Of a stretch of 64,000 bases of DNA, positions 1-64,000 are shown piece by piece. The notes below the pieces were generated by a model. That model was given only the letters and a program-made list of their open reading frames with translations, was not told the DNA's origin and did not search any database. Source of the stretch: Oscillospiraceae bacterium (lineage in GTDB: Bacteria; Bacillota; Clostridia; Oscillospirales; QAMX01); contig SVLQ01000008.1 of the NCBI GenBank assembly GCA_015067825.1, positions 777-64,776 of the forward strand. The letters run 5' to 3'. Positions within the stretch are counted from its first letter, which is position 1, and every line of letters starts with the position of its first letter. The position numbers and the translations under genes are program-made.

Positions 1-17
1 TGTACGGAGGAACGAGT

Positions 18-506
18 ATGGATTACAAGATCATCGGAAAAGATGCGTTTTTCGTACTGGAAAAGGCGGAAACACATTCGACCGAAAATGACACCAACAA
101 AACGAGTATCCCGGACTTCTGGACGCGTTCGCACCGCAACGGCACGGTAAAGATGCTCTCTTGCCTGTCTGCCGATCCCGGCCGCATCTTCGGGATTTGC
201 TATGCCGGGGAGGCCGGCGGCGAAGCGTTCGAGTATGCGATCGCGGCCCCTTGCGGGGAAGATGCGCCGACACCGACGGGCTTCCGCAAACGCCGTATCC
301 CCGCGCGCACGTGGGCGGTGTTTGCCTGCAAAGGGGCGATGCCGGCGGCGATCCAGACGCTGTGGCAGCGGATTGTGACCGAGTTTTTTGACACTTCGGG
401 GTACGAGCCGACCTGTGAGATGGATATTGAGGTCTACACCGACGGCGATATGAGCAGCCCGACGTACGAGAGCGAGATCTGGGTACCGGTGAGGCAAAAA
501 AACTGA
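18..506 (+). CDS. GyrI-like / AraC-type effector-binding domain protein
   Basis: 162-aa ORF with GGAGG about 7 nt upstream of the ATG. This small single-domain protein resembles GyrI-like small-molecule-binding proteins. A hairpin terminator follows. Confidence 0.55.
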   Translation: MDYKIIGKDAFFVLEKAETHSTENDTNKTSIPDFWTRSHRNGTVKMLSCLSADPGRIFGICYAGEAGGEAFEYAIAAPCGEDAPTPTGFRKRRIPARTWAVFACKGAMPAAIQTLWQRIVTEFFDTSGYEPTCEMDIEVYTDGDMSSPTYESEIWVPVRQKN

Positions 507-536
507 ACGACCGCAGAGAAAACAAATTGTTCTCGG

Positions 537-566
537 GAGCCGCATCCAAACGGATGCGGCTCTTTT
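537..566 (+). terminator. Intrinsic terminator
   Basis: gagccgcatcc-aaac-ggatgcggctc hairpin followed by TTTT. Confidence 0.6.
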
Positions 567-687
567 GGCGTTTTGTTGCGCGGCGAGAATATCGGGCGGG
601 AACCCCGTCGCCTACTTGTATCCGAAACGCTGCTGTGCTATAATAGACGCAGCCACCGCGATCATTTGATAAGGATAGGTGACCGCT

Positions 688-2223
688 ATGTATTCTGTTC
701 TGAAAACACCCGATGCGATCCGCGTGATCTGCCAAGATCCCACGCAAAACGACGTTTCAGTCGATTTCACACCCGCACCCGGCGCGCTGAAGGTCTCGGT
801 CACGGCGAAATCCGCCGAGCCGCGCTTTGTTTTGTTGCGCTGGAATTACCGCGTCGACGGCCCGGTGCGCATTCTGGGCGATGCGTGGGAGCGCTCGTAC
901 GGCACGCTTGCATGGCGCGGGATCGAACCCGAACGTATCCTGCCGTGGTATTTCCTGATGGACAGCCCCGACGGCGTGTTCGCCTTCGGTGTGGCCGTGC
1001 GTCCGAGCGCGATGTGCCATTGGCTCTGTGACCGCGAGGGCGTCACGCTCGTGCTCGATGTCCGCTGTGGCAACGTCGGCGTCGTGCTCGACGGCCGGAC
1101 GCTGGAGGCCGCGACGATTTTGTACCGCGCGTACGGCGATCGCGAAGCCTTCGACGCCGCCGACAATTTCTGCGCGGCGATGTCGCCCAGCCCGCTGGCG
1201 ATCCCTGCCCCTGTCTACGGCGCGAATAACTGGTACTACGCCTACGGCAAGAGCTCGCACGCCGAGATCCTCTCCGACTCCGCCTATATTTCCCGCCTCG
1301 CCGGCGGTCTTTCCAACCGCCCGTACATGGTTGCCGACGACGGCTGGCAGCCCAATGGCTGCTGCGGCCCGTGGGATCGCGGCAACGAACGTTTCCCGGA
1401 TATGCCGCGCCTGATCCGCGAAATGAAGGAGACCGGCGTCAAGCCCGGCCTCTGGATCCGCCCGCTGCACGATGCAAGCGAAAAGTTTACCGCCGAACAC
1501 AAGGTGCGCGGCGAAGCGCGCACGCTCGACCCGACCCACCCCGACGTGCTCGCCGACGTGGAAGCCACGCTCCGTCGCCTAGCCGATTGGGGCTGCGAGA
1601 TCGTCAAGCACGATTTCTCGTCGTTCGATACCACCGGTCTGTGGGGCAAAGACGCATTCCGCCGCTTCGCCCCCGAACGCACGCCGTGGCATTTCTACGA
1701 CCGCACGGTGACGACCGCCGAGGCGCTCGTCACGCTCTATTCGCGCATCCTCGCCGCCGCCGGCGATATGGTCATCATCGGCTGCAACTGCGTCAACCAC
1801 CTCACCGCCGGACTGGCGCACTTAAACCGCACCGGCGACGACACCAGCGGCCGCGATTGGGAGCGCACGCGCTTCATGGGCGTCAACACGCTCGCCTTCC
1901 GCCTGCCGCAGCACCGCCACTTCTTCGAGATCGACGCCGACTGTGTGGGCATCACCGCTTCGGTCCCGTGGGAGAAAAACCGTCTGTGGCTCGACCTGCT
2001 GGCCAAGAGCAGCACGCCGCTGTTCCTCTCGTGCAAGCAGAGCGATATCACGCCGGCGATGGAGGCCGATATTGCCACCGCACTTGCCCTCGCCGCCGAG
2101 CAGAAGGATTCGCTCCGTCCGCTCGACTGGATGGAGACGTCGACGCCGGCAAAGTGGTCGTATAACGGCGAGACGATCGAGTACGCCTGGTCGGACGACT
2201 TCGGTGCGTTTGAACTGGTGTGA
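688..2223 (+). CDS. alpha-galactosidase-like glycoside hydrolase (GH27/GH36 clan)
   Basis: ORF 679-2223. ATG 688 is preferred over GTG 679. MVADDGWQ and KPGLWIRP motifs are typical of melibiase-type TIM barrels. Confidence 0.6.
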   Translation: MYSVLKTPDAIRVICQDPTQNDVSVDFTPAPGALKVSVTAKSAEPRFVLLRWNYRVDGPVRILGDAWERSYGTLAWRGIEPERILPWYFLMDSPDGVFAFGVAVRPSAMCHWLCDREGVTLVLDVRCGNVGVVLDGRTLEAATILYRAYGDREAFDAADNFCAAMSPSPLAIPAPVYGANNWYYAYGKSSHAEILSDSAYISRLAGGLSNRPYMVADDGWQPNGCCGPWDRGNERFPDMPRLIREMKETGVKPGLWIRPLHDASEKFTAEHKVRGEARTLDPTHPDVLADVEATLRRLADWGCEIVKHDFSSFDTTGLWGKDAFRRFAPERTPWHFYDRTVTTAEALVTLYSRILAAAGDMVIIGCNCVNHLTAGLAHLNRTGDDTSGRDWERTRFMGVNTLAFRLPQHRHFFEIDADCVGITASVPWEKNRLWLDLLAKSSTPLFLSCKQSDITPAMEADIATALALAAEQKDSLRPLDWMETSTPAKWSYNGETIEYAWSDDFGAFELV

Positions 2224-2250
2224 TTTATCGTATTCCGCATATATATGGGA

Positions 2251-2287
2251 AACATCGGCAGAATTTACAATTCTGCCGATGTTTTTG
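2251..2287 (+). terminator. Intrinsic terminator
   Basis: aacatcggcagaatt-tac-aattctgccgatgtt hairpin followed by a T-run. Confidence 0.75.
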
Positions 2288-2379
2288 CTTGTATTTTAGC
2301 GAATTCTGTGGTAAGATATAAGTGGTAAAACAGAAGGATTGCCGCATTTTGTGTGCGACTGAGATACAAGGTGATTTTG

Positions 2380-3495
2380 ATGAAACGATTGTCGGCAGTA
2401 ATGCTTGTCATAGCGCTACTCGCTTCTCTCGTGGCGGGCTGCGGAGCCGAAGAACCCGCCGCAAGCACAGCGGCGACCCAGACGACAACTGCGACCGTCC
2501 CGCCGCAAACCTCGGCAACAACGGTTGCGACCTCGGCTGTGACCACTACCGCAACGACTGCGGCAACGGATGCAGCCTCGGATTCGTCGACGGCTCAAAC
2601 TACAACGACTGCGCAGACAACCTCGCCGGTTGCCCTCAATTCGGCGACGCTGTACATCCCGTTCGACCTCTCCGAGCCCGATGCCTTTGCGCTGCCCTAC
2701 ACCGGAACGCTCGATGTGCCGATTTTGTTGTCGGGGATCGCAAGCCTGACGGGCTGGAACTGCGATGTGACGAAGGTCGATATCTTCAGCGGCACGGCGC
2801 GCATCGATCTCGCACCCACCTCACTGCCCTTTGCCTACGACACGCATATGCCCAACGAAACGTTTTTCCTGCCGACCTATGCCGATACGGTGTTTCTTTT
2901 CCTCGACAGCATTGCCCAAACGCTGACGCAGAATCTCAACCTCAGCGGCGTGATCTTCACGCAGGACGGCGGCCAACCGCTGACGCTCGAACGGCTTTAT
3001 ACCTCCGTTGAGCTCTTCCCGGCGGACACGATCTACCGTGGCAGTGCCTATTACCGTGCGCTGCTCCTCGACGATCCGTACAGCAACACCAGCGGCTATC
3101 CGATGCTGCAGCTGGCCGGCGGCATGACCATCCTCTATCCCAACGGATTTTCGGTGGAAAACGAGACCGATACCGAGGTTTTGGTGTCGGCAGAGGATCG
3201 TGTGTTCATCACATACCGTGCGTATCCGCTTGCAGATGAGGCACTGGTTGCGTCCGAAAAGAAGATGTCCGAATGGGCAATGACGTTCAGCGCGGTGGAG
3301 GAGCAGTCTTTTGATGAAGTCGGCTACCTTGTCCGCGGCACGATCGGGCCCTACCGGGTGTGCGTTTGCGGCTATATGGCGCCGATCAAAGCGCAGTATT
3401 TTGAGGTCATGTTCATGTACGAGCCGGATGTGGATTTCGTCGACATGGAAAAGGTGATCGCGGATCTTTCCTACGCACTCACAAAGTATAACTAA
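2380..3495 (+). CDS. lipoprotein with Thr/Ala-rich linker, unknown function
   Basis: ORF 2353-3495 trimmed to MKRLSAVMLVIALLASLVAGC (signal peptide plus lipobox). About 55 aa of T/A-rich low-complexity linker. No recognisable catalytic motif. Confidence 0.7.
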   Translation: MKRLSAVMLVIALLASLVAGCGAEEPAASTAATQTTTATVPPQTSATTVATSAVTTTATTAATDAASDSSTAQTTTTAQTTSPVALNSATLYIPFDLSEPDAFALPYTGTLDVPILLSGIASLTGWNCDVTKVDIFSGTARIDLAPTSLPFAYDTHMPNETFFLPTYADTVFLFLDSIAQTLTQNLNLSGVIFTQDGGQPLTLERLYTSVELFPADTIYRGSAYYRALLLDDPYSNTSGYPMLQLAGGMTILYPNGFSVENETDTEVLVSAEDRVFITYRAYPLADEALVASEKKMSEWAMTFSAVEEQSFDEVGYLVRGTIGPYRVCVCGYMAPIKAQYFEVMFMYEPDVDFVDMEKVIADLSYALTKYN

Positions 3496-3540
3496 AGTCA
3501 AAAGGGTAGACAAAGCGCAGAGTCCTTAGGGACTCTGCGC

Positions 3541-3690
3541 AGCGAAATAAATCCCTTACGGGATTTGTGAAATGCACTTCGTGCGTGAAATTCGCTTACA
3601 GCGAGTGAAATGCCTGCGGGCGTGAGGGGATTTATTTCATTTCCCGTCGAGCAGGGGGAGATATTTCACATTTTGCCAAGCCGAGAAAGA
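3541..3690. repeat. GTGAAAT-plus-hairpin array, copy 1 (partly degenerate)
   Basis: GTGAAAT at 3567, 3585 and 3605, with variant GTGAGGG at 3622. Spacers gcac-ttc-gtgc, tcgct-tac-agcga and gcc-tgcg-ggc are flush hairpins. Inverse heptamers ATTTCAT at 3634 and ATTTCAC at 3663. Confidence 0.6.
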
Positions 3691-3725
3691 AGGACGAAGA
3701 ATCTTAACCATTCTTCGTCCTTTTC
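3691..3725 (+). terminator. Intrinsic terminator
   Basis: aggacgaagaat-cttaacc-attcttcgtcct hairpin followed by TTTT. Confidence 0.65.
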
Positions 3726-3871
3726 CTGTTGATAGGTGTTCTTCAATTGGAGCAGGGATCCGCAACGCTGCCTTTTTGATTTTGCCGGTGGTGCGGCTCG
3801 GTTCCAAAGGGCGGATCCGCGTGTTTTCCCTCTTGCATTTCCCGCCGATCTGTGCTATCATATACGCAAGT

Positions 3872-4048
3872 CAACAATGTCTTCGGGGCAGGGTGAAACT
3901 CCCGACCGGCGGTATAGTCCGCGAGCGCTTTTGGCGCAGGATTTGGTGCGATTCCAAAACCGACAGTATAGTCTGGATGAAAGAAGACAAAACAGGCGTT
4001 TTCGTCGGTTTTTGCACCCGGAGCATCGTTGTTCCGGGTGTTTTTTGC
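3872..4048 (+). promoter_or_regulatory. FMN riboswitch (RFN element) with terminator expression platform
   Basis: Near-consensus RFN core: cttcggggcagggtgaaactcccgaccggcggtatagtccgcgagc ... ggatttggtgcgattccaaaaccgacagtatagtctggatgaaagaag. It is followed by the hairpin cacccggagcatcgttgttccgggtg plus TTTTTT (about 4012-4047), directly upstream of ribU. Confidence 0.9.
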
Positions 4049-4069
4049 GCCATCGAAAGGAGAACCGCT

Positions 4070-4729
4070 ATGCAAACCCAAAACCGAACCAAACAACTCG
4101 CCGTGCTCGCCATGCTTTCGGCGCTTGCCTATGTGGCCGTCGTCGTCTGCCGCATCCCCGTGGTGCTGTTTTTGAAATACGAACCCAAAGACGTCATCAT
4201 TACCCTCGGCGGCTTCCTCTACGGCCCGCTGGCGGCGGTCGCCGTCTCGGTCGTGACCGCCTTCGTCGAAATGTTCACGATCAGCGATACCGGCATCTGG
4301 GGGCTGCTGATGAATATTCTTTCCAGCTGTGCCTTCGCCGGAACGGCGTCGCTGATCTACCATCGCCGCCGCACGCTCTTAGGCGCGGCGATCGCGCTGA
4401 TCGCGGGAATTGCTGCCACTACGGCAATCATGCTCCTCTGGAACTACCTCGTCACACCGCTTTATATGAAGGTCCCGCGCGAAACGGTCGTCCAGCTGCT
4501 GATCCCGGCATTCCTGCCCTTTAACCTCCTCAAGGGAACGCTGAACGCCGCGCTTTTGATGCTTCTTTACCAGCCGGTCGTCACGGCGCTGCGCCGTGCC
4601 CGTCTGGTTCCGCCGTCGTCGGCGAAAAAAGCCGGCGTTGTCCGCACCTACGTTTCGGTCGCGGTCATCGCGCTGGTCGTGGTCGGCGGATGCGTGCTGG
4701 CCGTGCTTGCGATGCGCGGCGTGATCTGA
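4070..4729 (+). CDS. ribU: riboflavin transporter, ECF-type S component
   Basis: ORF 3776-4729 trimmed to ATG 4070, because the upstream part is the riboswitch. Multi-TM protein typical of RibU-family S components. FMN riboswitch lies immediately upstream. Confidence 0.8.
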   Translation: MQTQNRTKQLAVLAMLSALAYVAVVVCRIPVVLFLKYEPKDVIITLGGFLYGPLAAVAVSVVTAFVEMFTISDTGIWGLLMNILSSCAFAGTASLIYHRRRTLLGAAIALIAGIAATTAIMLLWNYLVTPLYMKVPRETVVQLLIPAFLPFNLLKGTLNAALLMLLYQPVVTALRRARLVPPSSAKKAGVVRTYVSVAVIALVVVGGCVLAVLAMRGVI

Positions 4730-4788
4730 GGATCCGCTGTTTGCGGGAGATCCTTGCGAAATAAAGCGCCGGACGCGGCGCTTTGTTC

Positions 4789-4817
4789 TTGCATAATTTC
4801 GAAAAGTATATTATAAT
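4789..4817 (+). promoter_or_regulatory. SigA-type promoter (TTGCAT-17-TATAAT)
   Basis: TTGCAT at 4789-4794, 17-nt spacer, TATAAT at 4812-4817, upstream of the GtrA-like gene. Confidence 0.55.
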
Positions 4818-4848
4818 GGAAGCAGAAACAGAAAAGAGGGGTGCTCCC

Positions 4849-5271
4849 ATGAAAAACAGCAAAGAACTGATCCGTTCGCTCAAGTTCGTCGCCTTTTCCG
4901 CCAGCGCCGGCGTGATCCAAGTCGCGTCGTTTACGCTGATGGAAGAACTGCTGCACTGGACGCACTGGGTCGCCTACCTGATTTCGCTGGTGCTGTCGGT
5001 TCTGTGGAACTTCACGCTCAACCGCAAATTCACCTTCTATTCCGCCGGCAACGTCCCGGTGGCGATGCTGAAGGTCGCCGTGTTCTATGCCGTGTTCACG
5101 CCGCTGTCGACGTGGTGGACGGCCGTTCTGACCGGCGAAAGTATCGGCTGGAACGAATATCTCGTGCTCGCCCTCACGATGGCGACCAATTTCGTCACGG
5201 AGTACCTCTACGACCGCTTTGTCGTCTTCGGCAAAACGCTCGATACCGCCAAAAAAGAATCTAAAAAGTAA
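4849..5271 (+). CDS. GtrA family membrane protein
   Basis: ORF 4783-5271 trimmed to ATG 4849 (AGAGGGG upstream). Four TM segments and the NRKFTF motif are typical of GtrA-like proteins. Confidence 0.75.
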   Translation: MKNSKELIRSLKFVAFSASAGVIQVASFTLMEELLHWTHWVAYLISLVLSVLWNFTLNRKFTFYSAGNVPVAMLKVAVFYAVFTPLSTWWTAVLTGESIGWNEYLVLALTMATNFVTEYLYDRFVVFGKTLDTAKKESKK

Positions 5272-5288
5272 GAAGGACTACTCAAACC

Positions 5289-6125
5289 ATGAAAAAACTG
5301 CTCTGCATGCTCCTGATCCTTGCCACCTTTGCCTCGCTTTTCGCCGGATGCGGCGTGTCGAAAACGCCGGAGAACGGCGAAAAAACGACCAAAGCGACCA
5401 CCAAAGCAACCTCCGACACCGACGAAGCCGATGTGAATCCCGGTGCGGTCACGACTGCCGCGACCACAGAATCGCTCCTTGGCAAAACGCTCGAAGCCCC
5501 CGAAGTGCTCGCGCATTACGCGGACTACAACGAGTTTACGATCACCGCCCGCATCACCGAAATTGTGCCCAACACCCCCGAGACCGCACATCTGATTGGC
5601 CATTTTGCCTACCGCAAAGCAGACGACGGCAGCGAATCGTATTACTATGCGCTGAAGTCCGACAGCGAGAACCTCGCGGAAGAGAATTTTGTCATTGAAC
5701 ATATCGCCTGCAAGGACGGCAACGGAGAGAGGATGTGGATCCGTCCGTCGGGTGATACGAATCTGTACCCGGTCGACAAGACCGATGACCCGCTGGCGTT
5801 TGACGGAATCGAAGATTTCCGCGGCATCATTGCGTATTATGGAATTGACTATGCGGAAGGCTTTGCCGGAGAGGCGTTTGTCAAGGGCGAGGACACCATG
5901 ATCGACGGCCGCCCGTGCTATACCTACGAGGCGAACCTGCGCCGCACCGTTGGCCAGCCGTGGAACTGCATGGTCGAAATTGCCGTCGACAAAGCGACGG
6001 GGCTTTGGCTGAAGATGGAAGGCAGCTATACGCTCGAGGGCTACGATGGCGAAGGCTATTTGCTCGAAGAGATCCTTACGTTTGAAGAAAACGCCGATAT
6101 CATCCCGGAGATCCCGGAATTTTAA
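5289..6125 (+). CDS. lipoprotein, unknown function
   Basis: MKKLLCMLLILATFASLFAGC signal peptide plus lipobox, with a Thr/Lys-rich linker. No recognised domain. Confidence 0.7.
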   Translation: MKKLLCMLLILATFASLFAGCGVSKTPENGEKTTKATTKATSDTDEADVNPGAVTTAATTESLLGKTLEAPEVLAHYADYNEFTITARITEIVPNTPETAHLIGHFAYRKADDGSESYYYALKSDSENLAEENFVIEHIACKDGNGERMWIRPSGDTNLYPVDKTDDPLAFDGIEDFRGIIAYYGIDYAEGFAGEAFVKGEDTMIDGRPCYTYEANLRRTVGQPWNCMVEIAVDKATGLWLKMEGSYTLEGYDGEGYLLEEILTFEENADIIPEIPEF

Positions 6126-6180
6126 GTGATGTTCCCGCTGCCGCCGCTGACGGCAGCGGGATTTTCCAAAGGAGCACGCT

Positions 6181-8100
6181 ATGAAACGTCTGATTTTTCT
6201 GCTCTTGACTGCGGTTTGCCTGTTTTCGGCCTGCGTCGACGAACAGCCACAGCAATCGTCCGCGTCTGCAACGACTGCGATAACGACAAAACCAAATAAG
6301 GAGACTGGGGAAGATATCATGCAGGTTTTGGTACTTTCTGTTACCGAGGGTGGACTTCCGACGGACCGCGACGCGGTTTTTACCCGCTTTGCGCATTACC
6401 GTGAGATCGGCGTGACCTGCGTGCGCATTGACACGGCGTGGGACAGCCCGCGCGAAGGCGTTTGGACGATGCGCGAACCTACGCAGACCTATCTGGCGGC
6501 AGCGCGCGAATACGGTCTGAAGCTCAAACTGATCCTGCCGACGGTTATGGCGCCGCCGGCGTGGCTTAGTGCGCAGGATGGCACGCGCCTCGAAGATCAA
6601 AACGGCCGCCTTTCGGTCAATACGGTCAGTTATTGGTATGACGGCATAACGGCGTATTCCGCCTCCGCGATCCGCACGCAGCTTGCGGCGATCGTTGACG
6701 GCGGCTGGAGCGACGTGGTTGGTGCGGTCGTCGTCGATATGGGTCCGGCGGGAGAGCCGCTCTATCCGCCGGCGTGGACACAAGTCGCCGACGGGCTTGA
6801 CAACGGCGGCGGTGAAGAGGTCATGTGGTGCTATGCCGCAAATGCACAGGCTGATTTCCGCGCAAAAATGGCGCAAAAATACGGCGATATCGCCGCCGCA
6901 AACGCCGCGTGGGGCACGAATTTTGCCGAGTTCTCCGCCGTGGCGGTTCCGCGCCCGGGCGAAGCCGCCGGCACGTTCTGGAGCGATACGCTTTCGTGGT
7001 ACTATGCGGCCAAGCGCGTGTTTATGGCCGCGCAGATCGATGTGTTTCAGGCCGCGCTGACGGAATTCGACCTCGCCGACCGTCCGCTGATTCTTTACCT
7101 GCCGGGGGCCGATTTCGCGGAGTCGCTATGGGAAACCAGCATTGCCAACGGAACGGCGCCCACGCAAATCAAGCTCGGCTGCGACAATCGTTTTGCCGCC
7201 GAGCTCGCCGCGCGCGAAGGATGCTTTTTGCAATACACGGGCATCAACGATGCCCATAGCTTGCGGCTGCTGCGCGAGTATATGTATGCATCCGGGCTGG
7301 GCGAGGTTCCCGTTCTCGGCGAAAACGCCGGCGACGCAAATTCTGCGTCCAGTCCGAAAGCATTGGCCGAAACGGTGATGGCGCAGAAACTCACCGGTAT
7401 TGACTATACGCACGCGCGCTGGCTCTACGAGGCCGACGGCGTGACGAAAAATGCGCGTTTTGCCGAATTTGCCGCTGTGATCCCCGTATTGCGGGCGTAT
7501 CTGGAAACGCTCGATCTCGCCGTCGCGCCGGATTTTGCCGGGGGAGCGGGTGTCGCCGCGCCGTCGGGCAATGTGCTGCGGTTGGATTTGCAGTTTGCGA
7601 AACCGGAAACCGAACCGGTTGCCTTCTGTTTTGTCCCGGTCAAAACGCTCCGCTTCACCATCGAAGCGGGGGATACGCTCGAATATGACGTGAAGCTCTC
7701 GGCCGATATGGCCGGGCTGGGAGCAATCGACGGAAGCTGCCGCAACGGCAAGACCCTGCGTGATAGCTTCCAAATGACAGATTCACTCGGTCAACGCGTC
7801 CACCCTAATGCCGACCTCAGCGACTATGCCTGGCCGGATTGGTCTCACCGCACGATCAACCTTGGCAATGCTCTTTCCGCAGGCGAAACGCTGACATCGC
7901 TGATGCTCGCGGCGCACCCCGAAGCCGCCGACGGCCCTTTCACGGAGATCGCCGTGACGGTTTGGTACGATAATATCGTGATCAAGCGCGGCGGCGAAGT
8001 CGTTTGCGAGATCTTCATCGACGGCGAAGGCTTTACCTGCCGTACCCCGTCGAATACGCAGTACGCTCAGGGCGAGCTGACGGTCGAACCGCTGTCGTAA
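6181..8100 (+). CDS. lipoprotein, putative TIM-barrel glycoside hydrolase with C-terminal beta-sandwich domain
   Basis: MKRLIFLLLTAVCLFSAC lipobox. The N-terminal part resembles GH42/GH5-like (beta/alpha)8 enzymes. Family not assignable by eye. Confidence 0.5.
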   Translation: MKRLIFLLLTAVCLFSACVDEQPQQSSASATTAITTKPNKETGEDIMQVLVLSVTEGGLPTDRDAVFTRFAHYREIGVTCVRIDTAWDSPREGVWTMREPTQTYLAAAREYGLKLKLILPTVMAPPAWLSAQDGTRLEDQNGRLSVNTVSYWYDGITAYSASAIRTQLAAIVDGGWSDVVGAVVVDMGPAGEPLYPPAWTQVADGLDNGGGEEVMWCYAANAQADFRAKMAQKYGDIAAANAAWGTNFAEFSAVAVPRPGEAAGTFWSDTLSWYYAAKRVFMAAQIDVFQAALTEFDLADRPLILYLPGADFAESLWETSIANGTAPTQIKLGCDNRFAAELAAREGCFLQYTGINDAHSLRLLREYMYASGLGEVPVLGENAGDANSASSPKALAETVMAQKLTGIDYTHARWLYEADGVTKNARFAEFAAVIPVLRAYLETLDLAVAPDFAGGAGVAAPSGNVLRLDLQFAKPETEPVAFCFVPVKTLRFTIEAGDTLEYDVKLSADMAGLGAIDGSCRNGKTLRDSFQMTDSLGQRVHPNADLSDYAWPDWSHRTINLGNALSAGETLTSLMLAAHPEAADGPFTEIAVTVWYDNIVIKRGGEVVCEIFIDGEGFTCRTPSNTQYAQGELTVEPLS

Positions 8101-8123
8101 GCGGCCTCCTTTTCATAAAAAAA

Positions 8124-8165
8124 TAACCCGGATACGGCGAGAAAACCGTATCCGGGTATTTTTTA
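8124..8165. terminator. Bidirectional intrinsic terminator
   Basis: taacccggatacgg-cgagaaaa-ccgtatccgggta hairpin flanked by an A-run and a T-run, between convergent genes. Confidence 0.75.
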
Positions 8166-8172
8166 TGCTTTT

Positions 8173-10254
8173 TTACAATTTCAGCGCGATGCACGCCTTT
8201 CCGCAGAGCTCCTCGCTGCGCGCGTCGGGCTGATGTCCGCCGACATAGAGCGTGATCGACGTGTCGGGTTCGACGCGTTCGCCCTCGTCGTTGACGGCCT
8301 TGAGCCAGTAGCCCGGCACGCAAATATCGACCGTTTTTTCCTCGCCGGCCTCCAGCTCGACCGAGGCGAACCCGCAGAGCTGGAAGATCGGCGTGGCGTA
8401 GCGGCTGTCCTTCATCGCCGCGTAGACCTGCGCGACCTCGCGCCCGGCCACGTCGCCGGTGTTCTTGATCGTCACGGTGACGACCGCGCCGTCGGCGCTG
8501 CGCGTTGCTGCGGCGTTTTCGTAGGCAAACGTCGTGTAGCTGAGGCCGTAGCCGAAGGGGTAGAGCGGCTTGGCGGTCATGTAGCGGTAGGTGCGGCCGG
8601 TCATCGAATAGTCGGTGATGTCCGGCAGCGTGTCGTCGGAGTGGTAGAACGTGACCGGCAGACGGCCCGAGGGGCTTACTCTGCCGAAGAGGATGTCGGC
8701 GACGGCCTCGCCGCCGCGGGCACCGGGGTACCACGCGTGCAGGATCGCGTCGGCACGCTCACCGGCCTCGCCGAGGTCAATCGCACTGCCGGCGGTGACG
8801 ACGAACACGAGCTTCTTGGCGACCTTGCTCACCGCCTCGATCATGCGCTGCTGGCACTTGGGCAGCGAAACGCCGGCCTTGTCGCCGATGTCGCCGGCGC
8901 CCTCTTCGCCTTCGATCGATGCGTCAAGCCCGACGCACAAAATCGTCACGTCGGCGAGCTTTGCGAGGTACACCGCCTCCGCCACGCGGTCGTCGACCTG
9001 GCGGTCGGGGCCGGCATCCTGGAAGAGCTGGCTGCCGTCGGCGACGTACAGGCGCGTATTTGCGCCGAGCGAACGGCGAATGCCGTCGGCGAAGGTGACG
9101 TATTCTCCGGCCGTACCGTTATAGTTTCCTTCGAGTGCGCGGTAGCTCTGCGCGCTGGGGCCGATCACGGCCACCGAGCCGAGCTCGTCGGCCGCGAGGG
9201 GCAGCGCGCGGTCTTTGTTTTTGAGCATGACGATGATCTCGCGCGCCATTTTTGCGTTCAGCGCTTGGTGCTCGGGGCAGTCGACGCGGTCGTAGGTGCA
9301 TTCGGCAAACGGCTGCTCTTCGGCAAATTCGCCGAGAAGGTAACGCGTGGTGAACAGGCGGATCGCCGCGCGGTCGAGGTCGGCCTCGTCGATCAGGCCG
9401 GCGCGCAGCGCCTGCAGCAGGTAACCGTAGGTCTCGCCGCAGTTGACGTCGCAGCCCTTTTTCAAGGCGAGCGCGGCCGATTCCGCACCCGTGGCGGTCA
9501 CGCCGTGGTGCAGGTGGAAGTCGGCGATCGCGCCGCAGTCGGAGACGAAATGGCCTTCAAAGCCCCATTTTTCGCGCAAAATCTGCTCGATCAGCAGCGT
9601 GCTGGCGCAGGCGGGCTCACCCAAAACGCGGTTGTAAGCGCCCATAACGGCTTCCACGCCGGCCTCTTTGACGAGGTGCTCAAACGCCGGCAGATAGGTC
9701 TCGAACAGATCGTGCATCGAAACCTGCGTGTCGAAGCTGTGGCGCAGGGCTTCCGGGCCGCTGTGGGCGGCGTAGTGCTTGGCGCAGGCGGCCGATTTCA
9801 GATATTCGCCGTCGCCCTGCAGCCCCTTGACGAACTGTACGCCCATCGTCGCCGTCAGGTACGGGTCTTCACCGTAGGTCTCCTGGCCTCTGCCCCAGCG
9901 CGGATCGCGGAAGATGTTGACGTTGGGCGACCAGAAGGTCAGCCCCTTATTTCTGCCGCGGTCACCCTCGGCCACAAATGCCGCGTGCTTGGCGCGGCCC
10001 TCCGTCGAGATCGCATCGGCGACCGCAAAGAGCAGGTCGGCGTCGAACGACGCCGCCATGCCGATCGACTGCGGGAACACCGTGGCCAAACCGGCGCGGG
10101 CAATGCCGTGCAGCGCTTCGTTCCACCAGTTGTAGTCGGCAACGCCCAAGCGCTCAACGCCCTGCGCCTCGAACAAAAGCTGTGCCGCTTTTTCCTCAAC
10201 GGTCATCTGCGCGACGAGCTCGGTGGCAAGTTTTCTCGCTTCTTCTCTGGTCAT
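8173..10254 (-). CDS. GH3 family beta-xylosidase/beta-glucosidase
   Basis: 693 aa. KHYAAHSGPE and FVSDCGA motifs, with GH3 N-terminal, C-terminal and Fn3-like domain order. Sits next to xylA. Confidence 0.9.
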   Translation of the reverse strand: MTREEARKLATELVAQMTVEEKAAQLLFEAQGVERLGVADYNWWNEALHGIARAGLATVFPQSIGMAASFDADLLFAVADAISTEGRAKHAAFVAEGDRGRNKGLTFWSPNVNIFRDPRWGRGQETYGEDPYLTATMGVQFVKGLQGDGEYLKSAACAKHYAAHSGPEALRHSFDTQVSMHDLFETYLPAFEHLVKEAGVEAVMGAYNRVLGEPACASTLLIEQILREKWGFEGHFVSDCGAIADFHLHHGVTATGAESAALALKKGCDVNCGETYGYLLQALRAGLIDEADLDRAAIRLFTTRYLLGEFAEEQPFAECTYDRVDCPEHQALNAKMAREIIVMLKNKDRALPLAADELGSVAVIGPSAQSYRALEGNYNGTAGEYVTFADGIRRSLGANTRLYVADGSQLFQDAGPDRQVDDRVAEAVYLAKLADVTILCVGLDASIEGEEGAGDIGDKAGVSLPKCQQRMIEAVSKVAKKLVFVVTAGSAIDLGEAGERADAILHAWYPGARGGEAVADILFGRVSPSGRLPVTFYHSDDTLPDITDYSMTGRTYRYMTAKPLYPFGYGLSYTTFAYENAAATRSADGAVVTVTIKNTGDVAGREVAQVYAAMKDSRYATPIFQLCGFASVELEAGEEKTVDICVPGYWLKAVNDEGERVEPDTSITLYVGGHQPDARSEELCGKACIALKL

Positions 10255-10264
10255 GGCCGGTTCC

Positions 10265-11587
10265 TCAGTTTTTCAGCATGAGCTGGTTGATGATCGAATG
10301 CAGGTATTCCTGCTTGCCCGAACCCGGCATCGCGGGCTTGCCCATTTCTTCGGCGCGGGCGGCGAGCTCGGTAAGGGTCGCCTTACCGGAGCGGATCTTA
10401 CGGCCAAGCTCGGTCTCGTAGCCGGCGTAGCGCTCGGCGACAAACCCGTCGATCCGGCCGTCCTCGATGATGCGCGCGGCGTTCAGAAGGCCCAGCGCGA
10501 ACGAATCCATGCCGAGAATGAAGGCGTAGAACATATCGTCGTAGGTGTAGCTGGGACGGCGGGTCTTGGCGTCAAAGTTGAAGCCGCCGTTTTTGAGGCC
10601 GCCGGCCTTGAGGATCTCGTACATACAAGCCGTCGTTTCGTAGACGTTGGAGGGGAATTCGTCGGTGTCCCAGCCGAGGAGCAGGTCGCCCTGGTTGGCG
10701 TCGATGCTGCCGAGCATGCCGTTGATCGCCGAAACGCGCAGTTCGTGCTGGAAGGTGTGGCCGGCGAGAGTGGCGTGGTTGGCTTCGACGTTGATCTTGA
10801 AATCCTTGTCGAGGCCGTACTGCTTCAAAAATCCGATCGCGGTGGCGGCGTCGAAGTCGTACTGGTGCTTCATCGGTTCCTTCGGTTTGGGCTCGATGTA
10901 GAAGTCGCCGTCAAAGCCGATCGAACGGCCGTAGTCGACCGCCATGTGCATCAGGGCGGCGATGTTTTCCTGCTCGAGCTTCATGTCGGTGTTCCAAAGC
11001 GTTTCGTAGCCTTCGCGGCCGCCCCAGAAAACGTAGCCCTTGCCGCCGAGCTTGACGGTCATGTCGAGCGCTTTTTTGACCTGCGCGGCCGCAAAGCAGA
11101 AGACGTCGACGGAGTTCGAGCTGCCCGCGCCGTTGGCAAAACGCGGATTGCCGAACATGTTGGCCGTGCCCCAAAGGCACTTTTTGCCGGTTTTCTGCAT
11201 TTTTTCGAGGATGTAGTCGGTGATCTCGTCGAGGCGGCGGTTGGTCTCGGCGATCGTTTCGGCTTCGGGGACGAGGTCGACGTCGTGGAAGCAGAAGTAG
11301 TCAACGCCCAGCTTTTCCATGAATTCAAAACCTGCGTCGACCTTGGCGTAGGCGTGCTCCATCGTTCCGGGGACTGCGCCGAAGCTCTTGTCGGCCGTGC
11401 CCACGCCGAACATATCCGTACCCGTGGCGCACATATTGTGCCACCAAGCCATCGCAAAGTGCAGGTGTTCCTTCATCGGCTTGCCGAGGACGATGCGGTC
11501 GGCGTCGTAGAATTTAAAGGCGAAGGGATTTTGGGATTCGGGACCTTCGTATTTGACGTAGGGCAGATTGGCAAAAATCTCGCTCAT
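10265..11587 (-). CDS. xylA: xylose isomerase
   Basis: 440 aa with FCFHDVD and WGGREGY motifs of class II xylose isomerase. Confidence 0.95.
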
Positions 11588-11684
11588 ATTCGTTTCGTCT
11601 CCTTTTTTGATTGAAATGTTATTTGGTGAAGTTGATCCGTTTTTTCCGGCGGTGATCAGCGCACGAAAAGCCCGCCGCAGCGGT

Positions 11685-11713
11685 TCGATTTGGAAACGCA
11701 GTTTCCAAATCGA
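11685..11713. repeat. Palindrome tcgaTTTGGAAAC-gca-GTTTCCAAAtcga (13-bp arms), member of a dispersed family
   Basis: Perfect inverted repeat in the xylA/AraC divergent intergenic region. It is preceded by the module gcacgaaaagcccgccgcagcggt, which is also found at 17275-17300 and 17371-17396. Confidence 0.7.
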
Positions 11714-11803
11714 TTATACTTCCATTATATCCCCCAAAGGCTTGACAACACAAGAAAAAACTTTTATAATTAAAGACAAAAGTTAAGGTCAGGAGCTTGG
11801 GCG

Positions 11804-12577
11804 ATGTTTTCCTACGAGCGCAACCGGTCGGAAGACACGGAATATCTCTATCACCAATTTGATACGAATCTGAACTTCCACCTGCATCTTCACCGCAGTT
11901 TTGAGTTTATTTACGTGGAAGAAGGTCTTTTGGAGCTGGAAGTCGGCGGCCGCACGTTTTCGCTGGGGGCAAACCGCGCCGCGCTGATCCTGCCGTGGCA
12001 GCTCCACGCCTACGCCACGCCGGAATTTTCCCGCAGCTATCTCTGTGTGTTTTCGTGCGATTTCGTCTACGATTTCTATACGCAGATCCGCGGAAAAGAG
12101 GCGGAAGATCCGATTTTTCTGCTCGAGGATGCGGCCGCGATCGCCATGCTCAATGCCCCGGGGCTCAACCGCTTCCGTGTCAAATCGGTGCTCTATTCGC
12201 TAGTTGGACAATTTTTAGCGCAATGCCCGCTTGTTGCGGCCTCGCACGAGGGTGCCGAGCTTTTGGAACGCACGATCGGCTACGTGCAGGAGCATTTTTG
12301 CGAGCCGCTGTCGCTCGGTGGGCTCGCCGCCGCGCTCGGTTACCACTATAACTACCTTTCAGCCTACTTAAACGAGCGGCTGGGAATGCATTTTTCCGCG
12401 CTCGTCAACCAGTACCGCGTCGACCACGCGTGCGAGCTTCTGGAGCAGAGCGAGCTCTCCATGACCGAGATCGCCGAACGCTGCGGCTTCGAGACGATCC
12501 GCAGCTTTAACCGCAATTTTGCGCGCTTCCGCGGCGTTTCCCCGATGACCTACCGCAAATCACGCAGCGAAAGCTGA
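11804..12577 (+). CDS. AraC family transcriptional regulator
   Basis: 257 aa with a cupin-like N-terminus and a C-terminal double-HTH region (…IRSFNRNFARFRGVSPMTYRK). Divergent from xylA. Confidence 0.85.
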   Translation: MFSYERNRSEDTEYLYHQFDTNLNFHLHLHRSFEFIYVEEGLLELEVGGRTFSLGANRAALILPWQLHAYATPEFSRSYLCVFSCDFVYDFYTQIRGKEAEDPIFLLEDAAAIAMLNAPGLNRFRVKSVLYSLVGQFLAQCPLVAASHEGAELLERTIGYVQEHFCEPLSLGGLAAALGYHYNYLSAYLNERLGMHFSALVNQYRVDHACELLEQSELSMTEIAERCGFETIRSFNRNFARFRGVSPMTYRKSRSES

Positions 12578-12589
12578 GAGCAAGTCTGA

Positions 12590-12905
12590 CGGGTCTCCCG
12601 TCGGCGTGAGGTGAGATTTTCTCCCCACATGTGGTTGTAGGGGAGGGCCTCTGTGCCCTCCCGCACGAGCCCATCGCCGCGAGGTAAGGCAATTCCACCC
12701 GCGACAAACGGCGGGAGCAAGCCCCCGCCCTACGCAATCCGGTTACCCCGGCACCGTGCGGCATGTGTTTCCCCGCACGAACGACCGGCACGCGGTTTGG
12801 GTTTTGGCGCACATATCAATCATCCGTCGTAGGGGCGATGCACGAATCGCCCGGACACAGCCCCAACCACGGCACCGTAGGGGATGGGCCTTCCGTCCTG
12901 CGTAT
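12590..12905. repeat. Mosaic GC-rich hairpin-module repeat (GTAGGGG-plus-hairpin family), copy A
   Basis: GTAGGGG at 12637, 12829 and 12877, each followed by a hairpin. 30-60-bp modules recur, reverse-complemented and reordered, at 19565-19800. Confidence 0.7.
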
Positions 12906-12959
12906 CCCGATCTCCAAACAACGATTTTTATATAAAACCGACAGAAAGGGAGCTAAATT

Positions 12960-13985
12960 ATGCAAGTCAAAACAAAAAAACGCCTCAAAATCGTCGCCAT
13001 CGTCCTCGCGGCGATCGCCCTCGTCTACGCCGTGATCGCGCTGTGGCCGCGCCCGCAGAACTTTGCCCTCGACGAAAACCCGATGATGAAGGACGGCGAC
13101 CTGCCGATCCTGATCGCTCACGGCGGCGGCAACCGCGAATTCCCCGACAATACGCTCGAGGCCTTCTACAACGCCTACAGCGTCGACCCGCGCGCGATGA
13201 TGGAGACCGACGTCAGCATCACCGCCGACGGCGTGGTCATCCTCTCCCACGACACCACCCTCGACCGCAAAACCAACGTCACCGGCGCGATCGCCGATTG
13301 GAACTACTCCGACCTGATCGCCCAAAAAGTCGATTTCGGCTACACGAACCCGACCGAAGACGGTGTTTTGAACGGTGAACGCAAGCATTTTGCCACCGAT
13401 GACGGCGTGGAGAAATACCCGACCGACGTCACCTATCCCGATGGAATTACCCCGCGCGATGAAACGGTATTTTTGGCGACGACGCTGGAAGAGCTGATCG
13501 TCGCGTTCCCGGAAAACCGCATCAACGTCGAGATCAAGCAGGAAGGCGAGCTCGGCAAGCGCGCTCTGACGGAAATACTGCGCCTGCTCACGGAGTACGA
13601 CGCCTTCGACCGCGTGGTACTTGCGAGCTTCCACGGCGAGATCTACGATGAGTTCCGCCGCCTGCAGGATGCCGGCGAAGTCCCCGAAGCGTTCATGTAC
13701 TCGCCCGGCACGGCCGGCGCGACGCGCTATTTCGTGCTGCAGCTTTTAAACCTCGACGTCTTCTTCGGCGACGGCATGTGCGTGTTCCAGCTGCCGATGG
13801 AGCAGATGGGCTTCAACCTTGCCACCAAGGGCCTCGTCAACAACGCCCACCGCCACAACCTCGCCGTCCACTACTGGACGATCAACGACGTCGAAGACAT
13901 GAAATATCTGATCGAGATCGGCGCCGACGGCATCATGACCGACTATCCGCACCGCCTGCAGGAAGTCTACGACGCGGAACAGTAG
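12960..13985 (+). CDS. glycerophosphodiester phosphodiesterase family protein, membrane-anchored
   Basis: 341 aa with an N-terminal TM helix. HGGGNREFPDNTLEAF matches the GDPD catalytic region. Confidence 0.8.
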   Translation: MQVKTKKRLKIVAIVLAAIALVYAVIALWPRPQNFALDENPMMKDGDLPILIAHGGGNREFPDNTLEAFYNAYSVDPRAMMETDVSITADGVVILSHDTTLDRKTNVTGAIADWNYSDLIAQKVDFGYTNPTEDGVLNGERKHFATDDGVEKYPTDVTYPDGITPRDETVFLATTLEELIVAFPENRINVEIKQEGELGKRALTEILRLLTEYDAFDRVVLASFHGEIYDEFRRLQDAGEVPEAFMYSPGTAGATRYFVLQLLNLDVFFGDGMCVFQLPMEQMGFNLATKGLVNNAHRHNLAVHYWTINDVEDMKYLIEIGADGIMTDYPHRLQEVYDAEQ

Positions 13986-14017
13986 AGCGGAAACATTCAA
14001 GAAAACAACATAAAAAT

Positions 14018-14056
14018 GCCGCAGATCCATTTTTTTGGATCTGCGGCTGTTTTTTG
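14018..14056. terminator. Bidirectional intrinsic terminator
   Basis: gccgcagatcc-ttttttt-ggatctgcggc hairpin with flanking A/T runs, between convergent genes. Confidence 0.75.
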
Positions 14057-14058
14057 AT

Positions 14059-14934
14059 TTATTCCACGCAGACGGTATAGGCGTGGGTCTGTTCTTCGCC
14101 GGGGGCGAGGGTAACGGTGTAGGGGCGGTCGTCGAAGCTGCAGGAGGCAAAGGTCTTCGACTGCATTCCGTGCCACGGCTCCAGGCAAACAAACGGAGCG
14201 GCCTTCTTCGGCGGCGTCCAGATCGCCATGACCGGGAATCCGGCGAAATCCATGCGCACGGCGCGGCCGTCGGGAGAGACGAGGCGCAGCGACTGCGAAT
14301 TCAGGTTGCCGCAGATCAGCGCGTCACCGTCGAAGAGCTCGTTGGTGAGGTCGACGCGGTTGGTGTGCTGCAGAATGTCGGTGCGCACGAAATCGTCGCG
14401 GATGAGGATGTGCTCGTCGCCGTACCAGACGGTTGCGGTCTCTTCTTTTTCAAATTCCAGACGGCAGCCCTCCACGCTCTGTGCGCCGATGGCCGGCAGG
14501 TGAATGCCGGTGTGGGCACCGACGTTGTAGGGCATCGGCTTGGTGTCGGTGTTTTTGACGGTAAAGCTCGTCGTGAATCCGCCGTCGAAGACGGTGTGCG
14601 CGATCGTGAGCGCAAAGGTGAAGGGATAGGAGGCGAGCGTCGTTTCGTTTTCGGTCAGACGCATCACGATGCGGTCGGCGCTGTGCTCCACGACGGTGTA
14701 GGGGTGGCGGCGGGCAAAGCCGTGGCTCTGCATCGGGTAGGCAACGCCGTCGAAGTCGATGTGGCCCATCTTGACGCGGCCGATGACGGGGAAGAGGTGG
14801 GGGTTCTGGCCGCCCCAGTAGGTTTCGTCGCCGATCCAAATGTATTCCGCGCTGCCGTCGGTCAGCGAGACGAGCTCGGCGCCCATGTCGTTGACGGTGG
14901 CGGAAAAGCGGCCGCTTGCGATCGTGTATTTCAT
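14059..14934 (-). CDS. aldose 1-epimerase family protein
   Basis: ORF 14059-15159 trimmed to MKYTIASGRF (ATG at 14934), 291 aa. Sequence pattern of the galactose-mutarotase-like family. Confidence 0.75.
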   Translation of the reverse strand: MKYTIASGRFSATVNDMGAELVSLTDGSAEYIWIGDETYWGGQNPHLFPVIGRVKMGHIDFDGVAYPMQSHGFARRHPYTVVEHSADRIVMRLTENETTLASYPFTFALTIAHTVFDGGFTTSFTVKNTDTKPMPYNVGAHTGIHLPAIGAQSVEGCRLEFEKEETATVWYGDEHILIRDDFVRTDILQHTNRVDLTNELFDGDALICGNLNSQSLRLVSPDGRAVRMDFAGFPVMAIWTPPKKAAPFVCLEPWHGMQSKTFASCSFDDRPYTVTLAPGEEQTHAYTVCVE

Positions 14935-15054
14935 AGAAAAACTCCTTAACTGATATATCGGTAAATATAGGCTCCGTCCAAACGCCTCCGAGGCGGGCGG
15001 AGATACACGCGAGAGATACCGATCGAAAACATTGCTTGCGATCGGTTCGTCCGG

Positions 15055-15076
15055 TTTGGAAAACGCAGTTTCCAAA
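15055..15076. repeat. Palindrome TTTGGAAAAC-gca-GTTTCCAAA (one-base bulge), family member
   Basis: Same palindrome family as 11685-11713. Lies in the epimerase/DHDPS-family divergent intergenic region and shares the 3' flank GTTTCCAAATCGA. Confidence 0.65.
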
Positions 15077-15205
15077 TCGATGATTAGTATAACAGAAAAC
15101 CGTCCATCCGTCAAGCAAATACTTGCGATTCGGCCCCAAATCGGGTATAATATAGCCAAACAGCCCGGTGCGCGGGCGATCTGACGAAAAAACGGAGGGC
15201 TCGTT

Positions 15206-16123
15206 ATGACAACACGTTACCCCGAATTCCGCGGCATGATGCCGATCATGCCCACCACAGTCACCCCGGACGGCGACGTCGATCTCGGTGCCCAGCAGCG
15301 CATCGTCGACTATCTGCTCGACTGCGGCGCGGTGGCCATCGGCCATATGGGCGGCGCTTCGGAATATTATAAGGTCGCCGAAGAAGACCGCGGCCCCATC
15401 ATCCAAACCGTCGTCGAGCGCGTTGGCAAGCGCGTTCCCGTGTTCGTGGGCGTAACGGCGATGTCGGTGAAGCAGACGCTCAAGAATGCGCGCGAGGCCT
15501 ACGAGCTCGGCGCCGATCTGCTGATGGTCTGTTCGCCGATCAACGGCACGATGAAAAAAACCGACCTGTTGAAATTCTACGAGGCGATCGCCGCCGAGAC
15601 GCCGCTGCCGATCATCGTGCAGGATACGGGCGCATCCTCGGGCGCGTACTCCGCCGAATTCATGGCCGAACTCGCCGAAAAGATCCCCACGGTCGGCTAC
15701 GCCAAGGCCGAAGGCGGCGGATTCCTGCGAAAAACGGTCGACCTGCAGCGCCTGACCGGCGGCGAGATCCAGATCATCGGCGGTGCGGGCGGCTCGCATA
15801 TGCTCGCGCTCCTGCGCCAAAACGTCAAGGCGTTCATGACCGGTACGGAAGCGCTCGACCTCCACGGCGCGGTCGTCAGCGCCTACCTCGCGGGCGACGT
15901 CGACAAAGCGACGGATCTCTACTACACCAAGGTTCTGCCGTACCTCGCGATCTACAACACCAACAGCCGCCATCTGCTCAAGTACATGCTCGTCAAGCGC
16001 GGCGTGCTCCAAAACGACGATACGCTCTTCCCCTACGATACGGCTCCGACCGATCCGCTGATGCTCGCCGAGCTCGACCTCGTGCTCGACCGCATTCAAA
16101 ACGACAAGATCGCTCTTCGATGA
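15206..16123 (+). CDS. dihydrodipicolinate synthase / N-acetylneuraminate lyase family aldolase
   Basis: 305 aa. The N-terminal GMMPIMPTTVTPDGDVD pattern and overall similarity fit the DHDPS/NAL class I aldolase family. The sugar-locus context argues against true dapA. Confidence 0.75.
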   Translation: MTTRYPEFRGMMPIMPTTVTPDGDVDLGAQQRIVDYLLDCGAVAIGHMGGASEYYKVAEEDRGPIIQTVVERVGKRVPVFVGVTAMSVKQTLKNAREAYELGADLLMVCSPINGTMKKTDLLKFYEAIAAETPLPIIVQDTGASSGAYSAEFMAELAEKIPTVGYAKAEGGGFLRKTVDLQRLTGGEIQIIGGAGGSHMLALLRQNVKAFMTGTEALDLHGAVVSAYLAGDVDKATDLYYTKVLPYLAIYNTNSRHLLKYMLVKRGVLQNDDTLFPYDTAPTDPLMLAELDLVLDRIQNDKIALR

Positions 16124-16255
16124 AAGAGCGCCACCGGCTCTGCCCGAAATTTCCACCGCGGAAAATGCAAAAACGCCTTGAAGCCAAGTGGCCGGATATG
16201 ATATAATATCATCAGCAAACAGCACATACCTACCGAACATTAGGAGGAATTTACG

Positions 16256-17077
16256 ATGATGAAAGTTGGCGTTTTGGTCGGACTGGATAACATCCGCGCC
16301 AATCTTGAAAAGTTAAAGGGTTACGGCATCGAATGCGCCCAGATCTGCTCGTGGGCGATCGATACCTTTACCGATGAACTGGCGGCCGAAGTCCGCTCGG
16401 CGATCGCCGATACCGGCATCGAGATCCGCACGTTCTGGTGCGGTTGGCCGGGCCCGGCTTCCTGGACCTTCTACGACGGTCCGCTGACGCTCGGCCTCGT
16501 GCCGGCGGCCTACCGCTTCGAGCGCACGAAGGCGCTTCTGAAGGGCATCGATTTTGCCGACAAGTGCGGCATCAAGCAGGTCGCTACCCACGCGGGCTTC
16601 ATCCCCGAAAACATGAACGACCCCGTCTACCGCGACACGCTGATCGCGCTGAAAACGCTCGTGCGCGAATGCCAGCGCCGCGATATGTACTTCCTCTTTG
16701 AAACCGGTCAGGAGACCCCGACCACGCTGCTCAGAACGATCGAAGATCTCGGCGGCGAAAACGTCGGCATCAACTTCGACACCGGCAATATCATCCTCTA
16801 CGGCAAGGGCAACCCGGCCGACGCGATCGACGTCTTCGGCAAGTACGTCCGCGATTTCCACTGCAAAGACGGCCTCTACCCGACCGACGGCCTGCATCTT
16901 GGCCGCGAAGTCGCGCTCGGCGAAGGCAAAGCCGACTGGAAACAGATCGTTTCCAAAATGAAGGCCCTCGGCTACGACGGCCCGCTGACGATCGAACGTG
17001 AGATCGGCGGCGAACAGCAGACGAAAGATATCCTCAAGGCCAAAGCGATCCTCGAACAGCTGATCGCCGAAGCGTAA
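16256..17077 (+). CDS. sugar phosphate isomerase/epimerase (xylose isomerase-like TIM barrel)
   Basis: 273 aa. FLFETGQE and INFDTGN motifs are typical of AP-endonuclease-2/xylose-isomerase-like TIM barrel proteins. Confidence 0.8.
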   Translation: MMKVGVLVGLDNIRANLEKLKGYGIECAQICSWAIDTFTDELAAEVRSAIADTGIEIRTFWCGWPGPASWTFYDGPLTLGLVPAAYRFERTKALLKGIDFADKCGIKQVATHAGFIPENMNDPVYRDTLIALKTLVRECQRRDMYFLFETGQETPTTLLRTIEDLGGENVGINFDTGNIILYGKGNPADAIDVFGKYVRDFHCKDGLYPTDGLHLGREVALGEGKADWKQIVSKMKALGYDGPLTIEREIGGEQQTKDILKAKAILEQLIAEA

Positions 17078-17097
17078 GTTTTTGCAAAACGACCGAG

Positions 17098-17133
17098 ATC
17101 CCCGCCGTTTTTCTGAGCGGCGGGGATTTCTTG
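17098..17133 (+). terminator. Intrinsic terminator (weak T-run)
   Basis: atccccgccg-tttttctgag-cggcggggat hairpin followed by tttcttg. Confidence 0.5.
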
Positions 17134-17217
17134 AAAACAGCGCAATTCTTCTATCTCAATTCAATCCGTTTTTTCGGCAGCTTTGCCGCCGAAAAAACAC
17201 CAACAAGACGAGCGCAA

Positions 17218-17432
17218 GCTCGTCCGCGCGCGGAGAGGAGCCGACGAAATCGCAGATTTTGTCGGCGGGGATAGGCGCGCGAAAACCCCGCCGCAGCGGT
17301 CCCAATTTGGAAACGCAGTTTCCAAATTGCCTAAACGCTCGTCCGCGCGCGGATGAGGACGCGGGGATAGGCGCGCGAAAACCCCGCCGCAGCGGTCCCA
17401 ATTTGGAAACGCAGTTTCCAAATTGCCTAAGC
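17218..17432. repeat. Tandem direct repeat (119-bp unit then 96-bp unit), each ending in the TTTGGAAAC-gca-GTTTCCAAA palindrome
   Basis: 68-bp cores at 17267-17334 and 17363-17430 look identical by eye. Unit starts gctcgtccgcgcgcgga at 17218 and 17337. The first unit carries an extra hairpin, gccgacgaaatc-gca-gattttgtcggc. Confidence 0.85.
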
Positions 17433-17485
17433 GCGCGAAAAAACCGATCGAAAACTATGTTTTCGATCGTTGTGGAGGTTCTGAC

Positions 17486-18586
17486 GTGAACAGCAATGAA
17501 AAACTGGGACGGATCTACGCCAAACGCACCGTGAAAATCACGGTCGCCGCCGGCGTTTTGCTCGCGCTGACCGCGCTGCTCTATGCGGCCGCAGCGATTT
17601 TTCCGCGCTTTGTCGACGAGGTCTACCGTCCGTTTTCGCGGATCGCCACCTACGGTCTGTCGTGGGTGACCGGCTGGATCCCCACTTCGGTCGCCGAGAT
17701 CCTTCTGTATCTCGTCGTCCTCGGCGGCCTCATCGCTTTGGTGCGGCTCGTCTGGGTTCTCGTCAGCGGCCCGCGTCGCATCTCCTTCCTGCTCCGCTTT
17801 CTCGCGTGGGTGCTGCTGATCGCGTCGTTTGCGCTCTGGATGTTCAGCACGTTCTGGGGGCTCAACTATCAATCGTCGTCGATCGCCGGTGAGCTCGGCC
17901 TCACCCTCACCAAGCATACGCCCGACCAGCTCGCCGAGCTGAACCGCTATCTCGTCGGCCGCGCCAACGCGCTCGCCGACCAGATCCCGCGCGATGCCGC
18001 CGGGCAGTCGGTCGCGACCGATTTCACCGAAACGGCCAAACGCGTTGCCGCTGAGCTCTCAAAATACTCCGGCCGCAAAGAGGTTCCCGCCAAGCCGATC
18101 ATCGCCTCTAAACCGATGTCCTATACGCAGATCACCGGCATTTTCGTGCCGTTTACGGCGGAATCGAACGTCAATACCAATAACGTCGCCTACGATCTGC
18201 CGTTTGTCATGGCGCACGAAAACGCCCACCGCTACGGCGTTGCGCCCGAAAACGAGGCCAACTTCTTCGCCTTCTATATTCTCGAAGGCTCCGACGATCC
18301 GCAGCTCTCCTACAGCGTGCTGATGGCTGCGCTCCGCTATTGCCAAAACGCGCTCTACTCTGCCGACTACGATATGTTTGCCGAGATCTACGGCACCTAC
18401 CACCCGCTCGTCGCCGCCGATATGGCCGCGTATTCCGAGCATTGGCGGCAGTACGAGGGCAAGGTCGCTGAGGTGTCCGAATCGGTCAACAACACCTACC
18501 TCGTGATTCAAGGCGCACCCGACGGTGTGCGCAGCTACGGCCGCGTGGTCGACCTGATGCTCGCGTGGTACGACGCGCAAAAATAG
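17486..18586 (+). CDS. DUF3810-like membrane protein with HExxH-type motif
   Basis: ORF 17423-18586. GTG 17486 is preferred (GGAGG 7 nt upstream). N-terminal TM helices. MAHENAHRYGVAPENEANFFAF is typical of the DUF3810 family. Confidence 0.7.
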   Translation: MNSNEKLGRIYAKRTVKITVAAGVLLALTALLYAAAAIFPRFVDEVYRPFSRIATYGLSWVTGWIPTSVAEILLYLVVLGGLIALVRLVWVLVSGPRRISFLLRFLAWVLLIASFALWMFSTFWGLNYQSSSIAGELGLTLTKHTPDQLAELNRYLVGRANALADQIPRDAAGQSVATDFTETAKRVAAELSKYSGRKEVPAKPIIASKPMSYTQITGIFVPFTAESNVNTNNVAYDLPFVMAHENAHRYGVAPENEANFFAFYILEGSDDPQLSYSVLMAALRYCQNALYSADYDMFAEIYGTYHPLVAADMAAYSEHWRQYEGKVAEVSESVNNTYLVIQGAPDGVRSYGRVVDLMLAWYDAQK

Positions 18587-18722
18587 CGTGCGAAAAAATT
18601 TACATTTGACCGCATAATTTGTTCATAAGGATATGATACTATATAGGTGTAGAGGACATGGCGAAATTTGCTTGAACTCTTACCCCCTCCTTTCTATTTT
18701 TTCTCTTGTGCTTCGTGCACAC

Positions 18723-18757
18723 AGCTTGAGACCGCGTGTCTCAAGCTTCTTTTTTTT
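18723..18757 (+). terminator. Intrinsic terminator
   Basis: agcttgaga-ccgcgtg-tctcaagct hairpin followed by a tcttttttttt run. Overlaps the 3' end of the convergent ParB-like gene. Confidence 0.75.
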
Positions 18758-19316
18758 GCGCGTGTTTCGCCACGCGCACGGTCAGGCAGAGCTCGTCGGC
18801 GGTCTCCGTCTGCTCCATGGCTGCGTGGACACCGCTTGCGGAAAGCGTTTGGCAGGCGCGCTGCACGGTGTTGACGAGCAGGCGCACGTCGCGGATGAGC
18901 GGTTTGCAGCGAGGGGAAGCGAGCGGGTAGGGTGCGAGTTCGTCGTCTTTGCTTGCCGGTTCGGCGGAGTGGGCGGCAGTCACGGCGGCGAGCTGGGCAA
19001 AATACGCTCGCCGTCCCGCGCGCTCAAACGATTCGTTTGTCGCCGAAGGTGTGCTTGCGCGTTCGATCACGCACGGAACGTGTGTAAATCCGGCGAGCGC
19101 GGCGGCCTTGAGCGTTTGGTCGCCGGAGCGGAGCTGGTAGCATCCGCCAATCGCCCGCACGGTCAACGGCCGCTCGACCCCGCAGACGGCGATGCGCTCG
19201 GCGAGCCGCGCGATCTCTTCCAGCGGCCAGAGCCGATGCGCGCCGCATGGATCCGGCAGGATCTCCCGAATCGCCAGCTGCACGATGCGGCTGTTTTCAT
19301 ACGCTGCTGAACGCAT
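18741..19316 (-). CDS. ParB N-terminal domain protein (Noc/Spo0J-like, degenerate arginine box)
   Basis: 191 aa. The ParB/Srx-like N-terminal region reads …RPLTVRAIGGCYQLRSGDQTLKAAALAGFTHVPCVI. Position near rsmG/mnmG/mnmE matches the Noc/Spo0J locus of Bacillota. Confidence 0.6.
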   Translation of the reverse strand: MRSAAYENSRIVQLAIREILPDPCGAHRLWPLEEIARLAERIAVCGVERPLTVRAIGGCYQLRSGDQTLKAAALAGFTHVPCVIERASTPSATNESFERAGRRAYFAQLAAVTAAHSAEPASKDDELAPYPLASPRCKPLIRDVRLLVNTVQRACQTLSASGVHAAMEQTETADELCLTVRVAKHAQKKEA

Positions 19317-19564
19317 AGAACTCGCTCCCTTTTCTTTGGTTTTGTGCCGGGCTTTCCGAACCCGACGTCTTCATTATAAGAAAAACGGCAAACAAAGTAA
19401 AGAAAAAGCATTCGACAGCAATCAACGTAAAATCGCAGCATTTGCGCCGATTGCCGGTCGAAAAATCAGAAAAAGCAGAAACCTCATCGAGGTTTCTGCT
19501 TTTTTGTCGAACGGTTTTGGGTGGGGAAGTGATGGGGGCGTGCGGGAGATTGATAGCCATCTCT

Positions 19565-19800
19565 GTGGCCATGCGGTTACGGGTACGTCCGGGCGATTCG
19601 TGAATCGCCCCTACGGAGAAAGCTTAATGCGTGCGCCGCATTCAAACCGCGCGCCGGTCGTTTGCGCGGGAGGGCGCAGAGGCCCTCCCCTACAACCGCA
19701 TGGGCGTAGGGCGTGGGCTTCGACCGCCGTTTGTCGCGGGTGGGATCACCTCACCTCGCGGCGTTGTGGCTGCCGAACCTATCATCCGCCCGCCGGCACG
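19565..19800. repeat. Mosaic GC-rich hairpin-module repeat, copy B (inverted relative to copy A)
   Basis: CCCCTAC at 19608 and 19687, and GTAGGGC at 19706. The modules gtccgggcgattcgtgaatcgcccctacg, gcgggagggcgcagaggccctcccctac and ccgccgtttgtcgcgggtg are reverse complements of modules in 12590-12905. Confidence 0.7.
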
Positions 19801-19804
19801 CCTT

Positions 19805-20542
19805 TCAGGAGAGCGGGCGCGCTTTGATGCGGGCGTAGGCGCGCGGGAATTCTTTGGGCGTGGCGGCGTGCTTGGCGATCGTCAGCACGCGGCTGGAGGG
19901 CGCGTCGGGCGCGATCGTATAGACGTACTGGTCAACGAGGCGGCCGCCCAGCTTGGCGATCCCGCCGCGGGCAGCGTCGATCTCTTCGTCGCTGCGGTCG
20001 GATTTGTGCGGCACGAACTGCCCGCCCACGCGCACAAACGGCAGGCTGATCTCGGCGAGCACCCGGAGGTCGGCCACGGCGCGGCTGACCGCCCAGTCAT
20101 AGCGTTCGCGGTGTGCGGGAAGTGCGGCGAGGTCCTCGGCACGGCCGGCGATCGGCGTGACGTTTTTGAGCGAGAGCGCCTTGGAAACGCCGGCGAGAAA
20201 ATCGATTTTTTTGCGCGTCGCGTCTAAGAGCGTGAGCTTGGTTTCGCCGTCGCCGCGCAGATCGTCGAAGAGGATCTTCAGCGGCAGTCCCGGAAATCCC
20301 GCGCCGCAGCCGACGTCGATCAGGCGGCCGGGGATCTCTTTGCGCGCGGCGTAGACGGCAAGGCTGTCGGCGAAATGCCGCACGAAAACCTCATCCTCGT
20401 CGCGGATGGCGGTCAGGTTCATCACCTTGTTTTTCTCGCAGAGCATCTGCGCGTAAACGGTGAAACGCTCGAACGCGGCCGGCGAGATCGTCGGCAGGCC
20501 GAGCGGGTGGATGATCTGTAAAAATGTCTGGTAATCGACCAT
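19805..20542 (-). CDS. rsmG: 16S rRNA (guanine527-N7)-methyltransferase
   Basis: 245 aa. GidB-family SAM-binding motif LIDVGCGAGFPGLPLKI. Located next to mnmG. Confidence 0.9.
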   Translation of the reverse strand: MVDYQTFLQIIHPLGLPTISPAAFERFTVYAQMLCEKNKVMNLTAIRDEDEVFVRHFADSLAVYAARKEIPGRLIDVGCGAGFPGLPLKILFDDLRGDGETKLTLLDATRKKIDFLAGVSKALSLKNVTPIAGRAEDLAALPAHRERYDWAVSRAVADLRVLAEISLPFVRVGGQFVPHKSDRSDEEIDAARGGIAKLGGRLVDQYVYTIAPDAPSSRVLTIAKHAATPKEFPRAYARIKARPLS

Positions 20543-20627
20543 AGCGATCCGCTCCGTTTCTTTTGGAAAAAATGGTTGTAATTTTGCGGGAAATATCGTA
20601 TAATATACAGAATGCTATGAGAAAGAG

Positions 20628-21800
20628 GTGGCCGATGTGATCGGGCTGCTCCAAAAAATATTCGTAAAAAACCGCGGCGAGGCCGAAACCCGTACGGCGA
20701 TGGGCATGCTCTGCGGCATTGTCGGCATCGTGCTGAACGTGCTGCTGTTTGCCGGCAAGCTGATCGCCGGTGCGCTGTCGGGATCGATCGCGATCGTTTC
20801 CGACGCCTTCAACAACCTTTCCGATGCCGGCTCGTCGGTCATCACGCTGCTCGGTTTCCGGCTTGCGAGCCAGAAACCCGACGAGGCCCATCCCTTCGGC
20901 CACGGCAGAGTCGAGTATCTCTCCGGGCTGATGGTCTCGGTGATGATTTTGCTGATGGGCTTTGAGCTCTTAAAAAGCGCGGTCGGCAAGATCATCGATC
21001 CGCAGCCGACCAAATTCGGCGTCCTCACGTTTGCGATCCTACTTGCGTCGGTGGCGGTCAAGCTCTACATGGCGCTCTATAACCGCAGCTACGGCAAGCG
21101 CCTGGGGTCGGAAGCGATGCGCGCCACGGCCATCGACAGCTTAAGCGACTGCGTTGCCACCGCCGTCGTCATCGTTTCGATGCTTGTTTCGCACCTGACG
21201 AGTCTGCAGATCGACGGTTGGTGCGGCCTTTTGGTGGCCGTCATGATTTTGTGGTCGGGCTTTTCGTCGGCGAAAGCGACGGTCGCGCCGCTCTTGGGTC
21301 AGCCCGCCTCGCGGGAGCTGGTCGAATCGATCTCCGCGCTCGTCTGCGCCCACGAGGAGGTCATCGGCGTCCACGACCTGATCGTCCACGACTACGGCCC
21401 GGGGCGGATGATGGTCAGCCTGCACGCCGAGGTCGCCGCCGAAGCCGATTTAGAGGTGATGCACGACGCGATCGACAATATCGAACAGGAGCTCGCGCAT
21501 CGGCTTTCGTGCCGCGCGGTCATCCATATGGATCCGATCCGTCTGGGCGATGCCGAAAACGAGGCGCTCAAGGCGGCGATCTGCGCCAAGCTGCCGCAGA
21601 TCGGCGAAAACGTCACGCTCCACGATTTCCGCCGGGTCGTCGGCCCGACGCACACGAATCTGATCTTCGACGTGGTCGTGCCGTTTGAGAACAAACAGAG
21701 CGACGCCGAAGTCCGCGCAACGATCGAGCGGATCGTCGCGGAGCTGGACGGCAATTACCGCGCCGTGGTCGAGATCGACCGCCCGTTCGTGGGAAAATAG
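20628..21800 (+). CDS. cation diffusion facilitator family transporter
   Basis: 390 aa with GTG start. Six TM helices with AFNNLSDAGSS and IDSLSDC motifs, plus the C-terminal cytoplasmic domain typical of CDF proteins. Start codon uncertain. Confidence 0.85.
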   Translation: MADVIGLLQKIFVKNRGEAETRTAMGMLCGIVGIVLNVLLFAGKLIAGALSGSIAIVSDAFNNLSDAGSSVITLLGFRLASQKPDEAHPFGHGRVEYLSGLMVSVMILLMGFELLKSAVGKIIDPQPTKFGVLTFAILLASVAVKLYMALYNRSYGKRLGSEAMRATAIDSLSDCVATAVVIVSMLVSHLTSLQIDGWCGLLVAVMILWSGFSSAKATVAPLLGQPASRELVESISALVCAHEEVIGVHDLIVHDYGPGRMMVSLHAEVAAEADLEVMHDAIDNIEQELAHRLSCRAVIHMDPIRLGDAENEALKAAICAKLPQIGENVTLHDFRRVVGPTHTNLIFDVVVPFENKQSDAEVRATIERIVAELDGNYRAVVEIDRPFVGK

Positions 21801-21856
21801 AAAACCGTATCGGAAAGCACCCGTCTTTACGGGTGCTTTTTTGCGTGGGAAGGAGT

Positions 21857-23746
<1,890 letters not shown>

Positions 23747-23769
23747 TCATCCGTTTCTATATAGCCGCG

Positions 23770-25140
23770 CTATTTACCAACGCAAAAGCGCTCAAATACG
23801 CGGTCTAAAATTTCTTCGTTCACGGTCTGCCCGGTGACTTCGCCGATCGCCGAAAGCGCGGCTTCGGCGTCGACCCAGGCGATATCGGGCGTAAATCCCG
23901 CTGCCAGCGCGTCGGCGGCGTTTTGAGCGGCCTCTGCCGCGCGGGAAAGGGCTTCGGCTTGGCGGCGGTTGGTGATCACGCTGCCGTCGTGGCGCACGCG
24001 CTCTGCCGAAAGTGTTTGGGCGATGCGCGCCTTCAGATCCTCCAGCCCCTCACCGGTTGCGGCCGACAAAATAACGGCGTCGGCAAACAGAGGCGAGGCG
24101 GTTCTGTCGAGGCGCCACTCCAAGTCGTTTTTGTTGCAGACGGCAATCACGGGCGCTTCGCACGCTTCCAAAAGCGCCAAAACCTCGCGGTCGGCGTCGG
24201 AAAGCGCCGCACTCGCGTCAAAAACGGCGATCACGAGCCCGGCGTGCTTCGTCGCTTCACGCGTGCGCTCGATGCCAAGGCGCTCCACCGTTTCGGCGTC
24301 CTCGCGGATGCCGGCGGTGTCGATCAGCCGCAGGATCACCGAGCCAACCCGCACCGATTCCTCTACGGTATCGCGCGTCGTGCCGGCCAGATCGGTGACG
24401 ATCGAACGCTCGAAGCCGACAAGCGCATTTAATAAGGAAGATTTTCCGGCGTTGGGCTTGCCCACGATCGCCGTGCGCACGCCCTCGGTGAAGAGCCGGC
24501 CGTCGGCAAACGACGAAGCCAGCCGTGTGAGCCGTGCGGCGGCGTCGCGGCAGTCGGCCTCCGCGCCCGAAAGATCCGGCGGCTCCACGCCCTCGTCGGT
24601 GTAGTCGATGTAGGCGGTAAAATGCGAGGTGAGGTCGAGCAATATATTATATATGGAAGATAACTCGTCGGACAGCCGTCCCGAGAGCTGCGCGGCGGCG
24701 TTCTCAACGCCCTCGGCGGTCTCGGCGTGGATCAGATCCGCCACGGCCTCGGCTGCCGAAAGATCGAGCCTGCCGTTTAAAAACGCGCGTCTGGTGAATT
24801 CACCGGGCAGCGCCTGCCGCGCACCGGCGGCAAAGCAGAGCGCGAGCACGCGGTCGAGCAGGCGGAGACCGCCGTGGCATTGCAGCTCCACGCTGTCCTC
24901 GCCCGTGTAGCTTTTCGGCGCGGCAAACGTGAGTGCGAGGGCCTGGTCGAGGATCACGCCGTTAAAATCGACGATCGTCCCGAATTGCGCAGAGCGCGGC
25001 GGACATTCCGAAAGCAGCTTGCCGCAGAGCGGGAAAAAGATCCGGTCGGCAACCTCTCTGGCGCGGCTGCCGGAGAGACGGATGATGCCGATGGCGCCCG
25101 TGGCGGGCGGTGTGGCGATGGCGGCAATGGTGTCGGTCAT
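23770..25140 (-). CDS. mnmE: tRNA modification GTPase
   Basis: ORF 23770-25437 trimmed to MTDTIAAIATPP (ATG at 25140), 456 aa. G1 motif GKPNAGKSSLLN and the C-terminal CVGK tail are typical of TrmE. Confidence 0.9.
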   Translation of the reverse strand: MTDTIAAIATPPATGAIGIIRLSGSRAREVADRIFFPLCGKLLSECPPRSAQFGTIVDFNGVILDQALALTFAAPKSYTGEDSVELQCHGGLRLLDRVLALCFAAGARQALPGEFTRRAFLNGRLDLSAAEAVADLIHAETAEGVENAAAQLSGRLSDELSSIYNILLDLTSHFTAYIDYTDEGVEPPDLSGAEADCRDAAARLTRLASSFADGRLFTEGVRTAIVGKPNAGKSSLLNALVGFERSIVTDLAGTTRDTVEESVRVGSVILRLIDTAGIREDAETVERLGIERTREATKHAGLVIAVFDASAALSDADREVLALLEACEAPVIAVCNKNDLEWRLDRTASPLFADAVILSAATGEGLEDLKARIAQTLSAERVRHDGSVITNRRQAEALSRAAEAAQNAADALAAGFTPDIAWVDAEAALSAIGEVTGQTVNEEILDRVFERFCVGK

Positions 25141-25284
25141 GGCGATCCTGCTTTCTCTGACGGTTTCTGGGGGCATCTCTCCCCAATTTACAATTATACC
25201 AGTATTTCTCCGCCTTGTCAAACCGTGCGGCTGCGGGCGGTGCAAAAAAAACGAAAAATTTTTGAGAAAAAAGCAAAAAAACAC

Positions 25285-25313
25285 TTGACAAATACCCTTG
25301 TATCTAGTATAAT
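25285..25313 (+). promoter_or_regulatory. Consensus SigA promoter (TTGACA-17-TATAAT)
   Basis: TTGACA at 25285-25290, 17-nt spacer, TATAAT at 25308-25313, about 510 nt upstream of rpsJ. Confidence 0.7.
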
Positions 25314-25319
25314 AATTGA

Positions 25320-25822
25320 GCGCCATCATGGAGCAGCGATGATGCGGGAGGTTGCCACTCATCGAGTGGGTTTTTCCGCGGAGTATGTCCGAAAGAGCAT
25401 GGCCGATCCAAATAGGATCTGCGATGTTTCTTTGCAATCGGGCGGTTGAGAATTCTTCTCTTTAGGATCCAGTGTGCGCAGAGAGCGTCTGAAAAGACTT
25501 CCGTCAAGCGGGGAAGTGTGCCGGTTTGCGGTATAACCCCTGTGGAAGTGTGCTTGGGAGCTGTCTGTGCAGTCTGACCAGCCGGTTTGCAAGACGTAGA
25601 TCGCTCAGGCGATCTGCATCGTTGAAACCGGTTATTCTTATGTCAGGGCGTGAAACGCTCGGATGGGTAGTTAAGAATCGAGCAGGGTTTTCTCCGTACG
25701 CAGCCTGAGACATTGGCCTCAGACAGATCACCGGGCGGGGGCCGCGAACGCGGTCATCTGGATGGCGACAAAAAATAAGGTAGTCCGCCCGGACGTACGA
25801 CAAACTAGGAGGAAGTACAAAC
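25320..25822 (+). other. Long structured 5' leader or unassigned ncRNA upstream of the S10 operon
   Basis: About 500 nt without a credible ORF between a consensus promoter and rpsJ. Many local hairpins, including an early terminator-like hairpin ccactc-atc-gagtgg plus G TTTTT at 25355-25375. Confidence 0.4.
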
Positions 25823-26134
25823 ATGGCAAAAGCAGAAAGAATCCGGATCAGATTAAAGGCGTTTGATCACCAGCTGATCGACCAGACGGCAGAACGCATC
25901 GTCGAGACCGCGACCCGCACCGGCGCGAAGGTCTCCGGCCCCATCCCGCTGCCGACCCAGAAAGAGATCGTCACGATCCTGCGTTCCCCGCACGTCAATA
26001 AGGACAGCCGCGAACAGTTCGAACGCAGAACCCACAAGCGCCTGATCGACATCCTGAACCCCACTCCGAAGACGATCGAAGCGATCAAATCCTTCGAACT
26101 TCCGTCCGGCGTGGAAATCGAAACCAAGCTGTAA
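25823..26134 (+). CDS. rpsJ: 30S ribosomal protein S10
   Basis: 103 aa, conserved S10 sequence ([10 protein letters not shown]…), first gene of the S10 operon. Confidence 0.97.
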
Positions 26135-26249
26135 GCCCCGCACTTAAAAATTGCTTGTTTCCGGTCTTGTGCGAAAGTACAGGGCGGGTCAAGTTGGCAC
26201 CGAACGGTGTCAACCAATAACCTATCATATGAAAGAAGGAAAACCAAAC

Positions 26250-26885
26250 ATGAAGAAAGCGATCATCGGCAAAAAAGTCGGCATGGCGCAGATCTTCGAT
26301 GAAAACGGCAAGGTTATTCCGGTGACTGTTATCGAAGCCGGTCCCTGCGTCGTGACTCAGAAGAAGACCGCGGACAAAGAGGGTTATGACTCTGTCCAGC
26401 TCGCGTTTGACGACACTCTGGAAAGAAAGCTCTCCAAGGGCGAACTCGGCCACCTCAAGAAGGCCGGCGTTGCTCCGAAGAAAGTTCTCAAAGAATTCTG
26501 CCTCGAAGACTGCAGCGCGTTCAACGTTGGCGATGTCCTGAAGGCCGACGTCTTCGCCGAAGGCGACCGCGTCGACGTGACCGGCATCACCAAAGGTAAA
26601 GGCTACGCCGGCGTCGTTAAGCGCTGGGGCCAGAGAATGCAGCAGCACACGCACGGCGTTGGCCCTGTCCACCGCTCGCCGGGTTCCATGGGTGCTAACA
26701 CCGACCCGTCGCGCGTTATGCCGGGCAAGAAGCTCGCCGGTCACCTGGGTGTGGCTCAGCGCACGATCCTGAATCTTGACGTTGTCAAGGTCGATACCGA
26801 GCTGAACCTCATCGCCGTTCGCGGCGCGATCCCGGGTCCCAAGGGCGGCATCGTGTTCCTCAAGAACACGTCGAAGACGCGCTAA
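26250..26885 (+). CDS. rplC: 50S ribosomal protein L3
   Basis: ORF 26151-26885 trimmed to MKKAIIGKKVGMAQIF (ATG 26250). Conserved L3 sequence. Confidence 0.95.
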   Translation: MKKAIIGKKVGMAQIFDENGKVIPVTVIEAGPCVVTQKKTADKEGYDSVQLAFDDTLERKLSKGELGHLKKAGVAPKKVLKEFCLEDCSAFNVGDVLKADVFAEGDRVDVTGITKGKGYAGVVKRWGQRMQQHTHGVGPVHRSPGSMGANTDPSRVMPGKKLAGHLGVAQRTILNLDVVKVDTELNLIAVRGAIPGPKGGIVFLKNTSKTR

Positions 26886-26905
26886 GCTGGGAGGAGGACA
26901 AACAC

Positions 26906-27526
26906 ATGAAAACAACTGTTTTGGATATGACCGGTAAAGCGGTCGGCGAAATCGAACTGAACGACGCGATCTTCGCGGTCGAACCGAACGTTTCCGTCAT
27001 GCACACGGTGGTCAAGAACTACCTCGCCAATCAGCGCCAGGGCACGCAGTCGGCGCTGACCCGCGCCGAAGTCAGCGGCGGCGGCAAAAAGCCGTATCGC
27101 CAGAAGGGCACGGGCCGTGCTCGCCAGGGCTCGACCAGAGCTCCGCAGTGGACCCACGGCGGTATCGCCTTCGCTCCGAAGCCGCGTTCCTACCGCTACA
27201 CGGTCAACAAGAAGGTCAGAAAGCTCGCCATCAAGAGCGCTCTCTCGACCAAGACCGCTGCCCAGAAGCTGATCGTCATCGATTCGATCACCTTCGAAGA
27301 ACCCAAGACCAAGGCCTTCACCGCCTTCCTGAGCGCTGTCAACGCCAACGCCAAGTCGCTGGTCGTGACTGCCGCCGCCGACAGAAACGTCGCCCTCAGC
27401 GGCCGCAACCTGCCGGGTGTCAAGACCACGATGGCCAACATGATCAACACCTACGACATCCTGAAGTACGACACGCTCGTCGTCGACAAGGCGTCGCTCA
27501 CAGTCATTGAGGAGGTCTTTGCATAA
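26906..27526 (+). CDS. rplD: 50S ribosomal protein L4
   Basis: 206 aa, conserved L4 sequence and operon position. Confidence 0.97.
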   Translation: MKTTVLDMTGKAVGEIELNDAIFAVEPNVSVMHTVVKNYLANQRQGTQSALTRAEVSGGGKKPYRQKGTGRARQGSTRAPQWTHGGIAFAPKPRSYRYTVNKKVRKLAIKSALSTKTAAQKLIVIDSITFEEPKTKAFTAFLSAVNANAKSLVVTAAADRNVALSGRNLPGVKTTMANMINTYDILKYDTLVVDKASLTVIEEVFA

Positions 27527-27825
27527 TGAAGACTGCACACGACATCATTATCAGACCGATCGTTTCCGAACGCACCATGGGTGCCATCGCCGAACGCAAG
27601 TACACGTTCGAAGTCGCCCGCTCCGCCACCAAGATCGACATCCGCAACGCGGTTGAAGAAGTCTTCGGTGTCAAGGTTGCAAGCGTCAACACGATCAGCG
27701 TCCACGCCAAGAAAAAGAGACTCTCTATGGGCCGTCCGGAAGGCACGCTGCCTGCCTGGAAAAAAGCCATCGTCACCGTTACCGAAGATTCCAAGACCAT
27801 TGAGTTCTTCGACAGCCTGATGTAA
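27526..27825 (+). CDS. rplW: 50S ribosomal protein L23
   Basis: 99 aa. Its ATG overlaps the rplD stop (TAATG). Conserved L23 sequence. Confidence 0.97.
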   Translation: MKTAHDIIIRPIVSERTMGAIAERKYTFEVARSATKIDIRNAVEEVFGVKVASVNTISVHAKKKRLSMGRPEGTLPAWKKAIVTVTEDSKTIEFFDSLM

Positions 27826-27858
27826 GAAGAGCCGCGATTATAAAGGAGTGAAATTGAA

Positions 27859-28689
27859 GTGGCAATCAAAACGTTCAACCCCACGTCGCCGGCGATTCGT
27901 CATATGACGGTTGCGAAAACGGAACTCTCGAAGGTCAAGCCCGAAAAGTCGCTTCTCGCCAAAGGTAAGAAGTTCGCGGGCCGCAACAATACCGGCAGAA
28001 TCACCGTTCGTCACCATGGCGGCGGCAACAAACAGAAGTACCGCATCATCGACTTCAAGCGCAACCGTCTCGAAGACGTCGCGACCGTCCTGACGCTTGA
28101 ATACGACCCGAACCGCACCGCGAACATCGCGCTGGTTCAGTACGAAGACGGCAAGAAAGCCTACATCATCGCGCCGGAAGGCCTGAAGGTCGGCGACACC
28201 GTCGTGTCCAGCGAAACCGCGGACATCAAGCCGGGCAACACCCTGCCGATCTCGGCGATCCCGGTCGGTACCTTTATCCACAACATCGAGCTGTACCCGG
28301 GCCGCGGCGGCCAGCTGGTTCGTTCCGCCGGTACCATGGCTCAGCTGATGGCCAAAGAGGGCGACATGGCTCAGGTCAGACTCCCCTCGGGCGAAACCCG
28401 TATGATCCGCATGAACTGCAAGGCGACGATCGGCCAGGTCGGCAACCTTGATCATTCCAACGCGCAGATCGGTAAAGCCGGCCGCACGCGCCACATGGGC
28501 ATCCGCCCGACGGTCCGCGGCTCTGTTATGAACCCGGTCGACCACCCGCACGGCGGCGGTGAAGGCAAGAGCCCGATCGGTCGTCCCGGCCCGGTCACTC
28601 CGTGGGGCAAGCCGACGCTCGGTTACAAGACGAGAAAGCCGAAGAACCGTACGAATAAGTTCATCGTCAAGCGTCGCAATGCCAAGTAG
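27859..28689 (+). CDS. rplB: 50S ribosomal protein L2
   Basis: 276 aa with GTG start. Conserved L2 sequence (…HPHGGGEGK…). Confidence 0.97.
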
Positions 28690-28713
28690 TTTGAAGGAGG
28701 CTTTTAAGAACTT

Positions 28714-28995
28714 ATGGGTAGAAGCGTAAAGAAGGGGCCGTTCGTTGCTCCTGAACTGTTGAAAAGAATCGTCGCCATGAACGAAACCGGCGACAAAAAA
28801 GTCCTGAAAACCTGGTCGAGAGCCTCGACGATCTTCCCGGATTTCGTTGGCCACACGATCGCTGTCCACGACGGCAGAAAACACGTCCCGGTGTACGTCA
28901 CCGAAGATATGGTCGGCCACAAGCTCGGCGAGTTCGCCCCCACCCGCACGTTCCGCGGCCACGCCGGCTCGAAGACCTCGAACAACGGCAAGTAA
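28714..28995 (+). CDS. rpsS: 30S ribosomal protein S19
   Basis: 93 aa, [10 protein letters not shown]… conserved S19 sequence. Confidence 0.97.
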
Positions 28996-29018
28996 TGCGG
29001 AGAAGGAGAAGATAAATC

Positions 29019-29354
29019 ATGGAAGTGAAAGCATATATCAAAGATCTTCGCATGTCCCCGCGTAAGGTCAAGATCGTCTGCGATCAGCTCCGCGGCAAAG
29101 ACGTCGGTGACGCCGTCGCGATCCTGATGACGACCCCGAAGATCGCTGCCGAGCCGCTGCTCAAGCTGGTCAAGAGCGTTGTCGCCAATGCGGAAAACAA
29201 TGCGGAAATGGATGTCGAAAAGCTGTATATCACCCAGTGCTTCGTGACCCCGGGCCCCACGCTGAAACGCGTTCGTCCGATGTCCAAAGGCCGGGCTTAC
29301 CGCATCCTGAAGAGAACTTCTCACGTGACCATCGCGGTCGCCGAAAGAGAATAA
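29019..29354 (+). CDS. rplV: 50S ribosomal protein L22
   Basis: 111 aa, conserved L22 sequence. Confidence 0.97.
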   Translation: MEVKAYIKDLRMSPRKVKIVCDQLRGKDVGDAVAILMTTPKIAAEPLLKLVKSVVANAENNAEMDVEKLYITQCFVTPGPTLKRVRPMSKGRAYRILKRTSHVTIAVAERE

Positions 29355-29375
29355 CGAGGAGGCCAATCAGAGTAT

Positions 29376-30158
29376 ATGGGACAGAAAGTTAATCCGCATG
29401 GTCTGCGTGTCGGCGTTATCAACGACTGGGATTCGCGCTGGTATGCGAAGAACAATGTTTTCGGCGATCTGCTCGTTGAAGACTACAATATCCGTAAATT
29501 CCTCAAAGACGCTCTGTACGATGCAGGCGTTTCGAAGATCGAAATCGAACGTGACCCCGCTAAGGTCCGCGTGACGATCCACTGTGCCCGCCCCGGCTTT
29601 GTCATCGGCAAAGGCGGCGCTGACATCGAAAAATACCGTCTGGCCGTTGAGCAGATGATCGGCAAGTCCGTCGCTCCGCTGAACGTCATCCAGATCAATG
29701 TTCCGGACACCAACGCTCAGCTGGTCGCCGAGAACATCGCCCTCCAGCTCGAAAAGCGCACCTCGTTCCGCCGCGCGATGAAGCAGGCGATGATGCGTGC
29801 GACGAAGAACGGCGCGAAGGGCATCAAGACTGCCGTTTCCGGCCGTCTGGGCGGCGCTGAAATCGCCCGCACCGAGCACTACCACGAAGGCACCATCCCG
29901 CTGCAGACCCTGCGCGCCGACATCGACTACGGCTTCGCCGAAGCGAAGACGACCTACGGCCGCATCGGCGTCAAGGTGTGGATCTACAAGGGCGAAGTCC
30001 TGACGGGCAGCCCGCGTGAACACAGACTCAACGAAGAAAAGAAGGCTGCTGCCGAACGTCAGCGTCCGCAGCGCCGCGACAGAAGAGATCGCCGCGACGG
30101 TGATCGCCGTTCCTTTGGCGACAAGCGTCCGCCGAGAAGAGAAGGAGGCAACCGATAA
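29376..30158 (+). CDS. rpsC: 30S ribosomal protein S3 (with Arg/Asp-rich C-terminal extension)
   Basis: 260 aa. [13 protein letters not shown]… conserved S3 sequence. The last roughly 45 aa are an [13 protein letters not shown]-type tail. Confidence 0.97.
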
Positions 30159-30580
30159 TGCTTCTGCCCAAACGTGTGAAATACAGAAGAGTGCACAGAG
30201 GCCGTCTGAAGGGCCGCGCTCTTCGTGGTAACAAAGTGACCTACGGTGATTACGGTCTGGTGGCTCTTGAACCGGCCTGGATCACCAGCAACCAGATCGA
30301 AGCTGCCCGTATCGCCATGACGCGTTACATCAAGCGTGGCGGCCAGGTTTGGATCAAAATTTTCCCGGATAAGCCGATCACCGAGAAGCCGGCAGAAACC
30401 CGAATGGGTTCCGGTAAAGGTTCGCCTGAATACTGGGTGGCAGTCGTGAAACCCGGCCGCGTGATGTTCGAAATCGGCGGCATCGAAGAAAGTGTTGCCA
30501 AAGAAGCGATGCGTCTTGCGGGTCACAAACTGCCGATCAAAACGAAGTTTGTTAAGAAGTGCGAAGGCGGTGAAGCGTAA
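30158..30580 (+). CDS. rplP: 50S ribosomal protein L16
   Basis: 140 aa, TAATG overlap with rpsC, conserved L16 sequence. Confidence 0.97.
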
Positions 30581-30786
30581 TGAAGGCGAAAGACTTTAAG
30601 GGAATGACGGCGAACGAGCTCACGACGAAGATCGCTGAACTCAAAGCAGAACTTTTCAATCTGCGTTTTCAGAACGCGACGAACCAGCTGGGCAATCCGA
30701 TGCGAATCGTTGAAGTGAAAAAAGATATCGCGCGTGCCTCTACCGTGCTCCGCCAAGTGGAACTCAGCGCGCAGTCGCAGCGGTAG
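30580..30786 (+). CDS. rpmC: 50S ribosomal protein L29
   Basis: 68 aa, TAATG overlap with rplP, conserved L29 sequence. Confidence 0.95.
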
Positions 30787-30801
30787 TTTAGGAGGATAAG
30801 A

Positions 30802-31065
30802 ATGGCTGAAGAAAAAAGAGCATTCCGTAAAACCAGAGTCGGTAAAGTTATTTCCGACAAAATGGATAAGACCATCGTTGTGGCGGTTCTGGAAACAGTT
30901 GCTCACCCGCTGTACAAGAAGACGGTCAGACGTACCTACAAGCTGAAGGCGCATGACGAAAACAACGAATGCGGCATCGGCGACCGCGTCAAGGTGATGG
31001 AGACCCGCCCGCTGTCGAAAGACAAGAGATGGCGCTTGGTCGAAATCATCGAGAAGGCGAAGTAA
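30802..31065 (+). CDS. rpsQ: 30S ribosomal protein S17
   Basis: 87 aa, conserved S17 sequence. Confidence 0.96.
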
Positions 31066-31080
31066 AGGAGGCAAATCACC

Positions 31081-31449
31081 GTGATTCAGCACGAGACTAT
31101 GCTCAAAGTCGCCGATAACAGCGGCGCCAAAGAGCTGAAGTGTATCCAGGTCCTCGGCGGTTCCGTCAGAAGATACGGCAACATCGGCGACGTCATCGTC
31201 GCTTCTGTCCGCAAGGCTCAGCCGGGCGGCGCCGTTAAGAAGGGTGACGTCGTTCGCGCCGTCATCGTCCGCTCTGCCCGCGGTGTCCGCCGCGCAGACG
31301 GTACCCATATCCGTTTCGACGAAAACGCTGCGGTTATCATCAGAGAAGACAAAAACCCGCGCGGAACCCGTATTTTCGGGCCTGTCGCCAGAGAGCTTCG
31401 CGAAAAAGAATACATGAAGATTCTTTCGCTTGCTCCTGAGGTTCTGTAA
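31081..31449 (+). CDS. rplN: 50S ribosomal protein L14
   Basis: 122 aa with GTG start, [17 protein letters not shown]… conserved L14 sequence. Confidence 0.97.
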
Positions 31450-31464
31450 GGGGGAGAAGCGATA

Positions 31465-31782
31465 ATGAATACGTTGCATGTGAAAACCGGCGATACCGTT
31501 GAGGTTCTGTCCGGCAAAGAAAAAGGCAAGAGAGGCAAGATCCTCAAGGCCGACCCGCAGAAGGGCCTCGTCATCATCGAAGGCCTGCACATCATGACCA
31601 AGCACCAGAAGGCGCGCAAGCAGGGCGAAGAAAGCAAGATCGTTAAGGTCGAAGGCGCTGTCAAAGCCTGCAAAGTTATCCGCGTTTGCCCCAAGTGCGA
31701 CAAAACCACTCGCCCCGCCCACAAATTTGGCGCAGACGGCAAAAAGCTGACTGTGTGCAAAAAGTGCGGCGCGGAGATATAA
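31465..31782 (+). CDS. rplX: 50S ribosomal protein L24 (with CxxC…CxxC C-terminal segment)
   Basis: 105 aa. KOW-domain N-terminus is conserved. The C-terminus contains CPKC (75-78) and CKKC (98-101). Confidence 0.95.
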
Positions 31783-31806
31783 GGGCAAGGAGGCAAATGA
31801 AAGCAT

Positions 31807-32349
31807 ATGCCGAGACTGAAAGATAAGTATTTGAATGAAGTTGCCCCCGCTCTGATGAAGAAATTCGAGTACAAGAGCCCGATGCAGATTCCGAAGATCG
31901 ACAAGATCATCGTGAACATCGGCTGCGGCGAAGCTCGTGAAAACTCCAAGGTCCTGGATTTCGTCTGCTCCGATCTGGCGCAGATCACCGGTCAGAAACC
32001 GGTCATCACCACGGCCAAGAAGTCCGTCGCGAACTTCAAGCTCAGAGAAGGTATGCCGATCGGTGCGAAAGTCACCCTCCGCGCTGCCCGTATGTACGAA
32101 TTTATGGACAGACTGTTCAACGTCGCTCTGCCGAGAGTCCGCGACTTCCGCGGCATCAACGCCAACGCCTTCGACGGCCGCGGCAACTACTCGCTGGGCC
32201 TCAAGGAACAGCTGATCTTCCCCGAGATCAACTTCGACAAGATCGATAAGATCCGCGGTATGAACGTTGTCATCTGCACGACGGCCAATACGGACGAAGA
32301 AGCGAAAGCGCTTCTCGAACTGATGGGCGCTCCGTTCGCGCGCGACTAA
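31807..32349 (+). CDS. rplE: 50S ribosomal protein L5
   Basis: 180 aa, conserved L5 sequence. Confidence 0.97.
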
Positions 32350-32367
32350 AGAGGGGAGACAATAGCT

Positions 32368-32553
32368 ATGGCTAAGAAATCTATGATTCTCAAACAGCAG
32401 AGAGAGCCGAAATTCTCGACTCGTGCTATGAACAGATGCAAGATCTGCGGCAGACCGCACGCTTATCTCCGTGACTACGGCATCTGTCGTATCTGCTTCC
32501 GCGAGCTTGCGTACAAGGGCCAGATCCCCGGTGTCCGCAAGGCGAGCTGGTAA
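32368..32553 (+). CDS. rpsN: 30S ribosomal protein S14 type Z (zinc-binding form)
   Basis: 61 aa with CKICGRPH…CRIC, a Cys4 short-form S14. Confidence 0.96.
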
Positions 32554-32573
32554 ATTGTAAGGAGGTAGCGACA

Positions 32574-32972
32574 ATGCATATTACAGATCCTATCGCCGAT
32601 ATGCTGACGAGAATTCGCAACGCGAGCTCTTATCACCACGAATCGGTCGATATTCCGGCTTCCAATGCCAAAAAGACCATTGCTGAGATCCTGCTCAGCG
32701 AAGGATATATCAAAAACCTCCAGTTCATCGACGACGGCTCGCAGGGCATCATCCGCGTTACGCTGAAATACGGTCAGAACAAGGAATCGGCCATCACCGG
32801 TCTCCGCCGTGTTTCCAAACCGGGTCTGCGCGTTTACGCCGGCGTTGAAGATATGCCGAAGGTTCTGAAGGGTCTTGGCATCGCCATCGTTTCCACTTCC
32901 AAGGGCATCATGACCGACAAGAAGGCTCGCAGCCTGCACGTCGGCGGCGAAGTCCTCGCGTTTGTCTGGTAA
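32574..32972 (+). CDS. rpsH: 30S ribosomal protein S8
   Basis: 132 aa, conserved S8 sequence. Confidence 0.97.
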
Positions 32973-32987
32973 GGGAGGATACAGGAA

Positions 32988-33536
32988 ATGTCAAGAATTG
33001 GTAAGCAGCCCATTGCTCTGCCCGCCGGTGTTACCGTCACCGTCGGCGCGGACAACCTCGTCACCGTTAAAGGTGCGAAGTTCACGCTTTCGCGCAAGAT
33101 CGCCTCTTGCATCGAAGTCGAAGTGAACGAAAACGTTATCAACGTCAAAGCCAAGGACGACACCAAAGAAACCAACGCGATGCACGGCCTTTCGCGCACG
33201 CTGGTTGCCAACATGATCACTGGTGTTACCACCGGCTACAAGAAAGAACTGGAAATCAACGGTGTCGGTTACCGTGCCGCTAAGCAGGGCAATCAGCTCG
33301 TGCTGAACGTCGGTTTCTCGCACCAGGTTTGCATCGACGAACACGATGAACTCACCATCGAAGTTCCGGCTCCCAACAAGATTGTTGTCTCCGGTCCGGA
33401 TAAGCAGGCTGTCGGTCAGCTGGCCTCTGAGATCCGCGAAGTTCGTCCGCCCGAACCGTATCTGGGCAAGGGCATCAAATATGTTGACGAGGTCATTCGC
33501 CGTAAAGAGGGCAAGACCGCGGCTAAGAAGAAGTAA
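32988..33536 (+). CDS. rplF: 50S ribosomal protein L6
   Basis: 182 aa, MSRIGKQPI… conserved L6 sequence. Confidence 0.97.
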
Positions 33537-33553
33537 TCGGGGGGTTCATCAGA

Positions 33554-33913
33554 ATGGTTTCCAAGATGGATAAAAATATCCAGCGTCTGAAAAGACACCG
33601 CAGAGTCCGCGGAAAGATCTCCGGGACGGCTGAACGCCCGCGCCTGAACGTGTACAGAAGCACGAACCACATCTATGCTCAGATTATCGACGATACGACG
33701 GGCAAGACGCTTGTTTCCGCTTCGTCCACCGAAAAAGATTTCGGTATGACCGGCGGCAATAAAGAAGCTGCCCGCAAGGTCGGCAAGCTGGTCGGTGAGC
33801 GCGCGAAGGCCGCCGGTATCGACGCGATCGTTTTCGACCGCGGCGGTTACCTGTATCACGGCCGTGTGCAGGAGCTTGCTGAAGGTGCTCGCGAGAGCGG
33901 CCTTGAGTTTTAA
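33554..33913 (+). CDS. rplR: 50S ribosomal protein L18
   Basis: 119 aa, conserved L18 sequence. The start could alternatively be the internal Met at 33566. Confidence 0.93.
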
Positions 33914-33928
33914 CGGGAGGATAATCAA

Positions 33929-34432
33929 ATGCCTTTGAAAATTGACACCTCTAATCTGGAGCTTCAAGAACGCTTGGTTGGCATGCGCCGCGTTTCCAAA
34001 ACGGTCAAGGGCGGCCGTGTTATGAAGTGGAGCGCGCTGGTCGTCGTCGGCGACGGCAACGGCATGGTCGGCTACGGCATCGGCAAAGCGAGTGAAACTC
34101 CGGACGCGATCCGCAAAGCGATCGCTGACGCGAAGAAAAATCTCTTCAAAGTTTCGACCCTCGGCACCACGATCCCGCACGAAATCATCGGTAAATACGG
34201 CGCGGCCACGGTTCTTCTGAAACCGGCCCCCGAAGGTACCGGTGTTATCGCCGGCGGTCCGGTCCGTCAGGTCATGGAAGCGGCGGGCATCCGCGACATC
34301 CGTACGAAGTCGCTCCGCTCGAACAATCCGCAGAACGTGGTCACCGCTACGATCGAAGGTCTGAAAGCGCTCCGCTGCGCCGAAGACGTCGCCCGTACCC
34401 GCGGCAAGACCGTTGACGAAATTCAGGGTTAA
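33929..34432 (+). CDS. rpsE: 30S ribosomal protein S5
   Basis: 167 aa, conserved S5 sequence. Confidence 0.97.
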
Positions 34433-34444
34433 GGAGGCGAGCAC

Positions 34445-34621
34445 ATGTCTATCAAGGTTACGCTGGTCAAGAGCCTGAACGGCAGAAATGACAAGCACAT
34501 TGCTACCGCACATTCGCTCGGTCTCCGCAAGATCGACGATTCCACCATTCAGCCTGACAACGCAGCGACTCAGGGCAAGGTTGCCCAGATCAGCTACCTC
34601 GTCAAGGTTGAAAATGTCTAA
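34445..34621 (+). CDS. rpmD: 50S ribosomal protein L30
   Basis: Not in the ORF track (58 aa). Hand translation gives [63 protein letters not shown] lies upstream, and the position between rpsE and rplO is canonical. Confidence 0.9.
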
Positions 34622-34638
34622 GCAGGAGGTACAGGAGA

Positions 34639-35079
34639 ATGAAATTGCATGATTTGTCTCCGGCCGCCGGTTCCGTCAAGGAAGCGAACAGAAAAGGCCG
34701 CGGCATCGGTTCCGGCAACGGTAAGACCGCCGGCAGAGGCCATAAGGGCCAGTGGGCTCGCTCCGGTGGCGGCGTCCGTCCCGGTTTTGAAGGCGGCCAG
34801 ATGCCGCTGCACCTCCGTCTGCCCAAGCGCGGCTTCACCAACATTTTCGCGACTCGCTATGCGATCGTCAATGTTGCCGATCTGAACCGCTTTGAAGACG
34901 ACGCAGTCGTCGGCATCGAAGAACTCTGCGCCTCCGGTCTCGTCAAAAAGACCTTCGACGGCATCAAAGTTCTCGGCAACGGCGAACTGACGAAGAAGCT
35001 CACGGTCAAGGCCAACGCCTTCTCCGAAGCTGCCAAAGAAAAGATCCTCGCCAAAGGCGGAAACGTCGAGGTGATTTAA
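34639..35079 (+). CDS. rplO: 50S ribosomal protein L15
   Basis: 146 aa, conserved L15 sequence. Confidence 0.97.
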
Positions 35080-35080
35080 G

Positions 35081-36412
35081 ATGCTCAAGACGATCATCAA
35101 CGCGTGGAAAATCGCTGATCTCCGCAAGAAGATCCTGTTTACCGTGATGATTCTGGTTATCTACCGTCTGGGCAACGCGATCCCGATCCCGTTCATCAAC
35201 TCGGATGCGCTGGCTGCCATGTTCTCCGCGCAGGGCGAAAACGCCTTCTACGGTTACCTGAACATGCTGACCGGTGGTTCGTTTACGATGGCGACCATCT
35301 TTGCTCTTTCCATTTCCCCGTACATCACCGCGTCGATCATCGTCCAGCTCTTGACGATGGCGATCCCGGCGCTGGAACGCATGGTGAAGGAAGGCGGCGA
35401 AGAAGGCCGTAAGAAGCAGGCCATGATCACCCGTTATTCTACGGTCGGTCTCGGTCTCCTCGAAGGCTTTGTCTACTACATCACCCTTCTCAGAAATACG
35501 ATGTCGGATGGCACTTCGATTCTGAAAACGGGCGTGTTCACGTCGAACGCCTCGGTTGATAAGGTGCTCGTCGCAATCGTCATCATCCTGACCTTTACCG
35601 CCGGTACGGCGCTGGTCATGTGGCTTGGCGAGCAGATCACCAACAAGGGCATCGGCAACGGCATCTCCATGATCCTCTTTGCCGGTATCCTTTCCCGCCT
35701 TCCGGTCTTTGCGGCGTCGATCATCGACATGATCCGCAACAACTGGAAATCGCTGTTCGTGCTGATCCCGCTGGCCGTCGTCGCTCTCGCGATCGTCGGT
35801 GTCGTCGTGTGGGTCACCAACGCCGAACGCAGACTCCAGGTCCAGTACGCCAAGCGCGTCATCGGCAAAAAGGTCTACGGCGGCCAGTCGAGCTACATTC
35901 CGCTGAAGGTCAACATGACCGGCGTTATGCCGATCATCTTCGCCTCGAGCATTGTCAGCCTCCCGGCCATGATCGCCTCCTTCTTCCCGGCCCCGACGAG
36001 CGGCTTCTGGTACTACTTCCTCAAATTCACGCAGGCACCGAGCCCTGTGTATATCATCCTCTATTTCCTGCTCATCATCGCGTTCAGCTTCTTCTATGCC
36101 TACGCCTCCTTCAATCCGATTGAAATGGCGAACAACATGAAGAACAACGGCGGCTTCATTCCGGGCCTTCGTCCGGGCCGTCCGACGGCCGATTACATCA
36201 GCCGCGTGATGAAGAACGTCACCGTTATCGGTGCTCTGTTCCTGGCGTTCATCGCCATCCTGCCGATCATCGTCAGCGCCTTCAGCGACAGTCTGGGCAG
36301 CCTGACCCTCGGCGGTACGACGATCCTGATCGTCGTCGGCGTCGCGCTGGAAACCGTGCAGCAGATGGAAGCTCAGATGGTCATGCGCCACTACAAGGGC
36401 TTCCTCGAATAA
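35081..36412 (+). CDS. secY: preprotein translocase subunit SecY
   Basis: 443 aa with 10 TM helices, conserved SecY sequence and operon position. Confidence 0.97.
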   Translation: MLKTIINAWKIADLRKKILFTVMILVIYRLGNAIPIPFINSDALAAMFSAQGENAFYGYLNMLTGGSFTMATIFALSISPYITASIIVQLLTMAIPALERMVKEGGEEGRKKQAMITRYSTVGLGLLEGFVYYITLLRNTMSDGTSILKTGVFTSNASVDKVLVAIVIILTFTAGTALVMWLGEQITNKGIGNGISMILFAGILSRLPVFAASIIDMIRNNWKSLFVLIPLAVVALAIVGVVVWVTNAERRLQVQYAKRVIGKKVYGGQSSYIPLKVNMTGVMPIIFASSIVSLPAMIASFFPAPTSGFWYYFLKFTQAPSPVYIILYFLLIIAFSFFYAYASFNPIEMANNMKNNGGFIPGLRPGRPTADYISRVMKNVTVIGALFLAFIAILPIIVSAFSDSLGSLTLGGTTILIVVGVALETVQQMEAQMVMRHYKGFLE

Positions 36413-36430
36413 GCTGCGGAGGATACGAGC

Positions 36431-37060
36431 ATGAAACTGATTTTATTTGGAGCCCCGGGTGCGGGTAAGGGAACACAGGCTTCCGCTATTAACGAAGCTC
36501 TGAAGATCCCGACGATCTCCACCGGCAACATCATCCGTGAGGCCATCTCGAAGGGAACCGAAGCGGGTCTGCAGGCCAAACAGTACACCGAAAAGGGCGC
36601 TTTGGTGCCCGATGAAGTGGTTGTGAAAATGCTTTCGGACCGCATTTCCCGCGATGACTGCGCCAACGGTTACGTTTTGGATGGTTTCCCGCGTACGATC
36701 CCCCAGGCCGAGGCACTCGACGCCATGGGCATTACGATCGACACGGTGCTTTCGCTGGAAGTCGATGACTCCGCGATCGAGGAACGCATGTCCGGCAGAC
36801 GCGTCTGCCCGTGCGGTGAATCCTACCACCTGAAATTCAACCCTCCCGCCAAAGAGGGTGTTTGCGACAAATGCGGCGCGGCGCTGGTGCAGCGCGTGGA
36901 CGACAAGGCGGAAACGGTTCGTGAACGCCTGCGCGTCTACCACGAACTGACCGAGCCCGTCAAGGCGTTCTATGAAAAACGCGGCAAACTCGTTTGCGTC
37001 GACGGCAATCAGTCGGTCGAAGCGACGACGCAGCTGATCTTCAAGGCGCTTGGGTTGTAA
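36431..37060 (+). CDS. adk: adenylate kinase
   Basis: 209 aa. P-loop GAPGAGKGTQ, and a Cys-containing zinc lid (CPCG…CDKCG). Confidence 0.97.
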   Translation: MKLILFGAPGAGKGTQASAINEALKIPTISTGNIIREAISKGTEAGLQAKQYTEKGALVPDEVVVKMLSDRISRDDCANGYVLDGFPRTIPQAEALDAMGITIDTVLSLEVDDSAIEERMSGRRVCPCGESYHLKFNPPAKEGVCDKCGAALVQRVDDKAETVRERLRVYHELTEPVKAFYEKRGKLVCVDGNQSVEATTQLIFKALGL

Positions 37061-37063
37061 GAT

Positions 37064-37828
37064 ATGGCAATCAGCATTAAGTCCAAAGAAGCTATCGAAT
37101 TAATGCGTCAGGCTGGCCGCGCGGCCTCCGCAGCCCGAGAGGCTGCGGGTGCCGCCGTGGCGGTCGGCGTAACGACCGCAGAGATCGACGCGGTCGTCCG
37201 CGACACACTGAAACAATATGATGCAGAGCCGAGCTTCCTGAATCACCATGGCTATCCGGCTGCGGTGTGTGTATCGATCAATGAAGAAGTGATACACGGC
37301 ATTCCCAGTAAAAAACGCGTGATCCGTGCAGGCGATCTGGTCAAGATCGACGTCGGTGCCAGAATTCATGGCTACAACGGCGACACGGCAATGACGGTTT
37401 TTGCAGGGGAGATCCCGGAATCCGTGCAGAAGCTGGTGGACGTTACGCGGCAGAGCTTTTTCGAAGGCCTGCAGTGCTGTGTTCCCGGCAAGCGGATCTC
37501 CGATATCTCGCGCGCAGTGCAGACGTATGCGGAGGCAAATGGCTTTTCCGTCGTCAGAGCGTTTACGGGACATGGTATCGGCACGGGACTCTGGGAAGAC
37601 CCGAGCGTTCCGAACTATGTTGAGAAACGCGGCGGAAGCGATTATTCCAATCCGCGGCTCGTGTCTGGCATGACCATTTGCATCGAACCCATGCTTAACA
37701 TGGGCACGCACTCGGTCAAGACGCTGGGAGACAAATGGACCGTTGTGACGATCGATAAGAAACTGAGCGCTCATTACGAGCATACGGTGCTGATCACAAA
37801 CGGTGAACCGGAATTACTCACGAAGTAA
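37064..37828 (+). CDS. map: type I methionine aminopeptidase
   Basis: 254 aa, conserved MetAP-I metal-ligand regions, position after adk. Confidence 0.95.
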   Translation: MAISIKSKEAIELMRQAGRAASAAREAAGAAVAVGVTTAEIDAVVRDTLKQYDAEPSFLNHHGYPAAVCVSINEEVIHGIPSKKRVIRAGDLVKIDVGARIHGYNGDTAMTVFAGEIPESVQKLVDVTRQSFFEGLQCCVPGKRISDISRAVQTYAEANGFSVVRAFTGHGIGTGLWEDPSVPNYVEKRGGSDYSNPRLVSGMTICIEPMLNMGTHSVKTLGDKWTVVTIDKKLSAHYEHTVLITNGEPELLTK

Positions 37829-37881
37829 CCGGTCGGAAGATCAACAACTACGGATAGATTGAACGGAGGCTGAGACAGCTT

Positions 37882-38100
37882 ATGGCGAAAGATGACGTTA
37901 TTGAGCTTGAAGGCGTTGTTTCAGAGGCTTTGCCGAACGCGATGTTCCAGGTTGAGCTGCAGAACGGCCACAAGATACTCGCTCATATTTCCGGCAAGCT
38001 GCGCATGAACTACATCAAGATCCTTCCCGGTGATAAGGTCACGGTTGAGATGTCGCCGTACGACCTGACGAAGGGCCGGATCACGTGGCGTACGAAATAA
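37882..38100 (+). CDS. infA: translation initiation factor IF-1
   Basis: 72 aa, [11 protein letters not shown]… conserved IF-1 S1-fold sequence. Confidence 0.97.
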
Positions 38101-38181
38101 GAGCGCTGCAAAAATGAGCACGCAGTTAGGCGCGCTCGAAGTTGAGTATGGCCGGGCATACCGGCAAAAGGAGCAAAGAAT

Positions 38182-38298
38182 ATGAAAGTTAGACCTTCGG
38201 TCAGACCCATGTGTGACAAGTGTAAAGTTATCAAACGCAAGGGCAAAGTCATGGTGATTTGCCCCAATGACCCGAAACATAAACAAAAACAGGGCTAA
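38182..38298 (+). CDS. rpmJ: 50S ribosomal protein L36
   Basis: Not in the ORF track (38 aa). Hand translation gives [45 protein letters not shown] lies upstream. Confidence 0.92.
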
Positions 38299-38319
38299 TA
38301 ATAGGAGGTGCGTTTTTAA

Positions 38320-38688
38320 ATGGCACGTATAGCCGGCGTTGACCTGCCGAGAGAAAAACGAGTCGAGATCGGTCTTACCTACATCTACGGCATCGGCAGA
38401 AAACTGTCCAATGACATTCTGAAAGCCACCGGTATCAATCCTGACACCCGCGTCAAGGATCTGACCGATGATGAAATTTCCAAACTTCGTGAAGAGATCG
38501 ACAGAGACTACCGCGTTGAAGGTGACCTCCGTCGTGACGTCGCGCTTGATATCAAACGCCTGATCGAAATCGGCAGCTACCGTGGCCAGCGCCACAGAAG
38601 AGGCCTTCCGGTTCGCGGTCAGCGTTCGAAGACCAATGCCCGTACGCGCAAGGGTCCGAGAAAGACCATTGCTAACAAGAAGCAGTAA
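38320..38688 (+). CDS. rpsM: 30S ribosomal protein S13
   Basis: 122 aa, [10 protein letters not shown]… conserved S13 sequence. Confidence 0.97.
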
Positions 38689-38706
38689 TAGGAGGTAATC
38701 CCCAAA

Positions 38707-39111
38707 ATGGCGAAAGTACAGGCTAAGAAGGGTGCAACTGTCCGCAGACGCCGCGAGAGAAAGAATATCGAAAAAGGCTCCGCGCACATCCGCTCCTCCT
38801 TTAACAACACGATTGTTACCATCACCGATCTGAACGGCAACGCAGTCGCGTGGGCCTCGGCGGGCGGTCTCGGCTTCAAGGGTTCGAGAAAGAGCACGCC
38901 GTTTGCCGCGCAGTCTGCCGCGGAAACCGCAGCCAAAGCCGCCATGGAACATGGCATGAAGACGATCGAAGTGTACGTCAAGGGCCCGGGCCCCGGCCGT
39001 GAAGCCGCGATCCGCTCCCTGCAGGCCGCCGGCCTCGAGATCTGCATGATCAAAGACGTCACCCCGATCCCGCACAACGGCTGCCGTCCGCCGAAGAGAC
39101 GTCGCGTTTAA
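38707..39111 (+). CDS. rpsK: 30S ribosomal protein S11
   Basis: 134 aa, conserved S11 sequence. Confidence 0.97.
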
Positions 39112-39135
39112 GGCAGAGAAGGAGGAACAACTACC

Positions 39136-39744
39136 ATGGCAAAGAATACACAGCCCATTGTCAAACGCTGCAAAGCGCTGGACATTTCTCCTGCATTCAT
39201 GGGTTACTCGGGCAAGACCAAGATGGATACCATCCGTAACCCCAAGGGTCAGATGCGCCGCAAGCAGAGCGAGTACGCCCTGCAGCTGAAAGAAAAGCAG
39301 AAGGTTAAGTTTGTCTACGGCGTGCTGGAAAAGCAGTTCCGTATGTACTACGAAAAGGCCGTTAAGGCGCCTGGCATCACCGGTGAAAACCTGCTCTCCA
39401 TCCTCGAAACGAGACTCGACAACGTCGTGTATCGTATGGGTTGGGCGAAAACCAGAAAAGAAGCTCGTCAGCTTGTTAACCACGCGCACTTCACCGTCAA
39501 CGGCAAGAAGGTCAACATTCCTTCCTACCGCGTGAAGGTCGGCGACGTTGTCGCCCTGCGTGAAAAGAGCAGAGGCTATGAAAAGTTCAAGGATATGGTC
39601 GAGGTCGTCACCGGCGCTACCTATCCGAAGTGGCTTGAAAAAGACGTGGCAAACTTCGCGGCAAAGGTCATCGCCATGCCGGACCGCGCAGACATCGATC
39701 TGCCGGTTGAAGAACACCTGATCGTCGAGTTGTATTCGAAGTAA
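39136..39744 (+). CDS. rpsD: 30S ribosomal protein S4
   Basis: 202 aa, conserved S4 sequence. Confidence 0.97.
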
Positions 39745-39899
39745 GCTGAGTATGGCGGCAGCTGCGAATGCAGCTGCCCGCCAACTCCGGAAATTTTTCT
39801 GGAGGACAAAGCGGATTTGGATACGGCGTTCAAACCGGCCCTCAAAGTTGGCACACACATCATTCGCCGGGGTTTCCCGGCAGTAAGTGGAGGGTAACT

Positions 39900-40850
39900 A
39901 TGATTGAATTTGTTAAACCGACGATAGAAACCATCGACATGTCCGCCGACGGTTCGTACGGCAAGTTTGTCGTTGAACCGCTTCAGCGCGGCTACGGCAT
40001 GACGCTTGGTAACTCTATGCGCCGTGTTTTGCTCTCGTCTCTGGAAGGTTCGGCGATCACCGCGGTGAAAATTGCGGGCGTTCAGCACGAGTTTTCCACC
40101 ATCCCCGGCGTGAAAGAGGATGTTACGCAGATCGTTCTCAACCTGAAATCGGTCATCGCGAAGCTCCACGCACCCGGTCCGAAGGTCATGTACATCGAAG
40201 CCTCCGGTAAAACGGAGATCGTTGCCGGCGACATCATCGGCGATAGCGACGTCGAGATCTTAAATCCCGACCACCACATCGCTTCGCTCGCGGAAGATGC
40301 CCGTCTCTCGATGGAACTGACGTTCAACAGCGGCAGAGGTTATGTTTCGGCGGAAAAGAACAAGCCGGCGCAGATGGTCATCGGTCTGATCCCGATCGAC
40401 TCGATCTACACCCCGGTCATCAAAGTCAACTACACCGTCGAAGACACGCGCGTCGGTGACGCCGTGGACCATGACAAGCTGACGCTGGAAGTCTGGACGA
40501 ATAAGACCCTGACCGCGGCGGATGCCGTTTCGTGGTCGGCGAAGATTCTCACAGACCATCTGGCTCTCTTTATCGGGCTGTCCAAGGATCTTGCCAACTC
40601 GGCCACTGTCGTCGACAAGCCGAACGAAAGCAAGAGCGCCCAGCTCGACATGACGATTGAAGAACTCGACTTCTCGGTCCGTTCGTTCAACTGTCTGAAG
40701 CGCGCCGGAATTAACACGGTTGAAGATCTTGTCAACCGTTCTGAAGAAGATATGATGAAGGTTCGAAATCTCGGTAAGAAATCGCTGGAAGAAGTCATCA
40801 ATAAGCTCCATGCCATGGGCTTCTCCTTGAAGAGCGACGACGAGAACTGA
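39900..40850 (+). CDS. rpoA: DNA-directed RNA polymerase subunit alpha
   Basis: ORF 39768-40850 trimmed to [10 protein letters not shown] (ATG 39900, GGAGGG upstream), 316 aa. Conserved NTD and CTD. Confidence 0.96.
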
Positions 40851-40866
40851 TTAAGGAGGATACAAT

Positions 40867-41208
40867 ATGCCCGGGACCCGTAAGCTCGGCAGACCGACCG
40901 ATCACCGCAAAGCGATGCTTCGCGCCATGGTGACCTATCTGTTTGAGAGCGGAAAAATCGAGACCACCGTTACGCGTGCGAAGGAAGTTCGCCCGATCGC
41001 GGAAAAAATGATTACGCTCGCCAAGAATCCGACTCTGGCTAACAAGCGTCAGCTGCTCTCCTTCATTACCAAGGAAGCTGTTGTTTATAAGCTGATCAAC
41101 GAAATTACGCCGAAGTATATGGAACGCAACGGCGGTTACACGCGCATCATCCGTACCGGTATGCGCCGCGGTGACGCTGCCGAAATGGCGATCATCGAGC
41201 TCATCTGA
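40867..41208 (+). CDS. rplQ: 50S ribosomal protein L17
   Basis: 113 aa, conserved L17 sequence, last gene of the alpha operon. Confidence 0.97.
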
Positions 41209-41255
41209 GCGCCGAAGAACCGTTTCAAAGGCGAATAGCGTTTACGCAACCAAAG

Positions 41256-41300
41256 GGTATTGTCCCAAGTACCGGCATTGGGACAATACCTTTTTCTTTT
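41256..41300 (+). terminator. Intrinsic terminator of the ribosomal superoperon
   Basis: 13-bp stem ggtattgtcccaa / ttgggacaatacc followed by TTTTT. Confidence 0.8.
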
Positions 41301-41327
41301 TGCCGGAAAGAAAGCGAGGTCAGAAGT

Positions 41328-42554
41328 ATGCTGCAGGATTCGTTTACTCCGGTCGTCCGCTTTGCTGTTATGAGCGACGTCCATATCGAAGACAACTACA
41401 ACCCCGAGCGCGAACGCTTTGCGACCGCGTGGAAGGTTGCCAACAACTTTGCCGCCGAAAGCCAAACCTACAACAAACTCGACGCGGTCTTCCTCGTCGG
41501 CGATATCGCCACCAGCGGTACGCTGCCGCAGTATTATGCGATCCGCGATATCATCGCAGCCAATAAGCTGCCTGAAACGCGCCTTGTCTATTCGCTCGCC
41601 GGCCACGAACACCGCGAGCAGATCGACGTCGCCGAAGCCCGCCTGCGCGAGATCTTCGGTATGGAACCGGATCAGCACCTCGTGATCAACGGCTTCCACT
41701 TTATCGCGATGTCCACGACCAAAAGCGCGACCTCCAAAAACACGGGCTACGACGAAGCCAAGCGCATCTGGTACGAAGAAAAGATCCGCGAAGCCATCGC
41801 CGACGACCCCGAGTGCCCGATCTTTGCCTTCCAGCACCCGCACCCCGAAAACACCTGCTACGGCGCGATCGAATGGGGTACGCCCGACCTGCTCGATATC
41901 CAGCGCAAATACCCGCAGCTGATCACCTTCTCCGGCCACTCGCACGCGCCGATCAACGATCCGCGCTCGATCTGGCAGGGCGACTTCACCTCGCTCGGCA
42001 CGGGTTCGCTTGCGTACTTCGAGCTTGATGAGTTCGATAAGGTCTACGGCACCGTCCCGCCCGATAGCCAGATCTGCGCGCAGTTCTATATCGTCGAAGC
42101 CGACGCCCAAAAACGCGTGCGCGTCCTCGCCTACGATATCATCACCGGCCGCTTCTTCGACCAGTGCTGGATGATCGAAAAAGCGTGGGACAAATCGACG
42201 TTTACCTACACCGACGACCGCCCCGGCAGCGAATGCGAACCGTATTTTGCCGAGACGGATGTGATCTCACTCGACGCCGTCGGCGAAACCGAGGTCATGC
42301 TGTCGTTCCCGCAGGCCGAGATCGACGCTTTCCGCGTCAACGCCTACTACCTCACGCTGACGGATGCAAGCGGTGCGGAGGTACGTACGGAGAGCGTTTG
42401 GAGCCACTACTATCTGAACGATATGCCCGCGCGCATGAGCTGGACGTTGAAGGATCTGCAGCCCGGTACGACCTATACCGCCACGGTCACGGCGACGAAC
42501 TTCTGGGCGAAGCGCTCGACGAATGCGCTCACCTGCACGTTTACCACGAAATAA
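41328..42554 (+). CDS. metallophosphoesterase with C-terminal Fn3-like domain
   Basis: 408 aa. Calcineurin-like motifs are present: SDVH, GDIATSG, GHEH and GHSHAP. The C-terminal roughly 110 aa form a beta-rich domain. Confidence 0.75.
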   Translation: MLQDSFTPVVRFAVMSDVHIEDNYNPERERFATAWKVANNFAAESQTYNKLDAVFLVGDIATSGTLPQYYAIRDIIAANKLPETRLVYSLAGHEHREQIDVAEARLREIFGMEPDQHLVINGFHFIAMSTTKSATSKNTGYDEAKRIWYEEKIREAIADDPECPIFAFQHPHPENTCYGAIEWGTPDLLDIQRKYPQLITFSGHSHAPINDPRSIWQGDFTSLGTGSLAYFELDEFDKVYGTVPPDSQICAQFYIVEADAQKRVRVLAYDIITGRFFDQCWMIEKAWDKSTFTYTDDRPGSECEPYFAETDVISLDAVGETEVMLSFPQAEIDAFRVNAYYLTLTDASGAEVRTESVWSHYYLNDMPARMSWTLKDLQPGTTYTATVTATNFWAKRSTNALTCTFTTK

Positions 42555-42559
42555 CACCT

Positions 42560-42598
42560 TGCCGCACGGGTCTCCCGAAAACCCGTGCGGCATTTTTC
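42560..42598 (+). terminator. Intrinsic terminator
   Basis: tgccgcacgggt / acccgtgcggca hairpin followed by TTTTT. Confidence 0.8.
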
Positions 42599-42640
42599 TC
42601 GGCCCAATATTACAGTTGCGTTACACCTTTGCGCGAAATC

Positions 42641-42669
42641 TTGACATTTTCCGGTGGTTCGGGTATACT
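42641..42669 (+). promoter_or_regulatory. SigA-type promoter (TTGACA-17-TATACT)
   Basis: TTGACA at 42641-42646, 17-nt spacer, TATACT at 42664-42669. Confidence 0.6.
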
Positions 42670-42704
42670 TTGAGGAGAAACTGAGAAAAGGAGCGTGAAC
42701 GAAG

Positions 42705-43913
42705 ATGACAAAAACGACGCGAACTCGTCGTGCGCTTTGCCTGCTGCTGGCGCTTTGTGCGTTGTTTGCCGTGTTGCCGCAGCCGGTTATGGCTGCCGAC
42801 AAAGCGGTGCGGTATGCCGATGGCGAATTCATCTCCGCCTACGCTACCGAATCGGTTGCCAAAGCCCACACCTATAACGTGATGCACGGTTCAGTTATCG
42901 ACGGCCGCTATGTATTCCGTCCGCTCGATTACGTGACGCGTCAGGAAATGTTCCGCGTAGTCTATTCACTCGGAAACGCTGGCAAGACCGATCGCAACGA
43001 GATGTTTGAATGGCTGACGGAGATGTCTGCCTTTGTCGATAAGAATGAGATCGCTGCGTGGGCCAAGAGCTACGCCGGGTACTGCATTAGCATGGGGTTA
43101 TTTGTCGGCGACGGCAGTAACCGCTTGAAACCGCGCGATCATATCACCTATTTCGAATGTGCGATCGTTTTTCTGCGCGTGCTCGGCTATACACAGAACA
43201 CGCTTGCGATCCGTTCCGACGAAACGCAGGAGCAGTGGCGCAGCCGCGTGATTGCCGAAGCCGATCGGCTGGGGCTGTTTGCGAATGTGTTGTACTACGA
43301 AAATGGCCGCTACGACCAGGCGATTTTCCGTCAGGATGTGGCGGTGATGGTCGCCAATGCCCTAAAGTGCAAAGTTGTCACGCATTTTCTGGTGCTTGAC
43401 GAAGTGGTCTATGTCGAACGCGACGAAACGCTCGCGGAGTACGTGTTTGGCAAGGTGGAGGAGACACGTTCGACGGTTGTCGGCATTTCCGATGGGAAGT
43501 ACCTGCTCGATAACGGTCTGACAATTGCGACATACGATTTCAAAGAGCCGGTCGAAGCTCTGCTCGGGCGGCAGATTGTGTATAACGCTGCACCGGCCAA
43601 CCTGGCGCTCTCGTGGACAGGCTCACTTGCGGCCGAGACCGTAACGGTGGTCACTGCGAACAAATTGCAGTGCACACTGAAAAACCGTCGGATCGAGCTG
43701 CAAATTGGCAACGCGAAATACGCCTATACTGTGAGCCCCGATGACAGCATCTTTCTCTTTGATGGCGGAAAAGCAGGCACAGCAGTGCCTGTTTCCCAGT
43801 TGCCGGCGTTGGTTGCCACGTGGCAGAGTATGCAGTCGCAGATCATGCTTCGCATGATTGTTGGCGAAGACGAAACGCTGCGGAGTGTGCGCGTGATCTA
43901 CCTCGCGCAGTAA
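42705..43913 (+). CDS. secreted S-layer homology (SLH) domain protein
   Basis: 402 aa. Signal peptide ending VMAADK. Three SLH-like segments, for example DYVTRQEMFRVVYSL and HITYFECAIVFLRVLG. Confidence 0.7.
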   Translation: MTKTTRTRRALCLLLALCALFAVLPQPVMAADKAVRYADGEFISAYATESVAKAHTYNVMHGSVIDGRYVFRPLDYVTRQEMFRVVYSLGNAGKTDRNEMFEWLTEMSAFVDKNEIAAWAKSYAGYCISMGLFVGDGSNRLKPRDHITYFECAIVFLRVLGYTQNTLAIRSDETQEQWRSRVIAEADRLGLFANVLYYENGRYDQAIFRQDVAVMVANALKCKVVTHFLVLDEVVYVERDETLAEYVFGKVEETRSTVVGISDGKYLLDNGLTIATYDFKEPVEALLGRQIVYNAAPANLALSWTGSLAAETVTVVTANKLQCTLKNRRIELQIGNAKYAYTVSPDDSIFLFDGGKAGTAVPVSQLPALVATWQSMQSQIMLRMIVGEDETLRSVRVIYLAQ

Positions 43914-43939
43914 ATTTGGACCGGAAAGGACGCTGACCG

Positions 43940-44929
43940 ATGACAACCGAACACCCCTTTTCCATCGGCGGTGTCTCCATCCCCGGATCGTTCGGCCTTG
44001 CGCCGATGGCCGGTGTGGGTGACTATGCGTTCCGCGCGATCTGCCGTGAGCACGGTGCGGCCTACACGGTTTCGGAAATGGTGAGCGCGAAGGCGCTCTG
44101 CTACGGCGATAAAAAAACGGCGCAGCTTCTCTACCTCGGCGATTCCGAGTGCCCTGCCGCCGTGCAGATCTTCGGCAGCGAGCCGGAGTTCATGGCCGAG
44201 GGCGGCAAGCTCGCCTTGGCGATGTCGGGTGCGCAGATTTTGGATATCAACATGGGCTGTCCGGCGGGCAAGATCGTGCGCTCGGGCGAAGGCTCGGCGC
44301 TGATGAAAGATCCGCAGCTCGCCTCGCGCTGCATCGAAGCGGTCGCGGCGGCTGTCAACGTGCCGGTGACGGTCAAATTCCGCGCCGGATGGGACGAAAC
44401 GCAGCGGAATGCTGTGGAATTCGCCAAAATGGCGGCTGCTTCCGGCGCATCCGCCCTCTGTATCCACGGCCGCACGCGTGCGCAGATGTACGCGGGCACG
44501 GCCGACCGCGCGCTGATGCGGGCGGTGGTCGAAGCGGTGGAGATCCCGGTGATGGTCAACGGCGACGTCACCGACGGCGCGAGCGGCGCGGCGATCTTAC
44601 GCGAGACCGGCGCGCAATTTGCCATGATCGGCCGCGGCGCACTCGGCAATCCGTGGGTATTTGCCGCGTGCGAGGCCGCAGTTTCCGGTTCCGAATTTGC
44701 CCAGCCCGATCTGAAAACGCGGCTGGAAACGGCCAAACGCCAGGCCCAACTCGCCGCAAACCAAAAGGGCGAGGGTGTCGCCTGCCGCGAGCTGCGCGCA
44801 CATATGATGTATTATCTGCGGGGGATCCGCTCGGCGGCGAAATACCGCGTGCGCGCCACCCAAGTGCGCACACTTGACGAGCTGGCCGAACTGGTTGCCG
44901 AGGTTTTGGCGGCGGCCGAAGCGGAATAG
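43940..44929 (+). CDS. dusB: tRNA-dihydrouridine synthase
   Basis: 329 aa. The Dus family pattern includes LAPMAGVGD, DINMGCP and HGRT. Confidence 0.88.
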   Translation: MTTEHPFSIGGVSIPGSFGLAPMAGVGDYAFRAICREHGAAYTVSEMVSAKALCYGDKKTAQLLYLGDSECPAAVQIFGSEPEFMAEGGKLALAMSGAQILDINMGCPAGKIVRSGEGSALMKDPQLASRCIEAVAAAVNVPVTVKFRAGWDETQRNAVEFAKMAAASGASALCIHGRTRAQMYAGTADRALMRAVVEAVEIPVMVNGDVTDGASGAAILRETGAQFAMIGRGALGNPWVFAACEAAVSGSEFAQPDLKTRLETAKRQAQLAANQKGEGVACRELRAHMMYYLRGIRSAAKYRVRATQVRTLDELAELVAEVLAAAEAE

Positions 44930-44950
44930 GCAGATTTTTCTGCCGGGGAC

Positions 44951-44979
44951 TTGCATTTTTTTCGCCTTCGCGGTATAAT
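44951..44979 (+). promoter_or_regulatory. SigA-type promoter (TTGCAT-17-TATAAT) for tRNA-Gly
   Basis: TTGCAT at 44951-44956, 17-nt spacer, TATAAT at 44974-44979, about 22 nt upstream of the tRNA 5' end. Confidence 0.65.
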
Positions 44980-45001
44980 ATAGAAGTGGTTTTTCCACTA
45001 T

Positions 45002-45076
<75 letters not shown>

Positions 45077-45077
45077 G

Positions 45078-45109
45078 AAAAAAGCACTTGCTCACGCAAG
45101 TGCTTTTTT
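45078..45109 (+). terminator. Intrinsic terminator after tRNA-Gly
   Basis: gcacttgc-tcac-gcaagtgc hairpin flanked by an A-run and TTTTTT. Confidence 0.8.
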
Positions 45110-45292
45110 CAGTGAAATTCGCCTTCGGCGAGTGAAATATGGCTTCGCCATGTGAAATAGCGACGCTGTGAAATATTTGCTGCGCAAATGTGAAGAGGCG
45201 AATTTCATTTCACATTGCGACCAAAGGGAGCAATATTTCACAATTCACGAAGTGAATGATTTCACATTCGGCAACACCGAATATTTCACTAA
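45109..45292. repeat. GTGAAAT/ATTTCAC heptamer-plus-hairpin array, copy 2 (complete)
   Basis: GTGAAAT at 45112, 45132, 45152 and 45168 (GTGAAG at 45190). ATTTCAC at 45207, 45235, 45259 and 45283. Every inter-heptamer spacer is a flush self-complementary hairpin. Confidence 0.8.
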
Positions 45293-45322
45293 AATATGAA
45301 GTTGCAATTTTATCCTATGAGC

Positions 45323-45374
45323 ACAAAAAGAAAGTCGTACACCAAAGGCTTCGGGTTCTTAAGGACAGTTTTTA
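45323..45374. repeat. Left inverted repeat bracketing the XRE-TPR cassette
   Basis: ACAAAAAGAAAGTCGTACACC…GTTCTTAAGGACAGTTTTTA. The reverse complement recurs at 47055-47105, with identical 15-bp and 19-bp arms and a divergent roughly 12-bp centre. Confidence 0.75.
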
Positions 45375-45412
45375 CAATAAAACAACAGACCGGCGAACGA
45401 TTACAGCCAAAG

Positions 45413-45545
45413 GCTCCCTTGTGTAAAGGGAGCTGTCAGCGAAGCTGACTGAGGGATTGTTTTTATGAGAAATTTAGTTCTTACAATCCCTTCGTCACGG
45501 CTACGCCGCGCCACCTCCCTTTACACAAGGGAGGCTTTTTCTTTG
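45413..45545. repeat. Nested hairpin/inverted-repeat module ending in a terminator-like hairpin
   Basis: gctccctt-gtgta-aagggagc (45413-45433) and its inverse cctccctt-tacac-aagggagg (45514-45534, followed by cttttt). These enclose the hairpins gtcagc-gaa-gctgac and agggattgt…acaatccct. Confidence 0.6.
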
Positions 45546-45601
45546 CCTGCAAGTGCGCACTTCCTCACCACCGAACATGGCGGGGAAATTTCATAAAGTA
45601 T

Positions 45602-45645
45602 AAGCCTCCGATAAAAAATTCTTTCTCATCGGAGGCTTGTTTTGT
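45602..45645. terminator. Hairpin terminator downstream of the XRE-TPR gene
   Basis: aagcctccgat / atcggaggctt stem with a 15-nt loop and T-rich flanks. Confidence 0.5.
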
Positions 45646-45707
45646 TTACATATTTATTTTTTATTTGATAATTTTTGTTTTCAATTTATCCAATTGTTAA
45701 GTTTTAC

Positions 45708-46832
45708 CTATTGAATAGTTAGAGATTCCGCTTCAGATAAAATAGCAGACCAACGTTCTTCATTTCTGACGCTATTAAACCATTCCCAACCCTTTTCTGC
45801 TTCCATAATACTTGCAAGGCTTGCTATTTCGCTCTTAAATCCTTGAAGAATAGGTAGCTTCTCTCCGTTCGGCAATTGAATATGCCAATCGTTTCTTATA
45901 AGCTTGGTTTCGCCAAAGAATAGCGGATTTCCTAAATCAAGCAATGCGTTCTCGGGGAATTCATGCCATCGTTTGCTTAATTCAAGAGCTTTTTCCAAAT
46001 ACGAATATCCGTTTTCATTATCTCCCAATCCAAAATACGCGGCAGACAATCTAATGTACTGCATAGTATACTCAGGGATCCAAGCATCAGGAATCGTATT
46101 TTGCGTGATTCCGATTAGAATGTTGAGATACATCGTATTCCACGCCACCGAATCTTCCGGCTTGCCAATATAACTTTTATGCTCGCGCATTCTCGCAATC
46201 ATCGCAGAGGTCCGCAGAAAGTTCCCGGCATTTCTTATTATCCAATATTTTTCTTCCTGACCAGATAGCTTATAGCGTTTTTCATAAATTTCATGTCTGC
46301 CTTCATACCAAAAGGTTGAGTCTCTATTCAATAACGCTCCAATCTCTTCCTCATCACATACCATACACATTGCAGTAACCGCACTTCTGCGCATAGTGCT
46401 ATCGGTACAGTCTTTTAAAATTCTCTCGCCAATGTCCACAAGTCGTTTTCTATATTCGTCCTCCATGTTTCCGTGATAGCGAGTGATTCTGTGCATAAGC
46501 GATGTTGCAATATGCCAATTTCGAGGATATTTTTTATGATATTTAAGTGCTAAATCCAGTTGTTCATCGAGTGAAAGAGAATTTATAACATTAAAAAAGT
46601 TTTTTTGTACATCTTCTTTGGCATTTATTTCATCATTGCCTATTAGTTCATCAACAGTTACCTCAAAAAAATTGGCAATGGCCGGAAGAAGCGTAATATC
46701 GGGATATCCGTCTCCGCATTCCCACTTGGAAATCGATTGAGGCGATACCATCAATGCTTGAGCTAAGGCATCTTGAGTCATTTCTTTGTTTTTACGATAT
46801 TTTTTTATTCTTTCGCCAATCAACAAATCCAT
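45708..46832 (-). CDS. XRE-family HTH transcriptional regulator with TPR-like C-terminal domain
   Basis: 374 aa. The N-terminal HTH_3 region reads IGERIKKYRKNKEMTQDALAQALMVSPQSISKWECG. The helical repeat C-terminus is reminiscent of the RNPP architecture. The gene is markedly AT-rich compared with its neighbours. Confidence 0.8.
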   Translation of the reverse strand: MDLLIGERIKKYRKNKEMTQDALAQALMVSPQSISKWECGDGYPDITLLPAIANFFEVTVDELIGNDEINAKEDVQKNFFNVINSLSLDEQLDLALKYHKKYPRNWHIATSLMHRITRYHGNMEDEYRKRLVDIGERILKDCTDSTMRRSAVTAMCMVCDEEEIGALLNRDSTFWYEGRHEIYEKRYKLSGQEEKYWIIRNAGNFLRTSAMIARMREHKSYIGKPEDSVAWNTMYLNILIGITQNTIPDAWIPEYTMQYIRLSAAYFGLGDNENGYSYLEKALELSKRWHEFPENALLDLGNPLFFGETKLIRNDWHIQLPNGEKLPILQGFKSEIASLASIMEAEKGWEWFNSVRNEERWSAILSEAESLTIQ

Positions 46833-47004
46833 AATTTACTCCTTTCTATAAATGATTGTGATTTATCTTATACGACGGGCCCTGTCGTTGTAATTATTTT
46901 ATCACAACGATAAATGTCAGTCAATAACCGCGTTTTTGCGTAATTTACCACTATCGGTTGTTTTTTACTCGTTTGAGTTGATATGTATGCAACAATCAAC
47001 AATA

Positions 47005-47035
47005 AAAACGAGCCAATTTTTAGTTGGCTCGTTTT
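47005..47035. terminator. Bidirectional hairpin terminator/insulator
   Basis: aaaacgagccaa-tttttag-ttggctcgtttt. Confidence 0.6.
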
Positions 47036-47054
47036 CGATAATTTATGGGGTATT

Positions 47055-47105
47055 TAAAAACTGTCCTTAAGAACACGTTCCAAAGGTGTGCGACTTTCTT
47101 TTTGT
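47055..47105. repeat. Right inverted repeat bracketing the XRE-TPR cassette
   Basis: TAAAAACTGTCCTTAAGAAC…GGTGTGCGACTTTCTTTTTGT, the reverse complement of 45323-45374. Confidence 0.75.
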
Positions 47106-47244
47106 ATGCTTCACGCTTCATCCAAACTCGCGGAAGGAGAAGGAAGCCTTCCGGCAAGCGGTTATTCTTGACCCTTTACGGAGCGTGTGATATAATAAGC
47201 ACAAAGCGATGGTGCGATGAAAAACAAGGCGTGGTGAAGACTAC

Positions 47245-48354
47245 ATGGAAAAATGCATTCAAAAATACCGTGATTTCTATGCATTGAAGCCGAATTCTCC
47301 GCTGATCATGCGCGAATTTGGTTGGTACTGCCGGGAACGGTGGGAACGGGAAGGCTATATCAAACCCGGCGAAGATTTGGATAAGCTCTTTGGCTTTGAC
47401 GAATCGGGCGTTTGCCTTCTGGTTTTTCTGAATGGCTGTGAGGCGGCGCTGGAGCCGCCGTTTGAAGAAACGGTGCTGGAAGACCTGGGAAAATATGAGA
47501 TCGTCCAGGATATTGTCGGCCGCCACGTTAAGTGTTTCAAAGGCCGCCGCAACGGCTTTATGCCCGAATACGTGGATCACCCGGTCAAGGATCAAAAAAG
47601 CTGGGAAGAAAAGATCAAGTGGCGCCTGAACCCGGCCAGCGAGGTCCGTTACCGTCGGTTTGACGAGCGAAAAGCGCAGATTCAAAGCGAAGTTGACCGC
47701 GGAAAGCTTTTGAGCGAACTGATGCCCGGCGGCTATATGTATTTGCGCTCTCTGTTCGGGCCGACCGAGCTGTTGTATGCGTTTTACGATATGCCCGAAT
47801 TGGTGCATGAGTGTATGCAGGCATGGTTTGCGCTGAACGACGCGGTCGTTTCGTACCATCAGCAGAGCTTTGATTTGGATGAGGTATTTTTTGACGAAGA
47901 TATCTGCTATAACCACGGCAGCCTGATCTCGCCCGATATGATCCGCGAATTTCTCTTGCCCTATTACCAGCAGATCGTCACTAACGTCAAGCGCCGCAAC
48001 CGGGATAAAACCCGCAAGGTGCATCTGCAGGTTGCGACAGACGGCGCAGTCCACTCGGTCATCGACCTGTATAAAGAAGTCGGCCTCACCTATATGTCGC
48101 CCTTTGAGGTCGCTGCAGGTTGCGACGTGGTGGAAATTGGCAAGCAGCACCCCGATCTTTTGCTGTCGGGCGGTATCGATAAACGCATTCTTGCCGCCGG
48201 AAAAGACGCGATCGACCGTGAACTGGAGCGCATTCTACCGGTGATGTATCGCCGCGGCGGCTATATCCCGACCTGCGACCACGGCGTTCCCGAAGAGGTT
48301 TCCTTTGAAAATTACCTGCATTACCGCAAACGCCTGCGAGAATACGCGGAGTAA
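47245..48354 (+). CDS. uroporphyrinogen decarboxylase (URO-D)-like family protein
   Basis: 369 aa. URO-D/MtaA-like TIM-barrel pattern, including the C-terminal GGYIPTCDHGVPEEVSFENY. No other heme genes are nearby, so this is probably not hemE. Confidence 0.65.
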   Translation: MEKCIQKYRDFYALKPNSPLIMREFGWYCRERWEREGYIKPGEDLDKLFGFDESGVCLLVFLNGCEAALEPPFEETVLEDLGKYEIVQDIVGRHVKCFKGRRNGFMPEYVDHPVKDQKSWEEKIKWRLNPASEVRYRRFDERKAQIQSEVDRGKLLSELMPGGYMYLRSLFGPTELLYAFYDMPELVHECMQAWFALNDAVVSYHQQSFDLDEVFFDEDICYNHGSLISPDMIREFLLPYYQQIVTNVKRRNRDKTRKVHLQVATDGAVHSVIDLYKEVGLTYMSPFEVAAGCDVVEIGKQHPDLLLSGGIDKRILAAGKDAIDRELERILPVMYRRGGYIPTCDHGVPEEVSFENYLHYRKRLREYAE

Positions 48355-48444
48355 GATGATAGCTTTTGCCCGAAGATCGAAATGTTATTTGATTAGGTCT
48401 GTTCCGCTTGGTGCCCCAAAAAGAATCGTCATCCCGCTCAATGT

Positions 48445-48474
48445 TTGACAGCTCCTTTGGGCCTATGGTATAAT
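48445..48474 (+). promoter_or_regulatory. SigA-type promoter with extended -10 (TTGACA-18-TGgTATAAT)
   Basis: TTGACA at 48445-48450 and TGGTATAAT at 48466-48474, about 150 nt upstream of the next ORF. Confidence 0.65.
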
Positions 48475-48628
48475 ACTGACAGATGCAGAGCTGACGGCCG
48501 GTGTGCTCCCTCCCAACGATTGGCGACCGTTGGTGACAGCCCCGACGGTATTCACCTCTGCATTCGCCATTTTTGATGGATCAATCGGCGTTATCCACGC
48601 TGAAAACGAAGCAAAGGAGCGCTTGTAA

Positions 48629-49441
48629 ATGTTGCTAAGAGATCGTTGTTGGCTCTGGGGACATCCGGAGGGGTGTTTTAACGGGAAATGCGGCCTGAAA
48701 GACGACTCCAGAATGACGCCGATGGAGTGCTGTGATTATCTTGACATCGGCAATACCTTTATGGTGCCGATGGGCTTCAAAGTGGACCGGCGCAAATATA
48801 ACAAATCCTTCAAACGCTTACGCGGCGTTGGCTGGGATTGCTTCAATGCCGCGATAGAACCCGAAAAGATTGAACTGCTGATTGCGGACGCACGGGATTT
48901 CAATAATGTCAAGGTCGGTGTGTTTGACGATTTCAAAAACTGGGACGATAAGGATGAGCCTCCGCGCTACAAGCAGTTTCCCATCCAAAATCTGTACGAC
49001 GTGATCGGACGGATGCATGATAACGAAGTCAGACGCCTGGAATCGTGGATGGTGCTGTATACGCGCCTGTTTGGCGTCGATGAGCAGGACGACCGCGATT
49101 TCCAGCCCTACATGGATGCATTCGATGGCATCATTATGTGGACGTGGGAGGAACGCAACATTCCGCTGATCCCTGAAAAATTTGAGATCTTCAAAAAACT
49201 GACACCCAAGAACCGCCGTATGTTTGGATGCTATCTCTATGATTTCGATCAGTCCAAGCCGTCAACCCCCGAACTGGTCAAGTGGCAGCTGGATTTCTAC
49301 TACGAGCAGATGAAAAAAGGAGATGCCGAAGGCATCGTGTTCCACACGAACACGATGGCCGACCTCGATTTGGCGGCGTACGATGTGGCTTGTGCGTGGC
49401 TTGACGCCCACGGCGACGAAGAAGTTCCCGATCGAAACTGA
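48629..49441 (+). CDS. hypothetical protein
   Basis: 270-aa ORF with AAAGGAG upstream and coding-like composition. No domain recognised by eye. Confidence 0.6.
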   Translation: MLLRDRCWLWGHPEGCFNGKCGLKDDSRMTPMECCDYLDIGNTFMVPMGFKVDRRKYNKSFKRLRGVGWDCFNAAIEPEKIELLIADARDFNNVKVGVFDDFKNWDDKDEPPRYKQFPIQNLYDVIGRMHDNEVRRLESWMVLYTRLFGVDEQDDRDFQPYMDAFDGIIMWTWEERNIPLIPEKFEIFKKLTPKNRRMFGCYLYDFDQSKPSTPELVKWQLDFYYEQMKKGDAEGIVFHTNTMADLDLAAYDVACAWLDAHGDEEVPDRN

Positions 49442-49463
49442 AAAACGCAAAGGAGTCCAACCG

Positions 49464-50597
49464 ATGAATTTTCCCTCCACCAAAATCCAAACCGTTGCAA
49501 TTGAACCGGGACGGCGGATTCTTGCCACAAGCGATATCCACGGTTATTATTCTTACTTTGAAAAGATCCTAGCCAAGGCCGGTTTTGGCAGCAACGATAT
49601 TCTGCTGATCGTCGGCGATATGATCGAAAAAGGCCCCAACAGCTTGGCCACGCTGCGCCGTGTGATGGAGCTCTGCAAACAGGAAAACGTGATCGCGCTG
49701 ATCGGCAACGTCGATGCTACGCGCATGAAAATCATCAACGAGCTCTGCGAAGAGAACGTCGATGGTTTCTACCGCTATTGCCTGAGCCTGCGGGCGTGGA
49801 ACGGCTCGAGCTTTTTCGATGAACTCGCCGAAGAGTGCGGCTATAAAATCGAATCCGCGGCCGATATCCTGCGGGCAAAGCAGGATGTGATCGCCCATTT
49901 TGAGCCGGAATTCAACTTCCTTGCGGGCCTGCCGACGGTGGTGGAAACACAGAACTACGTGTTCGTCCACGGCGGCCTGCGCGAGCGGGCGGTGGCGGAC
50001 AATCGGGATAAAGGCCTCTTCGAGCTCACCAAATACGACGATTTCATGACCCAAACACCCCACGTTTTCGACAAATACGTCGTCGTCGGCCATTGGCCGG
50101 TCGCGCTCTATAATGGGGAGATCCAGCAGCAGAACCCGATTGTTAACCGCGAAAAGAAAATCATTTCCCTCGACGGCGGCTGTGGGGTCGAGAAAGTGTG
50201 CCAGCTCAATCTCCTCGTCATTCCCGATATCAACGCGCCGATCGACGCGGTCAGCTTTCTGAGCTACGACGATATCCCAACGGTGCGCGCGCTGGATGCG
50301 CAGGAGGCGAGCGCCGAATCCGTGCATATCTACTGGACAAATCGGGCGATCACGCTGCTCGAACGCGGCGACGAACGCTCCTATATCGAGCACGTTTCCA
50401 GTGGACGCAGGCTGTACGTGCCGAATTCGTATCTGAAAAGCGATACCGAGTGCTATCCCTATACGAGCTACGAGCTGCCAGTGCAGCCGGGCGACCGCCT
50501 GTCGCTGATCTCGGAATCGCCGCACGGCTGTGTTGTCAAGAAAGACGGCGTGATCGGCTGGTACCGCGGCGCGTATGAGCCGGACGATTCGCTGTAA
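49464..50597 (+). CDS. metallophosphoesterase (PPP/ApaH-like phosphatase family)
   Basis: ORF 49323-50597 trimmed to MNFPSTKIQ (ATG 49464, AAAGGAG upstream). Motifs SDIHGYY, GDMIEKG, GNVD, VHGG and GHWP are present. Confidence 0.75.
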   Translation: MNFPSTKIQTVAIEPGRRILATSDIHGYYSYFEKILAKAGFGSNDILLIVGDMIEKGPNSLATLRRVMELCKQENVIALIGNVDATRMKIINELCEENVDGFYRYCLSLRAWNGSSFFDELAEECGYKIESAADILRAKQDVIAHFEPEFNFLAGLPTVVETQNYVFVHGGLRERAVADNRDKGLFELTKYDDFMTQTPHVFDKYVVVGHWPVALYNGEIQQQNPIVNREKKIISLDGGCGVEKVCQLNLLVIPDINAPIDAVSFLSYDDIPTVRALDAQEASAESVHIYWTNRAITLLERGDERSYIEHVSSGRRLYVPNSYLKSDTECYPYTSYELPVQPGDRLSLISESPHGCVVKKDGVIGWYRGAYEPDDSL

Positions 50598-50663
50598 GAA
50601 AGGGCGAATGCTCTCTGCAGAGATCGTTTCCGCGTAAAAGAGATGAGAAAAGGAGCATACATC

Positions 50664-51515
50664 ATGAAAATTCCCCATATTGTCGGCGATTGGCAAGTCC
50701 TTTTCCGTCCCGAAGACCACGGCAACTATGTCAACGACCACACGATTGTCAAAGGCTCCGACGGCGCCTGGCATCTCTACGGGATTGCAAGCTTTGGCAG
50801 GCGCGCATATGACGAGCGTTGGTTTGTCCACGGCAGAGGCGAGCGTTTGGATGCGCCGATGGAAGAGGTCGGCCGTTCGATTGATCGCGGCACGTTGGCG
50901 TGGGCACCGTGTGTGATCGAGCGGGATGGCATCTATTATATGTTTTACGGACCTTCGCCGACCTCGCTGGCCGTGTCGTTTGATATGCGCGAGTGGTACG
51001 GCCATACGGTCACTCTGCGAAACGAACCGCTGATGGCCGCACATCGCGATCATTTTGTGTTGAAGCTCTCTGAAAACGAATATCTGATGTATGTGGTCGG
51101 TGTGCATGAGAGGAAAGGCGCAGTCTCGTGTTTTCGTTCAGGCGATTTGCTCACGTGGGATTTTGTCGGCTTTGCCCTGACCTCCGGCGACGATGCACCG
51201 CTCAAGCCCGGTTGGGGTGCGATGGAGTCGCCGTTTGTGCTCAAAAAAGACGGCCTCTACTACCTTTTCATCACCTACACCGACAGCTCTGCCGAAACCT
51301 ATCAGGATACGCTCGTGTTCTGCTCGGCCGATCCGCTGCAGTTTGGGCAGTATAACGGTGGAAATGGCGGGGCAATTCCGATCACCAAGCTGCAGGCCCA
51401 TGCGCCGGAAATCCTGGAGGAAAACGGCGAGACCTATATCACAACCTGCGGTTGGTTGCACCGTCCCAACCCGAACCCGGGCACGGTGTCGATCGCGCGT
51501 TTGCTGTGGAAATAA
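50664..51515 (+). CDS. five-bladed beta-propeller glycoside hydrolase-like protein (GH43-like)
   Basis: ORF 50643-51515 trimmed to MKIPHIV (ATG 50664, AAAGGAG upstream). WAPCVIERDGIYYMFYG and MESPFVLKKDGLYYLF resemble GH43-clan blades. Confidence 0.6.
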   Translation: MKIPHIVGDWQVLFRPEDHGNYVNDHTIVKGSDGAWHLYGIASFGRRAYDERWFVHGRGERLDAPMEEVGRSIDRGTLAWAPCVIERDGIYYMFYGPSPTSLAVSFDMREWYGHTVTLRNEPLMAAHRDHFVLKLSENEYLMYVVGVHERKGAVSCFRSGDLLTWDFVGFALTSGDDAPLKPGWGAMESPFVLKKDGLYYLFITYTDSSAETYQDTLVFCSADPLQFGQYNGGNGGAIPITKLQAHAPEILEENGETYITTCGWLHRPNPNPGTVSIARLLWK

Positions 51516-51620
51516 ACGCGGAAAATACCGGACTGACAGCGTTTGGGTATAGCCTGCGGGCCTTTCTTTCTGCGGTGTAAGATAAAATGCATCGATCCGA
51601 ACCGACGGACATAACCAAAA

Positions 51621-51667
51621 AAACTCCGACCTGTGAGCGTAATCATAGGTCGGAGTTTGATTTTTTT
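51621..51667. terminator. Bidirectional intrinsic terminator
   Basis: aaactccgacct / aggtcggagttt stem flanked by AAAAAAA and TTTTTTT, between convergent genes. Confidence 0.75.
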
Positions 51668-51679
51668 GCCCATTTCGCG

Positions 51680-52141
51680 TTAGCCATGGCATCGTTGCGC
51701 CAAATATTTGCGCAAAACACCGGCGATCGGCGGTGAGAGGTTTTCCGGGATTTCGTCGGGGGCAAACCAACGCAAGGCTTCAACCTCGTCTGGCTGGGCA
51801 CGCAGAGAACCGTGCCAGCGCCGACAGATATAGACGATATCCACGTTGGAAACCTCGTCGCCGTTGGGATAGACATAGTGCGTTTCCTTGCCCGAAAACA
51901 CGCCGAACAGCGTCAGCTCATCGGCGATCAGCCCGGTCTCCTCCCAAAGCTCGCGCCGTGCGGCGGTCTCAACCTCTTCGTCGAGCTCGACCGCACCGCC
52001 GGCGTAACCCCAGCAGTGGTTGTCGCTCCGCTGCTGCAGCAGAATGCGCCCGGCCGCATCCTCCACGATCACACCGCCGCCAACCTGTAAAAGCGGGCGG
52101 TGGCCGACAAGCTTGCGCAGATCCATGATGTAGTTGGACAT
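51680..52141 (-). CDS. NUDIX hydrolase
   Basis: ORF 51680-52177 trimmed to MSNYIMDL (ATG at 52141, GGAGG upstream), 153 aa. Nudix box GGAVELDEEVETAARRELWEETG. Confidence 0.85.
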   Translation of the reverse strand: MSNYIMDLRKLVGHRPLLQVGGGVIVEDAAGRILLQQRSDNHCWGYAGGAVELDEEVETAARRELWEETGLIADELTLFGVFSGKETHYVYPNGDEVSNVDIVYICRRWHGSLRAQPDEVEALRWFAPDEIPENLSPPIAGVLRKYLAQRCHG

Positions 52142-52142
52142 G

Positions 52143-52793
52143 TTATTCCTCCGTCGGCAAAGCAACCAATTCGTCAAAAATGCGCGTCAGCTTTTCGCTG
52201 ACTCGCTCTTTTTTGTGGTGATGCCCCTCAAACCAGTGCGTGTAGGCGACATTCGCCTCGATCCACGCGCACAACCCGGCGAGTGTGGGCGCTTGGGGAT
52301 CGTCGCCGCGCTCAAATTTGTGCGTGAGCACGTAATCAATGCGGTTGCCGTGGCGTGCGAGATTTGCGCGGGCGTGGGCGATCTCGGCAGCACTGGGCTC
52401 TTCTTCGGGGTACCAAAGCCCCATTTCCTTCCATTTGGCACTGCTTTTGCACCCGCCTATCACGAAGAACCGCTTGTTTGCGATCTCGTAAATCTCGCCG
52501 CGCTGCAAGTAAACGATCTGCTCCGTCAGCCGGTGCACCGTTCCGCCGCACCATTGCTCGGTCGGAAAGCTGCGCAGCCACGGGTAGTTTTCGTGGTTGC
52601 CGTCGATGATCGCGATCGGAAAGGGTAACGCGAGAAATTCTTTGGTAAAGCGGCGGTTTTCCTCGGTGGGGCGGAAGGCGAGCTCGGTATCGCCAAGGAG
52701 GATTAGCAGATCACCCGGACGATATGTCCGGCGGTATGCCGTGAGCCCGGATGCATATTCGCCGCCGTGCGGATCGCTCAAGAGGTAAATCAT
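52143..52793 (-). CDS. metallophosphoesterase (small Ser/Thr-phosphatase-like)
   Basis: 216 aa with motifs LSDPHG, LGD and DGNHEN. Its stop codon lies 1 nt from the NUDIX start codon. Confidence 0.75.
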   Translation of the reverse strand: MIYLLSDPHGGEYASGLTAYRRTYRPGDLLILLGDTELAFRPTEENRRFTKEFLALPFPIAIIDGNHENYPWLRSFPTEQWCGGTVHRLTEQIVYLQRGEIYEIANKRFFVIGGCKSSAKWKEMGLWYPEEEPSAAEIAHARANLARHGNRIDYVLTHKFERGDDPQAPTLAGLCAWIEANVAYTHWFEGHHHKKERVSEKLTRIFDELVALPTEE

Positions 52794-52950
52794 GCGTCTC
52801 GCCTCCCCGAAATGGTGATACCAAAATTATAACACGCGGCCGCATCTTTTGCAAGCTGCACAAAAATCGTGCAAGATTCTGCGCTGCTTGATTACAGAGG
52901 TGATTTGTGCTATACTTTAGATAACGCACAACAAATAAGGAGGTTTCTCT

Positions 52951-53778
52951 ATGCTCCCTACCATTCAAATCGGCAATCTCGCGGTCTCGCGCCTGATCGT
53001 AGGCGGGAACCCCTTTAGTGGCAACAGCCACGTCAACGGCGACCTGAATGACCAGATGATCGACTATTTTACCACCGCCAAGCTCAAGGAAACGCTCTTT
53101 CACTGCGAAGAATGCGGCATCAACACAATGCAGCTCCGCGGCGACGCCTATATGTGGCGCATCGTCAGAGAATACCGCAACGAGGGTGGCAAAATGCTCT
53201 GGATCGCCCAGACCGCATCCGAATACGGCTCCTTCGAAGGCAACGTGAACACGCTGGCCAACAACGGCGCCGATGCGATCTACCACCACGGCACCAAAAC
53301 CGACTCGATGTTCAAAGACGGCGAAATCGACATCCTTCTCGACCGCCTGAAGATCATCCGCGCAACCGGTCTGCCGGTCGGCCTTGCCACCCATATGCCC
53401 GAGGTCATCTACTATGCCGAGGAGCACAACTGGGACGTCGACTTCTACATGGGCTGTGTCTATAACCTGAGCCGCGAAAACCGTGTCAGCAGCGCGATCA
53501 CCGGCATCGCCAACTCTGGCGAGGCGTTTTATGAAGAGGATATCCCGCTGATGTACGAGGCGATCCGCGCGGCCAAAAAACCGTGCCTCGCCTTCAAAAT
53601 CCTCGGTGCGACTCGCCGCTGCCAATCGCAGGAAACGGTGCAGGCGGCGTTCGACGAGGCCTTCCGCGAGATCAAGCCGACCGACGGCGTGATCGTCGGC
53701 GTTTACCCCAACGGCCGCGATGAGGTCGCCCTCGACGCGCGCTATACTCGCGAGGCAATCGAAAAGCTCCGGGCGTAA
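52951..53778 (+). CDS. hypothetical protein
   Basis: 275-aa ORF with AAGGAGG upstream and coding-like composition. No domain recognised by eye. Confidence 0.6.
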   Translation: MLPTIQIGNLAVSRLIVGGNPFSGNSHVNGDLNDQMIDYFTTAKLKETLFHCEECGINTMQLRGDAYMWRIVREYRNEGGKMLWIAQTASEYGSFEGNVNTLANNGADAIYHHGTKTDSMFKDGEIDILLDRLKIIRATGLPVGLATHMPEVIYYAEEHNWDVDFYMGCVYNLSRENRVSSAITGIANSGEAFYEEDIPLMYEAIRAAKKPCLAFKILGATRRCQSQETVQAAFDEAFREIKPTDGVIVGVYPNGRDEVALDARYTREAIEKLRA

Positions 53779-53993
53779 TATCTGTGCAAAGCCTCTGCTG
53801 CCGAACAACTTTGTTCGGCAACATGCAATTTGTCGGCCCGCTCAAAAAGGTTCTGCCCAAAACGGCATTTGAGGGGGCGATGGTTTTTGCTTGGTACCGC
53901 CAAAGAATGAAACTTTTTCTGCTGTTTCGGAGAATGTGTTCCACTTGCGCGCTGCTAACCAGCTAAGTTAAAAGGGATTCCCTTGCCGCCCAC

Positions 53994-54022
53994 TTGACGG
54001 AATCGGTGCGGTGTGGTATAAT
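53994..54022 (+). promoter_or_regulatory. SigA-type promoter (TTGACG-17-TATAAT)
   Basis: TTGACG at 53994-53999, 17-nt spacer, TATAAT at 54017-54022. Confidence 0.65.
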
Positions 54023-54066
54023 CAACCGTGTATCTGTTTGCCCTCGCTCAGCGATCTGAAATGTTC

Positions 54067-54099
54067 AGCCGCGGCAAAATTTGCTGCGGCTTTTTCTTT
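54067..54099 (+). terminator. Terminator-like hairpin inside the 5' leader of the Sel1-repeat gene
   Basis: agccgcggc-aaaattt-gctgcggct (9-bp stem with one G-U pair) followed by TTTTTCTTT. Located between the promoter and the start codon. Confidence 0.6.
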
Positions 54100-54136
54100 G
54101 AAAAATACCGAAAATCCCCAAAGGAGGTGAGTCTCG

Positions 54137-57100
54137 GTGAACGAAGAATGGACGATCCCGGAAGAATGGCAGGAGCCGGAACGCGGCGGAACAGCCTCGG
54201 AAGCGGCGAATAGCGATGCTGCGCCGAGCCTCGCCGCCGGAGAAGTGATTTTCCTCGACCCCGAACCGTTTTTGAAGATCTCGGAGTCGATTGCCAAGGA
54301 GCGCGAAGATCTCGCGCAGCTCGCCGAAGCCGCCGAAGGCGGTGATGTCAACGCGCAGTACGAAATGGCCGTGCGCTTCACAGAAGGCCGCGGTGCTAAG
54401 CGCGACATGGCCGAAGCCGCCCGTTGGCTCGAAATGGCCGCCGACAACGGCGATGCCCGCGCTGCCGAAGCGCTGGGGCGCTGCTACCAGTTTGGCGTCG
54501 GCGTTGAGGTTGATTTTGCCAAAGCCGCAGCGCTTTACCGCAAAGCCGCCGACGAAGCCTATCCGCCGGCGCAGTGCTGCCTTGCCCTTTGCCTGATGGG
54601 CGGCATTGGCGTCGAGAAGAATGAAGATGAGGCGCGCCGCCTGATGGAAGAAGCGGCCGCGCAGAACTTTCCGCAAGCGCAGTACCACCTTGCAATGTGG
54701 GCGATCTACGGCGTGGGCGAGGAAAAGAACGAAGAAAAAGGCCTCCGACTGCTCACGCTCGCAGCTGAAGCCGGCTATGCGCCCGCGCTGAGCGGGCTGG
54801 GGCTCTGCTACGAACACGGCACGGGCGTTCCGCTCGATTTCGACCGCGCCGTCAAGCTCTACAACGCTGCTGCCGAGCAGGATTATGCCCCGGCGAAGAC
54901 GAATTTTGCCGCCTGCCAGCTCCACGGCATCGGTGTGGCCAAAGATCCGGCCGCCGCCGTCGAATGGCTCCGCGAAGCCGCCGAACAAGGCGAAATGCGC
55001 GCGCAGCACATGCTCGGCGAATGCTGTGAGAACGGTGTGGGTACCGAGAAGGATCCGGCGCATGCGGCCGAGCTCTACCGTATTGCCGCCGAACGTGGCT
55101 ACCCGCCTGCGCAGTGCAGTCTGGCGGTCTGCTACTTGAACGGCAACGGCGTCGATCGAAGTGCCACCGAAGCGATTGAATGGCTCAACCGCGCGGTCGA
55201 AAGCGGCTTTCCGCGCGCCAAGAGCATTCTGGGACTTTGCTACGAAAACGGCACGGGCGTCGAGGAAGACGAGGCCCGCGCGTTTGATCTCTACCGCGAG
55301 GCGGCCGAGGCCGGCGACCCCGACGGACAGTGCTGTTTCGGCCTCGCGCATCTGAACGCCATCGGCGTCGAGGAAAACGCCGAAGAGGCTGTGCGTTGGC
55401 TCAAGCGCGCCGCCGTGGTCGGTTTGCCGCGCGCACAGGATGCGCTCGGTGTCTGCTACCGCCGCGGTTATGGTGTTGAACAGGATGAACAGCGCGCTGT
55501 GCGGCTGTTTATGGCCGCGGGCGAGCAAAACTATGCGCCTGCACTCTATAATCTTGCCCTCTGCAAGCTCAGTGGTCGCGGAACTGACCGCGACGATCAC
55601 GAAGCCGTTGCGCTCTTGGAACGCGCCATCGAAGAACAGCAGCTCCCGCAGGCCAAGGTCATGCTCGGCAAATGCCTCGAGCGCGGGCTGGGCTGCGCCA
55701 AAGATGCCGTGCGCGCGTTTGCGCTCTACCGGGCGGCCGCCGAAGATGACGACCGCGACGGTCAGTGCTGCTGCGGCCGCTGCCTGATCGACGGTGTTGG
55801 AACCGACGAAGACTATGAAACCGGAATTGCCTGGCTGGAAAAATCGGTCGAGCAGGAGAGCTTTGAAGCGATGACGCTCCTCGGCCGTTGTCTGGAAGAG
55901 GGCTTTGTCGTTGACCGCGACCGTGAGCGGGCCGAGCTCCTCTATTTGCAGGCCGCGGGTGCCGATTTTGCGCCCGCGCAGTACCGCCTCGCGCGGTTTC
56001 TGCTCGCCACGGGCAAAACTGAGGACAACCGCCGCGAAGCGCTGATCTGGATGCGCGCTGCGGCCGACCTCGGCTATGCCGAAGCCGAATTCCGGCTCGG
56101 CGAGTTTTATCTCAAGTGCCCGCCCTCCGATGCGGATGCGCCGACTGCCGCCGCATTGTTCCGGCGAGCGGCCGAAAGCGGCAGTGCCGAAGCGCAGGCT
56201 TCGCTCGGGTTCTGCCTGCTCTATGGCAAGGGCGGTGCGGAAACAAATGAAAAAGAAGCGGTTGCGTGGCTCAAACGCGCGGCCGAACAGCAAAACAGCC
56301 GCGGCAAGCGTATGCTTGCGCGCTGCTACCACCGCGGAATTGGTGTGCCGCTCAACCGCGGCAAGGCCTACCGGCTGTACCGCGATGCCGCGCAGGCGGG
56401 CGATGCCGAAGCGCAGCTGGCGCTGGCCGTGATCCAACTGGCCGAACCCGGTCCGCTGTTTGCCGAGGGGCTTTCGTGGCTCCGGCTGGCCGCCGAACGC
56501 AACCATCCGCCGGCACAAGCGATGCTCGGCGACTGCTACGCGTATGGCGTGGGCGGTGCGGTCGATTTTTCGAAAGCGCGCGTGTGGTATACGCGTGCCG
56601 CCACCTCCGGCGGTGCCGACGAAAAATACAAATTCGGCTGCTTCCTGCTCCGCGATCCTGAAAAAACGGCCAAGCAGAACGCGATCGAGTGGCTCCGCCG
56701 CGCCGAAAAGGCCGGCAGTAAGCTGGCGACCGTGCAGCTCGGCCTGTGCTACGAATCCGGGATTGGGCTTGAGCGCAGCGAGGCCGAGGCAGTGCGCTGC
56801 TATTTGCGCGCGGCCGAAGGCTGCCTGTTTGCAAAGTACCATCTGGGTCGCTGCTACCTGAGCGGGATCGGCGTGCGCAAGGATCTCACCAAAGCGATTG
56901 CGATCCTGCAATCCGCTGCCGACGCCGGTGAACCGATGGCGAGCCTGCTGCTCGCGCAGTGCATGCAGGTCGGCTGCGGCATCTCGCACGATCCCGAACG
57001 CGCCAAAAAGTTGGCGGAAATGGCGATGCGTGTGATGATGCGACAGTATCTCGGCCTGCGCCCCGAGCACCTGCTCGCGCGGGCGCACTGCTTCCGCGAG

Positions 57101-57280
57101 GGCTTGGGCGTCGAGATCGACCCTGCGCGGGAAAAACAGCTCGTCAAACGCGCCAAAGAGCGCGGACTGGACAAATCGATGGTCCCGACGGTGCGCGTTT
57201 CGCGCCGCGGCGAAGTAACCGCGCGCTTTACCGTTCGCAAAAAGCGCACACCTACAGAAAAAACCGAACCGAACACATAA
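54137..57280 (+). CDS. giant Sel1-like repeat (SLR/TPR-clan) protein
   Basis: 1047 aa with GTG start (AAAGGAGG upstream). I count about 26 consecutive 36-aa repeats of the form AQxxLGxCYxxGxGVxxDxxxAxxW/LYxxAAxxGxxx. No signal peptide, and a basic C-terminal tail. Confidence 0.85.
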   Translation: MNEEWTIPEEWQEPERGGTASEAANSDAAPSLAAGEVIFLDPEPFLKISESIAKEREDLAQLAEAAEGGDVNAQYEMAVRFTEGRGAKRDMAEAARWLEMAADNGDARAAEALGRCYQFGVGVEVDFAKAAALYRKAADEAYPPAQCCLALCLMGGIGVEKNEDEARRLMEEAAAQNFPQAQYHLAMWAIYGVGEEKNEEKGLRLLTLAAEAGYAPALSGLGLCYEHGTGVPLDFDRAVKLYNAAAEQDYAPAKTNFAACQLHGIGVAKDPAAAVEWLREAAEQGEMRAQHMLGECCENGVGTEKDPAHAAELYRIAAERGYPPAQCSLAVCYLNGNGVDRSATEAIEWLNRAVESGFPRAKSILGLCYENGTGVEEDEARAFDLYREAAEAGDPDGQCCFGLAHLNAIGVEENAEEAVRWLKRAAVVGLPRAQDALGVCYRRGYGVEQDEQRAVRLFMAAGEQNYAPALYNLALCKLSGRGTDRDDHEAVALLERAIEEQQLPQAKVMLGKCLERGLGCAKDAVRAFALYRAAAEDDDRDGQCCCGRCLIDGVGTDEDYETGIAWLEKSVEQESFEAMTLLGRCLEEGFVVDRDRERAELLYLQAAGADFAPAQYRLARFLLATGKTEDNRREALIWMRAAADLGYAEAEFRLGEFYLKCPPSDADAPTAAALFRRAAESGSAEAQASLGFCLLYGKGGAETNEKEAVAWLKRAAEQQNSRGKRMLARCYHRGIGVPLNRGKAYRLYRDAAQAGDAEAQLALAVIQLAEPGPLFAEGLSWLRLAAERNHPPAQAMLGDCYAYGVGGAVDFSKARVWYTRAATSGGADEKYKFGCFLLRDPEKTAKQNAIEWLRRAEKAGSKLATVQLGLCYESGIGLERSEAEAVRCYLRAAEGCLFAKYHLGRCYLSGIGVRKDLTKAIAILQSAADAGEPMASLLLAQCMQVGCGISHDPERAKKLAEMAMRVMMRQYLGLRPEHLLARAHCFREGLGVEIDPAREKQLVKRAKERGLDKSMVPTVRVSRRGEVTARFTVRKKRTPTEKTEPNT

Positions 57281-57282
57281 AA

Positions 57283-57319
57283 AACCTCTGCGATACAGAA
57301 CGTATCGCAGAGGTTTTTG
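57283..57319. terminator. Bidirectional intrinsic terminator
   Basis: aacctctgcgatac-agaac-gtatcgcagaggtt flanked by A and T runs, between convergent genes. Confidence 0.8.
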
Positions 57320-57328
57320 TCGTATGGA

Positions 57329-58792
57329 TTATTTTTTGGGCGGCAGCGCATTCTTGTGCTCGGCGTAGATGCGGTCGGTCTCGGCGAGCAGCCGCAGGAG
57401 CGAACAGATTGCGTAGATGCTGACGGCTGGTGCGACAAAGGTGTGGCCGATCAGGAATCCGACAGCAAAGGCGATCATCGTTTGGTAGAGACTTGTGCAC
57501 CAAAGGAGCGATGCGAGGCACCCCTTTAGTGCCTTCAGAGCGCGCCGCAGCGCACAAGCGAGGAGTGAGAAAAAAGGTGCAGAAAAGAGCAGCAAACCGA
57601 TAATGCCATGGCGGTAAAGTACGGAAATAAAGTCCATTTCCACCGCAATTGCCACATTATAGCGGTAGCTCGGCTGCATTGTGTAGCCGAGGCCGGTGAG
57701 CTTTTGCACCATACCGCTTTCGGCATACTGGAAAAGCACGGAACGGCTGTTGCTCAATCGACTGCTCAAAAGCCAGTTGGCAATGCGGTAAATCTTGGCA
57801 TTGGTGGTCGGTCGGGCGGCGATGGTTGTCTGCGGCGTGGTTGTGGGTTTGGTCGTGGCCGGAGCAGTGGTGGTTGCCGGCGGCGCGGTCGCGCCGGTCT
57901 GTACCTGTACGTAGTGGAACCAAGGCAGACGCTCGGTCAGGTGCTGGCGCACCGGCGAGGTGAGGTAGAGTACAACGAGAGCGGCGATCATCAAAATTGC
58001 GGCACTCATGCGGAAGAGATGCAGCTTGTCGCGCGTGATTTCCAACCGGAAAACGCTCCAAAGCAGGAAGCAGATCAAATAGACCGCGATCCCCAGCAGC
58101 GCAGCTTTTGTTGCCAGATACGTGCCGGCAAATAGCATCAGTATAACCGAAATTGCACCGAGTGCGATGCGCGAAACGCGCTTGGCCCACGGCGATTCCA
58201 AAAGGCCGGTGTAAGCTGTTTTGTTCGTGAAATAGTAGCACACAAGCGGCGAGAGAATGAGCGTGATCGAAGAGATCTCATTGGCGGCGTAGAACCAACC
58301 GCAGTAACCGTTGCCGTTGTAGGACTGGAACGAGGTATCGGTAACGAAAGAGATGAAGATTGTCAGCGTGTAGAAAACGCCAATGGCCACGAGCGAACGG
58401 TTGGAAACGAGATAGCCAAATTCACGGTAGAGTGCCCAAAACGCCACCAAAACGCAGGGAAAATAGAAAACCTTGATCGTTTCCTTGAGGTTTGTGAACA
58501 AAACACCCATGCCACCCTGAGCAAATAACTGTACGAGCTGCACGGCAACAAACGCGATTACCGCCACGAGATATGCAATCACCAGCTTGCGCTTGGGTCC
58601 GCGGTAGAAAAAGAACGCGTAACAGCCCATAAACGCCAAAAAGAGCGCGCGTAGAATTACGCCGAATGTCACATCCATGCCGGCGCGCACCAAAAAGGAA
58701 GTGGTGATGTCGACGATTGGCTGCACAAGCATATAAATAAGGACGATCTTTCGGATCACATCGATCGAAAAGAGCTGTTTTAATTTTGCCAT
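57329..58792 (-). CDS. O-antigen ligase/polymerase (Wzy_C)-like membrane protein
   Basis: 487 aa with at least 10 predicted TM helices. An internal Thr/Pro-rich segment reads TGATAPPATTTAPATTKPTTTPQTT. The topology resembles the O-antigen ligase family. Confidence 0.6.
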   Translation of the reverse strand: MAKLKQLFSIDVIRKIVLIYMLVQPIVDITTSFLVRAGMDVTFGVILRALFLAFMGCYAFFFYRGPKRKLVIAYLVAVIAFVAVQLVQLFAQGGMGVLFTNLKETIKVFYFPCVLVAFWALYREFGYLVSNRSLVAIGVFYTLTIFISFVTDTSFQSYNGNGYCGWFYAANEISSITLILSPLVCYYFTNKTAYTGLLESPWAKRVSRIALGAISVILMLFAGTYLATKAALLGIAVYLICFLLWSVFRLEITRDKLHLFRMSAAILMIAALVVLYLTSPVRQHLTERLPWFHYVQVQTGATAPPATTTAPATTKPTTTPQTTIAARPTTNAKIYRIANWLLSSRLSNSRSVLFQYAESGMVQKLTGLGYTMQPSYRYNVAIAVEMDFISVLYRHGIIGLLLFSAPFFSLLACALRRALKALKGCLASLLWCTSLYQTMIAFAVGFLIGHTFVAPAVSIYAICSLLRLLAETDRIYAEHKNALPPKK

Positions 58793-58895
58793 ATCGAAAC
58801 CCCTTTACGAGTCGATTTGGAAACTCAGATTCCAAACCGAGATTCCACGCGCTCTTGGCGTGTGGGTGAACGTTGTTTTTGATGGTTCGCGTGGA

Positions 58896-59957
58896 TCAAA
58901 GCAGCGCTTCCAAGCGCTCGGTGATCATCTTGTTGTACCAGTCGAGCGGGTCGGGCGTTTTTTCGGTTTTTTCAAACCGCACCATCGCTTCAGTCATGTC
59001 GTCGTGGCCGCAGATGCCGTCGTTGTAGGCTTCCAGATGCTTCGGGATGAGCACGGGCAGCCCCAGTGCCTTCGCCTCCCACAAAACCATGCCCTGTCCC
59101 TCGTAGCGCGAGGTCAGAACGAAGCCGTCCATCTTCGCCATGTACGGGAACGGGTTGGACTGGTAGCCGAGCATCGTTACGGCATCCTCGAGCCCGAGGG
59201 TCGTAATCTGACGCGTGAGCGACTGACGCAGTTCTCCGTCGCCGATGAAATAGAGGTGCAGCTCGGGTCGGCGCGCGTACGCCTTGGCAAAATCGTCGAG
59301 CAGCAGGTCGTAGCCCTTGGCGTAGCACATGCGCCCAACCGTGCAGAGATTTATCTTTGTCGGGTCGGGCACGAAATCGACTTCGGCGGCGGCTTTGGCG
59401 TAGATCTCGGAAGTGTCGATGTAGTTGGGCACCACCGTGATCGGCTTGTCTTTGAGCTTGGCCTCTTCGGGGAAAACCGCGGCGCATCCGCCGGAAACTG
59501 CGGCAAACTCGTCAAAACGGTGGAACTTATCCTTGAAAAAGTGCCAGAGCAGGCGGAATTTCTTTTCGTAGCCCTTGCTCTTGCGCACGTCGGTGTGTAC
59601 CCAGCAAATGCGCTTGTCAGCCGGAACCGACAACGCATCGACGGCGCATTCGTTTTGATAGCTGTTGAAGTCGATGGCCGTGTCATAACGGAAGCCGGGC
59701 GCGGGCGCGGAACCGCGCTTTAAGCGGAAAACGAGCGGGAAGTAGAGGAACCGGAACCAGTAGGGGTAGGGCTTGCGGAAGTGGACGGTGACATTTTCGG
59801 GGAAATCCACGTCGTAGAAGATGTTTTTATCGTACAAATAGAGGTCAATCTCGTATTTTTCGCGGTCGAGGTTTGCGATCAGGTTCAAAAGCGATTTCTG
59901 AATCCCGCCGACCCAAAGCTCTTTTTGAAAGATCGCCAGTTTTTTTCGCTGTGCCAT
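58896..59957 (-). CDS. glycosyltransferase family 4 (GT-B, group 1)
   Basis: 353 aa. The C-terminal region, with DGFVLTSRYEGQGMVLWEAKALGLP (EX7E-type motif), is typical of GT4. Confidence 0.8.
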   Translation of the reverse strand: MAQRKKLAIFQKELWVGGIQKSLLNLIANLDREKYEIDLYLYDKNIFYDVDFPENVTVHFRKPYPYWFRFLYFPLVFRLKRGSAPAPGFRYDTAIDFNSYQNECAVDALSVPADKRICWVHTDVRKSKGYEKKFRLLWHFFKDKFHRFDEFAAVSGGCAAVFPEEAKLKDKPITVVPNYIDTSEIYAKAAAEVDFVPDPTKINLCTVGRMCYAKGYDLLLDDFAKAYARRPELHLYFIGDGELRQSLTRQITTLGLEDAVTMLGYQSNPFPYMAKMDGFVLTSRYEGQGMVLWEAKALGLPVLIPKHLEAYNDGICGHDDMTEAMVRFEKTEKTPDPLDWYNKMITERLEALL

Positions 59958-60175
59958 ACCGTCCCTCCTGTCTCACTGCGTGTGCATACTGCATTTATTA
60001 TAGCACAGATGCGCCCGTTGTGTCAATTCTGCGAAAAAAGCCGCAAAAAAAGTCGTTGCGGGGAAAAACAATATCGCGTTTTTGAAAAAAGTGTGCTATA
60101 ATATAAAATAAGATTTTCTGCGGCCGTTTTCGCCCGGAAAATGGGAGTTTACCCGCACGATAAGGGAGATCATCC

Positions 60176-61759
60176 ATGACCGACCGAACCATTGAGATTC
60201 TCGATACCACCCTCCGCGACGGAGCGCAAAGCGAGCAGCTTTCGTTTTCCGTCAAGGATAAGATCAATATCATCCACGCGCTCGACCGCGCCGGCATTGC
60301 CGTGATCGAAGCCGGCAACCCCGGAGCCTCGCCCAAGGATATGGAGCTTTTTGCGGCGATGCGCGACGAAACGCTCAAACATGCACAGCTTGCGGCCTTT
60401 ACGCCGACGCGCCGCAAAACAAACGACGCCGAAGAAGATCCGATGCTTGCCGCCGTCGTCGCGTGCGGCGCGCCGATTGCCTGCGTCTTCGGCAAGTCCT
60501 CGCGCGACCATACCGAAAAGGTGCTCGCCGTTTCCGAATCGGAAAACCTCGCCATGATCGACGATTCGATCCGCTATCTCCGCGCCAAGGGACTGCGCGT
60601 CTACTTCGACGCCGAGCACTATTTCGACGGCTACCGCGCCGATCCCGCCTTCGCGCTGACCACCGTCCGCACGGCGTTTGCCGCGGGCGCGGAGCAGATC
60701 GTGCTCTGCGACACCAACGGCGGCACGCTGCCGGCCGAGGTCGCCCGTATTGTCGGCGAAACGATTGCGGCCACCGGTGCGCCGATCGGCATCCATTGCC
60801 ACAACGACGCCGGGCTTGCCGTCGCGTGCAGCATGAGCGCGGTCGAAGCCGGTGCCAATCACGTCCAGGGGACGTTCCTCGGCTTCGGCGAACGCTGCGG
60901 CAATACCTGCCTGAGCACGCTGATCCCGAATTTGCAGCTCAAGATGGGCTGCCGCGTCGTCTCCGACGAAGCGTTGCGGCGATTTGCGCGTGAGGCCAAT
61001 CTCATTGCCGACGCCGCCGACCGCCGCCTCGACCGCGAGCTGCCCTACGTCGGGCGCAGCGCGTTCGCCCACAAAGCCGGTATGCACGTCGACGCCCATC
61101 TGAAGTTCCGCGGCGCCTACGAACACGTCGACCCCGCTGCCGTCGGCAATACCCGCCGTCTGCCGGTCAGCGAATTCTCCGGCCACCAGACGCTGGTGGC
61201 AAAGTACGCGCATCTGTTCCCTGAGGTCAGCCGCAACGCGCCGATCCTCGCGCGCGTCCGCGAAACGCTGAAGCAAAAGGAAGCCGAAGGCTATCAGTAC
61301 GAATCTGCCGAGGGGAGCTTGGAGCTGCTGATCCGCCGCGAGGTCGGATCCACGCGCGATTTCTTCGAGCTGATCGACTGCAAACTGATCGACCAGCTGC
61401 CTGTCCGCATCGGTGCGAGTGCTTCGGCCGTGGTCAAGATCCGCGTCGGCGATGCGGTCGAGCTGGCCGTCGCCGAAGGCGAAGGCCCCGTCCACGCGAT
61501 CGATACCGCCCTGCGCACCGCGCTCGGCCGCGTCTATCCCACCCTCGCCAACGTCCACCTCACAGCCTACAAGGTGCGCGTCCTCACCCCGCGCAACGCC
61601 ACCGCCGCCAAGGTGCTCGTCCTGATCCACTCGACCGACGGCGACCGCGAATGGTCGACGGTCGGTGTCTCTGCCGATATCATCAAGGCGAGCTACTATG
61701 CCCTCCGCGATTCCATCGAGCTCAAGCTCATCAACGACTGCGAACGCGGCGCACTTTGA
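60176..61759 (+). CDS. cimA: citramalate synthase (2-isopropylmalate synthase family)
   Basis: 527 aa. Contains the ILDTTLRDGAQS and HCHND motifs, and a C-terminal LeuA-type regulatory domain. Size and N-terminus are typical of CimA rather than LeuA. Confidence 0.7.
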   Translation: MTDRTIEILDTTLRDGAQSEQLSFSVKDKINIIHALDRAGIAVIEAGNPGASPKDMELFAAMRDETLKHAQLAAFTPTRRKTNDAEEDPMLAAVVACGAPIACVFGKSSRDHTEKVLAVSESENLAMIDDSIRYLRAKGLRVYFDAEHYFDGYRADPAFALTTVRTAFAAGAEQIVLCDTNGGTLPAEVARIVGETIAATGAPIGIHCHNDAGLAVACSMSAVEAGANHVQGTFLGFGERCGNTCLSTLIPNLQLKMGCRVVSDEALRRFAREANLIADAADRRLDRELPYVGRSAFAHKAGMHVDAHLKFRGAYEHVDPAAVGNTRRLPVSEFSGHQTLVAKYAHLFPEVSRNAPILARVRETLKQKEAEGYQYESAEGSLELLIRREVGSTRDFFELIDCKLIDQLPVRIGASASAVVKIRVGDAVELAVAEGEGPVHAIDTALRTALGRVYPTLANVHLTAYKVRVLTPRNATAAKVLVLIHSTDGDREWSTVGVSADIIKASYYALRDSIELKLINDCERGAL

Positions 61760-61782
61760 CGCCGCAGAAAGGGAGGAATACC

Positions 61783-62892
61783 ATGCAATACCGCGACTTC
61801 GGAAAAATCGGCAAGGTCTCTGCTTTGGGCTTTGGCTGTATGCGCCTGCCCACCCAGCCGGACGGCCATCTCGACGAGGAAAAGTCGATCGCACTTTTGC
61901 GCCGCGGCGCCGAGCTCGGTATCAACTACTTCGACACCGCCTATTACTACTGCCAGGAAGAATCGCAGTACGTCGTCGGCAAAGCGCTCAAGCCCATCCG
62001 CAACGACGTTTTGCTCTCGACCAAGCTCCCGCTGGGCGACACCGCCGACAAAAGTTTCTTCCGCACCACGCTGGAAGAGCAGCTTCGCCGCCTCGACACC
62101 GATTATATCGACGTCTACCATTTCCACGCGCTCAACAAAAAGAAATTCGACGAGGTCGTCCTCGCTAATGACATGATGAAAGATGCGCAAAAGGCGATCG
62201 ACGAAGGCCTCATCCGCCACATTTCCTTCTCTTTCCACGATAAACCTGAATATATCTCCGAAATTGTCGAGCGCGGCGAGATCTTCTCGTCGGTTTTGTG
62301 CCAGTATAACCTCCTCGACCGCGCCAACGAAGAGCAGATCGCCAAGGTCCACGAAAAGGGTCTGGGCGTGGTGATCATGGGTCCGGTCGGCGGCGGCAGA
62401 CTGGGTGGCTCGTCGATCTTCCCGGAAAAGGTCGACGCCGAATTTGCCGCCACGCCCGAACTGGCGCTGCGCTTTGTGCTCGGCAACCCCGGCGTTTCCT
62501 GCGCGCTGTCGGGCATGGAAAACCTCGACCAGCTCGAACAAAACGTCAAGGTCGCCTCCGATCCCGTGCCGATGACGGCGGAAACGATGGCCAAGGTGCA
62601 GGAGGCGCTCAAGGACCTCGAGCGCTTCAACGAGCTCTACTGCACGGGCTGCGGCTACTGCCTGCCGTGCCCCAAGGGCGTCGAGATCCCGCGCATTTTC
62701 CGCGCGTATAATATGGAAAACGTCTACGGCCTCACCGAGTACGCGAAGAAAACCTACGCCCGTCTCTCGGAAAAATCGGAAGCCGAGACCGCCGCTGCGG
62801 CGTGCGTTTCCTGCCGCGCATGCGTGAAAAAATGCCCGCAGAACCTCGATATCCCCGCGCTTTTGAAAAAAGCCGACGAAACGCTGAAGTAA
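61783..62892 (+). CDS. aldo/keto reductase with C-terminal 4Fe-4S-type cysteine clusters
   Basis: ORF 61651-62892 trimmed to MQYRDFGKIG (ATG 61783, GGGAGG upstream). AKR N-terminus, plus CTGCGYCLPCP and CVSCRACVKKCP motifs. Confidence 0.8.
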   Translation: MQYRDFGKIGKVSALGFGCMRLPTQPDGHLDEEKSIALLRRGAELGINYFDTAYYYCQEESQYVVGKALKPIRNDVLLSTKLPLGDTADKSFFRTTLEEQLRRLDTDYIDVYHFHALNKKKFDEVVLANDMMKDAQKAIDEGLIRHISFSFHDKPEYISEIVERGEIFSSVLCQYNLLDRANEEQIAKVHEKGLGVVIMGPVGGGRLGGSSIFPEKVDAEFAATPELALRFVLGNPGVSCALSGMENLDQLEQNVKVASDPVPMTAETMAKVQEALKDLERFNELYCTGCGYCLPCPKGVEIPRIFRAYNMENVYGLTEYAKKTYARLSEKSEAETAAAACVSCRACVKKCPQNLDIPALLKKADETLK

Positions 62893-62902
62893 AGAAAGTA
62901 AA

Positions 62903-62937
62903 AAGGCTGCCGCCGGTTTTCCGGTGGCAGCCTTTTG
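62903..62937. terminator. Bidirectional intrinsic terminator
   Basis: aaggctgccgccgg-tttt-ccggtggcagcctt, between convergent genes. Confidence 0.75.
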
Positions 62938-62950
62938 ATACGGTGATATT

Positions 62951-63508
62951 CTACTGCGCGAGTTCTTCCAGCGCGATTTCGATCTTGCGCAAATCCTCAA
63001 AGGTTTCGGGCAGTTTGCGCGGGTCGCGGAGGAGTGCGGCGGGGTGGTAGAGGGCGATCGTGCGGATGCCGTTGCGCTCAAACCACGTTCCGTGCTCGCG
63101 GCTGATCTTAAAATCCTCACGGATCATCTTCATGGCGGCGATGCGCCCGAGGCAGACGATGATATCGGGCGAAACCAGACGGATCTGGTTTTCGAGGTAT
63201 CCGATGCAGGCGTTCTGCTCCTCGGCAAGCGGATCGCGGTTCTGCGGCGGGCGGCATTTGACGATGTTGGCGATGTAAACCTCCGCGCGCTCCAGCCCGA
63301 TCGACGCGAGCATCGAATCGAGTAGCTGTCCGGCCCTGCCGACAAATGGCTCACCCAGCGCGTCTTCGCGTTCGCCCGGCCCCTCGCCGACAAACATCAC
63401 CCGCGCATTCTTGTCGCCGACCCCGAAAACCGGGTTGGTGCGTCCGGCATAGAGCGGGCAGTTTTTGCATTCGGCACAGGTTTTTTCCAGATCGTTCCAG
63501 TTGAGCAC
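62951..63508 (-). CDS. uracil-DNA glycosylase, family 4
   Basis: 185 aa with an N-terminal CxxCxxC region (CAECKNCPLY) and the GEGPG motif. Confidence 0.85.
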   Translation of the reverse strand: MLNWNDLEKTCAECKNCPLYAGRTNPVFGVGDKNARVMFVGEGPGEREDALGEPFVGRAGQLLDSMLASIGLERAEVYIANIVKCRPPQNRDPLAEEQNACIGYLENQIRLVSPDIIVCLGRIAAMKMIREDFKISREHGTWFERNGIRTIALYHPAALLRDPRKLPETFEDLRKIEIALEELAQ

Positions 63509-63581
63509 GGCGGATCCCTCTTTCCGACAGACTTTTTGTTATTATAGCAGACCGCCGGGCGCTTTGCAAGCGATCACGCGC

Positions 63582-64000
63582 TCAGTCGGCAAAAAAAGTC
63601 TCCTCCGTGCAAAAAAACTGCTGCGGCGCGTGGAAAGACCAGTGTTTTATTCGCCCGTTTGTGATATAATATGTAAAAGGTGCTGCCTCTGCGGGTGTGG
63701 TACGTGCGGTGATCTGGCCGGAAATTTCTCCGCGCAGGCGGTCGATTTCGTCCACGCGGAAAATAACCGCCTCACCGGTCCCGGCCCCAACGGCATCTGT
63801 GGCAGCGCGCGCGACGAGGTTGGGCGCAAGTTCCACGCGCCCGGGTGTTGCAGCCGTTCCGATGTAGCTGTGCCCCGGCAAAAATTCGCACACGAGCTCG
63901 TCAAAGGTGCCGAGCAGCTCCCGGTGCGTCAGCGTGATTTTGTGTACCTCGCGCTCGATACGCCAAACCGCACAGGGGATTTTCTGCCCGAGCCGAAACC
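63582..64000 (-). CDS. hypothetical protein, 5' end outside the window
   Basis: The reading frame of ORF 63582-63893 stays open upstream to the window edge (hand translation …FRLGQKIPCAVWRIEREVHKITLTHRELLGTFDELVCEF…). Function not recognised. Confidence 0.45.
   Translation of the reverse strand, partial: FRLGQKIPCAVWRIEREVHKITLTHRELLGTFDELVCEFLPGHSYIGTAATPGRVELAPNLVARAATDAVGAGTGEAVIFRVDEIDRLRGEISGQITARTTPAEAAPFTYYITNGRIKHWSFHAPQQFFCTEETFFAD

Follow-up and report, generated by a model that had tools for sequence, protein, structure and literature searches.

Closest described systems

Sel1-like repeat (SLR) proteins in general are protein-protein interaction modules, and most of the bacterial examples that have been characterised experimentally are secreted or periplasmic (PMC10868440, PMC10017501). 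EsiB (c5321, PDB code 4bwr) and the Legionella proteins LceB (8sxq) and LpnE (6deh) all act in this way (PMC10868440). They comprise 8-11 repeats, are secreted or translocated, and come from Gram-negative pathogens. A long array occurs in EnhC of Legionella pneumophila, a protein of about 1200 amino acids with about 21 SLRs. EnhC is periplasmic (PMC10017501). The ERAD adaptor SEL1L/Hrd3 (8kes, 9og0, 6vk3) is eukaryotic, membrane-anchored and luminal; its SLRs, about 11 in number, form interrupted clusters. In the secreted Helicobacter proteins HcpB and HcpC (1ouv) each repeat carries a disulfide-bonded pair of cysteines.

The protein described here is encoded by an uncultured Oscillospiraceae bacterium of gut type, in a 64-kb stretch of DNA that was analysed as a whole (the window). 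We lean towards reading it as a lineage-specific, cytoplasmic protein-interaction scaffold that consists of a 26-repeat SLR solenoid. With EsiB, LceB and LpnE it shares the SLR fold, 36-residue units, a seven-residue loop within the repeat and a capping helix (PMC10868440), but it has 26 repeats, no export signal and a host in the Clostridia. It is a long bacterial array like EnhC and an SLR solenoid like the adaptor SEL1L/Hrd3; it has no signal peptide. Cysteine-containing repeats are common to this protein and the Hcp family, but here the cysteine is conserved at column 14 alone and a signal peptide is again absent.

The nearest relatives of solved structure are the Oxalobacter formigenes Sel1 proteins (6ok3, 6onw, 6ur7, 6ork), pure SLR solenoids as is the query. 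They give the best match in sequence (E=4e-69) and in fold (Foldseek E=2e-24, target-normalised TM 0.68, 30% identity). The longest solved chain is of 509-523 amino acids, about half of the query array, and the query is covered in part by these alignments. The best-scoring Foldseek matches, 6ok3, EsiB, SEL1L, LceB, LpnE and HcpC, all belong to the SLR proteins.

The gene and its signals

The coding sequence and the signals around it are as follows.

53994..54022, + strand: sigma-70-type promoter-like site, TTGACG and TATAAT with a 17-nt spacer, and TG before the -10 hexamer
54067..54100, + strand: terminator-like leader hairpin, 11-bp stem AGCCGCGGCAA/TTGCTGCGGCT and then a T-run, TTTTTCTTTG
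54123..54127, + strand: ribosome-binding site GGAGG, 9 nt 5' of the GTG start, read from the sequence
54137..57280, + strand: coding sequence of the 1047-residue SLR protein, stop codon included (ORF, Pfam, AF2 model)
57280..57318, both strands: bidirectional intrinsic terminator hairpin, 18-bp stem between A- and T-runs

The promoter-like site agrees with the consensus at 11 of 12 positions. No second sigma-70-type site of such quality occurs in 53600..57600, where shuffled sequences average 0.6. The 3' hairpin (dG -27.9 kcal/mol, z -8.3) is common to the SLR gene and the convergent gene for an O-antigen-ligase-like protein. GC3 is 0.73, compared to 0.72 in neighbouring genes. With promoter, ribosome-binding site and terminator in place and GC3 equal to that of its neighbours, the ORF is a genuine gene. 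An assembly artefact is excluded: the DNA repeats, spaced at multiples of 108 nt, are just 60-75% identical to one another, and TRF detects no tandem array at the DNA level, whether of period 108 or 216.

The leader terminator noted earlier is present in the sequence, between the promoter and the ribosome-binding site (dG -18.7 kcal/mol, z -4.0). This hairpin has no second copy in the window, an Rfam search of the leader matched no family, and a candidate antiterminator pairing is no better than in shuffled sequences (z -0.4). Such a hairpin could hold expression low and is a putative attenuator.

Repeat architecture and predicted fold

The protein divides into four parts.

54137..54259, + strand: acidic N-terminus, residues 1-41, predicted to be disordered (pLDDT <50, charge, hydropathy, no Pfam match)
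54260..54337, + strand: N-terminal capping helix, residues 42-67 (AF2 helix H42-67)
54335..57154, + strand: array of Sel1-like repeats, 26 units without gaps (mean 36.2 residues), residues 67-1006 (Pfam, HMM, AF2)
57155..57277, + strand: basic C-terminal tail, residues 1007-1047, predicted to be disordered (charge, Pfam, AF2)

The Sel1 family (PF08238) is matched over 22 stretches; the score of 489 bits (E=6e-152) exceeds the cut-off of 30.7. Beyond Sel1, Pfam recognises just a partial TPR_27, and neither terminus matches a further domain, in keeping with the original prediction of a protein composed of repeats. That prediction had counted about 26 units. An HMM iterated on the protein's own sequence delineates 26, 23 of them strong and three (R20, R22 and R26) degenerate. 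The structure prediction that had been proposed as a check gives the same number: the AF2 model (pLDDT 85.1) comprises the cap helix and 52 helices, which form 26 helix pairs over residues 71-1008. The protein is thus predicted to be one continuous alpha-solenoid of helix-turn-helix Sel1-like repeats, the stacking of which is seen in the AF2 model.

The Sel1 consensus core, A..LG..Y..G.G...D...A..WY..AA, is largely retained with Ala, Leu, Gly and Asp positions conserved. The deviation concerns the WY dipeptide, which occurs in a single unit; elsewhere WL and LY alternate. Canonical TPRs are of 34 residues, whereas the strongest autocorrelation signal here is at lag 36, and there is no TPR_1/2-type match beside the partial TPR_27.

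The N-terminal 66 residues have a net charge of -12. The tail carries +7, which bears out the basic C-terminus noted before, and includes a beta-hairpin modelled with low confidence by AF2. On the model, the N-terminal helix would cap the solenoid, and the acidic head and basic tail would flank it as disordered segments. Hydropathy agrees with the earlier view that a signal peptide is lacking, with neither a hydrophobic N-terminus nor a transmembrane segment (max KD19 1.35); the acidic N-terminus has no n-region or h-region, and no sorting motif was found. The product would be retained in the cytoplasm.

Two alternating classes of repeat

The sole unusual feature of the protein is the strict alternation of two repeat flavours, which we call classes A and B.

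54659..56815, + strand: block R04-R23, residues 175-893, in which classes B and A alternate in register (similarity matrix, class HMMs)

Class A, with the pattern LG.CYE...(R/K)A..LY, retains the canonical Tyr15 and Tyr32, and Leu replaces Trp31. Class B, AQ..LA.C.L...EA..WL, retains Trp31 and has Leu at positions 15 and 32, Ala for Gly12 and Glu for Lys/Arg27. Column 14 is a conserved Cys, and some class-B repeats have an extra Cys at columns 9-10. There are 34 cysteines in all (3.2%).

The two-repeat periodicity with WL/LY alternation that had been proposed is well founded. Similarity between repeats is 1.39 BLOSUM per column at even distances and 1.13 at odd distances (permutation p=0.0014, z=4.4), and the first principal component (PC1) of the similarity matrix changes sign at every unit between R04 and R23. 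Repeats of class A have a mean similarity of 1.67 to one another and those of class B 1.46, compared to 0.97 between the classes. Average-linkage clustering into two groups did not separate the classes; PC1 and the class HMMs did. The alternation runs in register across about 20 repeats, in about seven helix columns. The query has two WL/LY alternating runs of seven, the other long SLR proteins compared have runs of at most four, and comparable alternation is absent from 248 such proteins, most of which carry the canonical WY. This dipeptide occurs in 56% of 4040 homolog repeats.

The column positions at which the classes differ suggest that the canonical aromatic core is split across two neighbouring repeats, and that charge may alternate at successive helix-B positions. 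The A/B pattern would then be upheld by selection on the packing between repeats. The array is a natural and highly regular (AB)n hetero-repeat solenoid with its core aromatics partitioned between neighbouring units, and it would be of interest in the folding and design of repeat proteins if the two interfaces turn out to be geometrically different. A more adventurous reading is that of a heterotypic SLR architecture with a superhelical geometry of its own, for example a straighter or stiffer rod, that would serve as a structural or ruler element in the cytoplasm of this Oscillospiraceae lineage and be controlled by a new cis-acting attenuator, formed by promoter, hairpin and ribosome-binding site in the leader. 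We regard this combination as decidedly improbable.

Origin of the array

The original prediction had derived the periodicity from expansion of a 72-residue di-repeat. The two classes are indeed distinct. Similarity stays flat as the distance between units grows. Joint duplication of neighbouring A and B units was assessed with a Mantel test, which is not significant in either phase (r=0.32, p=0.11). The class signal is missing in linker and loop columns (z=0.23), and it is marginal once the seven defining columns are dropped (p=0.05). In the raw autocorrelation lag 36 exceeds lag 72, at first sight evidence against a di-repeat, but this is superseded by the unit-level analysis. With flat similarity, a non-significant Mantel test and a class signal confined to helix columns, descent and selection are inseparable. 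Di-repeat expansion is no more than plausible. Duplication of a B-A pair is the probable starting point of the array, the history of which can no longer be recovered.

Comparison with other long SLR proteins

The length of the protein and its non-secreted state had been considered unusual. Both views are contradicted by the database. A search with the di-repeat profile yields 294,382 cluster representatives; for 43,217 the match has E<=1e-30. The longest arrays matched reach 6337, 3669, 3386 and 3197 residues. Among the 120 best homologs, 94 are at least 1000 residues long, a hydrophobic segment at the N-terminus is missing from 85, and the number of strong repeats goes up to 26. Few kinds of repeat protein are commoner than SLR solenoids, and a protein such as this is ordinary in metagenomic sequence space with respect to length and location. 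The contrary impression reflects a bias in the literature: the bacterial SLR proteins that have been characterised are short and secreted, whereas most long arrays in the databases carry no export signal.

The metagenomic giants (P0121, 6337 residues; P0137, 3669 residues; P0005-P0008, about 1500 residues) are long SLR arrays like the query. Sel1 is the only Pfam family in P0005-P0008, and these proteins, P0026, P0046 and P0010 lack N-terminal hydrophobic segments. They differ in being mostly of the canonical WY type, with 27-41% identity to the query. P0175 is of equal length (1047 residues) yet is unrelated in detail.

Non-classical export, followed by extracellular interaction with a host or surface as for LpnE, EnhC, EsiB and the Hcp proteins, would fit the secreted or periplasmic location of most characterised relatives (PMC10868440, PMC10017501). 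It is highly unlikely given the features of the N-terminus described above and the same lack of a hydrophobic segment in the long homologs; the number of cysteines also speaks against it. The secreted virulence factors of the LpnE, EnhC and EsiB type are further set apart by the lack of a Sec-type signal and by the Oscillospiraceae host, and the Hcp family by a second Cys that is found in few class-B units.

Many long SLR arrays in the databases are joined to effectors of conflict systems. Among the best homologs, many carry them fused to a caspase-like peptidase C14, TIR, NACHT/STAND NTPase, protein kinase, dynamin-like GTPase or trypsin domain; one of these is a TIR-SLR protein of a Ruminococcaceae bacterium. 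The query might by this token be a stand-alone sensor or decoy of an anti-phage or NLR-like system, with an array that would detect a protein of the invader and pass the signal to an effector encoded elsewhere. That the gene is lineage-specific and located at a synteny breakpoint (see below) is compatible with such a role. However, Pfam finds no effector domain in the protein, termini included, or in the flanking genes, PADLOC yields no defence-family hit (its one match is marginal at 18.7 bits, and none of its stretches passes), and the neighbours are housekeeping and envelope genes with no defence island. We consider a sensor of this kind unlikely.

Our preferred reading of a scaffold draws on the likeness to other SLR and TPR solenoids. 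Most likely the solenoid would act as a non-enzymatic scaffold or adaptor, with one or more partner proteins bound along the superhelical groove. The sole solved alpha-solenoids of similar length that Foldseek aligns to the query across about 1000 columns are the eukaryotic Ski3/TTC37, Ctr9 and subunits of IFT-A. These contain 34-residue TPRs and share 11-16% identity with low TM-scores (0.25-0.37), an analogy and not family membership. Such long TPR scaffolds give an idea of how partners might be wrapped by so large a solenoid.

Genomic setting

The SLR gene is chromosomal, as the window also contains the spc/alpha ribosomal operon and rpoA. It is flanked by a 275-residue ORF with no Pfam match and by the first of two envelope-related genes.

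57329..58792, - strand: O-antigen-ligase-like (O-antigen_lig) gene, the convergent neighbour of the SLR gene
58896..59957, - strand: GT4 glycosyltransferase gene, beyond the ligase-like gene

This proximity raises the possibility of a scaffold for envelope polysaccharide that acts with the ligase-like protein and GT4, analogous to AlgK, ExoR and the TPR domains of PgaA/BcsC. TPR/SLR scaffolds are indeed known from exopolysaccharide systems (PMC9384988, PMC10868440), and the query partly resembles the models for AlgK and ExoR. The NCBIfam equivalog scores fall far under the curated cut-offs, however (AlgK 117 against 700, ExoR 90 against 450, MotX 155 against 330, MerG 184 against 350), and indicate generic repeat similarity. 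In addition, AlgK and ExoR are periplasmic and the query has no signal peptide, and the SLR gene is convergent to the ligase gene with its own promoter and terminator. In the nearest genome (MAG L002), where a neighbouring gene has a 70% identical counterpart by which the host is judged an Oscillospiraceae relative, the genes for the ligase, GT4 and LeuA are syntenic and there is no SLR gene at the site. The SLR gene thus sits at a synteny breakpoint relative to L002, and a role in polysaccharide assembly is distinctly unlikely. The neighbouring genes offer no hint of function.

No ortholog was found in the collections of genome contigs and metagenome contigs searched. A word-indexed protein search returned generic SLR matches only, at identities of 42% or less, and an exact look-up in the protein cluster collection did not find the query sequence. 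Its sole other occurrence is in an 8.9-kb ENA contig, 100% identical. The gene, as judged from these comparisons, is lineage-specific. The lack of an ortholog and the leader hairpin could together describe a fast-evolving orphan gene of no specific function, weakly expressed or unexpressed and silenced by that terminator. There is very little chance that this is so: the 3.1-kb ORF is intact with its strong repeats, core and register are kept over 940 residues despite the old divergence of the repeats in DNA, the fold is predicted with confidence, and promoter and ribosome-binding site are near consensus.

The antisense reading frame

A long ORF covers most of the gene on the opposite strand.

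54065..57088, - strand: 1007-residue antisense ORF, codon-aligned with the sense frame (ORF list, codon counts)

It has no Pfam match and is a shadow ORF, not a gene. Only sense TTA, CTA and TCA codons would interrupt it, and the 1047 sense codons include none, whereas about 4.6 would be expected (P(0) about 0.01). The earlier attribution of this frame to codon usage is upheld by other genes in the vicinity: the LeuA-like neighbour has none of the three codons in 527, and the ribosomal-protein operon is likewise spanned by shadow ORFs of 683 and 645 residues.

The Sel1-like repeat gene and its expression signals

The Sel1-like repeat (SLR) gene is intact and is furnished with expression signals. 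The ORF, with a GTG start, occupies positions 54137..57280 on the + strand and encodes 1047 amino acids, exactly as claimed in the original prediction. The N-terminus cannot be extended because there is an upstream stop in frame. The associated elements are:

53994..54022, 5′ of the gene, sigma-70 site close to consensus, TTGACG-17-TG.TATAAT (11/12 matches; the -10 is extended by TG)
54067..54091, terminator-like leader hairpin, 11-bp and GC-rich (dG -18.7, z -4.0), followed by TTTTTCTTTG
9 nt 5′ of the GTG start, ribosome-binding site GGAGG
57280..57318, bidirectional terminator hairpin, 18-bp and perfect, with A5 and T5 flanks (dG -27.9, z -8.3)

The last of these lies 3′ of the SLR stop codon and is common to the SLR gene and a convergent O-antigen-ligase-like gene. 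Over 53994..54100 the leader reads as promoter, approximately 45 nt, then a strong hairpin with U-run; the ribosome-binding site comes only after these. The hairpin may work as an attenuator, may mark the end of a short RNA some 70 nt long, or may stabilise the 5′ end. The hairpin occurs once in the window, the leader matched no Rfam family and the sole candidate antiterminator pairing did not rise above shuffled sequence.

Repeat array and predicted fold

Comparison with Pfam assigns the protein to Sel1 (PF08238, E=6e-152), with 22 stretches that are each significant. A hidden Markov model (HMM) seeded from the protein's own sequence and iterated on it delineates 26 contiguous units, R01 to R26, from residues 67 to 1006 with a mean length of 36.2 residues. 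By this model 23 units are strong, the degenerate ones being R20, which is shortened, R22 and R26. The AlphaFold2 model, derived from a 25-sequence alignment (mean pLDDT 85.1, pTM 0.60), consists of a capping helix (residues 42-67) and then exactly 52 helices, or 26 pairs, over residues 71-1008, with residues 1-41 and 1010-1047 disordered. The product is predicted to be an α-solenoid of 26 units, and the original estimate of about 26 is borne out by both approaches.

No transmembrane segment is present, the maximum 19-residue hydropathy being 1.35, and we found neither an export signal nor a domain for catalysis or nucleic-acid binding. The terminal segments (N-terminal 68 and C-terminal 46 residues) have no Pfam match. 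The first 66 residues carry a net charge of -12, the tail +7 and the whole protein -31. The proposed lack of a signal peptide and of enzymatic or DNA-binding domains, and the basic tail, all agree with these results.

Alternation of two repeat classes

Residue autocorrelation is highest at lag 36 and falls off through lags 72, 108 and 144. Since insertions and deletions blur such a plain lag measure, the repeats were aligned to one another instead. Units separated by an even number of steps are more alike than those at odd distances, scoring 1.39 versus 1.13 BLOSUM62 per column (35.6% versus 32.3% identity; permutation p=0.0014, z=4.4), in accord with the two-repeat WL/LY periodicity first proposed. 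The first principal component of the unit similarity matrix changes sign at each step from R04 to R23, and there is a single phase slip where R03 and R04 are both B-like. The two classes differ at approximately seven helix positions. Class A conforms to LG.CYE.G.G...D..(R/K)A..LY..AA and class B to AQ..LA.C.L.G.G...N..EA..WL..AA. Similarity averages 1.67 among class A units, 1.46 among class B units and 0.97 between the classes. When the classes are set by columns 31-32 of the aligned repeat only, the other 34 columns still discriminate (z=4.8, p=0.0004).

Columns 31-32 are WY or WF in the canonical SLR and in 56% of 4040 repeats taken from a set of 248 other long SLR proteins. In the query WY occurs only once, and WL/LY alternation extends over two unbroken runs of seven; no run in the 248 comparators is longer than four and 162 have none. 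Two-repeat periodicity with z>3 occurs in 5/120 members of a first homolog set and 4/121 of a second; periodicity of some form is present elsewhere among SLR proteins and is uncommon. Only one feature sets the query apart: its canonical WY core motif is split in a regular (B-A)n pattern. Judged from column positions, the aromatic core residues would be shared out between adjacent repeats, and the alternation of Lys/Arg with Glu at column 27 along the array may be read structurally on the same basis.

Relatives

Searches for an ortholog in 185,579 species genomes and in JGI metagenome contigs returned none. The best matches in the protein database have 35-42% identity over partial lengths, a degree of resemblance that any two SLR proteins share. 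The exact protein is absent from a collection of 15 billion proteins and was found on one ENA contig, which is 100% identical to the window across 8867 bp. In clusters built at 50% identity, 294,382 representatives matched a di-repeat profile of 72 positions constructed from the window's own B-A units; for 43,217 the E-value was 1e-30 or lower. The repeat family to which the query belongs, as a new orphan, is very large and well known.

Are its length and cytoplasmic character exceptional? The view that Sel1 proteins are usually much shorter and often secreted did not survive comparison. Among the best 120 word-indexed matches, 94 are at least 1000 residues long and 85 have no N-terminal hydrophobic segment; seven have at least 23 strong repeats, with a maximum of 26, and domains of caspase-like, TIR, NACHT, kinase, dynamin-like or trypsin type are present in many. 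Neither the length nor the non-secreted state of the query is unusual. The contrary impression, of short and secreted bacterial SLR proteins, derives from the characterised ones, LpnE, EnhC, LceB, EsiB and Hcp (PMC10868440, PMC10017501). Among solved SLR chains that matched the query, the longest has 509-523 residues. Giant proteins occur near the top of the profile list (P0121, 6337; P0137, 3669; P0133, 3386; and P0122, 3197 residues), and in P0121 there are 91 separate stretches that match the profile. These four are uncharacterised and come from metagenomes.

Origin of the array

The observation of a periodic repeat array was confirmed, and the original interpretation as a whole is partly supported; one element of it, expansion of a 72-residue di-repeat, is a plausible origin of the array. 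Similarity between repeats is flat with distance (1.43 at 2, 1.40 at 12), and a Mantel test asking if similarities among B units mirror those of their A neighbours gave no significant result, with r=0.32 and p=0.11 in one phase and r=-0.12 in the opposite one. Once the seven columns that discriminate best are dropped, the class signal becomes marginal (p=0.05); linker and loop columns show none (z=0.23). DNA identity between units is only 60-75%, in short blocks at spacings that are multiples of 108 nt, and Tandem Repeats Finder detects no tandem array in the gene at period 108 or 216; the array is therefore old. A single ancestral B-A pair would be the more parsimonious history; what is observed is a pattern maintained at core and surface helix positions.

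Three long SLR proteins of the first homolog set, P0045, P0085 and P0104, in which the array is joined to a dynamin-like GTPase, AAA+ or kinase domain, display two-repeat periodicity far above that of the query (z 5.4-6.8). Their much higher inter-repeat similarity together with this strong periodicity points to recent di-repeat duplication or amplification. The repeats of P0133 are near-identical (mean similarity 3.98), which suggests a very recent expansion.

Genomic setting and likely role

The window is chromosomal and contains the spc/alpha ribosomal operon, rpoA, a Dus gene and an SLH-domain protein. To the left of the SLR gene are a 275-residue ORF, a metallophosphoesterase and a NUDIX gene; to the right are the convergent O-antigen-ligase-like gene, a GT4 glycosyltransferase and a LeuA/CimA-like synthase. 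Two ORFs have no Pfam or PADLOC match:

48629..49441, + strand, 270-residue ORF
52951..53778, + strand, 275-residue ORF directly 5′ of the SLR gene

Within 12 kb there are three genes for calcineurin-like metallophosphoesterases (41328..42554, +; 49323..50597, +; 52143..52793, -), and the NUDIX hydrolase gene (51680..52177, -) overlaps one by 35 nt. The GC content dips to 43.5% at 46001..48000, compared with 53-64% elsewhere in the window, and this segment may be horizontally acquired. It adjoins an ORF (45708..46832, -) of 374 residues with an N-terminal XRE-type helix-turn-helix and a remainder of otherwise unknown type.

By analogy with its family, the protein would serve in the cytoplasm as a scaffold or adaptor, with protein partners bound along its superhelix. 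The large TPR scaffolds Ski3 and Ctr9 bind partners in this manner and Foldseek aligns both over the full length of the query. The fusion of relatives to effector domains led us to consider a stand-alone sensor of a conflict system, but the query has no effector, no significant PADLOC match and no defence neighbourhood. A partner of the adjacent envelope-polysaccharide genes was also considered; the SLR gene is, however, convergent to them and scores against AlgK and ExoR are sub-threshold. Moreover, the nearest species-representative genome judged by the synthase (70% identity), an uncultured Oscillospiraceae MAG, keeps the ligase (58%), GT4 (58%) and synthase in synteny without the SLR gene, a MetA-like gene occupying its position and the left side differing. 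That genome has two tandem LeuA/CimA-type synthase paralogs (8428..9933, 9980..11596) compared to one in the window. A putative non-classically exported factor and a putative silent orphan were likewise considered.

Antisense reading frames

Long open frames lie opposite several genes:

54065..57088, - strand, 1007 residues, codon-aligned with the SLR gene
60170..61894, - strand, 574 residues, opposite the LeuA/CimA-like synthase (60176..61759, +)
30523..32574, - strand, 683 residues, spanning the small + strand genes L14 to L6
37921..39858, - strand, 645 residues, spanning the small + strand genes S13 to S4

Given the codon alignment, only a sense TTA, CTA or TCA would break the frame opposite the SLR gene. 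None occurs in its 1047 codons, where the codon usage of eight neighbouring genes would predict about 4.6 (P(0) ~0.01), and the antisense product has no Pfam match. Attribution of this frame to codon usage is upheld, with similar shadow ORFs elsewhere in the window. The synthase gene likewise has no TTA, CTA or TCA in 527 codons. The 683- and 645-residue frames, which have no Pfam match, cross the spc/alpha ribosomal-protein operon; giant shadow ORFs are therefore genome-wide here, even across gene boundaries.
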